This document shows positions 1 through 64,000 of a DNA stretch of 64,000 bases, piece by piece. Position numbers and translations under genes: made by a program. The stretch is from Candidatus Omnitrophota bacterium (GTDB taxonomy: Bacteria > Omnitrophota > Gorgyraeia > Zapsychrales > Fredricksoniimonadaceae): positions 1,846-65,845 of the forward strand of contig JADGCU010000001.1 in assembly GCA_015228785.1 (NCBI GenBank), written 5' to 3'. Within the stretch, counting starts at the first letter, position 1. Each line of letters begins with the position of its first letter. The notes beneath the pieces were generated by a model. The model did not search any database and was not told the origin of the DNA. It saw nothing but the letters and a program-made list of their open reading frames with translations.

Positions 1-1296
1 CCTCCGAAGGATGCGGTCAGAATCGAGGAGATGGTCAATTATTTCTCTTACGATTACCCTCAGCCCAAGGAGGGAGAGCCTTTTTCGATTACAACAGATC
101 TGGCCACAGCCCCATGGAACGTGGCCCATCAGATTCTTCGCATCGGGCTTAAAGGACGAACACCGGATGTCACCAAGTTGGTGCCTAGCAATCTGGTTTT
201 TCTGATTGATGTATCCGGTTCTATGGAGAGTACTGACAAGTTGCCACTCTTGAAGGAAGGCTTCAAAATGATGGTGCGCCAGTTAAGGCCTGAAGACAAA
301 GTCGCTCTTGTGGTTTATGCAGGTAATGCGGGTAAGATTTTAGATCCTACGCCAGGTTCTGAGAAAGATAAGATCATTGCCGCAATCGATCATCTTCATG
401 CCGGCGGATCGACATCAGGAGGAGAAGGCATTCGTCTGGCGTATCAACTGGCCAAGGACACCTTCATTAAGGATGGCAATAACCGGGTGATCTTGGCGAC
501 CGACGGGGATTTTAACGTCGGCATTTCAAGCACCTCTGAGCTGGAGCGCATGATCGAGGAAAAACGGCAGGATGGGATTTTCCTTACGGTCTTAGGTTTT
601 GGTCAGGGCAATTACAAAGATAACCGGATGGAGACCCTGGCTGACAAAGGCAATGGGAACTTTTATTACATCGATAATATAAAGGAAGCCAAGAAAGTTC
701 TTATGACTGAATTGGGGTCAACGTTGTTCACGATCGCAAAAGACGTGAAGATTCAGATCGAATTTAATCCTGGGCAGGTCAAGGCCTATCGTTTGATCGG
801 TTACGAAAATCGCATTATGGCTAAAGAGGATTTTAATAATGACAAAAAGGATGCTGGTGAGATCGGGGCTGGGCACACGGTGACTGCGCTTTATGAGATC
901 GTCCCTGCGGACTCTACCGAAACCTTTGGAAACGTGGATGCCCTTAAATACCAGAAATCTGTGGAAGCCGTGAAAAGTGATGAGATGCTGACCGTGAAGC
1001 TCCGTTATAAGGAACCGACGGAGGATATCAGTAAGCTTATTACCAAAGTTGTTAATAAAGCTGATATCAAGGCTGAACCGGTTGGGGATTTTGCCTGGGC
1101 AGCAGCGGTCGCGGAATTCGGGATGCTGTTAAGGGGCTCCGAATTCAAGGGGCAGTCATCGTATGAGCATGTGCTTAAGGTGAGCAAGGCGAATGTGGGC
1201 GAAGACAAATTTGGTTTTCGAGCTGAATTTGTGACGCTCGTTGAAGCCGCACAGACACTCGCGCCGAGTCAGGCAGGGCAGATTAATTTTAAGTGA
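1..1296 (+). CDS. von Willebrand factor type A (vWA) domain protein, YfbK-like; 5' end cut by window edge
   Basis: The frame is open from nt 1 (PPKDAVRIEEMVNYFSYDYPQP, a vWA N-terminal module). It has a MIDAS DxSGS motif (LIDVSGSM) and ATDGDFNVG. Stop TGA 1294-1296 is followed by a terminator. Confidence 0.85.
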   Translation, partial: PPKDAVRIEEMVNYFSYDYPQPKEGEPFSITTDLATAPWNVAHQILRIGLKGRTPDVTKLVPSNLVFLIDVSGSMESTDKLPLLKEGFKMMVRQLRPEDKVALVVYAGNAGKILDPTPGSEKDKIIAAIDHLHAGGSTSGGEGIRLAYQLAKDTFIKDGNNRVILATDGDFNVGISSTSELERMIEEKRQDGIFLTVLGFGQGNYKDNRMETLADKGNGNFYYIDNIKEAKKVLMTELGSTLFTIAKDVKIQIEFNPGQVKAYRLIGYENRIMAKEDFNNDKKDAGEIGAGHTVTALYEIVPADSTETFGNVDALKYQKSVEAVKSDEMLTVKLRYKEPTEDISKLITKVVNKADIKAEPVGDFAWAAAVAEFGMLLRGSEFKGQSSYEHVLKVSKANVGEDKFGFRAEFVTLVEAAQTLAPSQAGQINFK

Positions 1297-1330
1297 TCTG
1301 GGTGTGGTGAGACGTAAGAAGTAAGACGTA

Positions 1331-1364
1331 AAAAAGGCGGTCCTTCTCGGGCCGCCCTTTTTTT
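1331..1364. terminator. bidirectional rho-independent terminator between convergent genes
   Basis: An 8-bp GC-rich stem (GGCGGTCC / GGGCCGCC, 1336-1356) is flanked by A5 upstream and T7 downstream. It sits between stops at 1296 (+) and 1382 (-). Confidence 0.8.
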
Positions 1365-1381
1365 AAATAAATTCTGCCGTT

Positions 1382-2827
1382 TTACGTCTGACCTTTTCTT
1401 GTCAGTTTCTTCCAAAAATAATCCATGAACGCGCCCAAGCCGTATATTTTTCTTAGAAAATCTCCCCATGAGCGGATCGAGATCAACATGCGCCACATTT
1501 GTTTGGGGCGCAGGTAGAACTCCTTGAGGCCAATATCAATTAGCTCATCGATTTCCTTGTTCGATAGTTGCGGATAGGAGAGAAGTGTTTTTTGTTCCCC
1601 CTCAGCGGTCAGCCAGTCAGCCCAGTCTTTTCCTAATAAATAGCCGTGCTCTTTGGCCCATTTGTAAAGGACGGTCCCCGGATAGGTTGCGATCCCTGTA
1701 ATTTGCATGGTATCCAGCGGCATGGACTTGGCGTATTCGATGGTAGCGCGTGCGCTCTGTCGTGTCTCTCCAGGGGCGCCGATCATGAAGCATCCGTGAA
1801 GGGTGAAGCCTAATTCATGTGCCCGCTGGCTAAATCGTTTGCCCATGTTAACAGTGACGCCGCCTTTCCTGACAGCGCGTAAGGCCTCATCCGTCCCGAA
1901 TTCATACCCGACCATCAGCATGCGGCAGTTGGCTTTTTTCATTAGAGGAAGAATATCAAGATCCACATTGATCCTGACATTACACGACCAACTGATCTTT
2001 TGATGAAGCCCCCGGCGCATGATCTCCTCGCAAACCTCTTTGACGTGGGTGGGGTCAGCCGTAAAAGTATCGGTTTCAAACATGATCTCCCGGATCTGGG
2101 GGAAGAGTTTTAAGTCGTATTCCATTTCATCTACGACCTGTTTTGCGGAACGAGTGCGCAACCGGTAACCGTACATGAGTTGCGGATCACGACAAAAGGT
2201 GCAGGCATTGTTGCATCCCCTCCCCGTAAAGAGAGTCAAAAAAGGATATTTTTTCCCGGCATCCGGATACCATTCGGGCTTAATGAGATGCCAAGCTGGA
2301 AAAGGAAGTTCGTTGACATCTACAGGAGGTTGTGAGGGATTTACGATCGTTTCTTTGCCGTTATGCCAGATCAGACCTGGAACAGATTGGGGAGGCATGC
2401 CGTTGGCTATGTCCCGAAGCGTGTAGTCATATTCACCCGGGAAGATATAATCTATGGCGTTTTTACTGATTTCAAAGGTATTGTGTGGTTCGGCAGATAC
2501 GTGTTGGCCGACAAAAGCGATCTTGCACCTGTTTTGTTCTTTAATGACGCGAGCCTGTTCAATGTCTGCATAAATAGACGGTGTTGTAGCGTGAATTAAA
2601 AGAAGCTCGGGTTTAAAATTACGAACAATTTCAAAAGATTGTTCAGGTGTGAAATTGCGCGCAGCCGCTTCTATAAAGATGACATCATGCCCCGCATCTA
2701 TAAGAACTTGAGCCGCGATCAGGAGGTAATCCGGATGCCGCTGGACCCGTCCGCGCGACTTGGCAGACCATCGTGCCACACGGACAAAGTTTTCTCCGAA
2801 CGAAGGATTAAGAATGGCGATTTTCAT
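1382..2827 (-). CDS. B12-binding domain radical SAM protein (class B)
   Basis: It has an N-terminal cobalamin-binding-like Rossmann segment (MKIAILNPS...DVIFIEAAA), a radical SAM cluster motif CNNACTFC, and a C-terminal helical extension typical of this class. Confidence 0.85.
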   Translation of the reverse strand: MKIAILNPSFGENFVRVARWSAKSRGRVQRHPDYLLIAAQVLIDAGHDVIFIEAAARNFTPEQSFEIVRNFKPELLLIHATTPSIYADIEQARVIKEQNRCKIAFVGQHVSAEPHNTFEISKNAIDYIFPGEYDYTLRDIANGMPPQSVPGLIWHNGKETIVNPSQPPVDVNELPFPAWHLIKPEWYPDAGKKYPFLTLFTGRGCNNACTFCRDPQLMYGYRLRTRSAKQVVDEMEYDLKLFPQIREIMFETDTFTADPTHVKEVCEEIMRRGLHQKISWSCNVRINVDLDILPLMKKANCRMLMVGYEFGTDEALRAVRKGGVTVNMGKRFSQRAHELGFTLHGCFMIGAPGETRQSARATIEYAKSMPLDTMQITGIATYPGTVLYKWAKEHGYLLGKDWADWLTAEGEQKTLLSYPQLSNKEIDELIDIGLKEFYLRPKQMWRMLISIRSWGDFLRKIYGLGAFMDYFWKKLTRKGQT

Positions 2828-2945
2828 GGATGACTATCCTAAACGTAAGTGCCTTTCTTTTCAATCCCAAAGTTCTTTGTTTGGGGATTTCTCTTGTGGA
2901 TTAGAATAAAACCATGTACCATCGTTTTAAATAAAGGAGGCAAGT

Positions 2946-3293
2946 ATGGGTGTAATGAAAGTTGTTATTTTTTCGATTTTATTTGCGGCGGGTTCTTTTT
3001 TAACTGTTTATGCTCAGGAGGACGCGTCATCGAATGATGAGCAGCAAAAGGCATCAGATGCTCAGATGGCTGAAGATGAATCAACGCAGGATGACATGGC
3101 TGGTGCTGAAGGGGAAAATGTGCAGGATGATCAAGTGATAGAGAAGGAAGAACCCTCAGTAAAAGATGAAAAGAACGTTGAGGTTCGTGAGGCGATGGAT
3201 GATCGTAAGAATGATGAAGATGATGGCGATGACGAGGAAGATGATGAAGGCGATGATGATGAGGGCGAAAAGCCTTCGTCTCGGGAAGAGTAA
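2946..3293 (+). CDS. secreted, extremely acidic low-complexity protein (hypothetical)
   Basis: GGAGG lies 5 nt before the ATG. There is a signal peptide (VIFSILFAAGSFLTVYAQ), the rest is D/E-rich (DDGDDEEDDEGDDDEGE), and a terminator follows. Confidence 0.6.
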   Translation: MGVMKVVIFSILFAAGSFLTVYAQEDASSNDEQQKASDAQMAEDESTQDDMAGAEGENVQDDQVIEKEEPSVKDEKNVEVREAMDDRKNDEDDGDDEEDDEGDDDEGEKPSSREE

Positions 3294-3326
3294 TTCGTTA
3301 AAAAAGACTGAAAGTTTTTATTAAAA

Positions 3327-3353
3327 GGCCATCAGATATTGATGGCCTTTTTT
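3327..3353 (+). terminator. rho-independent terminator
   Basis: Stem GGCCATC / GATGGCC with a 7-nt loop, followed by T6. Confidence 0.8.
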
Positions 3354-3401
3354 CATTCTCTCTCATCAGTTTTGCTCTAATATGTTAGAATAAATTTTAT
3401 T

Positions 3402-3758
3402 ATGATCGATATTCCAGATTCTTTTCTTCCGCAAGATAGTAACGGGCTCGTCCTTTGCCCTAAGTGTAAAAGGGTTGCCACCTCATGTGATTGCCCGGTA
3501 TTTGATCCGATCGTTCCTAAGGGGAATCCTTTGAAGCCGATCATTCGTCTTGAGAAGTCTGGGCGAAAAGGAAAGGTTGTCACCGTGATTCAAAGGCTTC
3601 CTCGGGATGAGTCTTAACTTAAGAATCTTTCTAAAACGCTTAAGGTGAAGACCGGGAGCGGTGGAACGTTTTATGTGGAAGGGGAGTGCGGGGTCATTGA
3701 GATCCAGGGTGACCAGAGAGAGACTGTTAAGCAACTTCTCCGTAGCGAAGGATATTAA
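3402..3758 (+). pseudogene. yciH: translation initiation factor SUI1 / YciH interrupted by one in-frame TAA (3615-3617)
   Basis: The N-part (RLEKSGRKGKVVTVIQRL) and the in-frame C-part (KTGSGGTFYVEGECGVIEIQGDQRETVKQLLRSEGY) together form a full-length 118-codon SUI1 domain. Only one TAA separates them. Confidence 0.75.
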
Positions 3759-3759
3759 A

Positions 3760-4917
3760 TTGTCTAAGACAGGTCTTGTTAAATTGATTGCGACATCTAC
3801 GTTTGGCCTTGAGGCGGTTGTGAAGCGTGAGCTTGAGGCCCTGGGATTTACGGATTACGTCACAGCCGATGGGCGGATCGAGTTTGATGCTTCCTTTGAT
3901 GATATTCCGCGGCTTAATATTTCCTTAAGGACCGCGGATCGCGTGCTTCTTAAAATCGCGAAATTTCCGGCAGCAGATTTTGATCAACTATTTGACGGCA
4001 CGAGTGCGGTCCCCTGGGAGGAGTGGATCCCGAAAGACGCGATGATCACGGTCACAGGCAAGTGTGTGCGTTCGGTTCTCATGAGCGTCAGGGCCTGCCA
4101 GTCCATTGTTAAGAAAGCGCTTGTAGAGCGCCTCATGGCGCGACTCGCTACAAGTGATCTTCCTGAGACTGGCCCCGAGTTCATCGTCGAGATCGCGATC
4201 ACCAAAGATGTGGCCACGATCACTCTCGATTCATCGGGGGCAGGACTTCACAAGCGGGGTTATCGGCTGGATAAGGGAGAGGCGCCGATCAGAGAGACCA
4301 TGGCCGCTGCGCTTGTCCTTTTGAGCTTTTGGGACAGAGACCGGATCCTCATGGACCCCATGTGCGGGGCAGGGACCATCCTTATTGAAGCGGCCATGAT
4401 CGGCCGCAACATAGCGCCCGGCCTGAATCGTTCTTTTGCAGCTGAGGCCTGGCCTCAGATCGACAAGAAAGCGTGGGAAGATGCCCGCCAAGCTGCCCAG
4501 GCGGCGATCCTTCCAGAGGGCGGGCTTTCGATATTCGGCTCCGACATTGATCCCGAACGCATTAAGGATTCCAAGGCCAATGCCCAGCGGGCCGGCGTTG
4601 GGAAGGACATCACCTTTGAACAAAAGGATATTAAGGACCTGTGGATCGACCGTCAGTACGGAGTCATTATCTCCAATCCGCCGTATGGCATGCATATCGG
4701 GAGCCTTAAGGAACTCACAGAGATTTACGTTACGCTTAACAAGATGCTGAAGAACAAGTCAGGCTGGTCGCTGTATTTTCTGACGCCTGATCAGAGGTTC
4801 CCGGATTTTTTCAAACGGGGCAAGCCCGACAAGGTTCGCAAGCTCTTTAACGCTAACATTGAGGTCAATTACTATCAATACTTTGGTGAACGACCGCCGC
4901 GTGCTGAAAAGTCGTAA
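3760..4917 (+). CDS. THUMP-domain class I SAM-dependent RNA methyltransferase (RlmL N-half / YpsC-like)
   Basis: Motifs LIATSTFGLEAVVKRELEALG (THUMP N-terminus), DPMCGAGT (SAM binding) and ISNPPYG. I chose start TTG 3760 (GAAGGA RBS 7 nt upstream) over track start 3661, which overlaps the yciH C-part. Confidence 0.85.
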   Translation: MSKTGLVKLIATSTFGLEAVVKRELEALGFTDYVTADGRIEFDASFDDIPRLNISLRTADRVLLKIAKFPAADFDQLFDGTSAVPWEEWIPKDAMITVTGKCVRSVLMSVRACQSIVKKALVERLMARLATSDLPETGPEFIVEIAITKDVATITLDSSGAGLHKRGYRLDKGEAPIRETMAAALVLLSFWDRDRILMDPMCGAGTILIEAAMIGRNIAPGLNRSFAAEAWPQIDKKAWEDARQAAQAAILPEGGLSIFGSDIDPERIKDSKANAQRAGVGKDITFEQKDIKDLWIDRQYGVIISNPPYGMHIGSLKELTEIYVTLNKMLKNKSGWSLYFLTPDQRFPDFFKRGKPDKVRKLFNANIEVNYYQYFGERPPRAEKS

Positions 4918-4935
4918 AGCTTTTTATATCCTTCA

Positions 4936-4964
4936 TTGACGGGATTTCTTCATTTTCCTATAAT
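4936..4964 (+). promoter_or_regulatory. sigma70-like promoter upstream of acnA
   Basis: TTGACG, a 17-nt spacer, then TATAAT (4959-4964), about 50 nt before the acnA start. Confidence 0.5.
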
Positions 4965-5012
4965 GCTCCTCACACAAGCAGGATTTATTAGCCCTTTATG
5001 ATGGGAGTTTTT

Positions 5013-7790
5013 ATGAGCTTTGATAAAACAGATTTTATTAAGATGCTGATCGTGTCTGGAAAGAAGTATAATTTTTACAGTCTCGTGGCGCTTCAGAAGT
5101 CGCGGATGGGGAAGATCAGTTCGCTTCCTTTTTCAATCCGGATCCTTTTGGAAAGTGCGTTGCGTAATTATGACGATTATCAAGTCACTCTTACGGACAT
5201 CAAAACGTTAGCGGGATGGAAGCCAAAGAATGAGTTGAAGGAGATTGCTTTTAAGCCGGGACGCGTCATTCTTCAGGATTTTACTGGGGTGCCGTGTGTC
5301 GTTGATCTTGCTGCCATGCGCGAGCAGATGAAGCGGATGAAGGGGGATGTCAAGAAGATCAACCCTCAGGTGCCGTGTGATCTTGTTATCGATCATTCCC
5401 TTCAGGTGGACTCTTTTGGATCCAAGAAAGCCTTTGCAGATAATGTTAAGCTTGAGTTCTCTAGAAATGGTGAGCGGTATGAATTCTTAAAGTGGGGACA
5501 GAACACGTTTGATAATTTTCGAGTTATTCCGCCGGCCATAGGCATTATTCATCAGGTAAATTTGGAATATCTGGCAACAGGAGTATTGATAAAAGGTAAG
5601 ACGTTAGATGTTGGACGTAAGACGGCAAGCGTCTCACGTCTTACGTCTTACCCTGTGTTGTATCCTGATTCTCTCGTTGGCACCGACAGCCACACGACCA
5701 TGATCAATGGCATTGGTATTGTGGGCTGGGGTGTGGGCGGAATTGAGGCCGAGTCAGTCATGTTGGGAGAACCCTTGTCTTTAGTTATGCCGGATGTGAT
5801 CGGCGTTAAATTGACTGGCAAGCTTAGGGAAGGGGTGACTGCAACAGATCTGGTTTTGACCATTGTCGAAATGCTTAGAAAGCGCGGCGTGGTTGATAAG
5901 TTTGTTGAGTTCTTTGGACCTGGCATCAAAACGCTAAGCCTTCCTGATCGCGCGACAGTTTCCAACATGTGTCCCGAGTATGGGGCCACGATCGGTATCT
6001 TTCCAATCGACAGCGAAACGATCAGTTACTACAAACTCACGGGCCGTACTAAAGAGGCAAAACTTGTGGAGGCCTATTTCAAGGCCCAAGGCCTTTATGA
6101 TCCTTACAAAAAGGGAGAGCCGCTGTTTACGGATAAACTTGAGCTTGATCTGGAATCTATTGAGCCAAGTCTGGCAGGGCCTAAGCGACCGCAGGATCGG
6201 ATCCGTCTGATCGATCTAAAAAAGAGTTTTTCAGAGGCCTTGACCGCGCCCGTGGGTCATAAGGGCTTTGGTCTTTCATCTGAAGAGGCTGAGAAATCCT
6301 CGGCGCCGAGGGAATTCGTGGTGGCTTCCAGTGCCCAGGGATTGGGGGACAAGGATCAATTGACCCATGGGAGTGTGGTCCTTGCCGCGATCACCAGCTG
6401 TACCAATACATCCAATCCGTCTGTTTTGATTGGGGCCGGACTTTTGGCCAAAAAGGCGGTAGCGCGTGGTCTTAAGGTTAAAGGGTTTGTAAAAACTTCC
6501 CTTACGCCAGGATCTCAGGTCGTTGATGAATATCTTAAAAAGAGCGGACTGATGAAGTCGCTCGAAGCACTTGGATTTCACAATGTAGGATACGGTTGTG
6601 CCACCTGTATTGGGAATAGTGGACCGCTTCCCCAGGAAGTAGCCAGTGCGATCGAACAGGGTAATCTGATCGCCGCAAGTGTTACCTCAGGGAATCGTAA
6701 TTTTGAGGGGCGTATTAATCCCCATGTAAAAGCAAATTATCTCGCTTCCCCGATCCTGGTCGTGGCTTACGCGTTGGCAGGTACAGTTAATATTGATCTT
6801 TTTAGCGAGCCCCTTGGTTTTGGTCCTAAAGGTAAGGCGGTATTTTTGAAGGATATCTGGCCGAGTGAGAAGGAGATCAATGGCCTGATGAAGAAGTTTG
6901 TGACGTCAGCTATCTTTAGCGGGAAATACAAAAACGCATCTAAGGGTACTGCAGATTGGGCCAAGGTCAAGGCCAGCAGGGGAGACTTGTTCCCATGGCA
7001 TGCCAAAAGCACCTATATTCAGGAGCCTCCTTATTTCTCGGGCATGAGCGGGACACTTCGTAAGATCGAGGACATTAAAGGAGCTCGAGCTCTTATCATG
7101 GTCGGGGATTCCATTACAACAGATCATATTTCACCGGCTGGTAATATTTCGACCAAAAGTTCGGCAGGCCAGTATTTGTCAAGCCTGGGGGTTGAATCCA
7201 AAGACTTCAATAGCTACGGCGCACGTCGCGGAAATGACCGGGTCATGGCGCGGGGGACCTTTGCCAATATTCGCCTCCGCAACCTTCTAGCACCCGGGAC
7301 CGAGGGTTCCTGGACCACGCATTTTCCGGGGCACGAAAAAATGTCGATCTTTGACGCTTCCTTGAAATACAAGACTGCCGGCATTCCGCTTATTGGACTG
7401 GCGGGGAAGGAATACGGGACAGGATCCAGTCGCGACTGGGCAGCCAAAGGACCGGCGCTTTTGGGGATCCGGGCCATCATTGCCGAAAGCTTTGAGCGCA
7501 TCCACCGTAGCAATCTGGCCGGCATGGGCATTCTGCCGCTTCAGTTCAAGTCAGGAGATACGGCCTCTCTTTTGGGTCTTAAGGGAAATGAGATCTTTGA
7601 TCTTATGGGGCTGAATGAAGAGTTGAAGCCCAGGCAGGAGGTCATGATCCTTGCCACGGCCCCTGATGGAACGATGAACGAATTTTGGGTCACTGTTCGC
7701 CTGGATACCCCGGTTGAGATCGATTATTACCGTAACGGGGGCATCCTTCAAACGGTCCTTAGAAAGTTAAACTCAGGAAAAACGGGTTGA
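5013..7790 (+). CDS. acnA: aconitate hydratase A
   Basis: Full-length aconitase/IRP family: [19 protein letters not shown], the cluster cysteines [10 protein letters not shown] and CATCIGNSG, and the C-terminal swivel domain. I prefer ATG 5013 (GGGAG RBS) to ATG 4998. Confidence 0.95.
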
Positions 7791-7854
7791 AAATGCTTTT
7801 GAACGCGGTTACAATCATGGCTATGAAAAACTAGATGAAGATGAGGAGGCTGTT

Positions 7855-8361
7855 ATGAACTGTCCCGGATGTTCCCGTGCTTTGCGTCAGGTGTCTTACG
7901 AGGGGATCCTTATTGATACATGCGATGGGTGTGGTGGGGAGTGGCTGGATGCGGGAGAAATTTTGAAGATCAATAAAGCCCGCGAGACGGTCTTTGCTGA
8001 GAATGAAAAGTCTAAAGTAGAAGGCGCGCAAAAGGTTGTTTTAAAACAGGTGGCTAAGAATCAAAAGTCTTTGTCTTGTCCACGGTGCAAAGTCCCTTTG
8101 CAGACCCTTAATTATATGTATGATACTGGGGTTATGATTGATAAATGTTCCAAATGCAGCGGCATCTGGATGGATAATAATGAGCTTGAGGCTATTCAGA
8201 TCGTTGTGGAAGAGTGGGAAAAGCGGGATCCTGAGATAAGGGCTCGTTTTTCGCCAATCCTTAAAAAGATCCAATGTCAGACATCTGTAAGTATGGAGCA
8301 GGACGCTGGCACGGGCGCAAAGGGTTTTTTAAAAAGAGCCATGGTTTACAACATGTTCTAA
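7855..8361 (+). CDS. protein with two TFIIB-type zinc-ribbon domains
   Basis: There are two copies of CPxC...IDxCxxCxGxWxD (CPGCSRAL..CDGCGGEWLD and CPRCKVPL..CSKCSGIWMD), preceded by a strong GAGGAGG RBS. Confidence 0.6.
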   Translation: MNCPGCSRALRQVSYEGILIDTCDGCGGEWLDAGEILKINKARETVFAENEKSKVEGAQKVVLKQVAKNQKSLSCPRCKVPLQTLNYMYDTGVMIDKCSKCSGIWMDNNELEAIQIVVEEWEKRDPEIRARFSPILKKIQCQTSVSMEQDAGTGAKGFLKRAMVYNMF

Positions 8362-8370
8362 GGAGTTTTA

Positions 8371-9780
8371 ATGGGAAAAACAATGTATCAAAAGATATGG
8401 GATGCGCATCTTGTCCACAAAGGCAAGGGGACAGCGTCCATCATTTATGTGGATCGCCAGCTTGTTCATGAGGTCACAAGTCCTCAGGCGTTTGAGGGGT
8501 TGCGTGTTTCTGGTCGCAAGGTCCGGGCTCCTCAAAAGACCTTTGCGACCATGGATCACAATGTCCCGACCAAGAGTAAGGATCTTTCATTGGCGAGCGG
8601 CACTTCCCGTGTTCAGATGGACAAGCTAAGAACGAACTGTGCTGAGTTTGGCATTAAATGTTTTGATTTTAATGATGAAGACCAAGGCGTTGTTCACATC
8701 ATCGGGCCGGAATTAGGGATCACTCAGCCTGGCATGGTCATTGTGTGTGGCGATTCGCATACCGCGACTCATGGCGCCTTTGGTGCGTTGGCCTTTGGGA
8801 TCGGCACTTCCGAAGTGGAGCATGTCCTTGCGACCCAAACACTTCAACAGACGCCATCGCCCACAATGCTTATTAATATTGATGGGAAATTAAGTCCTGG
8901 CGTATCTCCGAAGGATATTATTCTTTATGTGATCGGAAAGATCGGGACGGCGGGTGCCACTGGATATGTGATTGAATACGCAGGGGAGGCCATTCGGGAT
9001 ATGTCCATGGAAGGTCGGATGACGGTGTGTAATATGTCGATCGAAGCCGGCGCCAGGGCTGGGATGATCGCGCCGGATGATACAACCTTTACTTATCTCC
9101 AAGGGCGGGATTTGGGCCCCAAGGGGGATGACTGGGTCAAGGCAGTCAAGTATTGGAAAACATTGGCCAGTGATCCGGATGCCAAGTTTAAGAAGACTTT
9201 GAAAATTAAGGCCAAGGACATTGCGCCGCAGGTAACGTGGGGGACGAGCCCCGGTCAGGTAACGCGTGTGGACGGGGTTGTTCCTGATCCTAAAATTATG
9301 AAAGATCCTGTTAAGGCCATAGCGGCCCAAAATGCGCTCAAATACATGGATCTTAATCCAGGCACAAAGTTGACGGATGTTAAGATTGATGTTGTTTTTA
9401 TTGGCTCTTGCACTAATGGACGAATTGAGGATATTCGGGCAGCGGCTCAGATCGTCAAAGGAAAGAAAGTCGCCTCTGGTGTTCTGGCTCTTGTCGTTCC
9501 GGGATCAGGACGAGTGAAGCGCCAGGCTGAAAAAGAGGGGTTGGATAAGGTTTTTGTTGAAGCGGGTTTTGAATGGCGGGAAGCCGGATGCTCGATGTGT
9601 TTGGCCATGAATGATGACCAGTTAAAGCCAGGCCAGCGCTCGGCATCGACATCAAATCGGAACTTTGAGGGACGCCAGGGCCCGGGAGGCCGGACACATT
9701 TGGTAAGTCCCGAGACTGCGGCCGCTTGCGCGATCACAGGGAAGATTACGGATATTCGAGAGTTTTTAAAGACAAAATAA
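8371..9780 (+). CDS. leuC: 3-isopropylmalate dehydratase large subunit
   Basis: [38 protein letters not shown] and CSMCLAMN. Confidence 0.95.
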
Positions 9781-9829
9781 TAGCTCTGTGCTTTAGGTTA
9801 CAGGGCAATCAATTCTTAGTGAGGATATC

Positions 9830-10444
9830 ATGGAACCGTTTACAACACTGACGAGCATCGCGGTACCGCTTGACCGTTCCAATGTCGATACAGATGCGAT
9901 CATCCCTAAGCAATTTTTGAGAAAGATCGAACGCACGGGTTTTGGCAAACATTTGTTTCACGAGTGGCGTTATCTTGATTTTGAGGGGACGAAAGAGAAT
10001 CCTGAATTTATTCTTAACAAGGAGCCCTATCGCAGCAAGGCCAAAATTCTTTTAGCGCGTGATAATTTCGGTTGTGGTTCTTCCCGTGAACATGCTCCGT
10101 GGGCTTTGGCGGATTTTGGATTTCGCTGTATTATTGCGCCGAGTTTCGCGGATATCTTTTACAGTAACTGTGTTAAGAATGGGATCCTTCTTGTTCGTCT
10201 TAAGCCTGAGGAAGTGGATGAGATCTTTGCTGTCGCAGCTTTTGGCACAACAGGACTTGTGGCGGTTGATCTCGACAAGCAATGTGTGGGCGCTATGGGC
10301 AAGAAGTATACGTTTGAGATCGATCCTTTTAATAAAGAATGCCTTCTCAAAGGCATGGACCAGATCGGCTGGACCCTCCAATACGCAGGCCTCATCGATG
10401 CTTTTGAACAGAAGAATATTGTAGAGAAGCCGTGGCTGAATTAG
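9830..10444 (+). CDS. leuD: 3-isopropylmalate dehydratase small subunit
   Basis: [13 protein letters not shown] and [15 protein letters not shown]; it directly follows leuC. Confidence 0.95.
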
Positions 10445-12114
10445 ACCCCCGACATTTCTCCAAGATCGTAACAGCCGGAGCTGATCGTGCGCCTAACCGT
10501 TCTATGCTGCGCGCTGTTGGTTTTCGGGATGAAGATTTCAACAAATCTCAGATTGGGATCGCCTCGACCTGGAGCATGGTGACTCCCTGTAATATGCATA
10601 TTGATCAGCTGGCTCGTCAGGCTGAGGCAGGCGTGAACGCGGCCGGGGGGAAGGGCATTATTTTTAATACCATTACCGTGGCTGACGGCATTGGCATGGG
10701 AACGGAAGGGATGAAATATTCCCTTGTGTCGCGCGAGGTGATCGCAGATTCTATCGAGGCGGTCATGGGTTGCGAAGGCCTGGACGGAGTTGTTGCGATC
10801 GGTGGGTGTGATAAGAACATGCCAGGCTGTTTGATCACCATGGCACGTCTTAACCGTCCTTCTGTTTTTGTCTACGGCGGTACCATTCTGCCAGGTTGCT
10901 ACGAGGGAAAGAAGGTAGATATTGTTTCAGTTTTCGAAGCTGTGGGGGCCCACTCTAATCAGAAGATCTCTGATCAAGAATTAAAGAATATTGAATGCTC
11001 GGCGATTCCTGGACCCGGTTCCTGTGGGGGGATGTACACCGCCAATACCATGGCCTCGGCGATCGAGGCTCTGGGGATGAGTCTTCCAAATAGTTCGGCT
11101 CAAGCCGCCATTTCACAAGCCAAGACAGAGGATTGTCGTCATGCGGGGGCTGCTGTCCTGAACCTTCTTAAAAAGGGAATTCGTCCTCGTGATATCATGA
11201 CCAAAAAGGCCTTTGAGAATGCCATTACCGTTGTGATTGCGCTCGGGGGTTCGACGAATGCCGTCCTTCATTTGTTGGCCATTGCTCATTCCGCACAAGT
11301 TAAATTATCCCTTGATGACTTTACGCGTATTGGTAAGAAAGTTCCTGTCTTGGCGGATTTGAAGCCTAGCGGGCGTTTTCTGATGGCAGACTTGGTTGAG
11401 ATCGGCGGGGTCCAGCCGTTGATGAAATTGCTTCTGGATAAGGGATTTCTTCATGGGGACTGTTTGACCGTTACGGGATTAACCATGGCTGAAAACTTAG
11501 CCCGTGTTGGTCCTTATCCCGTGGGACAGGAGATCATCCGTTCTTTTGAAAATCCTATTAAGAAAAGTAGTCATTTGATCATTCTGTACGGGAATTTGGC
11601 GGCGACAGGTGCTGTGGCTAAAATTTCCGGGAAGGAAGGCGAATTCTTTACGGGAAGAGCCATTGTTTTTGAATCAGAAGAAAAAGCTCTCCAGGCCATT
11701 TTGAGTGGAAAAGTTAAAAAAGGACATGTGATCGTGATCCGCTATGAGGGGCCCCAAGGTGGACCGGGGATGAGAGAAATGCTCTCGCCGACCTCGGCTA
11801 TTATGGGAAAAGGCTTGGGGAAAGATGTGGCCTTGATCACGGATGGGCGTTTTTCCGGCGGAAGCCATGGTTTTGTGGTGGGGCATGTGACTCCTGAAGC
11901 TTTTGTTGGGGGACCGCTTGCAATCATCAGGAATGGCGATACAATTACCATTGACGCTCACAAACGTCGTTTGGATGTTCAATTGGCGGATAAGGAAATC
12001 AAGGCGCGTCTTAAGAAATGGCGCCAGCCCAAGCCACGTTACACGCGTGGGTTGTTGGCCAAATATGCTCGCAGTGTTTCTTCCGCCCATTTAGGGGCGT
12101 TAACTGACCTTTGA
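10432..12114 (+). CDS. ilvD: dihydroxy-acid dehydratase
   Basis: [36 protein letters not shown] and [11 protein letters not shown]. The GTG start overlaps the leuD stop. Confidence 0.95.
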
Positions 12115-12129
12115 TCGAGGGCAATTTAT

Positions 12130-13194
12130 ATGGCTGGAAATATATTTGGCGACATTTTCAGGGTCACCACATTCGGCGAAAGTCATGGCGCTGCTATTGG
12201 CTGTGTCATTGATGGCGTTCCTCCGGGTCTTATGCTTTCTCAGGTGGATATCCAGAAGGATCTGGATCGTCGAAAACCTGGGCAGAGTGAGGTCACGACA
12301 CAGCGTCAGGAATCTGACACGGTTGAGATCCTCTCAGGCATTTTTGAAGACAAGACCACAGGGGCGCCGCTGGCGCTTCTCATTCGTAATAGCGACCAGC
12401 GCTCCAAAGATTATGACGCCTTGAAGGATGTGTTTCGTCCAGGACACGCTGATCAAACCCTGTTTCAGAAGTTCGGATTTCGGGATCACCGGGGAGGTGG
12501 GCGGTCTTCGGGGCGAGAGACGGCAGCGCGTGTCGCGGCTGGTGCCGTTGCCAAGAAGGTTCTTTCACCGCACCATATTCAGATCATTGCCTATACAAAA
12601 GCGATAGGGACGATCGAGGCGAAGGTTGTTGATCTTGCTTTCATTGATAAGAATATTGTCCGCACGGCAGATCCGTCATGTGCTGAGCAGATGATCAAAA
12701 GGATCAATGAGGCCAGAGAGCAGGGTGATTCCGTCGGGGGAGTCATCGAGGTGATGGTAAAGGGGTGTCCTGTGGGATTGGGCGATCCTGTATTCGACAA
12801 ACTCGAGGCCAAACTATCTCATGCCATGATGTCCATTGGCGCGACCAAAGGGGTTGAGTTTGGGGCGGGATTTGGTGTGACAAAAATGATGGGTTCAGAA
12901 AGCAATGATAAGGTTTCTGTCGATCAAGGGCAGATACGGACACAGGGAAATCTCGCGGGCGGTATTTCCGGGGGGATCTCAAACGGGGAGGACATTATCT
13001 TTCGTCTTGCTGTGAAACCAACATCATCCATTGCCAAGAAACAAAATGCGGTGGCCAAAGATGGAAATTTAACGTCGATCGAGATCAAGGGTCGTCATGA
13101 TCCCTGTTTGTGTCCACGTATTGTCCCTGTTGTCGAGGCGATGACGGCGCTTGTGATCGCGGATTGTTTGTTGATTCAAAAAACAATTAAATAG
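12130..13194 (+). CDS. aroC: chorismate synthase
   Basis: FGESHG, RPGHAD, GGGRSSGRETAARVAAGA and KGRHDPC. Confidence 0.95.
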   Translation: MAGNIFGDIFRVTTFGESHGAAIGCVIDGVPPGLMLSQVDIQKDLDRRKPGQSEVTTQRQESDTVEILSGIFEDKTTGAPLALLIRNSDQRSKDYDALKDVFRPGHADQTLFQKFGFRDHRGGGRSSGRETAARVAAGAVAKKVLSPHHIQIIAYTKAIGTIEAKVVDLAFIDKNIVRTADPSCAEQMIKRINEAREQGDSVGGVIEVMVKGCPVGLGDPVFDKLEAKLSHAMMSIGATKGVEFGAGFGVTKMMGSESNDKVSVDQGQIRTQGNLAGGISGGISNGEDIIFRLAVKPTSSIAKKQNAVAKDGNLTSIEIKGRHDPCLCPRIVPVVEAMTALVIADCLLIQKTIK

Positions 13195-13204
13195 TTCTCA
13201 TTTC

Positions 13205-14062
13205 ATGCCATCCTCTAAAGTTGTCTTCATCACAGGTTGTTCAAGTGGTTTTGGTCTTCTTACGGCTGCGCGTCTGGCGGGGCACGGATATCGTGTTTTT
13301 GCTACGATGCGCGATGTTTCCAAGAAAGATCTTCTGTTGTTTGAAGCAGAGGGGCGTAAGGGGGCATCTAATCTTACGGTTCTTCCCATGGATGTGACAA
13401 ATCCTGAAAGTATCCGTGCGGCTGTCCGGGAAGTCGCTGCGGCGAGCGGGGTCATCGATGTGCTGGTCAATAACGCCGGGATCGGGATGGGTGGTTTTTT
13501 CGAAGACATGACAGATGGTGATTATCGAGATGTCTTTAATGTGAATTTCTTTGGGGCGTTGAATGTTATTCGTGAAGTTTTGCCGATCATGCGCCCTCGC
13601 AAAAAAGGCCTGATCATTAATGTTTCCAGTATGGCTGCTTTCTCTGGAACCCCTGCGTTTAGTGCGTATGTCGCAAGTAAATGGGCGTTGGAAGGATTTT
13701 CGGAAAGTCTTTACATGGAATTAAAACTTCAAGGAATTGATGTGGCGGTCGTTGAGCCGGGATCTTACAAAACACGTATCTTTAAAGAGAATGCCCGTTA
13801 CGCGACGAATTTCTTTAATCTTCAAAGCCCCTATTTTCAGGTTAGCCAGTATTTAAAAGATCTCGTCGAGACGCACGCCCAGAGCAATACGCGCGATCCA
13901 GAAGAGGTGGCGGCTGTCATTGAGAACATTATTAATAAGCCATCTCCATCATTCCGTTATGTGATTGGCTTTCGGTCTAAACTCAAACTCTTCATGTTGC
14001 GGCATATTCCTTTTAAATTCTATGCGTGGATGGTTCGTAATGTTCTTTTTCCGAAAGAATGA
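13205..14062 (+). CDS. short-chain dehydrogenase/reductase (SDR) family oxidoreductase
   Basis: TGCSSGFG cofactor motif, NNAG, and the S...YxxxK catalytic set (SAYVASKWA). Confidence 0.85.
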   Translation: MPSSKVVFITGCSSGFGLLTAARLAGHGYRVFATMRDVSKKDLLLFEAEGRKGASNLTVLPMDVTNPESIRAAVREVAAASGVIDVLVNNAGIGMGGFFEDMTDGDYRDVFNVNFFGALNVIREVLPIMRPRKKGLIINVSSMAAFSGTPAFSAYVASKWALEGFSESLYMELKLQGIDVAVVEPGSYKTRIFKENARYATNFFNLQSPYFQVSQYLKDLVETHAQSNTRDPEEVAAVIENIINKPSPSFRYVIGFRSKLKLFMLRHIPFKFYAWMVRNVLFPKE

Positions 14063-14068
14063 CACCGC

Positions 14069-16159
14069 ATGATTCCTGTTGTTCCTTTTTTGCAGCGTTG
14101 CGCCTTTGTAAAAAAGATCCCCGTCTTTTCCACTCTTAATTGGTACCGCATTCAATTGATCGCCCGAAATGGGAGCTTGCTTCGTTTTAAGAAAGGAGAT
14201 ATTGTTTCAAAAAAAGGAAATCCTCCGGATTTTGTTTTCTTTGTTCTTTCCGGACGATTGATTTCTTATATTTCTGATGGTGGTAAGAGAAGGGATGATG
14301 CGGAGCACGTTCATCGGGGAATGTTTTTTGGTATTATTTCAGCCCTGACGGGAGAGGTCCATTCTCAAACGTTTGAGGCGATGAATGATTCGCTTATTTT
14401 TTGTCTTCCTGTTACTAAGCTTAAGAGGCTTCTTAAGAAAATTCCTGATCTGAGTATAAAATTCAGCAAGGCTTTATCCCAGCGTATTCGAAGTCACGTG
14501 ACTAATACGGAGTTGGTTGATAGGACGACCATTATTTCTGTTTACAGCCCCATTGCGGGATCCGGGAGCTCGACCTATTCCTTAAATTTAGCCTGGAGTC
14601 TTTCTAAGGAAACATCCGATAAGGTAGCTCTCGTTAGTATTCGTTCGCGCAAGGCGCCTCAGCCGACGACGTCGTCTGCCTTTGACCATGTCCGCCCCAA
14701 ATGGAAAATAACGCCCAAAAGCCTTGCCACGATCGCGAACATTGAAGAGATCTCAACGATCATGCATAAGAGTGAGATCGGTGCGGATATGTTAAATGTT
14801 GTTTTTGATCCTGCCGTTGAGTCTCAGGTTGAGCAGATCGCGGATTTTGTAAATGGGTTTATTGATGAGTATCGGTATGTGATCGTTGATCTTCCCAGTG
14901 AATTGGATGATGTTGTTCTTAAAACCCTTTCCCAGTCGGATCTCATTCATCTTGTTCTGGCAAGAAGTCGTGAAGCCTTGGAGAATGGCCGAGCTATCAT
15001 CACCAGGCTGGAGTTTTCTCTTAACAGGTCTTTTAACCAGGAGAGGGTTCGTATCATTATCGGCGGAGTTCATGGGCACAGGAATGTTTCTGAGGCAACC
15101 GTGCACAGCATTATAGATTACCCTGTGCTCGCTTTTCTTCCCCTGATTCAGGAAAAGGATCTAGCTGCTGAGATCGGGACATCTGTTATTCATTTTTGGG
15201 CCCTGGATGTTCATTGCCCTTATTGGATGGCGATTACCAGGGTGGCACGTCAGGTGTCAGGGGTCTCTGTCGGGCTTGTCCTGGGGGGAGGGGCGGCATT
15301 TGGTCTGGCCCACGTCGGTGTTATCAAGGTCTTGGAAGAAGAGAATATCCCTATCGATTTTATTGCCGGGAGTTCCATGGGGGCGTTGATCGGAAGCCTG
15401 TGGGCAGTTGGGTATAAGGCGAGTGAGCTTGAGAAAATGGCTCATGAATTCCGTGATAAATCAAATCTTATCAAGCTTCTTGATTTTGTTTTTCCGCTTT
15501 CGGGTCTCATCAGCGGCAAGGCGATCATGGCCTGGCTTTTTAGTAAGTTTGACCAGAAAACTTTTAGCGATGTCAGGATCCCTCTTAAGATTGTGGCCTA
15601 TGATCTTATTCATCGTCAGGATATTGTGATCGAGAGCGGCTCTTTGGTGGATGCGGTTCGTAAAAGCATTTCGATCCCCGGCGTTTTTCAGCCCATTATT
15701 ACAGATGATCAGATCATCATCGATGGGGGAGTGATGAATCCTTTGCCCACGAATGTTCTCGTTTCCTCAGATGTTAAAAAGATTATCGCTGTCAATGTTC
15801 TTCAAACACCGGATGATGTGATCAAAAGTTATGAGCGGACCCAGAAGGTGATCCGTAAGTCGCTGAGTGAGCCGTTTCTCAAGGACCCCTGGTTCTTTGT
15901 CGATATCCGGTTCAGATTTTGGGTCAATCGGATGTTTTTCCCTAATATTTCTGATATTATTGTAAGGACGCTTGAGGCCTCTGAAAGTGTTATCGCAGAG
16001 CAAAGCGCCCGGGCGGCAGATGTTTTGATCCACCCTGATCTTGTAGGGCTTAATTGGTACGAATTGTACGAAGCGGAAACCTTGATTCAACGCGGAGAAG
16101 AGGCGACCCGAGCCCAGCTTCCTAGAATAAAAGAGATCATTCAAAATAAGAAACGTTAA
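14069..16159 (+). CDS. three-domain protein: cyclic-nucleotide-binding domain / degenerate ParA-MinD-like domain / patatin-like phospholipase
   Basis: N-terminal CAP-type cNMP fold (FKKGDIVSKKGNPPDFVFFVLSGRL...FFG). The middle region looks like ParA/CpaE, but the Walker A reads SPIAGSGSST. The C-terminus has patatin motifs GGGAAFG, GSSMG and DGG. Confidence 0.8.
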   Translation: MIPVVPFLQRCAFVKKIPVFSTLNWYRIQLIARNGSLLRFKKGDIVSKKGNPPDFVFFVLSGRLISYISDGGKRRDDAEHVHRGMFFGIISALTGEVHSQTFEAMNDSLIFCLPVTKLKRLLKKIPDLSIKFSKALSQRIRSHVTNTELVDRTTIISVYSPIAGSGSSTYSLNLAWSLSKETSDKVALVSIRSRKAPQPTTSSAFDHVRPKWKITPKSLATIANIEEISTIMHKSEIGADMLNVVFDPAVESQVEQIADFVNGFIDEYRYVIVDLPSELDDVVLKTLSQSDLIHLVLARSREALENGRAIITRLEFSLNRSFNQERVRIIIGGVHGHRNVSEATVHSIIDYPVLAFLPLIQEKDLAAEIGTSVIHFWALDVHCPYWMAITRVARQVSGVSVGLVLGGGAAFGLAHVGVIKVLEEENIPIDFIAGSSMGALIGSLWAVGYKASELEKMAHEFRDKSNLIKLLDFVFPLSGLISGKAIMAWLFSKFDQKTFSDVRIPLKIVAYDLIHRQDIVIESGSLVDAVRKSISIPGVFQPIITDDQIIIDGGVMNPLPTNVLVSSDVKKIIAVNVLQTPDDVIKSYERTQKVIRKSLSEPFLKDPWFFVDIRFRFWVNRMFFPNISDIIVRTLEASESVIAEQSARAADVLIHPDLVGLNWYELYEAETLIQRGEEATRAQLPRIKEIIQNKKR

Positions 16160-16176
16160 CAAAGGATAATTCTTTC

Positions 16177-16566
16177 ATGAAAAGCATAATTAATGAAAAG
16201 CCAAAACAGAGACCTTGGGGAACGTATCACAAGATCTTTCAAGAGTCAGGCGTATGGGTCAAGCGTGTTGAGGTTCGGCCTGGCGAAAGGCTTTCTTTGC
16301 AAAAGCATAAGCATAGGTCTGAAAAATGGATCATCGTCTCTGGAGAAGGTATTGTGGTTGTGAATAATCTGACCGTGACCGTAGCGGCGGGTTCTGTCGT
16401 TGATATCCCGGTCCATGTTATTCACCGGATGGCCAATATCGGGAAAGAGCCTCTTGTTTTTATTGAGGTCGCCTGCGGCAATAAGCTCACGGAGGAGGAT
16501 ATTATTCGTCTTCAGGATGATTATTTAAGAAAACCGATAGCTAAGAAATCGAAAAGATCCTCCTAA
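16177..16566 (+). CDS. cupin, type II phosphomannose isomerase C-terminal domain-like
   Basis: RPWGTYHKI, LSLQKHKHRSEKWIIVSGEG and HRMANIG. Confidence 0.75.
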   Translation: MKSIINEKPKQRPWGTYHKIFQESGVWVKRVEVRPGERLSLQKHKHRSEKWIIVSGEGIVVVNNLTVTVAAGSVVDIPVHVIHRMANIGKEPLVFIEVACGNKLTEEDIIRLQDDYLRKPIAKKSKRSS

Positions 16567-16632
16567 AGGCAGGTCGGTTCTGTCTCATGATGAGACGCCA
16601 TTAAGGGACCGCATAAAGTTGCGTTTCTTAGA

Positions 16633-18597
16633 ATGAATAATAAAGGTCTGACATTTACTGAAATATTGGTGGTGATAACAGTTATTGCGCTTCTGATCGT
16701 CGTTGGTTTGCCACGTTTTAAGGGAATGCGGGATGAGGCAAATCTCGCAAAAAGTCGGGAGAATTTAAAAACGATTCAGGCGGCCCTTGAATCATACAAG
16801 ATCAATCACGACGAATATCCTGACGAAACGAATTACCAGGAAACACTGGTGAGCGCCCGCCCTAAGATCATGTCTGCCCCATTGATCGATCCGTTTACAG
16901 GAAATCCTTACTATTACAGCACAAGTGATGATGGGCAATATTACGTCCTGGCCTCGGCGGGGGCTGACGGTGTATTGGCTATTACGGGGGTCGGGGATGA
17001 CGGTGTTGTAGCGGGAGAAAATCTTATAGGGTATTGCTTGAGTAATGGAGTCTGCCCAGTGCGGGGAGAAGAGGGGGAAGATGGGTGTGGTTCAGGTCCT
17101 TCCTGCGCAGGGGGGCAAACCTGTTGTAGCGGAACCTGTGTAGACACATCTTCCTATGCGTCCCATTGTGGCGCCTGTGGAAATGCCTGTCAATGGCCGG
17201 AAGAATGTAGCGGCGGGTCTTGTCAGGAACCGGTCGAAACAGGTTCTGGCGAGACGGGCCAGTATTGCTACGCCGGGGCTGATTGTCAGAGCGGCCGATG
17301 TGTCTGGGCCAGATGTTCTGCTGGGCAGAATGGGGCGGCGTGTTTGACTTCAAGCGATTGTGCTGATGGACAGTGTCTGGGGATGAGGTGCTCTGACGGG
17401 TTAAATGGCTCCAGGTGTACATCGTCAGTGGATTGCGATGGGAACTATTGTGTAAGTGGTTTTTGTAGGAGCGGTGGTTTGGAGGAACCTTGTCTCACAG
17501 GGGCTGATTGTATTGATGGATATTGCAGTCCTTCTGGATGTTCTGATGGTTTAGTTGGTAGTAGTTGTATGAATGACACAGAATGCCGGAGTGGTTATTG
17601 TCCTGCTGCCGAAACATGTACGGATGGTACAAATGATTCGCATTGTTATGCTGCAGAGGATTGCCAGAGCGGATATTGTGTTAATTCAACGTGCACAGAC
17701 GGGGCCGTAGGGACGGCTTGTGCGGGTGATGTTAACTGTCTTAGCGGGAATTGTGATGAAGGCACATTGCTGTGTGTTCCCGGTGATTTAGGAAACACAT
17801 GTGCGGGTGTCGCAGCTTCTTTGTGCTCTGATGTTTGCGTAAATTTAAATTCAGATAATCAGAATTGTGGTTCGTGCGGGAATGAATGTGCTCTAGGAAA
17901 GTGCTTAAATGGTGTTTGTCAGGCAGGGATCGGGGCAGCGTGTGCGCAGAATTCTGATTGTTTTAGCGGAAAGTGTGTGTCATTAGTATGTGCTGATGCT
18001 GATCATTGTTCTTCGGGAGAGGAATGTTCCAGCGGCGTCTGTGTTTTTGGTCTTTGCAAGGCAGCCGGAGGAACGAATGGCGCTGCCTGCGATGAAGATT
18101 CAGATTGTGCAGGGAATTGCGCTTCAGGAACGTGCGTGAATGACCCGGCTACTGCCAATGAGTACTGCGTTACAAGCTCGGATTGTTTTGCTAATCAATG
18201 GGGCATGTATTGTGCAGATGGCCGGTGCCGTAGTGGCGCCATAGGATCCTATTGTTCTTCCGGAGATCAGTGTGCCAGCGGTTCATGTTTAGAGTGGCAT
18301 TGCGCGGCTGATTGTACAGAAACGGCAGATTGCCCTGTTGGCTCAACGTGTGTAAATTCAAGATGTGTTGATGGAGAAAATGGCGGTCCTTGCATAATCG
18401 CAGAAGATTGTGTATCTGGTTCTTGTAACGAAACAGGTCGTTGTCAGGCCTGTTCATCCAATGCTGATTGTGGCGGTGTATTGGGCTATTGTGATACTTA
18501 TTATAGCGTTTGTACAGATGGGACTCCGGGGAATTATTGTGGTTCTGATGATGGATGTGTCTCTGGTCAATGCGCAGGGGATAATAGTTGTCTCTAG
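16633..18597 (+). CDS. GspG-type pseudopilin N-terminal domain fused to a ~520-aa cysteine-rich repeat region
   Basis: Prepilin leader MNNKG|LTFTEILVV with Glu at +5, plus GspG-like body motifs (LKTIQAALESYK, DPFTGNPYYY...YVLASAGADG). From aa 135 on there are about 20 repeats of the form C-x3-4-DCxSGxC, plus two Stig1-like CVDxxSDxxNCGxCGNxC motifs. Confidence 0.75.
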   Translation: MNNKGLTFTEILVVITVIALLIVVGLPRFKGMRDEANLAKSRENLKTIQAALESYKINHDEYPDETNYQETLVSARPKIMSAPLIDPFTGNPYYYSTSDDGQYYVLASAGADGVLAITGVGDDGVVAGENLIGYCLSNGVCPVRGEEGEDGCGSGPSCAGGQTCCSGTCVDTSSYASHCGACGNACQWPEECSGGSCQEPVETGSGETGQYCYAGADCQSGRCVWARCSAGQNGAACLTSSDCADGQCLGMRCSDGLNGSRCTSSVDCDGNYCVSGFCRSGGLEEPCLTGADCIDGYCSPSGCSDGLVGSSCMNDTECRSGYCPAAETCTDGTNDSHCYAAEDCQSGYCVNSTCTDGAVGTACAGDVNCLSGNCDEGTLLCVPGDLGNTCAGVAASLCSDVCVNLNSDNQNCGSCGNECALGKCLNGVCQAGIGAACAQNSDCFSGKCVSLVCADADHCSSGEECSSGVCVFGLCKAAGGTNGAACDEDSDCAGNCASGTCVNDPATANEYCVTSSDCFANQWGMYCADGRCRSGAIGSYCSSGDQCASGSCLEWHCAADCTETADCPVGSTCVNSRCVDGENGGPCIIAEDCVSGSCNETGRCQACSSNADCGGVLGYCDTYYSVCTDGTPGNYCGSDDGCVSGQCAGDNSCL

Positions 18598-18797
18598 TTT
18601 TACAGGAAGCTAGGGTATGTTTTTGAAAATTTATTATTACCTGTGGTGAATAAAATATCAGGGAAAAAGTGAGGAAGTGCCAAAGGGGCCTGGGTTTGGT
18701 TCTTTTGAAGAATACTTAATTTCCATACGCACCAAGTTAACATAACATATATTATAGGAAGTAATTGGCTGGGCGAACAAGGCCCTGAGGCGTGTAT

Positions 18798-19871
18798 TTA
18801 ATGGTCGCTTTTAAGTATCTTTTTTACGATCTTCGCGCTCCCCGATGGCATGGGATATTTATTCTTAAGATCTTTTCCTGTCACCCACCGCATATTCTTT
18901 CCAGGAGTAAAATCTTTCAGCACATTAGCCTCAAAAACATTCAGCTCTACCCTAAACTGAGTATAGGCATGATTTACCTTGCCCAAATATCGACCAATGG
19001 AACAGTTGGCGCCTGTTTCTTCAAGGATCTCTCGTTTTAGGGCTTCTTTGAGATCTTTATCTCTAGATTCGACTTTTCCACCAGGAAACTCCCAAAGATC
19101 AGCCAAAAGTCCTTCAGAGGGTCTTTTTTGGATCAGTATCTTGTTTTTCTCTTTGATAATGCCAACAACTGCACGAATATTCTCTGTTTTTAACTGCTTA
19201 GGCACAGGAATAAGTTCCTGGATCCCTTTTTTGTAAGCGCTACAGAATTCTTTAACAGGACAGACATTACATGACGGTTCTTTGGATCGACATATTAAGG
19301 CGCCTAATTCCATCAATCCCTGATTAAAATCACCTGGAGAGCGTCTTGAAATCACGCTTTCCAGCAGTTTGTAGAGGTCTTTGTCGAAGCTGGCTTCAGG
19401 GTTTTGGACCGCAAGAATCCTTTGAAAAACACGACGCACATTGGCATCAACAATGGTCACGGGTTTATTGAAGGCAATGCTCAAGACAGCACCGACTGTA
19501 TAAGGACCAAATCCAGGCAAGGCCCGAAGGCCATCCGGTTCTTGTGGTAGCTCTCCCCCGAATTGATCAATGACAATTTGGGCCGCACGGTGAAAGTTTC
19601 GCGCGCGATTGTAATACCCCAGGCCTTGCCAGGCCTTTAAGACGTCGCGAATATCTGCCTGAGCCAGGCTTTTCATGGTAGGAAATCGTTTCAGCCATCG
19701 TTGGTAATAGCCTATGACTGTGGCAACGGTTGTTTGCTGAAGCATGACCTCTGATGTCCATATCTTGTACGGATCTTTGGTGTGACGCCATGGAAGATCG
19801 CGCTTGTGGCCTACATACCACGTTAAAAGCGTAGATGAAAATGCTTTTCTCTTAAGGGCGGTGTCAAACAT
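18798..19871 (-). CDS. mutY: A/G-specific adenine DNA glycosylase
   Basis: HhH-GPD core (LPWRHTKDPYKIWTSEVMLQQT, GLGYYNRARN), a 4Fe-4S loop (CxxxxxxCxxCPxxxxC) and a C-terminal NUDIX-like domain. Confidence 0.9.
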   Translation of the reverse strand: MFDTALKRKAFSSTLLTWYVGHKRDLPWRHTKDPYKIWTSEVMLQQTTVATVIGYYQRWLKRFPTMKSLAQADIRDVLKAWQGLGYYNRARNFHRAAQIVIDQFGGELPQEPDGLRALPGFGPYTVGAVLSIAFNKPVTIVDANVRRVFQRILAVQNPEASFDKDLYKLLESVISRRSPGDFNQGLMELGALICRSKEPSCNVCPVKEFCSAYKKGIQELIPVPKQLKTENIRAVVGIIKEKNKILIQKRPSEGLLADLWEFPGGKVESRDKDLKEALKREILEETGANCSIGRYLGKVNHAYTQFRVELNVFEANVLKDFTPGKNMRWVTGKDLKNKYPMPSGSAKIVKKILKSDH

Positions 19872-20724
19872 GGAGAAGATTTACATAATTTGGCGAGATT
19901 GAAATCACGGCCTTAGTTCCATAGGGAAATGAGAATTTAATATGAGCTCCGTCGACAAAGATATTTCCGTGAGGCATGCGAGAGGTTACGATCAATTTCT
20001 TGTTTGCCAAAACCATTCCTCCTGCCAAATGATACCGTTGGCCAGGAATTTGATAAAGCTCTCGTGGTTTGTATTGAAGCGTTTTGCTTTCCAGGGGCAT
20101 TTTCTTACCACCCGCAGAAAGAATAGCCCCGGTTGATCCGGAGGCGGTTGAAAGCCATAGTCCAGAACTGCGATGTTCCTCGCAGGTCTTCCCAATCTGA
20201 ATATGGTAGCGGCTCATGGCAGCGGGATTGGGATGACAAATAAGGACGTCATTTAAACATTCCATGGATGTTTTTTGTTTCGAAATAGTCAGGCGAAGTC
20301 TGTAGAGACGTTTTACCCTCAAGGATCCGCCTAAGATTCTCTGTAACGCCTTTTGGAATTCATTAGCATTACAGGAACAAAACTGGCCCACGCTCCATTG
20401 AGGATCGGAATTAACGCCCAGAATATACTGTTTTGTCGTCAGGTTGCGGGCAGCCTCAAGGAATGTACCATCTCCACCAACCGTGATCACAAGATCAAAG
20501 GCACGATAATTAACCTTTCGACTGCGGCAATGTTTGCGATAGGTCATGCGAAGGGCTTTGAGGGTGTGCTCGATCTTGCGAAGGCTTTCGTAATGATAAA
20601 TGTGATTTTGGCGGAAACGGTCTGCCGTCGGGCATCCGGACGAAGGAAGCCCTTTTATGGAGAGAAAAGAGCTGCGCTTGTAAAGAAGCAGGATCTTAGG
20701 ATTTCTTAAGACCGATAGAGCCAT
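19864..20724 (-). CDS. nadK: NAD(+) kinase
   Basis: DLVITVGGDGTFL and NxDPxxS-like motifs. I moved the start to ATG 20724 (GAAAGG RBS); the track ORF extends to 20760. Confidence 0.85.
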   Translation of the reverse strand: MALSVLRNPKILLLYKRSSFLSIKGLPSSGCPTADRFRQNHIYHYESLRKIEHTLKALRMTYRKHCRSRKVNYRAFDLVITVGGDGTFLEAARNLTTKQYILGVNSDPQWSVGQFCSCNANEFQKALQRILGGSLRVKRLYRLRLTISKQKTSMECLNDVLICHPNPAAMSRYHIQIGKTCEEHRSSGLWLSTASGSTGAILSAGGKKMPLESKTLQYKPRELYQIPGQRYHLAGGMVLANKKLIVTSRMPHGNIFVDGAHIKFSFPYGTKAVISISPNYVNLLHV

Positions 20725-21367
20725 GCGCATACCTTTCAAGCTGATGATAATCGGAAACAATCGTGTTGGCCTTTTTTAGATATGAAGCGGGAAGAGATGT
20801 TTTCATCGCGATACAGAATATTCCGGCCTTCGTTGCTGATGTTATTCCAAAAGGGGCGTTTTCAATCACAATGGCCTCTTGCGGCGTGATCCGTAACGCT
20901 TTAAGTGCTCGTTGATACGGTTCCGGATGAGGTTTGCCATGAGTAACATCACTGCCGCTTACGATCACATCAAATAAATCACGAAGTTTTGCGGGCAGGA
21001 TTTCATTGATTTCATGACTTGATGTGCCAGTGACCAGTGCGAGTCGAAAGCCCTGGTGATGGATCTTTTTGATAAATGATCGGGACCCAGGAATAAAACG
21101 TGTTTTGGCGGCTTTTTTAAAAGCATTCTCTTTTTTAGCAAGAAGTTCTTTGGCTTCTTTGAGTGATATTTTCTTGCCATATTTGGCAAAAATCTCGAGA
21201 ACACTGTTAAGGCCTTTTTGTCCTTCGCGAGAATAGACCTCGTACTTGGAAACAGGTATCCCCTCAGCATGAAAAATCTCGCGCCAGACCTGATAGTGGT
21301 AAGGCATTGTATTGGTGATCACTCCGTCCATGTCAAAAATGACGGCTTTAATCTTTCTTATCATCAT
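20696..21367 (-). CDS. HAD-superfamily hydrolase (beta-phosphoglucomutase-like subfamily IA)
   Basis: It has the DxDG motif (FDMDGVITNT), TGTS, and K...E(N)A motifs. Confidence 0.8.
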   Translation of the reverse strand: MMIRKIKAVIFDMDGVITNTMPYHYQVWREIFHAEGIPVSKYEVYSREGQKGLNSVLEIFAKYGKKISLKEAKELLAKKENAFKKAAKTRFIPGSRSFIKKIHHQGFRLALVTGTSSHEINEILPAKLRDLFDVIVSGSDVTHGKPHPEPYQRALKALRITPQEAIVIENAPFGITSATKAGIFCIAMKTSLPASYLKKANTIVSDYHQLERYAHGSIGLKKS

Positions 21368-21393
21368 TGATGAAGAACTTTCTTCTATAAATT

Positions 21394-22170
21394 TTATAAG
21401 ACATCTAACGGCAGTGCATCCGTGACCGTAACGTTGATATATGAAGATCGGGTCAGAGAATCATGTTCAGGTCGCCACTGGGCAATAACATTGATTATTT
21501 CTGGCCCCAGAGTCTGATCCGGCGGGATATTAATATCGTAAACATTCTCCAGAGATGGATTGTCATCGGAATATGTCTGTCCGAAGGCAAGGACGATAAC
21601 GCGTTTAGGCGTCACGCCTCCTGTAATGCGGACATCCAAATGAACGACCTCTCCTTGATCAAGGATCGATCCATCCAGGGGCGAGCGGATTTCGACGCCA
21701 TTAACAATATCGGGATTTAGCTTGAGAGGAATCTGGACAGTGGTCCGGATCCCTAAAGGGGAGGCATCAATAATAAAGCGAAGTTGATTGGCCCGGGCTA
21801 CGGGTTTCTCAAAAAACAAGGTTTCCCCGTAGGTCTCTCCCGGATAAATACTCGGGAAACTGTTGGGAAGGATACGTCCCCCCTGCGCCTCTCCTGAGGG
21901 CGGTTCTGTCAGCTGACGATATTCGTTGCTAAACTCATCAACGATTTTGCAGGGAAGGGCTTGATTGACAGACAGTTTCTTTTTCTCATCATTATTAGTA
22001 AATTGATATTGGACGACCAGGTAGGGCTGTTTCTTGTCGCCCTCTACGGATCGCTGGACATTGGTCACTTCAAAGCGAATATTGTCAACATCCACCTGTT
22101 GGGCTAGAACGGGATGAATTAAGACGAGAAAAGACAGTAAGGAGGCAGCAAAGAATACTTTTTGTATCAT
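21394..22170 (-). CDS. hypothetical secreted protein
   Basis: 258-aa ORF with a signal peptide (FFAASLLSFLVLIHPVLAQQ). I recognise no family. Confidence 0.5.
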   Translation of the reverse strand: MIQKVFFAASLLSFLVLIHPVLAQQVDVDNIRFEVTNVQRSVEGDKKQPYLVVQYQFTNNDEKKKLSVNQALPCKIVDEFSNEYRQLTEPPSGEAQGGRILPNSFPSIYPGETYGETLFFEKPVARANQLRFIIDASPLGIRTTVQIPLKLNPDIVNGVEIRSPLDGSILDQGEVVHLDVRITGGVTPKRVIVLAFGQTYSDDNPSLENVYDINIPPDQTLGPEIINVIAQWRPEHDSLTRSSYINVTVTDALPLDVL

Positions 22171-22227
22171 AGGCGCGGATATTTATAATTGACTTCAGTA
22201 TAACACAGTTCATAATGGTGACAATAT

Positions 22228-22902
22228 ATGATTCAGAATTCTTCTCCCCATTCGCGCCAAACACCGTCGGCAACGCTGTCCGAAGTCTTGCCAGGGCGGA
22301 TTCTTCTTCATGTTTGTTGCGCGCCCTGTTCGGGTGTGATCATTGAAACATTGCTTCAAGAAAAGTTTTTACCATCTTTATTCTTTTATAATCCGAATAT
22401 TGTGCCTTTCCAGGAATATGAGCTTCGCAAGCGCTCTGTGATCGCCTTTGCTCAAAGAGTAGGGATTCCTTTTGTTGATGCGGATTATGATCATGAGGCA
22501 TGGCTGGAACGGGTCAAAGGCCTGGAAGATGAACGAGAACGCGGGCAGCGCTGTTCTGTGTGTTTTAACATGCGGCTGGAACGAAGTGCTTTATATGCCT
22601 TTGAAAACAAATTCTCTGTTTTTACAACGACAAACGGGATGAGTCCTAGAAAAGATATGAATCAGGTCAATGATAGTGGACTAAGGGCTGCTTCCCGCTA
22701 TCCTGGGCTTACTTTTTGGGCCAGGAATTGGCGCTTAAATGGGGCTGTCGAAAGGTCTATGGGGATCAGCAAGAAAGAAGGATTTTACAAACAACTTTAC
22801 TGCGGATGTCCCTTTTCGTTAAAGATCGCCAACCAGAATAGGGCCGCGAGAAATCTCCCCCCTATTGAACAGGGGACATCCCCTGAGCCGACGCATTCCT
22901 AG
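22228..22902 (+). CDS. queH: epoxyqueuosine reductase QueH (DUF208 family)
   Basis: LLHVCCAPCSG, CSVCFNMRL and LYCGC cysteine motifs, characteristic of QueH. Confidence 0.8.
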   Translation: MIQNSSPHSRQTPSATLSEVLPGRILLHVCCAPCSGVIIETLLQEKFLPSLFFYNPNIVPFQEYELRKRSVIAFAQRVGIPFVDADYDHEAWLERVKGLEDERERGQRCSVCFNMRLERSALYAFENKFSVFTTTNGMSPRKDMNQVNDSGLRAASRYPGLTFWARNWRLNGAVERSMGISKKEGFYKQLYCGCPFSLKIANQNRAARNLPPIEQGTSPEPTHS

Positions 22903-23432
22903 TTCGCTTCTCTCATGCGAGTTATTTCGTCCTCCATAATATCCTGGTTATTCCGCTGAGACTGATTAAGATTGTTAATCACCGTCTTTTGATTGTTGAT
23001 GAGCTCTGCTTTTCGATCACGTTCAGCCTGTTCTTGGTTGGTCATTTGATTTTGGTTTAAAGAGCTCAGCGCTATATCAAGATTTGTTTGTTTGGTCCGT
23101 TTTGTTCCCTTAACATCAGTTGTTTGAAGACGAATAGGTGCGTTGGGGTAAGCTTTTAGGTATTGTTCTAGATCACGGGCAAGTTCCATGGTCATTCCCG
23201 TCATTTTGAAAGAATAGGCTAATAATGGAAAGGTTGCTTCCATATAAATCTTGGCTTCCGGAACTTTATCGATCTCGCCCCATGCTGCGAAGATCTTTGT
23301 ATAGTCTTCAGTCCTAATAGCTTGCGAATAATTCTCTAGCAGGATCTTGTAGGCGTCCTCATTGTTTTGAGCGAACGAATTTCCCGTAAGAATTCCGCTA
23401 AACATAAGAAGAAACACAAGGAATGATTTCAT
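22899..23432 (-). CDS. hypothetical secreted protein
   Basis: 177-aa ORF with a signal peptide (FLVFLLMFSGILTGNSFAQ), an AGGAG RBS and an N/Q-rich tail. Confidence 0.5.
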   Translation of the reverse strand: MKSFLVFLLMFSGILTGNSFAQNNEDAYKILLENYSQAIRTEDYTKIFAAWGEIDKVPEAKIYMEATFPLLAYSFKMTGMTMELARDLEQYLKAYPNAPIRLQTTDVKGTKRTKQTNLDIALSSLNQNQMTNQEQAERDRKAELINNQKTVINNLNQSQRNNQDIMEDEITRMREAN

Positions 23433-23452
23433 GAGGTCTCCTTTAAAAGAAA

Positions 23453-23475
23453 GACCCCGGTTTTATGCCGGGGTC
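23453..23475 (-). terminator. hairpin terminator between small ORF and downstream gene
   Basis: Stem GACCCCGG / CCGGGGTC, followed on the minus strand by TTTCTTTT and then the RBS of the 22899-23432 gene. Confidence 0.5.
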
Positions 23476-23500
23476 TGTGGAGTCGTATCACTTTCGGTCC

Positions 23501-23590
23501 TTAAATAAGGATATCAATGTTATCCCAGCCAAATATTTCACGCTGAGCTTGAATAACCTTGATCGGTTTGTCTTCTTTCCATTCACCCAT
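23501..23590 (-). CDS. candidate 29-aa small protein (MGEWKEDKPIKVIQAQREIFGWDNIDILI)
   Basis: AAGGAGG lies 4 nt upstream of the ATG and the ORF is bracketed by two hairpins. It is below the ORF-track length cutoff and I recognise no family. Confidence 0.3.
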   Translation of the reverse strand: MGEWKEDKPIKVIQAQREIFGWDNIDILI

Positions 23591-23899
23591 AAGGCCTCCT
23601 TGGTTTGAACATTTATATAAAAGAGCCTCGCCAAGCGGGGCTCTACTGCTAATTGTTGATAATTATAGTCTATTCAGACCATACGCGCCAATCATTTTTT
23701 TAATTATTTTAGGGTTCCCCAGAAAAGACTATTTTTTATGAATTTCTTAAGTTAATACAGAGCAGGCAGTTACAAGATAACCGCTAGGGATTTCTTGTGG
23801 CAACATGTATAGAAAAGTTTTTAAGACTTCTTATCGAACAAATCATCACAATCTCTTTAAAGAACTCCTGGAATTGGACTGACTTTTGGATAAGAGGAT

Positions 23900-26800
23900 T
23901 TATGTCTTTTGAGGATGGTAATTGTTAAGGAAGGCGATAACCTTGGCCTCTTCAATGGGCTTGCTTAATAAATAGCCCTGGAAGTAATCGCAATGGTTGC
24001 TTTTCAGTCGGTTGAGCTGAGAATCTATCTCAACGCCTTCCGCGACAACACTTAGTTTAAGTTTATGTGCCAGAGCAATAATGGATTCAGTCAGGTCGTT
24101 TTCTTCGGTTTCCTGGGAAATATTCTTAATGAAAAGCCGGTCTATTTTAAGTCTAGAGATCGGTAAATGTTGAAGATGGCTTAAGGAAGAATAACCGGTC
24201 CCGAAATCATCCAACGCTATTTTAACCCCCAGCGCTTGGATTTGCTTCAAAATATCGACAGCAGCTTCGAAAGACTCGATGAGGATGCTTTCGGTGACTT
24301 CAATTTCCAGGGATTCTGGAGGAAGTCCGTTATCTTTGAGGGCATTTTTAATCGTATCCAGAATACTCGTCCGTCTTAATTGGGTGACAGAGATATTAAC
24401 AGCGATCGAAAGCCCGGGATACCCTGCTTCTGATAATTTCTTGTTAAATTGACACGCCCGGTAAAGAACCCATTCCCCCATAGGAACGATCAGGCCGGTC
24501 TCCTCTGCGACAGGAATAAATTCATCTGGAAAGACAAGGCCGCCTTCTTTTCTATTCCATCGTAAAAGGGCCTCAAAACCGAGAATCTTTCCATCTTTTA
24601 CGGAAACGATGGGCTGATAAGAGAGAGAAAGTTCGTCTTTAGAGAGCGCCTCCCGAAGTCCTCGCTCTATCTGCATCTTTGTTACAGCCTTTTGGTTCAT
24701 AATACTATTAAAGAAGCAGAAATTGTTTCTTCCCGCATCTTTTGCCGCATACATTGCTGTATCAGCATTTTTAAGAAGTTCTTCAAAAGTATCCCCATCA
24801 TTGGGGGAAACAGCGATCCCGATACTGGCTGTGATAAAAAGATCATTTCCGGAAATGATACGAGGATTGTTAAATTTCTCCCGAATACGTTCAGCTATCT
24901 GCTGGGCAAACTGTCCATCTTCCAGATCAGTTAAGAAAACAATGAATTCATCCCCTCCTAATCGCGCTAGGGTATCTGATTCGCGAATACATTCGGTTAA
25001 TTTGAAGGCAGTATCTTTGAGCAGTTCATCTCCCACAGAATGCCCCAGGGTATCGTTGACGCTCTTAAAAAGGTCCAGGTCTATAAATAAAACAGCGCAC
25101 ATGGTCTCGTTTCGCCGGGCCTTGGCTAATCCTGTATTAGCTTTTTCCAGGAAGAGTGTCCTGTTAGGGAGAGTTGTCAGCATATCGTAGTGCGCCATGG
25201 TGAGAAGCTTGTTTTCCAGGAATTTTCTGTCTGTAACGTCCCGTCCTATGCCAATAAGCCCTTTGATCAAGCCATCAGGACCTCTAAAAGGCAGTTTTGT
25301 GGTCAACAGCCAATGTAAGCCACCTGACGTCCCGTCAATGACTTCTTCCCGGTTGATGACTGGGCGACCGCTTTGAAGAACGGCTTGATCATCTTTAGAG
25401 TATTGTTCCGCCAAATGCGCTGGATAGAAATCCGCATCTGTTTTTCCCAGAATATCCCGTTCATTTTTAACACCCATAAAATCAAGATCAGCCCGGTTGG
25501 CCAGAATTTTTCTGCCGCCAATATCTTTCACGTAGATACTATCAGGAATATTATCAATAAGGATACGCAGGAGTTCTCTTTCCTGGGCCAGGTTTTGTTC
25601 AGCAAGTTTACGTTGTGTGATATCCAATGAAATATTTGCCAGATATAAAGGTTGTTGTGTTTCAGGGTCAACGAGGGTAAAAAGGAGCGTATGCACATCT
25701 GTTAGGGAGCCCGTCTTTAAATGGCGACATTGGGAATCCCCCTCCCAGCGACTGTCCCTGATCAGAGTTGGAAGAATTTCATTTTTGAACTTAGTTGTCA
25801 GGTGTTCGGGAATAACGTCAAAGATTGTTTTTTGATCCATTTCTTCAGGCTCAATTCCTAGCATTTGGCTTCCCGCGTCATTTAAGAAGACTATGCCGCC
25901 CTCCAGTGTTGCAAGATAGATCATTTCAGTGCTACAGTGAATAACGGAAACAAGTTTTTGGAGTTCTTCTTGTGCCAGGCGTTGTTCACTGATATCAACA
26001 CAGGCACCAGACATTTTCTCAACAATCCCCTCTTTATTACGTTGGGCAAGGCCTATATCATGCCACCACGCATAGGTACCATCTGATTTTTTCATTCTGT
26101 AAACAGTGTCATAAGGACCATTATCTTTCAAATGTTGTTCAAAAAGGTGTTTGACGCGTATTAGATCATCAGCATGTATTCGTTTTTCCCAATCAGAAAC
26201 AGTGTGTAAGCTTTCTTCAGGCGTCAGTCCTAGCATGGAATTGACAAAATTGGACCAGGTCATTTTTCCATCGATCAAGGAGCGTTCCCAAAGAGCAACT
26301 CTGCCGGCTTCTGATGCGCGTTCCAGTCTCTTTTTGCTTTCTTGAATAATATTATCTGAAGCTTTACGATCAGTAATGTCTCTGCCAAATCCAGTAGTTC
26401 CTAGGATGTTTCCATTTCCATCAAGTATCGGGGTTTTGTAGGTTTCAAACCATTTGATGGATCCATGATCTAAAACAGGTTCTTCTACAAATTTCTTCCT
26501 TCGCGTTGCTATGACATCCAGATCATCTGCGACATAGCGTTCCGCGAGTTCTTTAGGCCAAATATCAAAATCAGTCAGGCCATTTAAGGCTGAAGCGTTG
26601 GGCTTATTACAGGAGCGGGCGAAAGTCTCGTTAACCGCAAGAAAACGACCCTGGGGATCTTTAAGCCATGCAATATGTGGAAAATTATCAAAGATTGCGG
26701 ATAGATAGGCTTCTCTGGTTTTTAAGGCTTCTTCTGCTTTCCTTGCTTCTGATATATCTGAAAAAACGGTAGCAAACGTACCAGGAGAAAAAGAAATAAT

Positions 26801-28618
26801 GGAAACGAGGAAATGCTTTTTCATGGGCTCAAAGTAAACGGTAAGAGATGATGGTTGCCCGGTTTCCAAAGGTCGAATGAATTCATTTAAATAAGGGGGT
26901 TGTGTGGTCCCGTAGACATCTGTAGCAAGTTTTCCAATAACCCGTTCACGAGGCAGTCCCAGGATTTCTTCATAACGTGGATTTACATCAGTGATCATGT
27001 AATTAACAGCAAGCCCATTTCTTCCGTAGATCACCCTGTGCATGGCCACGCCTTCTTGCATATTAGCAAAGAAAGAACGGAACTTTTTTTCACTGTCTTC
27101 CAGCGCGCGCGCCGTCATTCTGGTTTCGGTTACATCACGAAAGATTAAAATAACACCAATGATCCTTTGTTGATCATCCTTGATCGGGGCGCTCTTATTT
27201 TCGATAGGGAACTCTTTTCCGTCGCGGGATATAAGAAGGGTATGATTGGTCAGGGCAAGAATATTTCCATCGAGAAGTACTTTTTCAACGGGATCCATTA
27301 AGGGCATACGCGTTGATTCATTAAGCACGCAAAAGATCTCCTTGAGGGGGCGTCCTGTAGCCTCTTGGGCGCTCCACCCGGTAAGTTGTTCTGCGATTGT
27401 GTTCATGCGCGTGATGTGCCCGGAAACATTTGTTGTGATCAAGGCCTCCCCTATAGATTGCAGGGTGGTCATTAAATGATATTCTTTCGCTTCCGATTCA
27501 TGGGTCCGCTCCTCGGCAAAACGTTCCGCTACCTTCTGTTGAAGAAAGGCTCGTCTAATGTAGAGGGCAGACAAGAAGCTGAGAAGAATACCTAATGGGA
27601 GAAAGATCCAGTAGACAGGAAAAAAGAATGAAACGAAGAACGGGGTCGATGCTTCAACGGCAATTGAGAATTTTCGATCTAGAATAGGAATCTCGCGCAT
27701 ATAAACAGATGATTGCGGGTATAAGAAGTCAAAGGTTTTTGAAGATGGATGCTCGAGAGAACGTATCTGAAAAAGAAGGGATTCTGGAGAAGCGGAAACA
27801 TCATAGATTTTTATTGTTAACCCTGGAGCCAGAGGATATTTCAGGGCAGCTTTCGCAATCCCTGATGGTGAGAGGATCATCGCAGCATAACCTGCGATCG
27901 TCTCGGCAGGAAGGGGATCCAGTTCATGTTTTTCTGCCAAGACAGCTGCAATTAAGAGATAAGACCCTTCTTCATCTTTAGCAAAAGCCCATGGTGAAGG
28001 AAAGAAAAGTGTTTGGCCTGCTTTTTGGGACGCAGCGTCAAAGATCTTTTGCATTGATTGGCTGGCGCCAAGATCAAGGCCCAGAGAAGACGCGTTTTTC
28101 TCTTCCAAAGGCGCGATTAACGTGATCGGGTAATAAACGCTCCTTTGCTGTGAGACAGGCGATCGCCCATCAGGTGTCATATCATGAATAACGAAAGAAC
28201 CATGCTCTGTATCCCAGCGATCCTCAAAGGAGTCCTTTTCTAAGGAGCTGACTTTAGACACCCAGAAAGTTTCTAAAATGGTATCGGATTTGCCGAGAAA
28301 TGGTTGAATAAAATCATTAAACTCCTTTCGGTTGACAAATTCGGTCCCCCCGAAAAATCGTCGAAGGCTGTCAAAGTCAGCCGCGGCTCCTTTTAGTTGT
28401 TCGGAAATAATATCGCAGCGGAGATTTGCGCTTCTCTCAAAATAATGTTTTGCGAAGCTAAGGGCATTCTTTTGTGTTTCAAGAAAGAAAGATATGGTAA
28501 AAGACGTTCCAAAAAAGAAAATAATAGAAGGAAGAAAAAGTGAAGGAAGAAAAAAGCGTGAAAAGCCCTTATTTTCTTTGCCGCAAACAAGATTGGAAAT
28601 GTTTTTTAAGGCAGTCAT
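23900..28618 (-). CDS. membrane sensor: CHASE domain, six PAS domains, GGDEF diguanylate cyclase and EAL phosphodiesterase
   Basis: Two TM segments flank a CHASE-like periplasmic domain. Repeated PAS/PAC units follow, then the GGDEF motif (RLGGDEFIVFL) and EAL motifs (EALLRW, DDFGTGYSSL). Confidence 0.9.
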   Translation of the reverse strand: MTALKNISNLVCGKENKGFSRFFLPSLFLPSIIFFFGTSFTISFFLETQKNALSFAKHYFERSANLRCDIISEQLKGAAADFDSLRRFFGGTEFVNRKEFNDFIQPFLGKSDTILETFWVSKVSSLEKDSFEDRWDTEHGSFVIHDMTPDGRSPVSQQRSVYYPITLIAPLEEKNASSLGLDLGASQSMQKIFDAASQKAGQTLFFPSPWAFAKDEEGSYLLIAAVLAEKHELDPLPAETIAGYAAMILSPSGIAKAALKYPLAPGLTIKIYDVSASPESLLFQIRSLEHPSSKTFDFLYPQSSVYMREIPILDRKFSIAVEASTPFFVSFFFPVYWIFLPLGILLSFLSALYIRRAFLQQKVAERFAEERTHESEAKEYHLMTTLQSIGEALITTNVSGHITRMNTIAEQLTGWSAQEATGRPLKEIFCVLNESTRMPLMDPVEKVLLDGNILALTNHTLLISRDGKEFPIENKSAPIKDDQQRIIGVILIFRDVTETRMTARALEDSEKKFRSFFANMQEGVAMHRVIYGRNGLAVNYMITDVNPRYEEILGLPRERVIGKLATDVYGTTQPPYLNEFIRPLETGQPSSLTVYFEPMKKHFLVSIISFSPGTFATVFSDISEARKAEEALKTREAYLSAIFDNFPHIAWLKDPQGRFLAVNETFARSCNKPNASALNGLTDFDIWPKELAERYVADDLDVIATRRKKFVEEPVLDHGSIKWFETYKTPILDGNGNILGTTGFGRDITDRKASDNIIQESKKRLERASEAGRVALWERSLIDGKMTWSNFVNSMLGLTPEESLHTVSDWEKRIHADDLIRVKHLFEQHLKDNGPYDTVYRMKKSDGTYAWWHDIGLAQRNKEGIVEKMSGACVDISEQRLAQEELQKLVSVIHCSTEMIYLATLEGGIVFLNDAGSQMLGIEPEEMDQKTIFDVIPEHLTTKFKNEILPTLIRDSRWEGDSQCRHLKTGSLTDVHTLLFTLVDPETQQPLYLANISLDITQRKLAEQNLAQERELLRILIDNIPDSIYVKDIGGRKILANRADLDFMGVKNERDILGKTDADFYPAHLAEQYSKDDQAVLQSGRPVINREEVIDGTSGGLHWLLTTKLPFRGPDGLIKGLIGIGRDVTDRKFLENKLLTMAHYDMLTTLPNRTLFLEKANTGLAKARRNETMCAVLFIDLDLFKSVNDTLGHSVGDELLKDTAFKLTECIRESDTLARLGGDEFIVFLTDLEDGQFAQQIAERIREKFNNPRIISGNDLFITASIGIAVSPNDGDTFEELLKNADTAMYAAKDAGRNNFCFFNSIMNQKAVTKMQIERGLREALSKDELSLSYQPIVSVKDGKILGFEALLRWNRKEGGLVFPDEFIPVAEETGLIVPMGEWVLYRACQFNKKLSEAGYPGLSIAVNISVTQLRRTSILDTIKNALKDNGLPPESLEIEVTESILIESFEAAVDILKQIQALGVKIALDDFGTGYSSLSHLQHLPISRLKIDRLFIKNISQETEENDLTESIIALAHKLKLSVVAEGVEIDSQLNRLKSNHCDYFQGYLLSKPIEEAKVIAFLNNYHPQKT

Positions 28619-28682
28619 TATGAATAAAAGAGTATCATAATAAATATAGTTAGTCGAGAAAATCTCTCGGGCAAATTAAATA

Positions 28683-29441
28683 TTATTTTAGACAGGAAAG
28701 GTCTGAAAGAAGGTGCTTCAGTGTGACATGCGCAAGGGTTAGTCCAAAGATTCCTGTCAACGTTGAAAGGCTTCCCAGTTTTCGACGGAGACGTCCTCGA
28801 TCCAGCTCCCCTTCTTCCCTCTGGGTGGCAGCCGCAGACAGGGCATAAGTATCTTGTTGCTGGATTGAGTAGACACAATGAATGCCCCGGCCCACACCCC
28901 GATCTTTGAGCATCTTTCTGAGTCGCTTGGCTAAAGGGCAAACTGTTGTGTCCATTAAGTCTCCTGTGCGTAACGCCAGCGGATCTGTGCGTGTAGCAGC
29001 CCCCATGGAAGATATGACCGTAGCTCCGGATCGCCAGCAGGTCTCAAGGACCTGTGCTTTAGGATTGAGTGAATCAACGGCATCTACAATAATATTTTGG
29101 GTCCCCTGAAGAATCTCTGGCATGGTTTTTATGTCTGCGAACATGGTCATGACTTCAGCGCTAGACTGGGGATTAATATCCAAAATACGGCGACGAGCCA
29201 TTTCGGCCTTTGGGATGCCTAGCGTCGAATGAAAGGCCCAGATGTGACGGTTGATATTGGATGGACGGATCACATCAAAGTCAACACAACGAAAGTGCCC
29301 AACGCCCGCTCGTGCCAGGGCCTCTGCGCAATAGCTTCCAACGGCGCCCAGGCCAATGATTGTCACGGATGCATTGTGAAGTCTTTGGAGCCCTTCTTTA
29401 CCGATCAGAAGTTCCGTGCGTGAAAATTGTTCCATTGTCAT
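28683..29441 (-). CDS. tcdA: tRNA threonylcarbamoyladenosine dehydratase (ThiF/E1-like)
   Basis: RTELLIGKEGLQRL, GLGAVGSY and DFDVIRPSNINRH. Start is uncertain (29441 or 29435). Confidence 0.85.
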   Translation of the reverse strand: MTMEQFSRTELLIGKEGLQRLHNASVTIIGLGAVGSYCAEALARAGVGHFRCVDFDVIRPSNINRHIWAFHSTLGIPKAEMARRRILDINPQSSAEVMTMFADIKTMPEILQGTQNIIVDAVDSLNPKAQVLETCWRSGATVISSMGAATRTDPLALRTGDLMDTTVCPLAKRLRKMLKDRGVGRGIHCVYSIQQQDTYALSAAATQREEGELDRGRLRRKLGSLSTLTGIFGLTLAHVTLKHLLSDLSCLK

Positions 29442-30171
29442 AAACACCTTTGATGAACGTATCCGTATCACAATCACGCCAAGAGGCGGCGATCTCGTAT
29501 CCTTTGTGTACTGTTTTTATATATTCTTGAGGGGTCGTCCATTTGACTTGGTAAGGGAAGTCTGTTTCTAAAAGAATACGGTTAGACGGCAGTATTTTAA
29601 AAACACTTTTGAAAGGATTTTCGTCGCGGATAAATTCTTTTATGGAAACAGAAAAAAAGCCGCCCATGAGTTGAATTTCTTGAGCAATTTCATGAGAACC
29701 ATTAAAAGAATGCGTCAGAAAACGAAGATCAGGCGCATGTGATTTGATGAGAGAGATCGTCTCCTCCCACGCCCGGACACAGTGGACGGTAAAAGGTTTT
29801 TTAAACTTCTTAGCGAGAAGAAGCTGTCGGGTGAAGATGTCTTTCTGGAGGCTAAAATCAATATTCTTGCGTGCTTTATCCGGGCCCATTTCTCCGGCAA
29901 AGGCCCCAGGAATGCTTAAATATGCCTCAAGCTGTTGAAAAGATTTTTCATCAGCAAGGTCAGAGAACCAGGGATGAATCCCAAAGAAAGGAACAAGGGC
30001 GGCGTCTTTCTCGGCCATGGCTTTAATGATCGGCCAGTCAGCTGGTGTGATCGCGCAATTAAAGAATCTTCCCCATCCAGATGTTTTGGCGTCCTGGATA
30101 AATCGCGTGATTGATTCCAGCGATTTAATGTCTTGGATATGAATATGGGAATCCTGAAAAAGGCACTCCAT
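29398..30171 (-). CDS. TatD-family metal-dependent hydrolase
   Basis: The HIHI metal motif is at the N-terminus and ETDFPY is near the C-terminus; length is about 257 aa. Confidence 0.8.
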   Translation of the reverse strand: MECLFQDSHIHIQDIKSLESITRFIQDAKTSGWGRFFNCAITPADWPIIKAMAEKDAALVPFFGIHPWFSDLADEKSFQQLEAYLSIPGAFAGEMGPDKARKNIDFSLQKDIFTRQLLLAKKFKKPFTVHCVRAWEETISLIKSHAPDLRFLTHSFNGSHEIAQEIQLMGGFFSVSIKEFIRDENPFKSVFKILPSNRILLETDFPYQVKWTTPQEYIKTVHKGYEIAASWRDCDTDTFIKGVYDNGTIFTHGTSDR

Positions 30172-30175
30172 GCGG

Positions 30176-30358
30176 TCACATTCGTCCGAAATGGGGACGT
30201 CTCATTTTAAAGTCTTTTACTCGATCCCCTGAGAATAGATCCTGTATCACCAGAACAAGAAACCAGATAAGAAAACAGAGTAGTGCCGCCGCAATGATCC
30301 CGATCAACCAATCGGGAGGTGAAAAGAAGAATTTTTGTCCGCAACATTTTCTAAACAT
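30176..30358 (-). CDS. hypothetical small membrane protein
   Basis: 60-aa ORF with one clear TM helix (LIGIIAAALLCFLIWFLVLVI), lying between co-directional genes. Confidence 0.3.
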   Translation of the reverse strand: MFRKCCGQKFFFSPPDWLIGIIAAALLCFLIWFLVLVIQDLFSGDRVKDFKMRRPHFGRM

Positions 30359-30388
30359 AATATTTTTTTGTGATAAAAGACATATTAA

Positions 30389-30793
30389 TTAGGATGTTGG
30401 TGACGGTATTTGTTTAACAAATAAAGACAGGGAAACGATCAATTGCCCATCGATGGAAAGTTCAAGCGATGCCTCCCCTGGTCGCTCTAATTTCAGAGAT
30501 TGAATATTCAGGATAAGATTTGTGGAGACGCTTCTTTGCCCTTCGGGCATCGTAATTTGCAAAGGCCCCCCAGCTGTAGGCAGAATGTTTTTCCCGTCCT
30601 CATCCATAAAACGCACATCCAGGCGGTGTGAGCCTGCCTCTAAAGAAGAAAAACGTATTCTGATCGCAACGGTACAATGAGGATAAACAGCGGGGAATTG
30701 TTTGACCCAGATGGTGTCAAAGGCTCCCAGAAGATTCAGTTTCCCGTTTTCGCTCGTTGCCGCATCACACAGAGAAAAGATTTCTACAACCAT
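30389..30793 (-). CDS. hypothetical protein
   Basis: 134-aa ORF, probably beta-rich. I cannot name a family with confidence. Confidence 0.5.
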   Translation of the reverse strand: MVVEIFSLCDAATSENGKLNLLGAFDTIWVKQFPAVYPHCTVAIRIRFSSLEAGSHRLDVRFMDEDGKNILPTAGGPLQITMPEGQRSVSTNLILNIQSLKLERPGEASLELSIDGQLIVSLSLFVKQIPSPTS

Positions 30794-30816
30794 ACGATTC
30801 CTTCAAATTCATTTAA

Positions 30817-31947
30817 CTAAGGCGATTCTTTCTGAGAAGGCGTGGCAGTACCTGTCAGCACATCTTGAAGAGCAGGTGCGGTCAGCAGACTTCCGTAGTG
30901 AAAAATGACACAAGACCCGCCATTGGCGGATTCACAAAAACGGATCTGTTCGGCGAATATTTTGGGCGTCTCAAGAAGACTGTGAGCGCCAATGGCTGTG
31001 TTTACTTTCTTGAAATCAGCGGACTTACTGATCGCGTCAAGCATGTATTTCTCAAAATCAGCAGAAGTGGTCGCGTAACTCATAGTGGTCGCAAAATCGA
31101 CAAGCCCTCGGGAAACCCATGATGACCAGTCCTGAAAGGCTTCCTCATAAGCGCGGACATAAGGCATGCATCCTGTTGTTGATATTTGGATTTGAGGCCG
31201 GATAGAGCGAGCTTTTTTTACGAGCTGTTCAAGCGTGGCCGTGACCTGGGCTCGTTTCCAGTCTTTCCATATTTGGCTTCCATCTTCAATAGTAGCCTGT
31301 CCGGTCTCTTTCTTAAAGCGCTCAATATTGGCGGGTGAGTATCCATAGGTCGGGTTTTTATCAGGATAACGGATGTAATCGAATTGGATCCCATCAAGAT
31401 CAGGGTAGGTAGTCAAGATTTCTCCAACAATAGTTGATAATTCTTCCCTCACCCTCAGGTCGCCTGGTTCAAGAAAATACTGATTATCGATCTTATAATC
31501 TTTGATGGATTTCTTCTTTGCAATATTCCTGGTTAATGCATCAGTGCCTAATTTCTGGAGGATGGGAGCACGATAATTATTGCCTAAACTAAAAACATTG
31601 ACCCAGGCATGGACTTCAAGCCCCTTGGCATGTGCATTCTTAATAAGAAGGGTAAAGGGATCCTCCCCCATAGTTCTAAAGATCTGGTCATAAGGAGACT
31701 GGTCTCCTGCGGTGGAAGGAAACCATGTCTGGTTGGCTCGGTAAATCTGGACAAAAAGAGTCGAGATATTTGCTTTTTTCGAAAAATCAATGAGGCTGTT
31801 AATGTCTTTAACACTGGATAGAACGGGGGGTTCTTGCAAAACCGTCACAAAAAGCCCGCGAGGTAATGCTTCCTCAGCATGAGCGACTTTTGGAAAAGCA
31901 CATAAGAAGAAAAGGAAGACGATGGTAAGCCATTGGTTCATAGACAC
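30817..31947 (-). CDS. glycoside hydrolase-like family 10 (GHL10/DUF187, YngK-like) secreted protein
   Basis: Signal peptide, then RGLFVTVL, HAKGLEVHAWVNVF and GIQFDYIRYP, typical of the GHL10 TIM barrel. Confidence 0.7.
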   Translation of the reverse strand: MSMNQWLTIVFLFFLCAFPKVAHAEEALPRGLFVTVLQEPPVLSSVKDINSLIDFSKKANISTLFVQIYRANQTWFPSTAGDQSPYDQIFRTMGEDPFTLLIKNAHAKGLEVHAWVNVFSLGNNYRAPILQKLGTDALTRNIAKKKSIKDYKIDNQYFLEPGDLRVREELSTIVGEILTTYPDLDGIQFDYIRYPDKNPTYGYSPANIERFKKETGQATIEDGSQIWKDWKRAQVTATLEQLVKKARSIRPQIQISTTGCMPYVRAYEEAFQDWSSWVSRGLVDFATTMSYATTSADFEKYMLDAISKSADFKKVNTAIGAHSLLETPKIFAEQIRFCESANGGSCVIFHYGSLLTAPALQDVLTGTATPSQKESP

Positions 31948-32031
31948 CTCTTTCTTGTCTCTTATTTTGCCAGAAAATCATTTATTCACAACAACAACCC
32001 ATCATTTCTTGAAAAGCATATGCGAACAGAA

Positions 32032-32053
32032 AGCCCGTCTCGTAAGACGGGCT
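32032..32053 (-). terminator. hairpin terminator downstream of 32130-32342 gene
   Basis: Perfect 9-bp stem AGCCCGTCT / AGACGGGCT with a 4-nt loop. The minus-strand tail TTCTGTT is only moderately T-rich. Confidence 0.45.
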
Positions 32054-32129
32054 CGCGGATAAATAAGACCATGTGAGTTCATTTACCAATGCCTATAAAC
32101 ACGTGAATAAGAATGAAAAAAGAAAGCGA

Positions 32130-32342
32130 TTATGAAGTCTTTTTGATTCTTTTGACGGCTTTTTTAGGAGCTTCCATGTTTTCTTTCAGCCATTCCTTTG
32201 AAAAACGAGTGATCCAGTCTTTGGATGCTTTTTCAAAGCCGATATCACATCCGGCTTTTTGGCTTTCAAACCATTTGTGACGCTCGATTTCCTCAATAAC
32301 ACGTTTGTCTTTTAATAATTCTTTAGTACTCGTTGTGGCCAT
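32130..32342 (-). CDS. small conserved hypothetical protein
   Basis: 70-aa ORF with the motif ERHKWFESQKAGCDIGFEKASKDWI and a basic tail. Confidence 0.5.
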   Translation of the reverse strand: MATTSTKELLKDKRVIEEIERHKWFESQKAGCDIGFEKASKDWITRFSKEWLKENMEAPKKAVKRIKKTS

Positions 32343-32409
32343 GACCCCCTCCTTTTTGAGAAATATATTTTACCAGAAATATATATGTCGGCTACTGAAT
32401 AATTACGAT

Positions 32410-33834
32410 TTACAGATCAATGGGCTCATGGAATCCATCGGTTATTCCCGTCGGAGATATGTCTTCGACTACCTTCATGGCTCGCCATTTTCCGCTTCGA
32501 TATCGAAGGTAAACAGGAACAGAGAAGAGAAAGAATATCCCTACCATAAAGGCCCATGCGGCTTGAGGAGACAGATTAAAGATCCGAAAAACAACAAGAA
32601 GAACAATGACTGTTAACCAGTGAAGGCTTACGGATATACACATGGCCCAGAAGGTATCCCCTGCACCACGAAGTGCCCCGATAAAAACAACAAGGACGGC
32701 CTCAACCAGCACGTATAAGGATGCCAGACGGATCATAAAAATAGCTAAAGGAAGAGCTTCGCGAAAAACATCACTTCCCACAGAAGGATGAAAGATTTCT
32801 ACCAAGTGCTGTGGAATGCCGATGAAGAATGCGAAAATAATCGTTGTGTAAACAATGCCCAGCTTGAGTCCTGACATAACAGAGCGATGTGCACTGTCCG
32901 GGTCCCCTGCCCCCATAAATCGGCCGACCATGCTGGTTACGGCGATTTCAATTCCTAAAAGAGGAACGAAAGAGACCATGTCCCAGTTGAACATGATGGT
33001 CGCGGCTGTTGCGGTCACAAGGCCATGGGCATGGAATATCATGACAAGAGCATTAAAAGCCAAAATATTAAGGAAGAATTCAAGGCCTGCCGGAGAACCA
33101 AAACGAAGGAGTTTTGACATGACAGTACGATTAAAACGAAAAGAATCCAGAATGGAGAATTCATCGCGATTCTTCTTTTTTAAATATGCAGTGATGAGGA
33201 TGAGAAGGCCGCTTAATCCTCCCAGGATCGCGGCATAGGCGGCTCCCCGTATTCCTAATGCGGGCATACCAAATTTGCCAAAGATAAAGATATAACCCAA
33301 CAATGCGTTAACGATCATGGAAGTGAATGAGGCAACCATGACAACTCTGGTCCTTCCGATTCCTGAGAAGAAACAACTTAATACATTTCTTAAGAGAGAA
33401 ATGATCACAGCAAAAAGAAGAATATCAAAATACAGATTTTGCGGTCCTAGTTGTTCGGGGGAAATCCCCATAAATTCAAACATCTTATGTCCTAAAGGAC
33501 GACTGGCGAGAATGGGTAGATAGGCCAGGACGCAAAAAAGCGCTGCCTGAGTGATCACAACAGCGCATTCCTTTTTTCTGCCAGCACCCAGGTATTGAGC
33601 GACGAGCGCTGAAGAATATCCGGTAAGGCCAATGAAGAAGGACATCATCATAAAGACGGTGAGCCCTCCCCCCATCGCAGCGTTCATGAGTTCTGGTTCT
33701 AGTCTGGAAAGAAATACTCGTCCCGTAAAGATCATCGCCGTATCGCAGGCTTGTGATACGACCATGGGAAGCGCGATGGCCAGCATCTGCTGAATACTGC
33801 CGTTGTTATGAGACGAAGTCCGTGCTTTATTCAT
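32410..33834 (-). CDS. MATE family efflux transporter
   Basis: About 12 TM helices and an N-terminal LAIALPMVVSQ-type motif; the length (474 aa) is typical. Confidence 0.9.
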   Translation of the reverse strand: MNKARTSSHNNGSIQQMLAIALPMVVSQACDTAMIFTGRVFLSRLEPELMNAAMGGGLTVFMMMSFFIGLTGYSSALVAQYLGAGRKKECAVVITQAALFCVLAYLPILASRPLGHKMFEFMGISPEQLGPQNLYFDILLFAVIISLLRNVLSCFFSGIGRTRVVMVASFTSMIVNALLGYIFIFGKFGMPALGIRGAAYAAILGGLSGLLILITAYLKKKNRDEFSILDSFRFNRTVMSKLLRFGSPAGLEFFLNILAFNALVMIFHAHGLVTATAATIMFNWDMVSFVPLLGIEIAVTSMVGRFMGAGDPDSAHRSVMSGLKLGIVYTTIIFAFFIGIPQHLVEIFHPSVGSDVFREALPLAIFMIRLASLYVLVEAVLVVFIGALRGAGDTFWAMCISVSLHWLTVIVLLVVFRIFNLSPQAAWAFMVGIFFLFSVPVYLRYRSGKWRAMKVVEDISPTGITDGFHEPIDL

Positions 33835-33843
33835 AATTTAAGA

Positions 33844-33879
33844 AAAAGGCCCGTTGGATATGATCCTAACGGGCTTTTT
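33844..33879 (-). terminator. rho-independent terminator after pckG
   Basis: Stem GCCCGTT(GGA) / (TCC)TAACGGGC, flanked by A5 and T5. On the minus strand the hairpin is followed by TTTTTCTT. Confidence 0.7.
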
Positions 33880-33916
33880 CAGTTGGAATGTTCGAAAAAC
33901 CAAAGAACCTCTGGTC

Positions 33917-35686
33917 TTACTTTAATTTTGCGACTAAGGTCCTGTATTCTTGACGTAATTCATCGGGCATATGACCGCCAAACTGCTCCATGAATTTCTT
34001 AATATCTTGAAGCTCGTCCTTCCAGTCATCAGGTCTGACCTCAAAGAGTTTCTTGATATTATCTCGACTAATCTCCAGCCCGTTAAGATCCAGGTCTTTG
34101 ATATGCGGCAGATAGCCAAGGGCCGTCTCCTGCGCACTGACTTTGTTGTTGACGCGGTCGATCATCCACTTAAGAACACGGATATTGTCTCCAAAACCAG
34201 GCCAAATAAACTTGCCCGCATCATCCGTGCGGAACCAGTTCACGCAAAAGATCTTGGGCGGATGTTTGAGGCGTTTACCAATGTTTAACCAATGCTTAAA
34301 GTACTCTCCCATGTTGTAACCGCAAAAAGGAATCATGGCCATCGGGTCCCGACGCAAGGTCCCCACCTGATGCGCAGCAGCAGCGGTTGTTTCAGAGCCT
34401 GTTCTGGCTCCTAGAAAAACACCATTTTGCCAGTTGAACGCTTCGGTCACCAGAGGGACTAACTGTGTGCGCCGGCCGCCAAGGATGATCGCGGAAATCG
34501 GCACGCCTTGGGGATTATCGAATTCTTTAGACAGCATAGGACAGTTGTACATAGACACCGTGAATCTGGAATTCGCGTGTGCTCCTTTGGTATCCTTAGA
34601 AGGCGCCCAAACTTTGCCCTGCCAGTCTGTAAGATTCCTAGGAGTATCGCCATCCATCCCTTCCCACCAAGGCTCTTTATTGTCAGTATCTAAAGCCGTA
34701 TTGGTAAAGATCGTTGGGAGAAATTTGTCCCCCTTAAGAGTCCGGATCATATTGGGATTTGTCTTCATGGAAGTACCCGGCGCGACGCCAAAGAATCCGG
34801 CTTCAGGATTGATGGCATAGAGTCGTCCATCAGCGCCCACGTTGAGCCAAGCGATATCATCACCAAGGGTCCAAACCTTGTATCCAGGAAGAGCTGATTG
34901 GAGCATGGCCAGATTGGTCTTGCCACAGGCTGAAGGAAGAGCAATCGTGACATAGGACACTTGACCTTGGGGATCCTCGATACCCGCGATCACCATGTGT
35001 TCGGCAAGCCATCCCTCTTGACAACCCAGCCAGGAAGCGATACGTAAAGAGAAACATTTCTTACCCAAAAGGGCATTACCACCATAACCAGATCCTACGC
35101 TCCAGACGAAGAGTTCATCTGGAAAATGCATAATAAAACGTTTGTTAGGATCAAGATCTCCAATGGAATGAAGTCCTTTTACGAATTTGTCAGAATTGCC
35201 AATGCGGTCAATGGCCTCTTTCCCCATGCGGGCCATGATCCTCATGCTAAGAACGACGTAGGAAATATCCGTAAGTTGCACACAGGCCTTGGCGTAGGGA
35301 GATGACGGATGTCCCATCATATAGGGCATGACATACATGGTCCGACCCTTCATACAACCATCGGACAATTGAGTCATTTTAGCCTTGGCTTCAGCGGGAT
35401 CCATCCAGTTGTTATTGGGGCCAGTCAGATCTTTGTTGGGATGGCAAATGAATGTGAGGTGCTCAACGCGTGCAACATCTGTGGGATGGCTGCGGTGATA
35501 GTAAGCATTGGGCCAGGATTTATGGTTAAGTTCTTCTAAAACCGGCGTTGTCCCGATTTTTTCTTCTTTCATGCCGATCTCGATCAGCCGGCGCGCTTCT
35601 TCCTCGGAACCATCGCACCAGTAGATCTTGTCCGGTTTTGTGAGCTTCGCTTGTTCCTCAACCCATCTTTCAAGTGGTGTAGCCAT
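33917..35686 (-). CDS. pckG: phosphoenolpyruvate carboxykinase (GTP)
   Basis: Full-length GTP-PEPCK with FPSACGKTN-like P-loop (LPSACGKTNLAML), GDDIAW and NWFR motifs. Confidence 0.95.
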   Translation of the reverse strand: MATPLERWVEEQAKLTKPDKIYWCDGSEEEARRLIEIGMKEEKIGTTPVLEELNHKSWPNAYYHRSHPTDVARVEHLTFICHPNKDLTGPNNNWMDPAEAKAKMTQLSDGCMKGRTMYVMPYMMGHPSSPYAKACVQLTDISYVVLSMRIMARMGKEAIDRIGNSDKFVKGLHSIGDLDPNKRFIMHFPDELFVWSVGSGYGGNALLGKKCFSLRIASWLGCQEGWLAEHMVIAGIEDPQGQVSYVTIALPSACGKTNLAMLQSALPGYKVWTLGDDIAWLNVGADGRLYAINPEAGFFGVAPGTSMKTNPNMIRTLKGDKFLPTIFTNTALDTDNKEPWWEGMDGDTPRNLTDWQGKVWAPSKDTKGAHANSRFTVSMYNCPMLSKEFDNPQGVPISAIILGGRRTQLVPLVTEAFNWQNGVFLGARTGSETTAAAAHQVGTLRRDPMAMIPFCGYNMGEYFKHWLNIGKRLKHPPKIFCVNWFRTDDAGKFIWPGFGDNIRVLKWMIDRVNNKVSAQETALGYLPHIKDLDLNGLEISRDNIKKLFEVRPDDWKDELQDIKKFMEQFGGHMPDELRQEYRTLVAKLK

Positions 35687-35783
35687 GACCCAGCTCCTTA
35701 AAAAAGTATTTGTTAATCCTTAAAGTTAACCAATACTACCAAATAAAACTATATAATCCAGCTATTTTATTAAGGAATTATAT

Positions 35784-36065
35784 TTAGCAATTTTGGCTTA
35801 TTGTTCCTGTTTTTATGGGGGTTGCATCGGTAAGTGAAATATATTTTTTTGATAATTTATAGATATAAAGTTCTTCGACCTTGACTCTGGCCCAGGGAGT
35901 TTTTCTTAAGAATGTTAAGCTGGACTTGATGCTGGGATCCAAGATAAAACATCTGATGCGAATGATTTTCCCCAGTTCTTCCCATCCCATATTTTCTACA
36001 AGACGTGTTAATAGTGTCTCGAGTGTAATTCCATGAAGAGGATCTCGTGATTTTGTTTTCGTCAT
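35784..36065 (-). CDS. VF530-family (DUF2132) small DNA-binding protein
   Basis: [25 protein letters not shown] and [17 protein letters not shown] moved the start to ATG 36065 to avoid overlapping glgE. Confidence 0.7.
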
Positions 36066-36072
36066 ATTTTTC

Positions 36073-38094
36073 TTATAGATAATATTCAAAATCATGGTCA
36101 CGATTAACGTTTTTTGTGAGGAGGATCACGTGCGCGACAGACTTCACGGGATTTAATTCCACGAAAGTCTTTTCCCCTAGCCAGGTAAACTTCTCTCCAG
36201 TTAAAAGGTCATGTGCCGGGTATGGCTTATCATTAACGATTCCCAAAGTGTGAAGAGGGATTTCCACATGGCCGCTTTGTGTATGATGCGGGTCAAGGTT
36301 GACGATCACGAGGATGATATTGGAGAAATCAGGCGTAGCTTTATAGTACGCAAGGATTTGATCGTTACTTGTCTTGCAGAATCGGATATTGCGTGTCACT
36401 TGAAGAGCCGTGTTTTCACGACGGATCTTGTTCAATTTTGTCAGGACATCTTTAATGTTCCCTGCGCGATCCCAATCCCAAGCTTTGATCTCATATTTCT
36501 CATTATCGACATACTCTTCTTTTCCTGGAAATGGTTGATTCTCGCATAGTTCAAAAGCAGGGCCGTAAATGCCAAAATTGGAAGACATTGTTGATGCCAA
36601 GACCGCTCGCATTACAAAAGAGGGGCGTTTCGCATGTTGCAAGTGTTCTGCCAGGATATCGGGTGTATTGGGCCAGAAATTTGGTCTGAAGAATTCAGAC
36701 GCATCTGTTTGGGCAAGCTCAGTGAGATACTCCTCAAATTCTTTTTTTGTATTGCGCCAGGTGAAATACGTGTACGATTGGGTAAATCCCCCCTTGGCCA
36801 GACGATACATGATATTAGGGCGCGTAAAGGCTTCGGCAAGGAATATCGCATCTGGAAATTCTTTTTTCACTTCTGAAATGACCCAGTCCCAGAAAAGAAA
36901 TGGTTTGGTATGCGGATTGTCCACACGGAAAACACGGACCCCTTCTTTTGCCCAAAAAATAAAAATACTTTTGAGTTCTTCCCATAGCGCTATGCGATCT
37001 TTGGTCTCAAAATTAAAAGGAACAATATCTTCGTATTTTTTGGGAGGATTCTCGGCATACTGAACCGTGCCATCAGGGCGCCATGAAAACCATGAGGGGT
37101 GCTCTTTTAAGTATGGATGATCTTGAGAGCACTGAAAAGCAATATCAAAAGCGATCTCTAGATTGTTCTGTTTTGCTTCTTTCACAAAGTTGCGAAAATC
37201 CTCCATGGTGCCGAGTTGAGGATGAATGGCCTTGTGTCCGCCGTCTTTTGAGCCTACGGCCCAAGGAGAGCCTGGATCATGAGGAGAACAGGTTGTGGCA
37301 TTGTTTTTGCCCTTGCGAAAGGCCTGACCGATGGGATGGATAGGCGGAAGATAAATAATATCGAATCCCATAGCCGCGATCTTGGGAAGAATGCGGGCGG
37401 CCTCTTTAAATGTGCCGTGAACGCCAGGCTTCTCCCCCCACGAACGCGGGAAGAATTCATACCAACTGCTAAACCCTGCACGGACTCGATCAACATGGAC
37501 AATAAGTTCTTGGGGATAAAGAACGCTTTTCTCAAGATCAAAATGCTCGGCCATTAATTGATACAGCTCTTCACTCAGCGCTAGTTTGATAGCGATAGCA
37601 TGATCTTTTTTAACAAGATCTTCGGCCCAGCTTAAGAGTTTGTCTTGTGCCTCTCCCTTGGCGCGTCCAGCCGCTTCCTTAATAAGATTGCTCCCGATCT
37701 GAAGATCAACGGGCGCATCCCTTTTGGCGTCAACTCGTTTCTTGAGATCATGACACCAGGAGGAGAACTCACAGGCATGTCCGCGTACTGTGTAAACGTA
37801 ATTTTTATGTTCTTCAATGGAGAAAGCCGCGATCCAGGCATCATTGCCCAGGGATTTCATGGGTGTTTTATGCCAATTTGATTCAGATGCCATTCGATAA
37901 AGAAGGTCTGCTTTGACCTGGTCATGGCCATCGGCGAAAACATTGGCACGCACAACAACACGATCTCCCACAACACGCTTGATAGGAAAGATCCCCCCAT
38001 CGATCTGAGGTGTGACTTTTTCAATAATGACCCGCGGATGGGCGCTTATAGTTTGCTTTAGGTTCGATTCTTTAACTGTCACCTTCTTTGCCAT
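36073..38094 (-). CDS. glgE: alpha-1,4-glucan:maltose-1-phosphate maltosyltransferase
   Basis: N-terminal GlgE-specific domain ([18 protein letters not shown]), a GH13 core ([10 protein letters not shown]) and SWYEFFPRS. Confidence 0.9.
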
Positions 38095-38169
38095 GAAATA
38101 TCCTTTCTTACTATTAAGAATCTAATGGGTGGCATTTTAACATCATCGGCTGGATTTTAAAATGACAAG

Positions 38170-38197
38170 TTGATAATCTATGAATTTCCTTTAAAAT
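38170..38197 (+). promoter_or_regulatory. candidate sigma70-like promoter for the glycogen-synthase-like gene
   Basis: TTGATA, a 16-nt spacer, then TAAAAT, in the divergent intergenic region. Confidence 0.35.
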
Positions 38198-38242
38198 CAA
38201 TACGAATCGTAAATCACGGCAATATCAAATCGACGAGGGCGC

Positions 38243-39442
38243 GTGAAAGTTCAGATCTTGACTAATGAATATCCTCCTGCCATTTACGGTGGTGCCGGCA
38301 TTCATGTCGACTACTTGAGCCGTGAACTTGCCAAGCTTTGCGAGGTTGATGTACGTTGTTTCGGCGAACAGAACTTGAAGAACGGGTCCCTCACAGTTAC
38401 AGGCTTCCCTTTAAGAAATGAACATTTTTCGGCCCCTAAGCCATTACAGGCTGTTTTTGGGGCAGCTCAACGGTGTCTGGATTTTAACGCCGTTAATATT
38501 GATGCTGACCTTGTCCACTGTCACACCTGGTACACGCATTTAGGTGGTATTATTGCCAAAATGAACTATTCGATCCCTCTTGTCATCACAACTCATTCTC
38601 TTGAACCTTTACGCCCTTGGAAGCGCGAGCAACTTAAGGGCGGATATGATTTTTCCTGCTGGGTTGAGAAAACAGCTATTGAAATGGCAGACGCCTTGAT
38701 TGCCGTCTCCGAAGATGCCAAGAAAGATATTCTCAAGTTCTACAAGGTAGAACCGGAAAAGATCCTTGTTATTCACAATGGGGTTGACCTGGAGGAATAC
38801 CATCCTGTCCATGCCCCGGAAAAACTTATTCCCTTCGGAATTGACCTGGCCAAGCCCTATGTTCTTTTTCTGGGGCGCATTACTCGTCAAAAAGGGATCA
38901 TTCATCTGGTGAACGCCATTGAGCATATGGATAAAGATTTTCAAATTGTTTTGTGTGCGGGGGCGCCGGATACCCTTGAGATCGCCTCAGAAATGCAGGC
39001 GCATGTCGCTTCTCTTCAGAAGCGTCGTTCAGGTATTATTTGGATTCAAGAAATGGTCGATGTTCCGACAAAAGTAGCACTTTATTCGCATGCGGCTCTT
39101 TTTTGTTGCCCGTCGATCTATGAACCATTCGGTATCATTAATCTAGAGGCAATGGCTTGTGAAACGCCTGTTGTTGCAAGTGCCGTAGGCGGCATTACCG
39201 AGGTTGTGGTCAATAAAGAGACAGGATTATTGATTGATGTGAAACAAGGAGAAAATGGTTCTTACGAACCGCTGGATGCGCAAAAGTTTTCAAGAGATAT
39301 CGCAAGTAACGTCAATATCCTTATGAAGGATCCTGAGCGCCGCAAGAAAATGGGACAAGCTGGACGGAAACGTGCTATTGACCAATTTAGCTGGTCAGCC
39401 ATTGCTCAAAAGACACTCGCTCTCTACCAAACACTTGTTTAA
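38243..39442 (+). CDS. GT4 glycogen synthase, actinobacterial GlgM/GlgA type (alpha-maltose-1-phosphate synthase-like)
   Basis: TNEYPPAIYGGAGIHVDYLSREL and EPFGIINLEAMACETPVVASAVGGI. GTG start with a GAGGG RBS; divergent from glgE. Confidence 0.8.
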   Translation: MKVQILTNEYPPAIYGGAGIHVDYLSRELAKLCEVDVRCFGEQNLKNGSLTVTGFPLRNEHFSAPKPLQAVFGAAQRCLDFNAVNIDADLVHCHTWYTHLGGIIAKMNYSIPLVITTHSLEPLRPWKREQLKGGYDFSCWVEKTAIEMADALIAVSEDAKKDILKFYKVEPEKILVIHNGVDLEEYHPVHAPEKLIPFGIDLAKPYVLFLGRITRQKGIIHLVNAIEHMDKDFQIVLCAGAPDTLEIASEMQAHVASLQKRRSGIIWIQEMVDVPTKVALYSHAALFCCPSIYEPFGIINLEAMACETPVVASAVGGITEVVVNKETGLLIDVKQGENGSYEPLDAQKFSRDIASNVNILMKDPERRKKMGQAGRKRAIDQFSWSAIAQKTLALYQTLV

Positions 39443-39460
39443 GAACGTCTCTTTTAGAAA

Positions 39461-39649
39461 TTATCCCTGAAAATTCGCCTTTACATGCGCACCATCGCAA
39501 AAAGGTTTTTTTGAAGACCCGCCGCAACGACATAAAGCGATCGTTTTGTCCTTGGTTTGAATCGAATTACCCTGGGCATCCTTAAGCTCAATGACTCCGG
39601 TTACTAACAATGGTCCATTCTTTAATAGTTGAATTGTGACATCAGCCAT
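39461..39649 (-). CDS. CDGSH iron-sulfur domain protein
   Basis: CRCGGSSKKPFCDGAH motif. ATG 39649 has AGGAG 8 nt upstream. Confidence 0.8.
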   Translation of the reverse strand: MADVTIQLLKNGPLLVTGVIELKDAQGNSIQTKDKTIALCRCGGSSKKPFCDGAHVKANFQG

Positions 39650-39663
39650 AAACACATCTCCTT

Positions 39664-40236
39664 TTATAGAATTCTTTTTCCTAACGCAACGATCTTTTCT
39701 TTTACGCCGTCCTTATTTCGTATATCACCTGATACCCCGGCGTTGGCAATGATCAGAGAATCAAAAGACATCCCTGTGTAGCGCGCTATGAGGGTAAATG
39801 GCTTCTCGAGAGCATCGAGACCTTCCCCTTCAAAAGCACTGGCTAAAAGGATCAGTGTTTTTCCCTGTAAAGGCGTTTTCATGGTGCCGGCCGCATTGTC
39901 CCATTTGTAAAGAGAGAACATCCGGTCCATGATGATTTTAAGTTGAGCACTGGGACCAAAGAAATAAAGAGGAGTTGCCATGACAATAATGTCCGCTTTA
40001 GCCATCTTAAGAAGAACAGACCTTGCGTCATCATCGATCACACATTCATATTTCTCTGACTTCTGACATGCCCTGCAGGAAGTGCATCCAGGGAACTTGT
40101 ATTTAAGAAAAGCAGCGTAAACAATATCTGGTATGCCACCTTTGGTGATGATCCCTTCTTGAAACCACTCGATCAGGGCAGTTGTGTTGCCATCTTTCTT
40201 GGGGCTTCCAGAAATGATCAGGATTTTCTTTGGCAT
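39664..40236 (-). CDS. flavodoxin-like / NADPH-dependent FMN reductase family (iron-sulfur flavoprotein-like)
   Basis: MPKKILIISGSPKKDGNT and a CTSCRAC cysteine cluster. I moved the start to ATG 40236 (GGAGAA RBS). Confidence 0.75.
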   Translation of the reverse strand: MPKKILIISGSPKKDGNTTALIEWFQEGIITKGGIPDIVYAAFLKYKFPGCTSCRACQKSEKYECVIDDDARSVLLKMAKADIIVMATPLYFFGPSAQLKIIMDRMFSLYKWDNAAGTMKTPLQGKTLILLASAFEGEGLDALEKPFTLIARYTGMSFDSLIIANAGVSGDIRNKDGVKEKIVALGKRIL

Positions 40237-40395
40237 GCGATTCTCCGATGTTTCTTTATAGCACTTTACGGAAAGAATATGGAATAAAAGCAATTTAGCT
40301 CTGTATGTTGACAATAAAGTATTTTTCTGTATAATTCAACACGTTTTAACGACCGCGTGAATGTGACGTAAAACGATTGTTTTTTACGAATTCAT

Positions 40396-40471
40396 TCCCC
40401 TGTAGCTCAGTTGGTAGAGCATGTGGCTGTTAACCACAGTGTCCGAGGTTCGAGCCCTCGCGGGGGAGCCA
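40396..40471 (+). tRNA. tRNA-Asn (anticodon GTT)
   Basis: A 76-nt cloverleaf: acceptor TCCCCTG/CGGGGGA, D arm GCTC-AGTTGGTA-GAGC, anticodon stem TGTGG/CCACA with loop CTGTTAA, T arm CGAGG-TTCGAGC-CCTCG, and an encoded CCA. Confidence 0.95.
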
Positions 40472-40480
40472 TTTAAAGAA

Positions 40481-40513
40481 GCCCATCAGAGATATCTGGT
40501 GGGCTTTTTCTTT
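40481..40513 (+). terminator. rho-independent terminator after tRNA-Asn
   Basis: Stem GCCCATCAG / CTGGTGGGC (one G-U pair), followed by TTTTTCTTT. Confidence 0.6.
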
Positions 40514-40612
40514 GTTTGAAGATCAACGACGGGGATTCTGACATTCCGAAGGATTCCCTTATCTCTCCCCCCCCATTTATGAGGGAGTACGTCTTGAAAT
40601 TGCGCCCGTATT

Positions 40613-40630
40613 TATCTCTTTATCTCTAAA
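40613..40630 (+). repeat. left copy of an 18-bp direct repeat flanking the MNT-HEPN cassette
   Basis: TATCTCTTTATCTCTAAA matches 41939-41956 (TATCTCTTTACCTCTAAA) at 17/18 positions. Weaker similarity continues about 10 nt to the right. Confidence 0.5.
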
Positions 40631-40734
40631 TCAGTGCATTTGGACTTTGTTTTCGGAAGTGCTGATCATCGTCAATATTCGCTTAAATAAATGTGCCCAA
40701 AATGAGCACTTCCGAAATATTGGCATTAGAGATA
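40621..40734. repeat. nested inverted repeat (114-bp palindromic structure)
   Basis: The outer arms are TATCTCTAAAT (40621-40631) and ATTAGAGATA (40725-40734). The inner arms are a perfect 13-bp pair, TTTCGGAAGTGCT (40651-40663) and AGCACTTCCGAAA (40705-40717). Confidence 0.55.
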
Positions 40735-40791
40735 GATGAGTTTTGTGAGTGTTTTGGGGTAAATATTATCGCGATTTTGCGTTTATGGCCG

Positions 40792-40819
40792 TTGACAATC
40801 ATCAAATACATGGTATGCT
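40792..40819 (+). promoter_or_regulatory. sigma70-like promoter of the MNT-HEPN operon
   Basis: TTGACA, a 16-nt spacer, then TATGCT, 39 nt upstream of ATG 40858. Confidence 0.45.
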
Positions 40820-40857
40820 TCTCGTAAGGTTAGCCTAATGAACGTAAGAAAATCCTT

Positions 40858-41487
40858 ATGAACCATATCCGCCCTTTAGAACGAATTTTAGACTCCCAGG
40901 CCAAGGTCGCCATATTGAGGGTTTTATCCTTAGGGGTTGACCGGCGTATGGGAGGCAGCGAAATTGCGCGTGCTACGGGTTTTTCTATCCCCTCAACGCA
41001 TGATTCTTTGAAAGCATTACATGCTCTGGGTGTTGTCACAATGGAGCTCCTTGGAAATCAGCATGTTTACGTTTTGAACCACAAAGACCGGATTGTTCAG
41101 AAAATTCTTCTGCCAATGTTTAATGCAGAGGGCAACTGGAAGAAAGATGCCAAAGATAAGCTGATCCAGGGCATGAAAGATACGGGAATTCTTTCCTCCA
41201 TTGTTTCCGTCATCCTTTATGGCAGTATTCAGCAAGGGAATGCCAAGCAAGGCAGTGATTTGGATCTTGCGGTCATAGTGAAAGCTCCGGCAGATCTGGA
41301 AAAAGCCAGCGATGCGTTCCTAGGGCCCATTGCTGTTGATTTTGCGTCTTATTTTAGGATACGGCTTGATGCTTATATCAAGACTGCAGATGATTTTAGC
41401 AAGATGTTAAAAAGAAACAGCCCCCCCATTTCAACCTTGATGAAAGCTTATTCTGTTTTGTACGGTAAAGAACCACTGGAGATATGA
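40858..41487 (+). CDS. winged-helix + minimal nucleotidyltransferase (MNT) domain protein, antitoxin-like
   Basis: N-terminal wHTH (ILRVLSLG...GSEIARATGFSIPSTHDSLKALHALGVV), then the NTase motif LYGSIQQGNAKQGSDLDLAVIV (GS-x10-DxD). Confidence 0.8.
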   Translation: MNHIRPLERILDSQAKVAILRVLSLGVDRRMGGSEIARATGFSIPSTHDSLKALHALGVVTMELLGNQHVYVLNHKDRIVQKILLPMFNAEGNWKKDAKDKLIQGMKDTGILSSIVSVILYGSIQQGNAKQGSDLDLAVIVKAPADLEKASDAFLGPIAVDFASYFRIRLDAYIKTADDFSKMLKRNSPPISTLMKAYSVLYGKEPLEI

Positions 41488-41488
41488 G

Positions 41489-41893
41489 ATGACACCCAAA
41501 GAAACAAAGGTTCGCGAGGAAAGCCGTTTAGCGGCCAGTGATTATTTAAAAAAGGCGACCGATAATTATGAGCAGATGATCGTTGCCTATAATGCCGAGA
41601 ATTGGAATGCGGCTTCCACACTAGCCGTGCAATGCGCGATTTCGTCAGCCGATGCCATCTGTGTTCACCATCGAGGCGTGCGTTCGATCTCTCAGGATCA
41701 TCTTGATGTCTGTGAGTTGGTTTCCTTAATAGCGTTAGAAGGAGCAGCGGAAAAGGCCAAACAGCTTCGTAAGGTCATTGCCCGCAAAAATATGGTTCAG
41801 TACGAGAGCCGCAGCGCCAGACGCACGGATGCGGATGAAATGGTTAAAGTGACCACTCGTTTTTACCAGTGGGTATTGGAAAATCTTCGCTAA
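41489..41893 (+). CDS. HEPN domain protein, toxin-like partner of the MNT gene
   Basis: 134-aa all-helical ORF that starts 1 nt after the MNT stop. It has a candidate R-x5-H motif (RSISQDH); the MNT-then-HEPN gene order is classic. Confidence 0.7.
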   Translation: MTPKETKVREESRLAASDYLKKATDNYEQMIVAYNAENWNAASTLAVQCAISSADAICVHHRGVRSISQDHLDVCELVSLIALEGAAEKAKQLRKVIARKNMVQYESRSARRTDADEMVKVTTRFYQWVLENLR

Positions 41894-41938
41894 TAGCACT
41901 CAGATCTCCCCTATATTGTCCGGCAGATAAGCAAAATG

Positions 41939-41956
41939 TATCTCTTTACCTCTAAA
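41939..41956 (+). repeat. right copy of the 18-bp direct repeat flanking the MNT-HEPN cassette
   Basis: TATCTCTTTACCTCTAAA, 45 nt after the HEPN stop; it matches 40613-40630 at 17/18 positions. Confidence 0.5.
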
Positions 41957-42087
41957 ATTCACTATTCGAAGGGCGTTTTAGTAACTGGATGGTCTGGATA
42001 GTTTTGGTGATATTTGAGACTGATTAGGGATTGTTTTTTAAAGATAAAAAGGAAATAGAAACGAAGAATGTTTTTATTCTTTAGAGG

Positions 42088-43887
42088 TTATGGGCTCCCA
42101 AACTCGGCTCCTGCGGATCGTGATGGCCTGCCCGCTTCTTTCAGGCCCACATGATTGGCTCCAAAATTATATGTAACGCTTAAATAGGCTCCCCTTTTTT
42201 GATAAGAGCGTTGATCGTGATCCGGCCATGTTGTGAAATAATCTGTTGAGGCTGTCAGAAGCCAGCTGTCCGTAGCGCGATAATTAATACTCAGCCAACC
42301 ATAACACAAGGGATGATTTGATATTTTATGCTGCGTATCACTTTTTTTCTGGAATTCATAACCGCCCGCGGCTTTGGCCTCAACAAACAATTTATTCGTC
42401 ACATCTATGCCCGAATAAAGCCCCAACGTATCTGAACGAAGCGTGCGGGGATTAAAATACCCATGGCGTAGCTCCGGCTCTCCCCAATCCGAATAGTAAT
42501 CATTAAAGAAGATCTTTATAAAAGGCTTCTGCATCAGACGATATTCTGCATTACTGAAGACCTGATCTTGATCATTGTGATCGCTATAATATCCCCGTTT
42601 ATATTTTGTTCCGAAAAGCCAGAAACGGTTCGGTCTGAAATCGACAGACAGCGAGCCGCTGTTGGTAATGATTTTATGAAAAAGCGCATCATTGTCTTCA
42701 AATGTTTCCCGTTCATAGGCAGCATCAAAACGCCACAAGTCATCTGGCTTATATGTAAACCATGTATTCATCGTAAAAGGATCAAAATTGATTTTATTAA
42801 AATGGGTCTGATGCACAAATACGTTTAGCTCATGATCCAGCCCAAAATGCTGACTTATTCCTACCCCCTCGCGGTTAGCAGATATCGTCGAATATTGAGC
42901 ATTCTTCTTTCGTAGGATCTGATGTTCGTAAATACCTTCCACTGATGTAGAATCATTTAGATGAGTCCCCACACGGGCACCATTTGTAAAAACAGTCTGG
43001 GGAGTGCTATCATTCGTAAACCGTCCATACGCCTTGATAAAGGAGCCCGGAGCACCCTTTATTTTCGTGTACATTTTTTGCGCTTCTTGACGATCTGGTT
43101 CAAACGCCAAAAGTTCTTCAAATCTTTTAGCCGCAGCCGAATCTTCTCCTTGCCAATGCAAAGCAAAGGCAAGTCCATCAATCGCATCAGGATTCTTGGG
43201 ATATTTCTTCAGGATGTCTTCGTACCGGCTGATTCCTCGACGGAGATACCCCTGCCACACCAAAACTTTAGCCTGACCAGTAAGGGATGTAAGATCGTCT
43301 GCATTTTGATCTAAGACCTTCTGATACAGAGCGTATGACTCTTCAAGCCTATCAAGTAAACTCAGCGCATTGGCCTTGGCTAGAATTACATCTTTGCTAT
43401 TAGGCCAACGTTTCAGCGCCGCATCATATGTTTTTAAAGCATCAACATTCTGATCATTGGAAAGAAGCGTCTGTGCTAATCTAAGAAATACTTTCAAATC
43501 ACTTTCTGGCGATAGCAGGGCTTCTTTATACACAGCGATCGCCTTAGGAATTTGCCCGCTCCACAAGTATTGATCCCCTAGTTCACGTAAAATCTCTTCA
43601 GATCTTTCAGGATATGTAGCGCGTAATTCCTCAAAGAGTTTTATCGCTTGCGCATGGTCATCCGCATATGTATAGACCCGTGCCCATTCGATAAGCAATC
43701 CAGGATCTTGGCGTAACTGGCTCTCAATGCGAACATAAATCTGAAGGGCTTGGGCGTATGCTTTCTGTTCAACAAAACTTCGCGCTGTACGCAACTGGTC
43801 GTCAAAAGTATTCTGTGCAAATACGCTTGTCATCAAACAGGCGCTTGCTAACATTGAAAGAAAACTGTTTCTTATTCTGACCTTCAT
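42088..43887 (-). CDS. TPR-repeat / beta-barrel outer-membrane protein, PgaA/BcsC-like polysaccharide export porin
   Basis: Signal peptide (MKVRIRNSFLSMLASACLMTSVFAQ), about 270 aa of TPR-like helices, then alternating beta-strand sequence ending in LSVTYNF. Its ATG overlaps the GT2 stop (ATGA). Confidence 0.6.
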   Translation of the reverse strand: MKVRIRNSFLSMLASACLMTSVFAQNTFDDQLRTARSFVEQKAYAQALQIYVRIESQLRQDPGLLIEWARVYTYADDHAQAIKLFEELRATYPERSEEILRELGDQYLWSGQIPKAIAVYKEALLSPESDLKVFLRLAQTLLSNDQNVDALKTYDAALKRWPNSKDVILAKANALSLLDRLEESYALYQKVLDQNADDLTSLTGQAKVLVWQGYLRRGISRYEDILKKYPKNPDAIDGLAFALHWQGEDSAAAKRFEELLAFEPDRQEAQKMYTKIKGAPGSFIKAYGRFTNDSTPQTVFTNGARVGTHLNDSTSVEGIYEHQILRKKNAQYSTISANREGVGISQHFGLDHELNVFVHQTHFNKINFDPFTMNTWFTYKPDDLWRFDAAYERETFEDNDALFHKIITNSGSLSVDFRPNRFWLFGTKYKRGYYSDHNDQDQVFSNAEYRLMQKPFIKIFFNDYYSDWGEPELRHGYFNPRTLRSDTLGLYSGIDVTNKLFVEAKAAGGYEFQKKSDTQHKISNHPLCYGWLSINYRATDSWLLTASTDYFTTWPDHDQRSYQKRGAYLSVTYNFGANHVGLKEAGRPSRSAGAEFGSP

Positions 43888-45224
43888 TTGTCCCTTTGAG
43901 AAATAACCCACTCCCTTACCCCCACCAGTTCGTCCCGGATTGCAACAACCTGAATCGTATTTTTAAACATCGTATAAGGAAAGGCTAAGAACGCATAACA
44001 AAAATACTGAATGATGGATGCTTTGGGAAGCGTCGCGTTCTTATACGCTATCAAGGCTTCAAATGGACCACTAAAGAAGGTAAAGAATAACGCGAACCAG
44101 ATAAACCCGTTCATTGGTAAAGCTACTTGTCCGCGTGTCAACCAAAAAGCAAAGACAATTGGAAAAAGAAAATGTCCAAGAATGTCATAAATAACTCTCC
44201 ATGCAAGAAGGGTCGTCCACATAAATTTCTGAAGAACATTTAATTGCGACGATATAAAGACAGGCCATTGGTGTTCCATTGAGCATTGAAACCATCCCTG
44301 TGCTCATCGCTTACGCTGAAACCATAGCCCTCCTACCGTTATTGGCGCTAGTTCAGTCGAAACGATCGATCGGTCATGAACAAGATGGTTCCCTTCGAGG
44401 GTTGCGCGCAGCGTCAAATCAATGTCCTCAGTCAGTCTGTCTTTTCGAAATTTCATCTTTTTTATCACCGAAGCGCGCCAGTATCCGTTGGCTCCTCCAA
44501 AAAGAGCTGAATCAAAAAGCCATGATTTAGAGTGATGGCTGATGCCATAAATAGCCTCGAATTCAACTTCCACCAACGCTGATACCAAACTTGCCTTACC
44601 GTTACGTATTTTACACCTTCCCTGAACAGCGCTATAACCTCCATCAAGCCAACGCCAGGCCGAAGCTAGACAATCTGGCATGACCAAATGATCGGCATCC
44701 AAAAGTACGATCATTTCTCCGGAAGCCATATCCAGGGCATAATTTAAATTCTCACTCTTACTTTTAGACCCGTACGCATTGGCTAAAATAAGTTCAGGCC
44801 ATTTATAAGCGAGTTCACGCAACCGCAACTCGATCGGTTCCATATGCGGCGTGTTATACGCCAAGAATACCTCGATCCCCATTGCAGGTCGCTCAACGCG
44901 TTGCAGAATATTCAAGATAGTATCTTCAACAACATCCAGTTCATTTGGCAAATACGCACTCACCATGAATGTGGTTTTAGGTATAGGCTTGTTTTGGGTC
45001 GCGGGACGTTCTTTGAATTTCTTTCTACTGATCCCTGTTAAGGAGTACAAATAAGAAAGAGCTGCCTGAAAGATGAAAAGCTACAGAACAAGATAATACG
45101 AAAAATTGAGAAAAGCCGGATGATAGAGGCCAACGCAGTAGAAAACAACTGTTGGAATGAGAAGAAAAGAGAGAAAAATTTCCAGAAGTTTGAGCCATTC
45201 AATGGACCGTTTTTTATCAGACAA
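43884..45224 (-). pseudogene. membrane GT2 processive glycosyltransferase (PgaC/BcsA/NodC-like) with two in-frame stops (TAG 45081-45083, TGA 44304-44306)
   Basis: One 447-codon frame contains two N-terminal TM helices, FMVSAYLPNE, LLDADH, TEDIDLT, QRKR[TGA]AQGWFQ and a C-terminal TM bundle. The track splits it into 44304-45050 and 43884-44279. Confidence 0.75.
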
Positions 45225-45227
45225 TGG

Positions 45228-45422
45228 TTATGCCTCCAAGAGTGTCAATATCTCTTGATCTAAGATCGCGTGGCGCTTTTCATCTTTGATAACGCCTAAA
45301 AATGAAGCGCGCAGCTCTTTATCCGTCGTTAACTCTGCCAATTCTGTATATATAGCCAAAGCATTCTGATCTGCTGCCAAAAGCTGACGTACCCGTGCTT
45401 CAAGGATTTTACGGTCCATCAT
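45228..45422 (-). CDS. small helical protein, ferritin-like/rubrerythrin-like half-domain (hypothetical)
   Basis: 64-aa ORF with a two-helix pattern, YTELAEL ... IKDEKRHAIL (E ... ExxH). It overlaps the upstream ORF by ATGA. Confidence 0.5.
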   Translation of the reverse strand: MMDRKILEARVRQLLAADQNALAIYTELAELTTDKELRASFLGVIKDEKRHAILDQEILTLLEA

Positions 45423-45637
45423 AAAGAAACTCTCTTTTTGGCTTCCGCTATAATATCTTTGTGGCGTAACGTGTCTGCTTTAATACTTAAAAGAATGGTT
45501 TGGATGCGCTTACGCACATCAACTGGAATGTCCTCGGGCAATGCCTTTGGATGGCAAAGATCGATCAGCGTTCCCGCCATTTCTTCTTCCATTTGATACG
45601 CACGTTCCAATCGGTCTAAAAAGACTTCATTATTCAT
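45419..45637 (-). CDS. small helical protein (hypothetical), paired with 45228-45422
   Basis: Two predicted helices (LERAYQMEEEMAGTLIDL ... IKADTLRHKDIIAEA). I prefer ATG 45637 to the track's TTG at 45685. Confidence 0.45.
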   Translation of the reverse strand: MNNEVFLDRLERAYQMEEEMAGTLIDLCHPKALPEDIPVDVRKRIQTILLSIKADTLRHKDIIAEAKKRVSL

Positions 45638-45911
45638 AAACTTAATATATCTTGATAGGGAATAATTAAAAGGAAATAATGTCAAATATAAGAAAATAAC
45701 ACTGCCCTTTGTGTAAGAATCTTCTCTCTATGTACTGTGCTGCTAGAGGAAGTTGTGAATTGGCGTTCAGTAATTAGAACCAGGTATAACAGTGCTTTTT
45801 AGTAAGGTTTCTTGCGGCTGATTGTTATTTCTTGTGATAAAATATTTACAAATAAATATCTTTAAATAGTTTTATTAAGAAATTATTTGTTTCGCGCTTG
45901 TGTAATATGAA

Positions 45912-46643
45912 ATGTTTCTATTTCCCGAGAGCCGCATGAGAATTAAACTTATATTCTTAATCCTTGCAACAATCGGTTTATCATTCTTGTCGCTTAGTAG
46001 CAGTGTAACGGTATTAATGCCAGCGATACAGCATAATACCGCTCTTAAAACTCCACCCGAAAAACCGGATCCAAGTAAATTCTATCTCTTCTATCTTCAC
46101 GGAAAGATAGTTGAAGGGTCTGGTGGCAACCCCAAAAACCCTGATTACGGGACGTATGAATATTTTAATATTGTGAATAGTTTCTCTAAAGAAGGATTTG
46201 TTACAATCAGTGAGATTCGAGGCAAGAATACAGATGTTGATCAGTATTCAACAAAAACAACGAAATGGATAGAAAGCTTATTAAATGCGGGCGTCCCCCC
46301 TTCTCATATTACGGTTGTAGGGGCATCTAAAGGCGGCATGATAGTCACAAAAGTGTCTAATCAGCTTAAAAATAAAGAAATCAAATATGTGTTCCTGGCA
46401 GGCCTTTTTAGCAACCTTCTCAAGAGAAAGCCAATGAAGCTTTGGGGTGAAATTTTGTCAATTTATGACAAATCAGATACATCTCAAGTTTCAGCGGAAT
46501 CGCTTCTTAAGGCTTCTAAAAGAGTAACAAAAATCAAGAATGTCATAACACAAACGGGTAAGGGGCACGGATTGATCTTTAAACCATACCCTGTCTGGAT
46601 GAAAGAAGTTGTTGCCTGGAGCGGAATAAAGAACAGTAAATAG
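45912..46643 (+). CDS. secreted alpha/beta-hydrolase-fold protein (hypothetical)
   Basis: Signal/TM segment, FYLFYLHG, and the nucleophile-elbow-like GASKGG. Start is uncertain (45912 or 45936). Confidence 0.55.
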   Translation: MFLFPESRMRIKLIFLILATIGLSFLSLSSSVTVLMPAIQHNTALKTPPEKPDPSKFYLFYLHGKIVEGSGGNPKNPDYGTYEYFNIVNSFSKEGFVTISEIRGKNTDVDQYSTKTTKWIESLLNAGVPPSHITVVGASKGGMIVTKVSNQLKNKEIKYVFLAGLFSNLLKRKPMKLWGEILSIYDKSDTSQVSAESLLKASKRVTKIKNVITQTGKGHGLIFKPYPVWMKEVVAWSGIKNSK

Positions 46644-46781
46644 GGTTCTTTTTTGATTTAGACGGTCTTCCTTATATTTAAATCGTTCTTGCCTGGATGC
46701 CTATTCTTTGTTACATTTAAACACTTTAATAAATACATAAATTATTTTGGATTAACAAATTCCCATACATAGGATGTTTGA

Positions 46782-47702
46782 ATGGTTATTGCTAAAACTC
46801 GCTCATCATATTCTATTTGGTTTCAGGCGGTCAGGGCGCCTTTCTTTACAGCAGCAGTAATTCCGGTCTTACTAGCTTTAGTTTACGCCTTATGGATCAA
46901 AACACCTGTAGCCTGGCCTCTTCTTCCATTAATTATTATGGGCATGATCTTTCTTCATGCGGGAACTAATTGCATCAATGATTATTACGATTATATAAAT
47001 GGCGTAGACAAGAAGACAACGTTTGGTTCAAGTCGGGTCCTGGTTGATGATCTTATGCCTGCGCGCCACATGTTCATTGAAAGCATCATTCTTTTCTCTT
47101 TGGGATCGATAATGGGCCTTATTATTGTTTTTTGGCGCGGCCCCGTTATATTGGCAATTGGCCTTTTGGGTGTTTTAGGAGGATATTTTTATAGTGCGAA
47201 ACCACTGGGTCTCAAATATTTGGCCTGGGGTGATGTTATGGTTTTTCTTCTCTTCGGCCCATTGTTAATTTGGGGCGCTTATTATGCTATTACAGGAATG
47301 CACAGCTTGCAGATCGTTCTTGCCTCGGTTCCTCTAGGATTTCTTGTCACCGGAATTTTACATGCGAATAATATTCGAGATATGCGCACAGATTCCACTG
47401 CAGGTATCAAAACGATGGCCCTTATTCTGGGCCTTCGTGGGTCTAAAGCAGAATATTTCTTGTTGTTGGCTACAGCATATATAGGAGTTTTGTTGATGGC
47501 AGCCAGCGGTATTCTTCCCTGGCATTCTTTAGCTGTCTTTTTATCTTTACCGTTAGCTATCAAGAATATTCAAGAGATCCTCCGGGTTCAGGAGGACGAT
47601 TTAAAGGCAATCGCAACGATGGACGTTCAGACAGCTCAGCTGCATCTTGTCTTTGGAATACTCTTCACGTTATCTCTTGGACTGGCAACGATACTCCGAT
47701 GA
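46782..47702 (+). CDS. menA: UbiA-family prenyltransferase, 1,4-dihydroxy-2-naphthoate polyprenyltransferase-like
   Basis: About 8 TM helices and the Asp-rich motif NCINDYYDYINGVD; the MenA-like length is 306 aa. Confidence 0.75.
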   Translation: MVIAKTRSSYSIWFQAVRAPFFTAAVIPVLLALVYALWIKTPVAWPLLPLIIMGMIFLHAGTNCINDYYDYINGVDKKTTFGSSRVLVDDLMPARHMFIESIILFSLGSIMGLIIVFWRGPVILAIGLLGVLGGYFYSAKPLGLKYLAWGDVMVFLLFGPLLIWGAYYAITGMHSLQIVLASVPLGFLVTGILHANNIRDMRTDSTAGIKTMALILGLRGSKAEYFLLLATAYIGVLLMAASGILPWHSLAVFLSLPLAIKNIQEILRVQEDDLKAIATMDVQTAQLHLVFGILFTLSLGLATILR

Positions 47703-48319
47703 ATCTTATCCTTATTGCCTCATATCTTGCGGCCCATATTTTCTGGTTCATTCTTTTTTATCCTCAAATGTCACAATACATAAATTTTTGGATCGGTATG
47801 ACGATCGCATCTGGCATTCTGGCGATTACTGCGCTTTGTTCTCAAGACAAATCTCAGTCAGGACATTGGAATTTTAGACCGTCATATATGCTGGTGGGAC
47901 TTTTTTCAGCTATCATCCTTTACTCAATATTCTTTATTGGACACAAATTAAGCGTATTATTGATCCCCTTTGCTCAAAGTCAAGTGGGCCAGATTTATAG
48001 CACAAAAAGTCAGATGTCACCGATGATGATCGGGATGCTTTTGCTTTGTTGGATAGGACCAGCAGAAGAGATATTCTGGAGAGGATTCCTGCAGAAACGC
48101 CTGATGGTTAAACTCGGTCCTAATAAAGGTTACGTCATCGCAACCTTGTTGTACGCTGGCGTTCACTGTTATGCGATGAATTTCATGCTCTTTATGGCCG
48201 CCCTGATTTGTGCAGCATTTTGGGGATACTTGTATAAAAAGCTGGGGGCCCTTTGGCCCGTGATCATATCTCATGCCCTATGGGATACAGCGATCTTTGT
48301 TCTCTTCCCGATTCAATAA
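47699..48319 (+). CDS. CPBP family intramembrane glutamic endopeptidase (CAAX protease-like)
   Basis: Motifs PAEEIFWRGFLQ, LLYAGVH and SHALWD. Its start overlaps the menA stop (ATGA). Confidence 0.8.
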   Translation: MNLILIASYLAAHIFWFILFYPQMSQYINFWIGMTIASGILAITALCSQDKSQSGHWNFRPSYMLVGLFSAIILYSIFFIGHKLSVLLIPFAQSQVGQIYSTKSQMSPMMIGMLLLCWIGPAEEIFWRGFLQKRLMVKLGPNKGYVIATLLYAGVHCYAMNFMLFMAALICAAFWGYLYKKLGALWPVIISHALWDTAIFVLFPIQ

Positions 48320-48355
48320 AGAAAATTTCCAAGATTATAAAGAAATGAATTCTGT

Positions 48356-49762
48356 TTAGGCAAAGATCAAGGCGAGAATGTTCATTATTAACTGAGGCCA
48401 GAATCCGAACAAGAGAACAGCTGAGAGACAAATGGCGAGAACTATCATCCCGCTTACAGGGATACGGATGGGCTGAGAATCCGGGGAATCTTCAAAATAC
48501 ATAACTTTGATCACTTTTAAATAATAAAAGAAGGCGACAACGCTATTAACAACAACGGCAGTAGCCAGGAAATATTGCTTTACGTCAATGACAGCCACAA
48601 GGACAAAGAATTTTGCGAGAAATCCAGCCAGCGGCGGAAGGCCTGCCAGGGATAACAGGAAGATGGAAAAAACAAGGGCCCATCCTGGCGCCCGACGTCC
48701 CATGCCTTTGAATGATTCCAGAGGGGCGCGTTCAGATGATAAGAAGGATGCGCACGCAAAGGCCCCCATGTTCATGAACGTGTAGATCACGATATAAAAA
48801 AATGCGGCCTTCAAGCCTAACACTCCTGCGGCAAGGCCGGCTAATATGTATCCTGCCTGGGCCACAGAAGAAAACGCCAGAAGACGTTTTACGCTCTCTT
48901 GATGGAATGCGGAGAAATTGCCTATGGTCATGGTCGCGATCGCCAGAAACACAGCTATCCCCTCCCATCCTGATGTCAGGAAAGCGGGGAATCCGAAGAA
49001 TACTCTCGCCAAAAGAGCAAATCCGATGGCTTTGGGGCCAATCGAAAAGAATGCAGCAACAGGCCACGGTGCCCCCTCGTACACATCAGCGACCCACATA
49101 TGAAAAGGAACAAGGGATGCTTTAAAGGCGAATCCTGCAAAAACAAGTAACCCGGCAAGAACTAGTGTTGGCTCATGAATCCCCCCTGCGGCCAACTTGA
49201 GTCCGATGGCGGGAAGGCTCAACGTTCCTAAAAGGCCATATACAAGCGATATCCCATAAAGCATAATTCCTGTTGATAGAGCGCCGAAAAGGAAATATTT
49301 GAGCCCTGCTTCTGTGGAATAAAGATCTTTTTTGAATGAACACGCCAGAACATAAGATACGATCGACAGGGTTTCGATCGCAAGATAGATCATGAGAAGA
49401 TTCGTCGCGCTAACGGTGAGCATCATGGAGATCGCAGCTACTAACAGAAAGAAATAATATTCTCCCGCATCATCATGATCAGACCAGCTGTAACCAATTG
49501 ACATGAGAACAGCTAATCCTGTAGCCACAAGAACAAGAGCCCTCATAACAAAAGAAAAGACATCATTGGTTAACATGCCAGAGAAAACCATGGAGGATGA
49601 ATCCAGTGTCATGGGCAGAGAGAAAAAGCCAATGACAATGGCCATGAGTGCGATCAAGCCCAAAGGTTTTCTGCGCAAGCCAAAAACACCGCATACAAGA
49701 AGCATGAGCCCTGCGGCTGTGAGCACTAACTCTGGCTTGATAAATTGAAGTGAATTCATCAT
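48356..49762 (-). CDS. nuoN: NADH-quinone oxidoreductase subunit N
   Basis: 14-TM antiporter-like subunit, last gene of the nuo run. It overlaps the nuoM stop by 4 nt. Confidence 0.9.
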   Translation of the reverse strand: MMNSLQFIKPELVLTAAGLMLLVCGVFGLRRKPLGLIALMAIVIGFFSLPMTLDSSSMVFSGMLTNDVFSFVMRALVLVATGLAVLMSIGYSWSDHDDAGEYYFFLLVAAISMMLTVSATNLLMIYLAIETLSIVSYVLACSFKKDLYSTEAGLKYFLFGALSTGIMLYGISLVYGLLGTLSLPAIGLKLAAGGIHEPTLVLAGLLVFAGFAFKASLVPFHMWVADVYEGAPWPVAAFFSIGPKAIGFALLARVFFGFPAFLTSGWEGIAVFLAIATMTIGNFSAFHQESVKRLLAFSSVAQAGYILAGLAAGVLGLKAAFFYIVIYTFMNMGAFACASFLSSERAPLESFKGMGRRAPGWALVFSIFLLSLAGLPPLAGFLAKFFVLVAVIDVKQYFLATAVVVNSVVAFFYYLKVIKVMYFEDSPDSQPIRIPVSGMIVLAICLSAVLLFGFWPQLIMNILALIFA

Positions 49763-51216
49763 AAGGTTTTCACCAAAACATCAACGGTATGTTTTTGGAA
49801 GTCCAAGATCGCATCAGGATAAAACCCGACAATAAGGACAAGAATTAATAAAGGCATAATCACTGCCACTTCCCCCATGCTCATGTCAGACCAGACGACA
49901 CCTTCCTTAGGCTTTCCCCACAGCACTTTTTTAACCATGACCAAAAAGAGGACAACGACGGCGATAAGGCCGATCGCAGAAATAATGGCCAGTTTTGGAA
50001 ATGTTATAAAAATACCAGCTAAGGATAGGAATTCTCCCACAAATCCGCTGAGGCCTGGTAATCCCAGAGATGCCAAGGCCATAAAAGTCAGGAAAAATGC
50101 ATACCTGGGCATTGTCGAGGCCAATCCCCCAAAAGCCGAAAATTCACGCGTATGAGACCGCTCATAAACCACCCCAACTAGAAGGAACATCGCGCCAGTA
50201 ATGATACCGTGATTGAACATCTCAAGGATGCTGCCATTAAATCCCGTGCTGTTCATCGCCGCAAGGCCCAGCAAGACAAATCCCATATGACTAACGGATG
50301 AATAGGCGATCAGCTTTTTGAAGTCCGTCTGCGCAAAAGCAGCGCATGCTCCATAGATCAAATTAACAGCCCCCAGAACTCCTAGAGACCAGGCGAACAT
50401 AGCCACAGCTTCAGGAAAGAATGGCACACAAACGCGAAAGAGTCCGTATGTCCCCATTTTAAGAAGAACGCCTGCCAGGATCACGCTCACAGGGGTCGGC
50501 GCTTCCACGTGCGCATCGGGCAACCAGGTGTGAAAAGGAAACACAGGAACCTTGATGGCAAATGCAAAAAAGAACATGAGAAAGAGTATGGCCTGAAGCG
50601 TCCTACTCAAGAGTGGCGATGAATACGCCAGTTCCAACATATTAAAAGTATGTGGAGTTGAAAGAAAATAGATCCCGATGATTGCCAGGAGCATCACGAC
50701 CGAACCTGCCAATGTATAAAAGAAAAACTTCCAGGCCGCATATTCCCGGCGAGGTCCACCCCATATTCCAATTAAAAAAAACATGGGGATCAGGACTGTT
50801 TCCCAAAAGATATAAAAAACCACAAGATCCAGGGCAAGGAATGTTCCCAGCATGCCGGTCATCAGGATCTGATAGACAATGAAATATTCCTTAATTCTTG
50901 ATTTGATCGTGTTGGATGCCAGGCAGGCCAGAAATCCCAGCAAAGCGGTCAAAAAGACTAAGGCCAGGCTGATCCCGTCCACCCCGACTGTGTAGTGAAT
51001 GCCGGCCTGAGGGATCCAGGGATGTGTTTCCGTAAACTGCATGCTGCCACTCGTACGGTCAAAAAGAAGGCATAGCACACCAACGACCATGAGAACAGCA
51101 GCATTAAAAGCAATCGCGGTCATGCGAATGATCTTATCGCAATTGCCCGGGATCAAGGCCACTACCAAAGCGCCAAGAAGCGGAAGAAAAATAATAGTTG
51201 TTAAAAGATACGGCAT
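49759..51216 (-). CDS. nuoM: NADH-quinone oxidoreductase subunit M
   Basis: Antiporter-like subunit with FPFHTWLPDAHVEAPT. Confidence 0.9.
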   Translation of the reverse strand: MPYLLTTIIFLPLLGALVVALIPGNCDKIIRMTAIAFNAAVLMVVGVLCLLFDRTSGSMQFTETHPWIPQAGIHYTVGVDGISLALVFLTALLGFLACLASNTIKSRIKEYFIVYQILMTGMLGTFLALDLVVFYIFWETVLIPMFFLIGIWGGPRREYAAWKFFFYTLAGSVVMLLAIIGIYFLSTPHTFNMLELAYSSPLLSRTLQAILFLMFFFAFAIKVPVFPFHTWLPDAHVEAPTPVSVILAGVLLKMGTYGLFRVCVPFFPEAVAMFAWSLGVLGAVNLIYGACAAFAQTDFKKLIAYSSVSHMGFVLLGLAAMNSTGFNGSILEMFNHGIITGAMFLLVGVVYERSHTREFSAFGGLASTMPRYAFFLTFMALASLGLPGLSGFVGEFLSLAGIFITFPKLAIISAIGLIAVVVLFLVMVKKVLWGKPKEGVVWSDMSMGEVAVIMPLLILVLIVGFYPDAILDFQKHTVDVLVKTL

Positions 51217-53039
51217 AATTTTCCTAAAATAAACAATAGGAGCGCCAGTACTCCACCTGCCTGCATTAAGAGATAATTTTCAACAAGACCTGTTTGAAGG
51301 CGTTTTACTGCCTGAGCACAAAAAGCCACAATAGTAGAAACGCCATTGACAGCGCCATCAATGTGCAACTGATCAAATCTTTTCATGGCCTCACAGATTT
51401 TGTGAAAAGTCTGAACAAAAACAACATCATAAAGCTCATCAACGTAATATTTGTTTTCAACTAGGCGAATAAACCAGTTTCTACAGGGACAGTCTGACCC
51501 GGGAAGTTTGAATCCTTTGACAATAAGGAGATACGCTAGCCCTATTCCCGAAAGGCTTAATGCGGTCGAAAAGACGATCATTCCGTAATTCAAATGAACG
51601 GCCTCTTCCCCTCCCGTAAGGAAGTTTTGAAAAGCGCCGTGACACCAGGGCGACCCGATGAACCCTAGGCCAGCGGCAAAGACTGCAAGGATAACAAGAG
51701 GGAACGTCATCACGGCTGGAGATTCATGCGCATGGGTTTCTGTCCTAGGCTCTCCCAAGAATGTCAGGAAGATGACCCTGGCCATATAAAACGCTGTGAG
51801 GAAACTCGTAAGAACAGCAGCTCCGAACAGCAAAGGATTTCCGCTTTGCCAGAGGGTGATGAATATTTCATCCTTTGACCAGAAGCCGGACAAGGGCATG
51901 ATCCCTGCCAATGCCAGGGCGCCAATGATAAAAGTAACCCCCGTGATCTTCATCTTATGGATCAACCCGCCCATCTGACGGATGTCCTGTGTATGAACCG
52001 CATGGATCACTGATCCAGCACCCAAGAAGAGCAATGCCTTAAAGAACGCATGTGTCATCAAGTGGAATGTTCCAGCAGTAAAACCACCAGCGCCAAGCGC
52101 GAGCATCATCAGCCCCAGTTGACTGACCGTTGAGTACGCGAGAACTTTCTTGATATCATTCGCTGTGCAGGCAATAGAAGCCGCCATTATCGCTGAGATC
52201 GCACCGATAATCGCTACCGTTTGAAGCGCGAGCGGATGCATCGCAAAAAGTACATAAGACCTGGCCACAAGATAAACACCGGCAGCGACCATGGTCGCCG
52301 CATGAATCAAGGCAGAAACTGATGTAGGGCCTTCCATGGCATCAGGAAGCCATACGTGTAAAGGAAACTGAGCAGATTTACCCATGGCACCCAAAAAGAT
52401 CAACAGCGCTGCGACGGCCATCAATATTTCAGATCCCGGAAGACTTCCCATGTCAGCAAAACGAAGTGAGTGCCCCGTCGCCAGAAGGATCAAAATACCG
52501 ATCAATAAACCTGTGTCTCCTATTCGTGTTGTCACGAAAGCCTTCACGCCTGCGGCGGCTGCGGCCGGTTTTTCATACCAGAAGGCGACCAAGAGGCATG
52601 AGCACAATCCCACCCCCTCCCAAAAGATATAAAGCATCAGTAGATTATCAGCTAAAACGAGCCCCAGCATGGACGACATAAAAAGAGAAATATAAGCAAA
52701 GTATCTTGAAAATCGGATATCCCCGCCCATATATCCGATCGAATAGATCTGGATCAGCGTGCCTACGATCGTAACGACCAAAAGCATCATGACGGTCAAA
52801 CTGTCGACAATAATTCCAAGAGTAATCGGATGATCATGGATCGTAATCCAGGTTGCAAGTTCATAGGAGCCGCCCCCAGGCTTAAGCCCCATGAAGACCA
52901 GGATGGCCAGGACTGTTGAAATGAGTGACGCTCCGACTGACACATAAGCTGATCCTCTGCCAAGCCTCCGGCCAAAGGCTATATTGAGCCAAAACGCAAG
53001 GAACGGGAAAACTGGGATCAAGTGAGCAATATTTACCAT
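51201..53039 (-). CDS. nuoL: NADH-quinone oxidoreductase subunit L
   Basis: 612 aa, with QFPLHVWLPDAMEGPTSVSALIHAATMV and a C-terminal lateral-helix extension. Confidence 0.9.
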   Translation of the reverse strand: MVNIAHLIPVFPFLAFWLNIAFGRRLGRGSAYVSVGASLISTVLAILVFMGLKPGGGSYELATWITIHDHPITLGIIVDSLTVMMLLVVTIVGTLIQIYSIGYMGGDIRFSRYFAYISLFMSSMLGLVLADNLLMLYIFWEGVGLCSCLLVAFWYEKPAAAAAGVKAFVTTRIGDTGLLIGILILLATGHSLRFADMGSLPGSEILMAVAALLIFLGAMGKSAQFPLHVWLPDAMEGPTSVSALIHAATMVAAGVYLVARSYVLFAMHPLALQTVAIIGAISAIMAASIACTANDIKKVLAYSTVSQLGLMMLALGAGGFTAGTFHLMTHAFFKALLFLGAGSVIHAVHTQDIRQMGGLIHKMKITGVTFIIGALALAGIMPLSGFWSKDEIFITLWQSGNPLLFGAAVLTSFLTAFYMARVIFLTFLGEPRTETHAHESPAVMTFPLVILAVFAAGLGFIGSPWCHGAFQNFLTGGEEAVHLNYGMIVFSTALSLSGIGLAYLLIVKGFKLPGSDCPCRNWFIRLVENKYYVDELYDVVFVQTFHKICEAMKRFDQLHIDGAVNGVSTIVAFCAQAVKRLQTGLVENYLLMQAGGVLALLLFILGKLCRIF

Positions 53040-53341
53040 TTCAACGTATTAAAATCGTCCGTATTAACAGATTTTCTTAATCGATACACCGCAATCACAA
53101 GGATAAGCCCCACAACACTTGCGGCGGCGGCCACGCCGATAACAAAAAGGGCAAACACCTGTCCCAAACCATCAGGCGACCCCAAATATTTATTAAAAGC
53201 GATCAAATTAATATTTGCGGCGTTCAGGATTAGCTCAACCGAAATCAGAAACCGTATGGCATTGCGTTGTGTGAGGACGCCGTACACGCCGACACAAAAA
53301 AGAAAAAGACTTAACGCCACAATATGTCCAAGGGGGATCAT
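53033..53341 (-). CDS. nuoK: NADH-quinone oxidoreductase subunit K
   Basis: 102 aa with 3 TM helices, and ISVELILNAANINL. Confidence 0.9.
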   Translation of the reverse strand: MIPLGHIVALSLFLFCVGVYGVLTQRNAIRFLISVELILNAANINLIAFNKYLGSPDGLGQVFALFVIGVAAAASVVGLILVIAVYRLRKSVNTDDFNTLKW

Positions 53342-53826
53342 TTCTTCACCTTTCCGATCACAACAGCCCCGACCAGCGCTGCGAGAAGCAAAAGCGAGAT
53401 GAATTCAAAAGGAACAACATAGCTCGTGACCAATGATGTGCCAATGGTCTTTAGATCTGTCACGGGGCTACCTGCCTGAAGGCGCATCCAAGGGCCATCC
53501 ATAACGACCTTGCCCAGGACAACGAAAAGCGTTGCCGCGATCAAAAGTCCTGGCCAGAATTGACGATTGACCTGACTGATCGACCGATCCCCTATTTTAG
53601 CGGTCAGCATGATCGCAAAGACAAAAAGGGCCATAATGCCGCCGACATAAACAAGGATCTGAATAACACCCAGAAAACCCGCATCCAGATAGAAGTAAAG
53701 AAAAGCAATGCTGATGAGTGTTAGAGCAAGCCAGATCGCCCCATGAAAAATATCTCGAACGGTTACGCTCAAAAGAGCCCCCGCGCCAACCAAGAAAGCA
53801 ATGATGTAAAAGACGGCCTCGTTCAT
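53338..53826 (-). CDS. nuoJ: NADH-quinone oxidoreductase subunit J
   Basis: 162-aa membrane protein with LGVIQILVYVGGIMALFVFAIM. Confidence 0.85.
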   Translation of the reverse strand: MNEAVFYIIAFLVGAGALLSVTVRDIFHGAIWLALTLISIAFLYFYLDAGFLGVIQILVYVGGIMALFVFAIMLTAKIGDRSISQVNRQFWPGLLIAATLFVVLGKVVMDGPWMRLQAGSPVTDLKTIGTSLVTSYVVPFEFISLLLLAALVGAVVIGKVKK

Positions 53827-54281
53827 TTCTTCAATCCCTTTACCTTGGGCGGAGTCAAGTGCTGATACTTGTCCGCTTTAAGAAGGTCAATCTTTGTGAG
53901 GTCTCCGTGCTTGTAATACGCGACCTCATAACACTTGTTCAAATACATAGCTGCTGTGGGGCAAACTTCCTGACATAAACCGCAAAAACAGCACAGCTCG
54001 CCATTATAAGAGAAAGCGCCAAGGAATCTCTTTTTGGTCTCAGGATTAGTCGTCGCTGTAAGGTCAAGAGCTGCTGTGGGACAAATTTTAACACATTGTG
54101 AACAGGCGATACATTTCTCTGGATATAGATCAACCAATCCACGGAATTTCTCAGTCATGACTGGTTTTTCAAAAGGATATTGAATTGTCACCGGTTTCTT
54201 GAGCATATTCTTTCCGGTCACGGCAAGCCCTTTCAGGATGCTGATAAAGCCTGCCACAATATCATTGATCTTGCTTAACAT
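53823..54281 (-). CDS. nuoI: NADH-quinone oxidoreductase subunit I
   Basis: Two 4Fe-4S ferredoxin motifs, CIACSQCVKICP and CCFCGLCQEVCP. Confidence 0.9.
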   Translation of the reverse strand: MLSKINDIVAGFISILKGLAVTGKNMLKKPVTIQYPFEKPVMTEKFRGLVDLYPEKCIACSQCVKICPTAALDLTATTNPETKKRFLGAFSYNGELCCFCGLCQEVCPTAAMYLNKCYEVAYYKHGDLTKIDLLKADKYQHLTPPKVKGLKK

Positions 54282-54283
54282 AA

Positions 54284-55255
54284 TTAACCTTTAAGGACCA
54301 GCAACAACCCGGTTACTAGAATATTGACAAGCGCGATGGGCGTTAAAATTTTCCAGGCAAAGGCCATCATCTGATCCATCCTCACACGAGGCAAGGTCCA
54401 TCTGACCCACATTAAAAAGCTGATGATCCCATACACCTTAAGCAGGAACCATACCGCTGATGGACGAAAGAATCCGATCCATCCTCCCAGGAAAAGGGTT
54501 GCGGCGACCGCAGAAATGATGAAAAGATTTGCGTATTCTGCTAAAAAGAACATCGCGAATTTCATTCCTGAATATTCTGTATGATAACCGGAAACAAGCT
54601 CTGATTCAGCCTCAGGGATATCAAAAGGAACTCGATTTACTTCCGCAGTTGCGGAAATAAGATAAACAAGAAAAGCAACCATCACATTAGGCTTGAGGAG
54701 AAAAAGCCCCGCCTCCTGAGCATGAACAATTCCCTGCATAGACAAGGTCCCTGCTTCCATAATAATGACGAGAACTGACAAAAGAAGCGGCACCTCATAA
54801 CTGATGATCTGCGCTGCGGCGCGCATGCCTCCAAGAAGCGAATACTTGTTATTCGATCCCCAGCCGGCCATGAAAACGCCCAGAACGCAGACAGAGGTAA
54901 TAGAGCAGATGAAAAGAACACCTACATTTAAATCTCGCACGATCCAGACATTGCTGAACGGAACACACAGGAATGCGGCAATCGTGGGCACCGCCACAAA
55001 GAACGGAGCCAGCCACCAGACAAAACGATCCGCGCTGCTCGGGACAATGTTCTCTTTTAAAAGAAGTTTCACCGTATCGGCAATAAGTTGTAAAGATCCA
55101 TGTGGCCCAACGACCATGGGGCCCAGACGATTTTGGACCTTGGCCGAGACCTTTCGTTCAAGCCAGATCAGGAACATGGCATTGACCGCAAAAAAGGCCA
55201 GGATATAAACCCCTTTTACCACAAGGAACACAAGGTCGATCAAGGGATAATTCAT
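54284..55255 (-). CDS. nuoH: NADH-quinone oxidoreductase subunit H
   Basis: ERKVSAKVQNRLGP and EVNRVPFDIPEAESELVSGYHTEYSG. Confidence 0.9.
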   Translation of the reverse strand: MNYPLIDLVFLVVKGVYILAFFAVNAMFLIWLERKVSAKVQNRLGPMVVGPHGSLQLIADTVKLLLKENIVPSSADRFVWWLAPFFVAVPTIAAFLCVPFSNVWIVRDLNVGVLFICSITSVCVLGVFMAGWGSNNKYSLLGGMRAAAQIISYEVPLLLSVLVIIMEAGTLSMQGIVHAQEAGLFLLKPNVMVAFLVYLISATAEVNRVPFDIPEAESELVSGYHTEYSGMKFAMFFLAEYANLFIISAVAATLFLGGWIGFFRPSAVWFLLKVYGIISFLMWVRWTLPRVRMDQMMAFAWKILTPIALVNILVTGLLLVLKG

Positions 55256-56346
55256 CGGTCGATCTCCCCCATCACGATATCCAAACTTCCCAAAACACAG
55301 ACCAAATCCGAAATGTTCAACCCCTTGACTAAATGAGAGATCACGGAAAGATTGGAAAATGAAGGTGAGCGCACCTTAAGCCTGTAAGGAAAAGGATTCC
55401 CGTCGCCTACGATATAAAATCCCAACTCTCCCCTGGGATTTTCGGTCCGCATATAGGTCTCTCCTGTAGGACGAAAGACCTTGTTGACCTTGGCCACAGG
55501 ATCTCCTTCGGGAAGCGCCCCAAGCGCCTGCTCAATGATCTTCAGGCTCTCTTCCATCTCGACCATTCGCACATAGTAGCGGTCAAAGGAATCGCCATTC
55601 TGGCCTGTCGGGATATTAAAATCAAATTTATCATAAGCCAGATACGGCTCGTCTTTGCGCAAGTCCCACTTGACACCTGAGGCCCGCAGGCTGGTTCCGG
55701 TCACGCCATAATTGATCGCCAATTCTTTGGGAAGGATCCCGATCTTCTTGGATCGCACACAAAAAATAATATTTCCCGTCAGAAGATCCTGATATTCGGC
55801 CAACATCCGCCGTTCATAACTGATAAAATCCTTGATCAACAGATCCACACCAACAGGAATATCTCCCGAAACCCCTCCCACGCGCAAATAATTGTAGGTC
55901 AAGCGTTGACCGCAAAGCTGGTCAAATATCTGTAAGATCTTTTCACGATCACGCAGGGCGTAAAATAAAGGGGTCGCGTACGCTCCCAAGTCCTGCGCAA
56001 AGGTGCTGATCGCAAGCAAATGGCTGGCGATGCGATTCAATTCAGCAACGATCACTCTGATATATTGTGCTCGGGGTGGGGCTGTAATCCCCAGAAGTTT
56101 TTCTGCAGCCAAACAAAAACCGAGATTGTTATTCATCGAAGCCATGTAATCAAGCCGGTCCGTAAAAGCAATGAATTGGGTCAAAGAACGGTTTTCCGCA
56201 ATCTTTTCGATAGAGCGGTGAAGATATCCGATATGCGGCTGGCAATCAAGGACCACTTCTCCATTCAGCTTCAGCTGTAAATACAATACCCCATGCGTCG
56301 AGGGGTGTTGTGGGCCCATATTGATGATCAATTCCTGGAGTTCCAT
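55252..56346 (-). CDS. nuoD: NADH-quinone oxidoreductase subunit D
   Basis: NMGPQHPSTHGVL, and the C-terminal LGSLDIVMGEIDR. Confidence 0.95.
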   Translation of the reverse strand: MELQELIINMGPQHPSTHGVLYLQLKLNGEVVLDCQPHIGYLHRSIEKIAENRSLTQFIAFTDRLDYMASMNNNLGFCLAAEKLLGITAPPRAQYIRVIVAELNRIASHLLAISTFAQDLGAYATPLFYALRDREKILQIFDQLCGQRLTYNYLRVGGVSGDIPVGVDLLIKDFISYERRMLAEYQDLLTGNIIFCVRSKKIGILPKELAINYGVTGTSLRASGVKWDLRKDEPYLAYDKFDFNIPTGQNGDSFDRYYVRMVEMEESLKIIEQALGALPEGDPVAKVNKVFRPTGETYMRTENPRGELGFYIVGDGNPFPYRLKVRSPSFSNLSVISHLVKGLNISDLVCVLGSLDIVMGEIDR

Positions 56347-56350
56347 AGCC

Positions 56351-56803
56351 TCACTTCACTGGCCTGGGAATGAACCCAGCCATTTTAAAGTCCTTACGCA
56401 AGGGATGATCTGTCCAGCTGTCTGGATTCATGATACGACGTAAATCATGATGATTTTGAAAGCGTACGCCAAAAAGATCGTAAACTTCACGCTCGAGCCA
56501 GTCCGCTGCGCCCCATAAAGGCGTCAAGGAATCAATGACAAGATCAGCATTGGGAAGGATCACTTTTACGGTCAACATGATGCGCTGTTTAAAAGAATAA
56601 AAGTGATAAACAACTTCGACAGTTTCTTTACGGTCAACAGCTGTCAGACAATGGAGACTTGAGAATTCTGACGGACCATCCTTAAGAAAACGGGCCACAT
56701 CGATCAGGTTCTCTTTGTTGATAGTCACCCATCCCGGCGTCTGTTCAGCCACAGCACCTGGAAAACGGTCCTTAATGCTTTGAATAATAGCTGCGGTATC
56801 CAA
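56351..56803 (-). CDS. nuoC: NADH-quinone oxidoreductase subunit C
   Basis: LWGAADWLEREVYDLFGVRF. I chose TTG 56803, just after the nuoB stop; the track ORF extends upstream into nuoB. Confidence 0.85.
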   Translation of the reverse strand: MDTAAIIQSIKDRFPGAVAEQTPGWVTINKENLIDVARFLKDGPSEFSSLHCLTAVDRKETVEVVYHFYSFKQRIMLTVKVILPNADLVIDSLTPLWGAADWLEREVYDLFGVRFQNHHDLRRIMNPDSWTDHPLRKDFKMAGFIPRPVK

Positions 56804-56804
56804 A

Positions 56805-57320
56805 TTAAGCCGTCTTTCCCTGTTTGCTTCTAATCTTTTCCTGGAGTTTAATGATCCCATGAAGAAGATTCTCGGGACGCGGCGGGCACCCGGCCACAAA
56901 GACATCCACAGGAATCCCCGTCTCTTCAACCCCTTTTACTACGGAATAACTGTCGTGATAGAAAATTCCACCGCTGATGGCGCAATTGCCCATGGCAATA
57001 ACATATTTGGGTTCAGGCATCTGGTCATAAAGTCTTTTGATCGTTTCCTTCATCTTGATACAAATCGTACCCGAGACGATCATGACATCGCACTGGCGTG
57101 GACTGGCTCGAAAAACACCGGAACCAAACCGGTCAATATCAAAATGTGATGCGCCGGTTGCCATCATCTCGATCGCGCAGCAGGCGAGCCCAAAGGTTAA
57201 CGGCCACAAGGAGGCCCCTTTAGCCCAATTAAAAAGGTCATCTGTTCTGGCCAGGACAAACCCACCGCCAGGGACTTTCTCAATATATTCTGAACCCAGG
57301 ATCTTCTCGTTTACAGCCAT
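56805..57320 (-). CDS. nuoB: NADH-quinone oxidoreductase subunit B
   Basis: [18 protein letters not shown] and GCPPRPE (N2 cluster ligands). Start is at ATG 57320 (MAVNEKILG). Confidence 0.9.
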
Positions 57321-57667
57321 TCCAGGGCTCCTTTCTTCCAGGCATAGACAAGGCCGAGCGCTAAAACGCCGATAAAAATGACCATTTCCACATAGGCCGT
57401 CATGCCCAACTGCCGAAAGACAACGGCCCATGGCACGGTAAACAGTATTTCCACGTCAAAGATGACGAAGATAAGAGTGACAAGATAGTAACGAATATTG
57501 AATTGTACGCGGGAATCGCCGTGGATCACTTCCCCGCATTCGTAAGGAGAATTCTTCGCAACAGAAGGCGCGCGAGGCCTTAGAAACCAGGATGCCGCAA
57601 AAGCAGCGGCTACGAACCCAGTCCCTAAAATAAAGAAGAAAATAACGTATAGATGATCAGGAAGCAT
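57311..57667 (-). CDS. nuoA: NADH-quinone oxidoreductase subunit A
   Basis: 118 aa with 3 TM helices, and YECGE...FIIFDVE-like motifs ([17 protein letters not shown]). Confidence 0.9.
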
Positions 57668-57709
57668 AGGACTTAATATAGACCAAATTTGAAAAGAAAA
57701 AAAGGATTC

Positions 57710-58981
57710 TTAAAACTTCTTTTCTGCTGCTTTGAGCGTAATCTTGGCATCCCTATCCGTATGGCTGAAAGATAAAAACTGCGCCTCAAATTGTGACGGC
57801 GGAAGATTTATGCCTGTTTCAAGCATGGACCAGAAATACTTAGAATATTTTTTGGTATCAGAGACTTTTGCGGTTTCGAAATCCTTGACCGCTTCTGGCG
57901 AAAAAAAGACCGTAAACAGAGAGCCTGCACGATTGATCGTGACCGGAATCTTATTGTGTGAAAATCTTTCCCTCAGGCCAGCGCATAAGGATTCCGCCCT
58001 CTTGCTTAGCCCTGCATAATCCTTACCCTTTAATGCCTTCATCACGGCTAAACCCGCGGCAACAGCCACAGGATTTCCGGAAAGAGTGCCTGCCTGATAC
58101 ACCTGACCATCAGGGGCAATGCATTCCATAATTTCTTTCTTTCCGCCGTAAGCTCCGATCGGAAGTCCTCCGCCAATGATCTTTCCCAGGCAGGTCAGAT
58201 CAGGCGTGATCTTTTGTAAAGTTTGTACACCACCGAAATGGAAGCGAAATCCGGTGATGACCTCATCAAAAATAAGGACAATGCCCTGTTGTAGCGTAAG
58301 CGCCCTGACTTCCTTGAGAAACGCAGGATCAGGCTCGACAACACCCATATTCGCCGCAATAGGCTCAATGATCACGCAAGCGATCTCCTGAGGATGTTGA
58401 AGAAGGATCTTTCGAAAGGCTTCCCTGTCATTATAGGGGCATACAATTGTATCCCGACTGAGAGATCTTGTTACGCCAGCACTTCCAGGGATACCCTGTG
58501 TTGCTGCGCCAGATCCAGCCTTAACCAAAAGACTATCGCAATGGCCGTGATAACAGCCGTCGAACTTGATGATCTTGTCGCGTCCTGTAAACCCGCGACT
58601 TACGCGGATCGCACTCATGGTCGCCTCTGTGCCGGAACTCACAAACCGTAATTTTTCAATGGACGGGATGGCTTTCGTGATCACTTCCGCTAGATCCGTC
58701 TCTGCCTTTGTCGGTGCTCCAAAACTCGAACCCGATCCTGCGGCCTTAGAAACAGCGGCCACCACCTCAGGAACAGCATGACCAAGGATCAAAGCTCCCC
58801 AACTCATGACATAATCAATATACGAATTTCCATCTTCATCCGTGATTTTGGCGCCTTTTCCTTTCTTGATAAACAAAGGGCTTCCGCCAACAGAACCAAA
58901 AGCTCTTACAGGACTGTTGACCCCGCCAGGAAAATAACGAAGCGCTTGTTGAAATAGTTTCTTAGACTGGACATGATTCAT
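57710..58981 (-). CDS. hemL: glutamate-1-semialdehyde 2,1-aminomutase
   Basis: PGGVNSPVRAF, FDEVITGFR and the PLP-lysine context LGKIIGGGLP. Confidence 0.95.
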   Translation of the reverse strand: MNHVQSKKLFQQALRYFPGGVNSPVRAFGSVGGSPLFIKKGKGAKITDEDGNSYIDYVMSWGALILGHAVPEVVAAVSKAAGSGSSFGAPTKAETDLAEVITKAIPSIEKLRFVSSGTEATMSAIRVSRGFTGRDKIIKFDGCYHGHCDSLLVKAGSGAATQGIPGSAGVTRSLSRDTIVCPYNDREAFRKILLQHPQEIACVIIEPIAANMGVVEPDPAFLKEVRALTLQQGIVLIFDEVITGFRFHFGGVQTLQKITPDLTCLGKIIGGGLPIGAYGGKKEIMECIAPDGQVYQAGTLSGNPVAVAAGLAVMKALKGKDYAGLSKRAESLCAGLRERFSHNKIPVTINRAGSLFTVFFSPEAVKDFETAKVSDTKKYSKYFWSMLETGINLPPSQFEAQFLSFSHTDRDAKITLKAAEKKF

Positions 58982-59451
58982 GAGAGGATCTCCCTAAGAT
59001 CGCTTTTGATCTTCTTGAATTCCTTGAGCGTTGATAACTTCTTGTATTCTTGAAGGCCGGCCTTTGAAGCCATTTGACGAATGGTTGCCTGGGCTTCCTT
59101 ATCGCTTTTGGCATGGACCATGGTGTAAAGGTTATAGGGCCACTGAGGGTATGACTGACGAGCGTAACAATGCGTGACGGCAGAAAACCCCGCGAAGATC
59201 TTTCCCGTATTCTCTAGGTCCGATTCAGCCACCTTCCAGACCACTAAGGCATTGGCACTGAAGCCCATCTTAAAATGGCCATAAACAATGCCGAGACGTC
59301 GGATGATCCCTTCCTCCTGATACTGCGCGATCTGATCGATCAGTTTCATCTCACTGATACCGATCTTCTTGGCAACCAAAGCATATGGCTCAGGTACAAG
59401 CGCAAAAGGTTCGCTTAAGGCAAAGAGAATTTTTCGGGACACCTTATTCAT
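58978..59451 (-). CDS. AsnC/Lrp-like siroheme decarboxylase subunit (AhbA/AhbB or NirDL/GH type)
   Basis: 157 aa, an HTH plus RAM-like domain, paired with a paralog. Conserved THCYAR...WPYNLYTMVHA. Confidence 0.75.
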   Translation of the reverse strand: MNKVSRKILFALSEPFALVPEPYALVAKKIGISEMKLIDQIAQYQEEGIIRRLGIVYGHFKMGFSANALVVWKVAESDLENTGKIFAGFSAVTHCYARQSYPQWPYNLYTMVHAKSDKEAQATIRQMASKAGLQEYKKLSTLKEFKKIKSDLREILS

Positions 59452-59894
59452 AGATCAAACACCGCCCGGCTTTTAAAAACTTTTCTCGTTTTTAAATTGA
59501 GCATATCTTCGACGCCGCTCTTGTTCCGTATCTCTTTGAGGATCGTATTCATCCTGCGTTCAGACGCAGCGCTAACCGTGAACCAGACATTATAATCATC
59601 AGCCCGAAGATAATTATGGCTTATATTCGGATAGGCATTGATCACCTTGACCGTCTTTGTGATCTTTTTCTCAGGAACACGCATCGCGATCAAACTCGAG
59701 ACAATGCCAAGTTTTCTCATATCAAACATCGGAGCCATGTAGCGGAGAACCTTGTCTTTTTTGCAACGCTTAAAGAAAGTGATCATTTCCTTTTCCGAGA
59801 TCCCCGCCTGATCAGCAAGAACCGCAAAAGGCCGAGATGCCAAAGGAAATTCTGGCTGAAGTTTTTTGATCACCGCTTTATCTTTAGAGGTCAT
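59448..59894 (-). CDS. AsnC/Lrp-like siroheme decarboxylase subunit (AhbA/AhbB type)
   Basis: 148 aa with FPLASRPFAVLADQAGISE and ISHNYLR...YNVWFTV. It overlaps the paralog by 4 nt. Confidence 0.75.
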   Translation of the reverse strand: MTSKDKAVIKKLQPEFPLASRPFAVLADQAGISEKEMITFFKRCKKDKVLRYMAPMFDMRKLGIVSSLIAMRVPEKKITKTVKVINAYPNISHNYLRADDYNVWFTVSAASERRMNTILKEIRNKSGVEDMLNLKTRKVFKSRAVFDL

Positions 59895-59903
59895 CGTCTA
59901 CTT

Positions 59904-60878
59904 TCAATGATAGATACACGCTGGATCAAAGTCCATATAATCGCCGCTTTCGGCATAGGCCCGGGCACGGCATCCGCCGCAGGACATCTTGTGCTCACAG
60001 GCGCCGCACTGCCCTGTATAATTGGCCTCACGCAACTCCTTAAAAAGAGAATGCTCTTTCCACATCTCGCTGAATTTCTGATCCCTGACATTAGCCACAC
60101 GAACCGGGAAATACGGACAGGGATGAACGTCCCCGTTAGGAAGAATGACGCAGTAACTCGTTCCGGCCAAACAACCCTTCTGAAACCGTGTCGACTGCCC
60201 CAAATCTTTAGCAAGAGGAACAAACTGCGGTGCGCAGACCGGTTTCAATTCGATCGACACCTCTCCCTGCTTCTTCATGATCTTCTGTAAAAGCTCCTGG
60301 TATTTATCATCAGGGATGACCGCATCCATATCTTTCCCTCTTCCTGTGGGAACAAGAAAGAAAATATGATGCGCCTTGGCGCCAAGCTCAACAGCAAGAT
60401 CCGTGATCTTCTCAACATCTTTATAATTGTAGGTCGTGACCGTCGTGTGGATCTGGAAATCCAGCCCTTCCTCACGGCAGATCTTCATGGCCGCGATAGT
60501 GCCCTTCCAGGCGCCTTGTTCCTGACGGAAATCATCATGAACATTCTCACTAATGCTATCAAGGCTGATCCCGGCACGAACCAGGCCTGCCTCCTTAAGC
60601 TTTCGAGCTACTTCCCGCGTGATCAACAGACCGTTCGATCCCAAAACCGGACGGATCCCCTGCGCCTTGGCATGGCGGATCAGATCATAAACATCCGCCC
60701 GCATCAACGGCTCTCCACCGCTAATGATAAGGATTTTAAAACCTGCCTTGGCGATCTCCTCGATCAGATCAAGCCCTTCGGCTGTTGTTAACTCGCCTTT
60801 TTGTTTTACTCCTGCGTCCCGATAACAATGCTTACACTTAAGCTGACATTCCTTAGTAATATTCCATGAAATAATCAT
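59904..60878 (-). CDS. radical SAM/SPASM protein, NirJ/AhbC/AhbD family (AhbD-like by size, tentative)
   Basis: CQLKCKHCY cluster motif, SGGEPL, and C-terminal extra cysteines (CGACEHKMSCGGC). I moved the start to ATG 60878, just after the hemB stop. Confidence 0.75.
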   Translation of the reverse strand: MIISWNITKECQLKCKHCYRDAGVKQKGELTTAEGLDLIEEIAKAGFKILIISGGEPLMRADVYDLIRHAKAQGIRPVLGSNGLLITREVARKLKEAGLVRAGISLDSISENVHDDFRQEQGAWKGTIAAMKICREEGLDFQIHTTVTTYNYKDVEKITDLAVELGAKAHHIFFLVPTGRGKDMDAVIPDDKYQELLQKIMKKQGEVSIELKPVCAPQFVPLAKDLGQSTRFQKGCLAGTSYCVILPNGDVHPCPYFPVRVANVRDQKFSEMWKEHSLFKELREANYTGQCGACEHKMSCGGCRARAYAESGDYMDFDPACIYH

Positions 60879-60879
60879 T

Positions 60880-61860
60880 CTATTCTTTCCTCCACCGCGC
60901 GATATCGCAGGCGTGATAACTAATGATAATACCAGCCCCCGCACGATGGATTGCTGTCATGATCTCTAATACGATCTTCTTCTCATCTACCCAACCATTT
61001 TTGGCTGCTGCCTTGACCATGGCGTATTCACCGCTCACATTGTAAGCCGCAAGCGGAAGCTTAACTTTGTCTTTTACTCGACGAATAATATCAAGATACG
61101 GCAAAGCGGGCTTGACCATCACAATATCCGCGTCTTCTTTAATATCCGCAGCCACTTCTTTCAGGGAAACGTCCCCATCGGAAGGATTCAATTGATAAGA
61201 ACTGCGATCGCCAAATTTTGGCGCTGACAAGGCCGCATCACGAAACGGTCCGTAAAAAGCCGAGGCGTATTTCACGCTATAACCCATGATCGGAATATGC
61301 TTTAAGCCGCTTTTGTCCAGTGCCGCGCGGATCGCTTTCACCTGTCCGTGCATCATGGCGGACGGCGCCACCATATCCGCCCCTGCTCTGGCCTGCGATA
61401 AGGCTGTTTCGGCTAAAAGCTTTAAGGTCTGTTTAAGATCAATAAACTCTGATAAAGAGCAGGGTGTTGTCTTAGTTTTCGCCGCTTCCTTGACAACCCC
61501 GCAATGGCCGTGACTGGTGTATTCGCACAGGCACACATCCGTAATGACAAGAATGTCCTTCACTTTCTTTTTGATCGCCTCTATAGCCTTCTGAACGATC
61601 CCGTCAGCCGCATACGCCCCGGTAGCCAAGAGATCTTTCTTGGACGGGATTCCGAAAATAATAACCGCAGGAATCCCTAACTTCTTGGCAGCTGCCACTT
61701 CCTTGACAAGATTATCGATCGAGAATTGAAATACGCCTGGCATGGACTTAACAGGATTCTTGATCCCCTTGCCCTCGACAACAAAATACGGCATGATCAA
61801 AGAATAATCTTGAGGCCTGACAAGCTTCTGAACAATAGATTTACGGGATACGATCGACAT
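60880..61860 (-). CDS. hemB: porphobilinogen synthase (delta-aminolevulinate dehydratase)
   Basis: Zn-site DVCLCEYTSHGHCG and the active-site lysine contexts (VMVKPALPYLD, SGEYAM). Confidence 0.95.
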   Translation of the reverse strand: MSIVSRKSIVQKLVRPQDYSLIMPYFVVEGKGIKNPVKSMPGVFQFSIDNLVKEVAAAKKLGIPAVIIFGIPSKKDLLATGAYAADGIVQKAIEAIKKKVKDILVITDVCLCEYTSHGHCGVVKEAAKTKTTPCSLSEFIDLKQTLKLLAETALSQARAGADMVAPSAMMHGQVKAIRAALDKSGLKHIPIMGYSVKYASAFYGPFRDAALSAPKFGDRSSYQLNPSDGDVSLKEVAADIKEDADIVMVKPALPYLDIIRRVKDKVKLPLAAYNVSGEYAMVKAAAKNGWVDEKKIVLEIMTAIHRAGAGIIISYHACDIARWRKE

Positions 61861-61862
61861 TT

Positions 61863-63044
61863 TTACAGTGCCTTTACAGCAGGCGTTTCTGTCTCAAACA
61901 CTTCTTTGTCAGTTAAGTAACAAGCTGGATCATCCGCCCAAACATCCCCCGTAGCGGCCCAAGCGCGCACACGCAGATTGCCATTACAAATATCCAAGAA
62001 TTTACAAGTTGGGCATCTGCCCTTCAAGAATGGTTGGCGATTTTTAAGCTTGCCCATCAATTCATGAGATGTATCCATCCAGATATCGCCAAACTTTCTT
62101 TCTTTCACATTACCAAAAGAGACATTCTGCCAGAATTGATCGCCATGAACATTGCCCAGATTATCAATATCCGATATCCCAACGCCCGATGCATTCCCGC
62201 CATTGGCTCTTAACGTATGATAGATCTGATCTGCCAAAGCGCTATCACGCTCTTTGACCTTCAAATACAAATACGCGCCATCTGCATGATTATCAACGGT
62301 CAGGACCTCTTTATTGATCCCGCGCTTGGCAAGCGACAGGACCCAATTATAAATATCATCGATCGCCTTGCGTGTTTCCGCAAGACCAAGATCATTTTCC
62401 TGCTGAACTGATCCCCGTCCAGAATACGCCAAATGATAAAAACAAATACGATTGACCGCTTCCTTCTCAACCAGATCAAAGATCTGAGAAATATCACGAA
62501 AGTTATGAGCGGTAATTGTAAAGCGTAAACCAACCTTCTGCCCGACATCAACCAGATTTCTGATCCCGCTTAACGCATCATCAAAAGCGCCGATCTTGCC
62601 GCGGAAACGGTCATTATTCTTTCCTATGCCGTCTAAACTAACACCAATATATTCAAAACCTGAATCCTTGATCTTTCGCGCAATTTGAGGCGTAATCAAG
62701 GTCCCGTTTGTTGAAATAACTGTACGAAGCCCGCGCTCTCTGGCATAGGCGTTTAATTCAAAAAGGTCTTCACGCATCAAAGGCTCGCCACCAGAAAACA
62801 AAAGGACAGGAACGTTAAACTCCTTAAGGTCCCGGATCAGCGTCTTACCTTCTTCTGTCGTCAACTCGCCCGCATAGGGTGTATCATGGGAATCAGCATA
62901 GCAATGAACACAATTCAAATTACAACGGCGGGAACAGTTCCAAACAGCGATCGGACGACGCAAAGACTCATCCTTCTGCCGACGATATCGAAGATGATCG
63001 CCGTAAGAGGTGACATCTCCCAAAAGCCCTGTAAAACTGATCAT
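61863..63044 (-). CDS. radical SAM/SPASM protein, NirJ/AhbC/AhbD family (AhbC-like by size, tentative)
   Basis: CNLNCVHCY cluster motif, SGGEPL, and the C-terminal CPTCKFLDICNGN SPASM-like cluster. Confidence 0.75.
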   Translation of the reverse strand: MISFTGLLGDVTSYGDHLRYRRQKDESLRRPIAVWNCSRRCNLNCVHCYADSHDTPYAGELTTEEGKTLIRDLKEFNVPVLLFSGGEPLMREDLFELNAYARERGLRTVISTNGTLITPQIARKIKDSGFEYIGVSLDGIGKNNDRFRGKIGAFDDALSGIRNLVDVGQKVGLRFTITAHNFRDISQIFDLVEKEAVNRICFYHLAYSGRGSVQQENDLGLAETRKAIDDIYNWVLSLAKRGINKEVLTVDNHADGAYLYLKVKERDSALADQIYHTLRANGGNASGVGISDIDNLGNVHGDQFWQNVSFGNVKERKFGDIWMDTSHELMGKLKNRQPFLKGRCPTCKFLDICNGNLRVRAWAATGDVWADDPACYLTDKEVFETETPAVKAL

Positions 63045-64000
63045 GAGGTTGCTCTCTTTGTGGAAACATAATAATCCGTCAAGGCGTTGGCAACGCCCTC
63101 CATGGTGTATTCCCGGCTTTCAACCGTCACAGGAAGCCCCGCTTCACGGACACTAGAGGCTGTGACAGGGCCGATAGCCGCGATCACAACATCTTTAGTC
63201 AATCTTTTGCGCTCATCCTTACCAAAAACATTCACAAAACTATCCACGCATGATGAACTGGTCAACATCACCGCATCCACCTTGCGCGCCACAAATAACT
63301 TCTTGATCCGCCCATGATTACTGGTCAATGGCTCCGCCTTGTAAAGATCAAGCATATCCAAAAGGATCCCGGACTTTTTCAATTCCCGTTCAAGAACAGG
63401 GCGACTTCCGGCAGCATGAACAAGTAGCGCCTTTGATTTCTTGTTCGCGACTCCCTTTATGATCACCTTCGCCAAAGCCTCTTGTATGAAATCCTGAGGC
63501 ATGAGCGCTACAGAGATCCCGTTTTTCGTAAGAGTATCTCCGGTCTTTTTGCCGATCGCTGCAAATTTCTTTGTCTTGAAAACAGAACGACTAACCTTAT
63601 AACGATCCATCATCTGAAAAAACAAAGCAACGCCATTGGCACTTGTAAAGATCAACCACTCATACGAATCCAAAGAAAAAAGAACGCTCTTGAGCCGAGC
63701 CACATCTTTTGTCGGAACAATCTTAATGAGAGGGATTGCGGACACCTTAGCCCCGCGTGCCTCCAGCAGGCTCTTTAAATCGCTTGCCTGATGCTGCGGA
63801 CGTGTCACAAGAATATGTTTCCCCGAAAGCGGCTGCTGGGGAACAAACCATTCCAATTTCTCACGCAGGCGAACCACCTCTCCGATCACAATGATCGCCG
63901 GTGCCTTCATGCCTGATGCCTTGACCTTGCTCACAATACTTGAGATCTCTCCGACGACAACTTTCTGATTCCAGCGCGTGCCGTTGCTGATCAATGCGAC
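63041..64000 (-). CDS. uroporphyrinogen-III C-methyltransferase / uroporphyrinogen-III synthase fusion; N-terminus outside window
   Basis: The frame is open to nt 64000. A SUMT C-terminus (VALISNGTRWNQKVVVGE...APAIIVIGEVVRL) is followed by a complete HemD-like domain (about 250 aa). Confidence 0.85.
   Translation of the reverse strand, partial: VALISNGTRWNQKVVVGEISSIVSKVKASGMKAPAIIVIGEVVRLREKLEWFVPQQPLSGKHILVTRPQHQASDLKSLLEARGAKVSAIPLIKIVPTKDVARLKSVLFSLDSYEWLIFTSANGVALFFQMMDRYKVSRSVFKTKKFAAIGKKTGDTLTKNGISVALMPQDFIQEALAKVIIKGVANKKSKALLVHAAGSRPVLERELKKSGILLDMLDLYKAEPLTSNHGRIKKLFVARKVDAVMLTSSSCVDSFVNVFGKDERKRLTKDVVIAAIGPVTASSVREAGLPVTVESREYTMEGVANALTDYYVSTKRATS

Follow-up and report, generated by a model that had tools for sequence, protein, structure and literature searches.

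The functional diversity of simple type IV filaments is currently explained by modular pilins, of which to our knowledge the few that have been characterized all come from cultured pathogens. They have been defined as proteins that combine an N-terminal pilin module, a short linker and at least one C-terminal module that is not pilus-specific, and they are widespread, amounting to more than 1,200 proteins and 264 architectures (Raynaud et al. 2021, PMC8179133). One of them, PilB of Streptococcus sanguinis, is an adhesin compatible with a location at the tip (PMC8179133). Here we analyzed a protein encoded in a 64-kb stretch of DNA (the window, meaning the whole of this stretch). Because the combination of pilin module and extension recurs among its homologues and its stand-alone relatives are lead pilins, this protein counts as a modular pilin under the definition of Raynaud et al. 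(2021, PMC8179133): its pilin module (aa 6-141) is followed by a 10-aa linker and then by Stig1 modules and cysteine-rich units that are found on lipoproteins too. [quoted passage not shown] PilB and PilC on the one hand and this protein on the other each come from a family in which alternative modules are numerous, and the handle described here is also found bearing a LamG/ConA-like module. The protein differs from PilB and PilC in its disulfide-rich array of ~510 aa, its GspG-like module and its diderm-type uncultured host, and in being known from sequence alone. The first-pass annotation of this DNA had left room for an already characterized family; the general design has indeed been described (PMC8179133), but no member with this cysteine-rich extension has been characterized. 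We found no entry for Stig1 (IPR006969) in the supplements of that paper, and the cysteine-rich pilin extension is an undescribed architecture inside the known class of modular pilins.

The open reading frame lies exactly where it had been annotated (Table 1) and encodes 654 aa. It opens with an ATG, there is no alternative in-frame start upstream, and no obvious Shine-Dalgarno sequence precedes the start codon. The leader MNNKG/LTFTE, the hydrophobic helix and the GspG body motif that had been read from the sequence are all present, and the N-terminus has the organization of a class III signal, with a short leader ending in Gly, 21 hydrophobic residues and Glu at +5. The residue at +1 is Leu and not Phe, Leu being also found in the family members P0076, P0111 and P0150; the scores for PF07963 (N_methyl; 15.7 against 21.2 bits) and TIGR02532 (15.7 against 16.3 bits) both fall just short of the cut-off. 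The N-terminal part goes beyond a signal anchor and is a true GspG-like module, as had been proposed. It carries the body motif DPFTGNPYYY...YYVLASAGADG and a Pfam T2SSG domain (PF08334; 32 bits, cut-off 21) spanning aa 32-116, and its best sequence match in the PDB is PulG (5wda, E 1.6e-9, aa 7-136). The AlphaFold model shows the pilin fold, with a helix at 6-59 and five strands at 94-137 (pLDDT >90), and Foldseek matched it to pseudopilins and pilins, best of all to EpsG and PulG (probability 1.0).

Classification as a GspG-type major pseudopilin, which the first-pass annotation had also suggested, stands only in part. The module has in common with GspG, PulG and EpsG the DPF...YxY...S.G.DG motif and the match in sequence and fold over aa 7-136, but the NCBIfam equivalog for GspG (TIGR01710) is not reached (52.7 against 88.85 bits) and a gsp operon is missing. 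Whereas GspG proteins of about 135-145 aa come from gsp operons, the gene studied here stands alone and its product has 654 aa, with no machinery or further pilin in the 64 kb. A Pfam scan that took in essentially all other ORFs of the window with at least 120 aa found no secretin, T2SSE, T2SSF, PilM, PilN, PilO or prepilin peptidase (peptidase A24), and a six-frame motif scan of the same 64 kb found no second pilin N-terminus. The gene upstream encodes a cNMP-patatin protein whose relatives, 41-45% identical, are found in MAGs labeled Planctomycetales or Omnitrophota, and in a synteny comparison no comparable gene was found downstream of these relatives.

Table 1. Features of the modular pilin gene (positions in the window; amino acid numbering of the encoded protein)
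Feature	Position	Strand	Basis or remark
Complete ORF, modular pilin	16633..18597	+	654 aa plus stop; full-length homologues in independent assemblies
Leader peptide MNNKG (aa 1-5)	16633..16647	+	Sequence; prepilin-peptidase cleavage after Gly5 predicted
Hydrophobic alpha1-N segment LTFTEILVVITVIALLIVVGL (aa 6-26), Glu at +5	16648..16710	+	Sequence; within modeled helix 6-59, pLDDT >90
Pilin module (aa 6-141), GspG-like, long helix and 5-stranded sheet	16648..17055	+	Pfam, PDB, Foldseek
Acidic linker PVRGEEGEDG (aa 142-151)	17056..17085	+	Low confidence between modules, pLDDT about 59-60
Stig1-like module 1 (aa 152-197, 10 Cys)	17086..17223	+	Pfam Stig1
Array 1, seven four-Cys units (aa 212-381)	17266..17775	+	Period 25-26 aa; pLDDT 72-93
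Stig1-like module 2 (aa 390-429, 8 Cys)	17800..17919	+	Pfam Stig1; poor model, pLDDT <50
Array 2, nine four-Cys units (aa 437-653), spacing less regular	17941..18591	+	pLDDT mostly 58-79
Putative terminator-like hairpin and T-run, overlapping the stop codon	18592..18625	+	Consensus scan only

The presence of a long cysteine-rich extension had been recognized correctly; its length is about 513 aa and not 520, because aa 141 is the last residue of the pilin module. A C135-x5-C141 loop ('CLSNGVC') closes this module, stand-alone homologues end in the same way ('VTNGSGC'), and the extension begins precisely at their C-terminal end point. The cysteines had been expected to be even in number, and they are: all 84 lie at aa 135 or beyond, 2 in the pilin module and 82 in the extension, with an even count in every module (2+10+28+8+36). 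The two Stig1-like modules were found at the places where they had been predicted. The Pfam family Stig1 (PF04885; cut-off 24.1 bits) has members in plants and bacteria; the whole protein scores 42.2 bits against it, and the segment around each module passes the same cut-off in isolation (aa 145-203, 32.3 bits; aa 386-431, 26.9 bits). The number of four-cysteine units, put earlier at roughly 20, is 16, divided between the two arrays as seven and nine. These units have the spacing C-x5-C-x4-C-x4-C, with the consensus G-x2-C-x4-(D/E)C-x-SG-x-C-x4-C-x-DG in the first array, and each is modeled as a short helical turn and a beta-hairpin. We found no counterpart of them in Pfam or the PDB, and this four-cysteine repeat of ~25 residues is undescribed, having neither a Pfam model nor a solved structure. 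The same unit is also present on proteins with lipoprotein-like N-termini and is therefore an extracytoplasmic module. No ligand-binding domain is recognizable in the extension. A recent tandem duplication of the repeats was rejected because they have diverged from each other at the DNA level, and a bioRxiv paper on 'cysteine-rich repeats' was found to be irrelevant, since the cysteine spacing differs.

Several other cysteine-rich systems can be compared with the extension. It shares CxxxCVDxxxDxxNCGxCGxxC modules with the bacterial Stig1-repeat or MXAN_6577-like proteins (mostly of Myxococcota), but these are made up of Stig1 repeats behind a Sec or lipoprotein signal, whereas here Stig1 is the minority component (2 modules against 16 four-cysteine units) and the MXAN_6577-like profile NF041328 is far from reached (17.3 against 100 bits). 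A local likeness of motif exists with the C-terminal Dickkopf region of DKK1 ('GQEGSVCLRSSDCASGLC' in DKK1 against 'GQNGAACLTSSDCADGQC' here), and at the weakest level the fold matches of the extension include colipase and spider toxins (ICK, knottin-like); neither profile nor structural comparison gave a significant match to the Dickkopf/colipase fold. The myxobacterial receptor TraA uses tandem cysteine-rich repeats as a rigid cell-surface stalk between a MYXO-CTERM anchor and a distal PA14-like recognition domain. The concept of a stalk is shared with TraA, but here the anchor is a pilin module and there is no recognizable recognition domain.

Among 1.84 billion proteins searched exhaustively, the best 150 cluster representatives included 20 in which this pilin module was accompanied by an extension, and half of these 20 had at least three four-cysteine units. 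The homologues P0166, P0124, P0111 and P0101, from independent assemblies, are 33-35% identical to the protein across 380-430 aa (E to 4e-57), and in many members of the family a similar Stig1-like first module comes after the pilin module. The protein is one of a recurrent family, not a one-off. Related pilin modules carry other cargos, namely Lcl_C, Flg_new, five fn3 plus Hint, and Laminin_G_3, and the homologue P0193 heads a minor-pilin cluster formed by a 144-aa pilin, a pilin-LamG fusion and a PilX-like-LamG fusion. One pilin handle with interchangeable modules in related organisms indicates a family of module-swapping display proteins. Other searches were less productive. An exact look-up in public assemblies retrieved no record of the protein or of a neighbor, and no relative emerged when genome and metagenome contigs were scanned by back-translation of the entire protein. 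In word-indexed searches the first array had a single match (P0206) and the whole protein matched mostly Stig1-repeat proteins. A literature search by accession found no paper on the assemblies of the homologues.

The 80 nearest stand-alone pilins show 36-47% identity, and small pilins follow them in each case. T2SSE and T2SSF precede the stand-alone pilin in all 16 long loci, PilM_2 lies downstream in 14 of the 16, and PilN and a secretin are also present in some. These nearest relatives are hence lead pilins, in operons with the order ATPase, platform, pilin, minor pilin and PilM, and because of the MshEN-type ATPases and PilM/PilN the operons resemble those of type IV pili as much as those of T2SS. 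The description of the gene as an orphan applies only within the 64-kb window, but its relatives normally have their cognate machinery.

Taking these results together, we consider it reasonably likely that the protein is a modular pilin of a type IV filament, in which an acidic extension of ~510 aa has been grafted onto the C-terminus of a GspG-like carrier (aa 1-141). The genes for its processing and assembly probably lie elsewhere, and the protein is probably exposed at the filament tip as an acidic, disulfide-stapled stalk. In such a scenario, the protein would be inserted in the inner membrane with its extension facing the periplasm; the 82 cysteines of this part would pair there as intramodule disulfides, and MNNKG would be cut off by a prepilin peptidase encoded elsewhere. 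The pilin module would then be built into a filament by a type IV machine also encoded elsewhere, which in the nearest relatives comprises an MshE-type ATPase, a GspF-type platform, a lead pilin, minor pilins, PilM/N and a secretin. Because each subunit would bear a bulky stalk, the module would most likely be placed at or near the filament tip, and the thin, rigid stalk, pointing outward, would act as a fibril for adhesion or spacing. By analogy with the modular pilins already described, the role is most likely that of a pilus-tip or surface adhesin; the tip or surface display put forward by the first-pass annotation thus agrees with the prediction that can be drawn from that literature (PMC8179133). 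Against a placement at the tip, the pilin module is most similar to major subunits and not to known tip subunits, and it retains Glu5.

Whether the pilin module enters a filament at all is the point on which the first alternative differs. The protein could be a pilin-anchored envelope protein that is never polymerized, its class III signal and helix doing no more than anchor it in the inner membrane or direct its export and its cysteine-rich stalk acting in the periplasm or at the surface, as in the archaeal 'bindosome' or the pilin-like N-termini of PVC bacteria. Within the 64 kb the gene has no machinery near it, P0124/P0157 and P0107 are homologues whose genes are likewise isolated, and the four-cysteine units also occur on lipoprotein-like anchors, so that the type of anchor is interchangeable. 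Against this stands that the entire globular GspG-like domain, beyond the helix, is conserved and confidently modeled and that Glu5 is kept; P0193 moreover belongs to a minor-pilin cluster while the nearest stand-alone relatives are operon-encoded subunits of filaments. We therefore regard this alternative as unlikely, albeit with an appreciable chance of being right.

If the modular pilin is polymerized, it might instead be a shaft subunit, co-polymerized by virtue of its flexible acidic linker into a 'bottle-brush' pilus coated with cysteine-rich stalks. [quoted passage not shown] Carrying an extension of 51 kDa (calculated mass) on each subunit of 15 kDa would nevertheless be sterically costly and would require its passage through the secretin, and PilB clashes with its neighbors when modeled in the shaft (PMC8179133), so that this arrangement is improbable.

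A different chemistry for the extension seems more improbable still. In this case the cysteines would act as thiols in a binder of metals or minerals (metallothionein-like or a redox relay) and not as staples of a stalk. With 16% Cys, the extension is also strongly acidic (65 Asp+Glu but 14 Lys+Arg, pI about 4.05); the host is likely an anaerobe-type uncultured bacterium, and the 64-kb window revealed no Dsb system. Free thiols are hard to reconcile, however, with the regular spacing and even count of cysteines in each module, with units modeled as compact turn-plus-hairpin knots, with the disulfide-rich folds (DKK/colipase, ICK toxins, Stig1) to which the nearest weak similarities point and with the extracytoplasmic location; the role of matrix or metal binder named in the first-pass annotation found no specific support. 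Finally, an artefact of assembly or gene calling that joined a pilin gene to a separate cysteine-rich gene, as the drop of GC3 from 0.47 in the pilin part to 0.36 in the extension might suggest, has a negligible probability given the unbroken reading frame, the lack of DNA-level tandem repeats able to collapse in assembly and the identical junction and architecture of full-length homologues in many independent assemblies, and the misassembly that had been feared was not borne out.

Returning to the modular pilin, the locus adds to this class an uncultured, probably Omnitrophota-like family in which one GspG-like handle carries widely differing cargos. In its most far-reaching and decidedly speculative form, to which we give a rather low chance, the four-cysteine unit would be a new disulfide-stapled fibril fold that, arrayed on the pilin handle, makes a long, rigid tip 'harpoon', and the family as a whole would be a module-swapping set of adhesins, with which ultrasmall, host-dependent Omnitrophota-like bacteria would attach to their partner or prey by means of a filament machine with an MshE-type ATPase, the cargos on the conserved handle being cysteine-rich stalks, Lcl_C, FN3+Hint and LamG. 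If the extension is not displayed at the tip, the protein would be no more than an ordinary representative of a known class. If it is, its compact, disulfide-stabilized repeat scaffold may be of structural interest, and the filament would be a candidate attachment organelle in lineages that are suspected to be epibiotic or predatory.

The open reading frame lies exactly where the first-pass annotation had placed it, and its start is unambiguous because the frame is open for just 13 codons 5' of the ATG and ATG, GTG and TTG are absent among them. A hairpin and ensuing T-run that resemble a terminator overlap the stop codon, and overlapping ORFs in the other frames are short and unsupported. The N-terminus of the protein, MNNKG followed by LTFTEILVVITVIALLIVVGLPRF, presents a leader of five hydrophilic residues, the last being Gly, a Glu at +5 and a hydrophobic stretch of 21 residues; at the sequence level this is the pattern of a class III signal peptide (defined in PMC8179133). 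Profile scans gave a Pfam T2SSG match above the cut-off (aa 32-116; 32 against 21 bits), an N_methyl score slightly under it (15.7 against 21.2 bits) and, in NCBIfam, GspG (TIGR01710) as the top family, with 52.7 bits and short of the equivalog cut-off of 88.85. The search of PDB sequences pointed to PulG as the best match (5wda, E 1.6e-9, aa 7-136); further GspG entries also align with the globular part, and the similarity of true type IV pilins is restricted to the helix. The AlphaFold2 model, computed from an alignment of 31 sequences, has pLDDT values >90 across aa 11-140, a helix at 6-59 and five strands within 94-137, and its top Foldseek matches were EpsG (4lw9, 3fu1) and PulG (5o2y, 5wda), with probability 1.0 and target TM-scores of 0.52-0.64. 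Stand-alone homologues end at '...(C)VTNGSGC', the equivalent of 'CLSNGVC' (aa 135-141) here; aa 141 therefore completes the pilin module, which we call the handle, and precisely at the C-terminus of this handle the extension, or cargo, is joined.

The protein contains 84 cysteines, none of them before aa 135. Their spacing, together with an HMM made of the four-Cys units, yielded the layout in the table, in which the cysteine count is even in every block. The four-Cys unit, with consensus G-x2-C-x4-(D/E)C-x-SG-x-C-x4-C-x-DG, was counted 16 times, fewer than the approximately 20 copies first estimated. The two Stig1 motifs were borne out, the segments containing them reaching 32.3 and 26.9 bits against the Pfam cut-off of 24.1 when scanned alone. 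No family in the Pfam and NCBIfam scans was matched by the four-Cys unit, the sub-threshold hints being Dickkopf C-subdomain 1 (13.7 against 27 bits), the Dumpy DPY module and DUF7107, and its sole match in the PDB sequence search was DKK1 (E about 1). With 65 Asp+Glu to 14 Lys+Arg and a pI of about 4.05, the extension is strongly acidic; it contains no recognisable ligand-binding domain. Its GC3 (0.36) is lower than that of the pilin part (0.47) and of neighbouring genes (0.43-0.51), despite a similar overall GC; this could reflect the amino-acid or codon bias of Cys, Gly and Ser, or a different origin.

Positions of the features discussed (nucleotides of the window unless marked aa or L; L-numbers are genomic loci of homologues, with their own coordinates)
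Feature	Position	Strand	Details
Pilin-array ORF	16633..18597	+	654 codons, ATG
Loop closing the pilin module	aa 135-141		2 Cys
Acidic linker	aa 142-151		0 Cys
Stig1-like module 1	aa 152-197		10 Cys
Seven four-Cys units	aa 212-381		28 Cys; period 25-26
Stig1-like module 2	aa 390-429		8 Cys
Nine four-Cys units	aa 437-653		36 Cys; less regular
Extension, GC3 segment	17056-18594
Patatin-like protein	14069-16159	+	696 aa; N-terminal cyclic-nucleotide-binding domain, C-terminal patatin phospholipase
Signalling protein	23900-28618	-	1,572 aa; CHASE, several PAS, GGDEF, EAL
tRNA-Asn	40396-40471
Nucleotidyltransferase + HEPN pair	40858-41893	+	toxin-antitoxin-like; adjoins tRNA-Asn
nuo-type complex I operon	48356-57431	-	three Proton_antipo_M, chain 6, 4Fe-4S, NADHdh, 49-kDa, 30-kDa, 20-kDa subunits
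Cluster resembling siroheme-dependent (alternative) haem pathway	57710-63994	-	HemL-like class III aminotransferase, two NirD/AsnC-type siroheme decarboxylase-like genes, two radical SAM/SPASM genes, ALAD (HemB), HemD
P0124 and P0157	L006 10001-13108		426 and 299 aa; pilin + four-Cys array; about 900 bp apart
Minor-pilin set downstream of P0193	L009 12493-15260		two members (373, 401 aa) with Laminin_G_3
P0150 and coiled-coil proteins	L010 6964-10004		coiled-coil proteins of 313 and 696 aa
F5/8 type C (discoidin) domains	L013-L084, about 9.3-12 kb		on 7/67 flanking proteins

An exhaustive phmmer search with aa 1-215 against 1.84 billion cluster representatives identified, among the 150 best, 20 representatives that exceed 190 aa and bear the pilin N-terminal motif, and therefore have an extension; Stig1-repeat proteins and small pilins were also recovered. 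At least three four-Cys units are present in 10 of these 20 homologues (P0166 10; P0124 8; P0076 7; P0107 and P0111 6 each; P0157 and P0150 5 each; P0193 4; P0155 and P0101 3 each), so that a claim of uniqueness for this architecture does not hold. Four of the ten align to our protein with 33-35% identity over 380-430 residues (E down to 4e-57). The same type of handle bears alternative cargos, namely Lcl_C, Flg_new with Lcl_C, five fn3 with Hint (1,327 aa) and Laminin_G_3, and in such members one Stig1-like module frequently stands first. P0128 (1,327 aa) joins the pilin to a pair of Stig1-like modules, five or more fn3 domains, a Hint domain (intein/Hedgehog-type) and a Gly-rich C-terminus, a cargo that is unusual for a pilin. 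Proteins whose N-termini resemble those of lipoproteins (P0037, P0206) contain the four-Cys unit too, as does P0040, which comes from a Deltaproteobacteria MAG. The relatives with the matching fusion and varied cargos therefore establish the fusion as real and recurrent, and the protein as a member of a module-swapping family.

Secretin, T2SSE/T2SSF, PilM/N/O and peptidase A24 genes were not found within the 64-kb window, nor did a six-frame motif scan of it reveal a second pilin N-terminus, and the gene was thus rightly called an orphan as far as the window extends. The genes around it are housekeeping. IlvD, chorismate synthase, an SDR, a cNMP-binding patatin-like protein and a small cupin precede it in the same orientation, whereas the genes that follow, for MutY, NAD kinase and a HAD hydrolase, are on the other strand. 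More distant are the complex I operon, genes for siroheme-type haem synthesis, aconitases, PEPCK and GlgE. The best relatives of the patatin-like protein (41-45% identity, full length) belong to MAGs labelled 'uncultured Planctomycetales' or 'Candidatus Omnitrophota', whose loci show no synteny downstream. This protein is the sole taxonomic clue in the window and gives an approximate placement; together with the CHASE-PAS-GGDEF-EAL protein it places second-messenger genes near the pilin gene.

Scanning metagenomes with a small alignment of the family gave 80 loci, and in every one the closest relative is a stand-alone pilin (141-160 aa, 36-47% identity), after which two smaller pilin genes usually come. 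Sixteen of the loci have long flanks, and in all of these the stand-alone pilin is preceded by a T2SSE ATPase (with an MshEN domain in 15) and a T2SSF platform protein; PilM_2 (14/16), PilN (7/16) and PilO (1/16) lie downstream, and a secretin is within range in two. This operon context (T2SSE, T2SSF, PilM_2) makes the handle paralogous to the lead pilin in an operon for type IV filaments. The F5/8 type C proteins stand downstream of the minor pilins in these operons and are possible accessory or tip proteins of lectin type.

Extended relatives occupy various settings. P0193 is the first gene of a minor-pilin, tip-complex-like set (with a pilin of 144 aa, a second pilin that carries LamG and a LamG protein resembling PilX), whose two Laminin_G_3 members mean that several modular pilins are encoded in a single cluster. 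Translational coupling links P0150 to two secreted long coiled-coil proteins that are encoded upstream of it and have no Pfam match; a secretin gene lies 9 kb from P0150, and a smaller secreted coiled-coil ORF follows P0193. P0124 and P0157, near-tandem paralogues with a MazE/PIN toxin-antitoxin pair between them, have no machinery close by. A rough NJ tree of the pilin modules contains two clades wholly of modular pilins and gives our protein the stand-alone P0100 (52% identity) as its neighbour, beside the larger of these clades; the tree is compatible with grafting once or several times.

From the architecture, from the fact that it recurs and from the filament operons of the relatives, we infer that the protein would be inserted in the membrane with its extension on the periplasmic side, that a prepilin peptidase would cut after Gly5 and that a type IV filament machine whose genes lie elsewhere would take up the handle; alternatively, the protein might never polymerise and stay in the envelope, anchored by its pilin part. 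Because the appendage is of 51 kDa against 15 kDa for the handle, a position at or near the tip is argued for, by analogy with PilB of S. sanguinis, modelled at the tip (PMC8179133). The alternative of a subunit decorating the filament shaft was left possible by Raynaud et al. if the linker is flexible (PMC8179133). The 82 cysteines of the extension would be oxidised into intramodule disulfides, the rival reading being a thiol-based metal binder. A misassembly can be dismissed, since the fusion recurs among relatives and since, a trivial 14-nt duplication apart, DNA-level tandem repeats are undetectable, which makes the protein repeats old and diverged. A rigid acidic stalk or adhesive fibril is the likeliest role of the extension, and the tip or surface adhesin first proposed is a reasonable idea.

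The pairing of a pilin with a Cys-rich array was thus accurately observed (ORF, T2SSG match, Cys dissection), and its design is that of the modular pilins as defined by Raynaud et al. 2021, who described >1,200 proteins in 264 architectures and proposed tip display (PMC8179133). That design is already known, as is the combination of pilin and Stig1, present in public data in P0019 under the automatic label 'PulG'. What is new is a cargo in which a four-Cys repeat not described before forms a long array, the size of this array, the largest among the relatives retrieved, the evidence that one GspG-like handle bears many cargos in uncultured lineages, and the tie between this GspG-like handle and MshE-type filament operons.

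Follow-up and report, generated by a model that had tools for sequence, protein, structure and literature searches.

On the minus strand of the 64-kb window (the whole stretch of DNA analysed, 64,000 nucleotides), a single reading frame of 447 codons, i.e., 446 codons and a terminal TGA at 43884–43886, runs from a TTG at 45224–45222 to position 43884 and is predicted to encode a glycosyltransferase family 2 (GT2) polysaccharide synthase, an assignment backed by translation, Pfam, more than 2000 homologues as well as motif and fold matches. The original prediction had described this frame as cut by one TAG and one TGA but free of frameshifts, and translation agreed: within 43884–45224 the only internal stops are a TAG at codon 48 (45081–45083) and a TGA at codon 307 (44304–44306), and no frameshift is present. 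A GGAGG Shine-Dalgarno motif (45233–45237, minus strand) can be read 8 nt upstream of the TTG, within the end of the preceding small ORF, whereas nothing comparable precedes the internal restart candidates TTG 45050, ATG 44966 and ATG 44279.

The synthase gene is the third of four genes in a cassette, all on the minus strand, in which it follows two small ferritin-like ORFs and precedes a gene for a TPR-containing, PgaA-like porin. The first gene (45419–45637) is a conserved ORF of 72 aa with an invariant MEE...D55 and H59 in the alignment of the related loci. It overlaps by ATGA with the second (45228–45422; MBF0121813.1), a 64-aa ORF found at 34 of the 35 related loci, which carries invariant D18, Y25, E48 and H51 and is possibly half-ferritin-like, its match to EncB being weak and below the cut-off (E 2.5e-4). 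The fourth gene (42088–43887) is intact, matches MBF0121810.1 at 100% and presumably encodes an outer-membrane exporter. Its earlier designation as a porin needs qualifying: the TPR families match strongly, whereas the similarity of the C-terminal region to the PgaA barrel is weak and sub-threshold (PF21197 PgaA_barrel, 19.5 bits vs. a cut-off of 27; TIGR03939, 46.9 vs. 366.7); several of its orthologues carry a precomputed PF21197 match.

The ATG of the porin gene overlaps the terminal TGA of the synthase (ATGA). This overlap and the preserved operon layout, both noted beforehand, recur in orthologous loci, and in L004, L008, L014, L017 and L020 the porin match begins with the base that directly precedes the GT2 stop. 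In fact, the cassette is present in all 35 related Omnitrophota-type loci, with the porin adjoining the GT2 gene wherever the locus extends that far; it represents a strongly conserved, uncharacterised unit of Omnitrophota-type genomes.

In the deposited metagenome-assembled genome (MAG), exact-sequence look-up recovered the synthase as two separate entries, a 220-aa “glycosyltransferase family 2 protein” (MBF0121812.1; 44304–44966, minus strand), from which the two N-terminal helices, the QxxRW Trp and all C-terminal helices are absent, and a 131-aa hypothetical protein (HQL21_00205, MBF0121811.1; 43884–44279, minus strand), which corresponds to the C-terminal helix bundle. These exact protein fragments were found once, on one NCBI MAG contig of 110,426 bp, and the stops are thus attested by a single consensus.

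Identity of the synthase and sites of the two stops

Sequence and model-based evidence places the frame among the BcsA/PgaC/hyaluronan-synthase-type membrane GT2 enzymes, in agreement with the PgaC/BcsA/NodC-type identity proposed at the outset. With the stops replaced by W, the translation matched PF13632 (65 bits), PF13641 (59) and PF00535 (35), all above cut-off, and database searches returned more than 2000 homologues of about 446 aa, the best at E ~1e-241 with 76% identity and 100% length coverage. Given its length and the similarity to this many proteins, the frame cannot be regarded as a chance occurrence. The motifs FMVSAYLPNE, LLDADH, TEDIDLT and QRKR* were all recovered on translation; DADH, TED and QxxRW are invariant across the synthase family, and DADH, TED and QRKRW of the family profile align with DADH, TED and QRGRW of BcsA (4hg6/5ej1).

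The predicted membrane topology, two N-terminal helices and a C-terminal bundle, is consistent between hydropathy analysis (segments 8–39, 37–65, 339–363 and 366–393) and the AlphaFold model of the 76%-identical orthologue (pLDDT 88.8; helices 10–34, 36–65, 330–350, 353–364, 373–395 and 404–433), both of which show two N-terminal and four C-terminal helices. The top Foldseek matches of this model were BcsA, PcManGT, HAS and Chs1. The window copy consequently displays the GT-A domain, motifs, flanking transmembrane helices and fold of membrane-embedded processive GT2 synthases, but lacks an uninterrupted coding sequence encoding the QxxRW Trp and is best described as a disrupted member of this class.

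For both stops, the corresponding residue could be examined in 28 full-length GT2 orthologues, contained in 35 related Omnitrophota-type loci that were fetched for comparison; neither position carries a stop in any of the 28. At codon 307 all 28 orthologous DNA loci read TGG, which together with the BcsA QRGRW alignment supports the earlier claim that the TGA replaces the invariant Trp of QxxRW (here QRKRW), and the altered base is 44304, a T on the plus strand where C is expected. Codon 48 maps midway along N-terminal helix 2 (36–65), as seen from hydropathy and the orthologue model, and its column is variable, with Ser in 15 orthologues, Trp (TGG) in eight, Thr in four and Leu (TTG) in one. 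Here, the change most likely affects 45082 (T on the plus strand). The proposal that both stops are one G-to-A change away from TGG consequently stands for codon 307, whereas the variability at codon 48 allows several histories and leaves a TGG origin of the TAG unproven.

The gene is rich in Trp, with 14 TGG codons in addition to the ancestral one at position 307, and 32 of the 313 possible coding-strand G>A changes would create a stop, so that nonsense mutations can readily arise in it; counting all substitutions, about 4–5% would do so. On the coding strand, either stop can be expressed as a GG>AG change. This context is, however, automatic for TGG>TAG and is set by the next base alone for TGG>TGA, and reading the sequence around the two sites revealed no common methylation-like motif. 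A local hypermutation or deamination cluster was rejected: with only about 10% of coding-strand G>A changes making stops, such a cluster should have struck conserved residues too, and none is affected.

Probable recent inactivation and competing explanations

We consider it likely that the synthase is a real gene which was inactivated very recently by nonsense mutations, one of three explanations offered in the original prediction. The orthologues carry sense codons at both sites, the fragments lack ribosome-binding sites of their own, and stop codon usage elsewhere in the window is standard. At 89 columns that are at least 97% conserved in 122 sequences, the window copy deviates only by W307→stop (family median, one deviation), and when GT2 divergence is compared with that of the porin, its residual of –1.2 falls inside the observed spread (–4.9 to +4.5). 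Since conserved columns are undamaged and the divergence relative to the porin is normal, the sequence is best read as that of a gene that would have been lost very recently, with no decay besides the stops; the same two observations rule out an older, decaying pseudogene for the window copy. Apart from the NCBI MAG proteins, neither exact-sequence searches with the porin, acnA and fragment proteins nor scans of genome and metagenome collections gave anything closer than 76% GT2 identity, and a megablast of 42000–46000 against a plasmid collection gave no match.

Three observations speak against this reading. The stops are known from one consensus sequence, a search for reads or a second assembly of the strain having found none. 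Two nonsense changes without a frameshift or other damage are somewhat unusual for neutral decay; based on the stop fraction of 4–5% and the conserved fraction, we roughly estimate at ~1 in 5 the chance that a second stop arose earlier than any substitution in a highly conserved position. Moreover, the remainder of the cassette is intact.

In relatives, the cassette is expected, by analogy, to operate as a synthase-dependent secretion system: the GT2 enzyme would polymerise sugar from a nucleotide-sugar donor and pass the chain through the transmembrane channel that it forms itself, and the TPR/barrel protein would carry it across the periplasm and the outer membrane. In the genome studied here, ribosomes starting at TTG 45224 would halt at the TAG after 47 residues, and any restarted product would halt again at the TGA and so lack the QxxRW Trp, which binds the acceptor, together with the entire C-terminal bundle. 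As a result, no functional synthase would be made, and translational coupling into the porin via the ATGA overlap would probably be lost as well. We infer from this a loss of polysaccharide production accompanied by a polar effect on the porin.

An alternative option, which we rate as rather unlikely, is that the stops, or their combination, arose in the assembly or consensus, or in a chimera of co-existing strains; the gene would then be intact in the cells or hold just one of the stops, with minority or separate alleles combined in the deposited contig. In fact, the source is a metagenome-assembled genome in which each allele derives from one contig, and an absence of further decay is to be expected if two bases of an intact gene were called wrongly. 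However, the 53 other ORFs of the 64-kb window feature neither split genes nor frameshifts. No other pair of long ORFs in one frame that could represent a single gene is interrupted by a stop, and overlapping neighbour ORFs are distinct full-length families, so the lesion is specific to this gene and not a sign of poor assembly. Two random errors within one 1.3-kb gene, both yielding stops, are very improbable given that only 4–5% of substitutions do so, and a strain-mixture consensus would still need real nonsense alleles at high frequency. The stops are probably present in the cells and not just in the assembly.

Further disruptions were observed among the related loci. In L020, a distant orthologue, the codon of the invariant Gln201 has independently become TAG; this copy looks more decayed, with R343H and A293S in addition to a residual of –4.9. 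In L023 the porin is frameshifted. Considering the two stops described here, the TAG of L020 and the porin of L023, it could be speculated that the Omnitrophota cassette is repeatedly, and possibly adaptively, switched off by point mutations, the TGA being partly reversible via readthrough by Trp-tRNATrp; we regard this as improbable, and the frequency of disrupted GT2 copies (2/29) is indistinguishable from background. If true, it would represent a crude on/off or dimmer switch acting at the population level on a surface polymer of ultra-small, possibly host-attached bacteria.

Even less probable is that the stops are leaky and throttle expression, a possibility also raised in the original prediction. 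In this reading, Trp-tRNA(Trp) would misread UGA and a near-cognate tRNA would read UAG, giving a little full-length, active synthase. UGA readthrough in E. coli is set by the competition between Trp-tRNATrp and RF2 (PMC10570021), and at codon 307 it would regenerate the native Trp; the variable column at codon 48 should be tolerant. The +4 contexts are also rare among the genuine terminators of the window (TGA-G in two of 17, TAG-C in none of eight), and about 0.3% of bacterial genomes with the standard code contain suppressor tRNAs that decode nonsense mutations (PMC13092985). Nevertheless, the absence of stops from both sites in all 28 orthologues gives no indication that they are selected for, full-length synthesis would require two low-probability events one after the other, and readthrough of UAG in E. 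coli is reported to be infrequent (PMC10570021). The one-base distance from a sense codon is typical of any stop arising by point mutation. Signals that would point to programmed readthrough were likewise lacking: in 43500–45900 no Rfam match was obtained at E ≤ 1 and hence no SECIS element, RNA folding downstream of the stops was unremarkable (z –2.0 and +0.4), and the window contains no suppressor or dedicated tRNA, its tRNA complement being tRNA-Asn only. Selenocysteine, pyrrolysine or other recoding was rejected on the grounds of the missing Rfam match, the weak fold and a position occupied by Trp, not Cys. A literature search on stop-codon peculiarities in Omnitrophota found nothing relevant.

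That the synthase is naturally split, with the fragments translated separately and assembling as subunits, is highly improbable in spite of the separate entries MBF0121812.1 and MBF0121811.1 in the deposited annotation: one break interrupts a transmembrane helix and the other the catalytic QxxRW, whose Trp it removes, the internal starts lack the Shine-Dalgarno sequence that the true start possesses, and orthologues split at the same points into parts with separate starts and ribosome-binding sites, which the original prediction had considered, do not occur among the 35 loci. An altered code, with TGA read as Trp and/or TAG as sense, is effectively refuted, as had been argued before for TGA: the TGA does fall exactly on an invariant Trp, but no other window gene contains an in-frame TGA or TAG, and of the 53 other ORFs 28 end in TAA, 17 in TGA and eight in TAG, the latter two at ends that give full-length domains.

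Altogether, the locus most likely reflects an ordinary, very recent gene inactivation that reveals no new mechanism, and not a new coding trick, leaving the genetic code unchallenged. For annotation, MBF0121812.1 and MBF0121811.1 should be corrected to one disrupted synthase gene, and in trait assignments the exopolysaccharide of this cassette is probably best entered as absent from the organism. Occasional independent knock-outs suggest that the cassette is dispensable under some conditions.

Comparison with known synthases and silenced operons

Among characterised systems, BcsA (4hg6, 4p00, 5ej1) is the best Foldseek match (E 2.5e-15, TM about 0.62–0.65). It is likewise a membrane-embedded processive GT2 enzyme, DADH, TED and QxxRW align column for column, and its partner BcsC combines TPR repeats with an outer-membrane barrel, as the neighbour of the synthase described here may do. 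However, BcsA comprises about 730–870 aa as compared to 446 aa and shares only about 18% identity, and the window synthase features neither a PilZ domain (no Pfam match) nor a BcsB partner and is interrupted by two stops. Scores remained far below the cut-offs of the BcsA/CelA equivalogs (TIGR03030, 37 bits vs. 699; NF008558, 23 vs. 992).

PgaC/IcaA provides the best NCBIfam match (TIGR03937, E 1.2e-25) and is similar in size and helix layout, with a score of 90.4 bits that is nevertheless below the equivalog cut-off of 422.3. Like PgaA, the product of the downstream gene would join TPR repeats with a PgaA-like barrel (sub-threshold), but in contrast to the Pga operon the cassette contains neither the PgaB deacetylase nor PgaD, and two small ferritin-like ORFs precede the synthase. 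The hyaluronan synthases of Chlorella virus and Xenopus (7sp6–9, 8smm) resemble the enzyme as single-polypeptide GT2 proteins with their own channel helices, and PcManGT (6yv7), which represents a minimal cellulose-synthase-like fold, is the top PDB sequence-profile match (E 2.8e-14); Foldseek TM values of these folds against the orthologue model are about 0.6. Identities are 12–19%, genomic context and taxa differ, and the substrate is not inferable from either of them.

As a precedent for the inactivation itself, premature stops silence the cellulose operons of E. coli K-12 (bcsQ, TTG>TAG) and ATCC8739 (bcsE) (PMC5944007), and together with the bcs loss-of-function alleles of ST95 these represent knock-outs in independent lineages (PMC5944007, PMC10881479). 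For the E. coli alleles, phenotype and repair were demonstrated experimentally, whereas the present case is one MAG consensus of an uncultivated organism, and here two stops lie within the catalytic subunit itself. In both cases, single-base nonsense changes would silence an otherwise intact operon, with a likely polar effect, and the independent stop of L020 parallels the recurrence of such alleles in E. coli.

Reading frame and deposited annotation

Translation of the minus strand from 45224 to 43884 yields a single frame of 447 codons for the family 2 glycosyltransferase (GT2), in which the only internal stops are a TAG at codon 48 (45081-45083, minus strand) and a TGA at codon 307 (44304-44306, minus strand). 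This confirms the frame and both stops of the original prediction and, likewise, that no frameshift occurs between 45224 and 43884. A GGAGG motif (45233-45237, minus strand) precedes the TTG start by 8 nt, while no Shine-Dalgarno sequence stands before the internal start candidates TTG 45050, ATG 44966 and ATG 44279. The terminal TGA (43884-43886, minus strand) overlaps, as predicted, as ATGA with the ATG of the porin gene, and this junction recurs in orthologous loci.

Both stops are already in the public record, where GT2 is not flagged as a pseudogene. Its parts were deposited as separate proteins, MBF0121812.1 (“glycosyltransferase family 2 protein,” 220 aa; 44304-44966, minus strand) and MBF0121811.1 (hypothetical HQL21_00205, 131 aa; 43884-44279, minus strand), both encoded on a single contig (110,426 bp) of the NCBI MAG “Candidatus Omnitrophica bacterium”; each is the sole member of its sequence cluster. 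The porin (42088-43887, minus strand) matches MBF0121810.1 at 100%. It was deposited with an internal Met as its start (581 aa); the alignments with orthologues, together with the conserved ATGA overlap, speak for the ATG further upstream at 43887 (599 aa).

Among 28 full-length orthologous DNA loci, none carries a stop at codon 48 or 307, and in none is GT2 split into separate genes. Codon 307 is TGG in all 28, in agreement with the predicted position of the TGA on the invariant Trp of QxxRW, so that the TGA is a TGG-to-TGA change on the catalytic Trp. The proposal that both stops are one G-to-A step from TGG holds for this codon only, as codon 48 lies in a variable column (TGG in 8 loci, Ser codons in 15, Thr codons in 4, TTG in 1). 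The ancestor of the TAG is ambiguous, with TGG, TCG and TTG each one step away.

Origin of the two stops

We consider a real and recent double-nonsense pseudogene the most likely explanation, with fair confidence. Translation from the TTG would end after 47 residues, and any restarted product would lack the N-terminal helices, end before the QxxRW Trp and miss the channel helices; coupling of translation to the porin would probably be lost. Of the 89 columns that are at least 97% conserved across 122 aligned family members, W307 is the only one at which the window gene deviates (family median 1, maximum 5), and when GT2 identity was regressed on porin identity across 18 cassettes its mean residual was -1.2 (spread -4.9 to +4.5). 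Neither comparison gives a sign of relaxed constraint, which suggests that the inactivation, if real, is recent. Nonsense changes are comparatively likely in this gene, since it is Trp-rich (14 TGG codons and at least one lost) and 10% of the possible coding-strand G-to-A changes create stops. As a rough estimate, a second stop would appear before any conserved-site change with about a 1-in-5 chance, so that the pattern is compatible with a first knock-out soon followed by a neutral second mutation.

A further disrupted copy occurs at the related locus L020 (6001-7341, metagenome contig Ga0172375_10002987), with an in-frame TAG at the invariant Gln201, a residue that the other 28 aligned sequences (27 orthologues and the window gene) encode as CAG or CAA. 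This GT2 also differs at two further highly conserved positions (A293S and R343H). It has the most negative residual of the regression (-4.9) and diverged faster than the adjoining porin; the genes next to it look intact. It seems that GT2 was knocked out a second time in this other lineage, and earlier than in the window. Disruption of 2 of 29 GT2 copies is suggestive, but cannot be told apart from the usual background of pseudogenes; premature stops are a well-established cause of exopolysaccharide operon loss in E. coli (PMC5944007, PMC10881479). In the porin of locus L023 (4629-6322, Ga0268276_1003657), 1 nt is deleted relative to the 91.5%-identical L024, a frameshift that marks either a pseudogene or a fault in the assembly.

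A consensus or strain-mixture artefact could also have produced the two stops, although we regard this as rather unlikely: apart from GT2 the window assembly looks clean, and random error is very improbable. A scan of the window found no gene-like case of other same-frame ORF pairs parted by a single stop, and its overlapping ORF pairs represent distinct full-length families (ThiF/TatD, NAD kinase/HAD, NuoC/NuoB, radical SAM/ALAD). Leaky readthrough is improbable. Reading of UGA by Trp-tRNATrp, as described in E. coli (PMC10570021), would restore the Trp at codon 307, but two stops stand in series, UAG readthrough is low, neither stop is conserved in orthologues and no recoding signal is present. 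Recoding of GT2 was excluded, as the three terminators are in standard use (the other 53 window ORFs end in TAA 28, TGA 17 and TAG 8 times), no Rfam family matches within 43500-45900, the RNA downstream of both stops shows no unusual folding and tRNA-Asn is the only tRNA gene in the window. Fragments acting as split subunits are very improbable, with no orthologue split, and an altered code is more improbable still, TGA ending 17 of those 53 ORFs; the original prediction had argued against it from the TGA ends of vWA, acnA and the SDR gene.

Elsewhere in the window, a co-oriented ORF run (48356-57431, minus strand) resembles a NADH dehydrogenase (nuo-like) operon and seems undamaged; the two ORFs checked therein (56351-57431, minus strand) match Pfam Oxidored_q6 and Complex1_30kDa (complex I 20-kDa and 30-kDa).

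A conserved cassette around the synthase

Window neighbours were compared by tblastn with 35 related loci (11 from species-representative genomes, 24 from metagenomes), which revealed a fixed cassette of a 72-aa ORF, a 64-aa ORF, GT2 and a TPR protein of ~590 aa, while the flanking genes vary from locus to locus. The TPR protein resembles the PgaA barrel weakly, at scores below threshold, and some orthologues have a precomputed PgaA_barrel match. One database protein (P0160, Logan contig, 1038 aa) combines GT2 and TPR Pfam domains and looks like a fusion call, possibly from a shift at the ATGA junction. Both small ORFs precede GT2 in essentially all 35 loci, the 72-aa ORF (45419-45637, minus strand) overlapping the 64-aa ORF (45228-45422, minus strand) by ATGA. 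Acidic and His residues are invariant in both (E17, E18, D55 and H59; D18, Y25, E48 and H51, respectively), and the 64-aa ORF weakly matches the EncB half-ferritin. The products may form a ferritin-like four-helix pair, which, if real, would give a polysaccharide synthase an unusual and uncharacterised partner. Between tRNA-Asn (40396-40471) and the cassette lies a typical NT-HEPN toxin-antitoxin-like pair (40858-41893, plus strand), a nucleotidyltransferase (Polbeta/NTP_transf_2, with HTH) adjoining HEPN, which is not conserved in the related loci.

Homology searches were run with both stops replaced by W. PF13632, PF13641 and PF00535 match above threshold, and of the >2000 homologues retrieved, the top 120 mostly measure ~444-465 aa (query coverage 77-100%, identity up to 76%); where named, most bear the label of a Candidatus Omnitrophota/Omnitrophica MAG and a few that of Planctomycetota, Phycisphaerae or Kiritimatiellales. 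The AlphaFold model of the 76%-identical orthologue P0001 (pLDDT 88.8, pTM 0.87) features N-terminal helices 10-34 and 36-65, a GT-A domain, QxxRW on an interface helix (297-324) and another four helices. BcsA, the minimal cellulose-synthase-like PcManGT, hyaluronan synthases and chitin synthase match this model best in structure. GT2 has no PilZ domain; a c-di-GMP turnover sensor of 1572 aa (CHASE-PAS(xN)-GGDEF-EAL; 23900-28618, minus strand) is encoded ~15 kb from the cassette.

Altogether, the finding is ordinary: GT2 belongs to a known class of enzymes and is disrupted here, within an uncharacterised but conserved Omnitrophota cassette. The chief value lies in the corrected annotation and the flagged cassette. 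GT2 is a processive membrane synthase of an uncharacterised subfamily. PgaC/IcaA is the nearest named NCBIfam family, yet the score is far under its cut-off (90 vs 422 bits). DADH, TED and QRKRW of the family profile align with DADH, TED and QRGRW of the cellulose synthase BcsA (4hg6/5ej1), but the CelA cut-off is missed (NCBIfam, 37 vs 699 bits); on these scores, a PgaC or BcsA orthologue was rejected. The Pga and Bcs systems suggest, by analogy, that the cassette serves synthase-dependent polysaccharide secretion.
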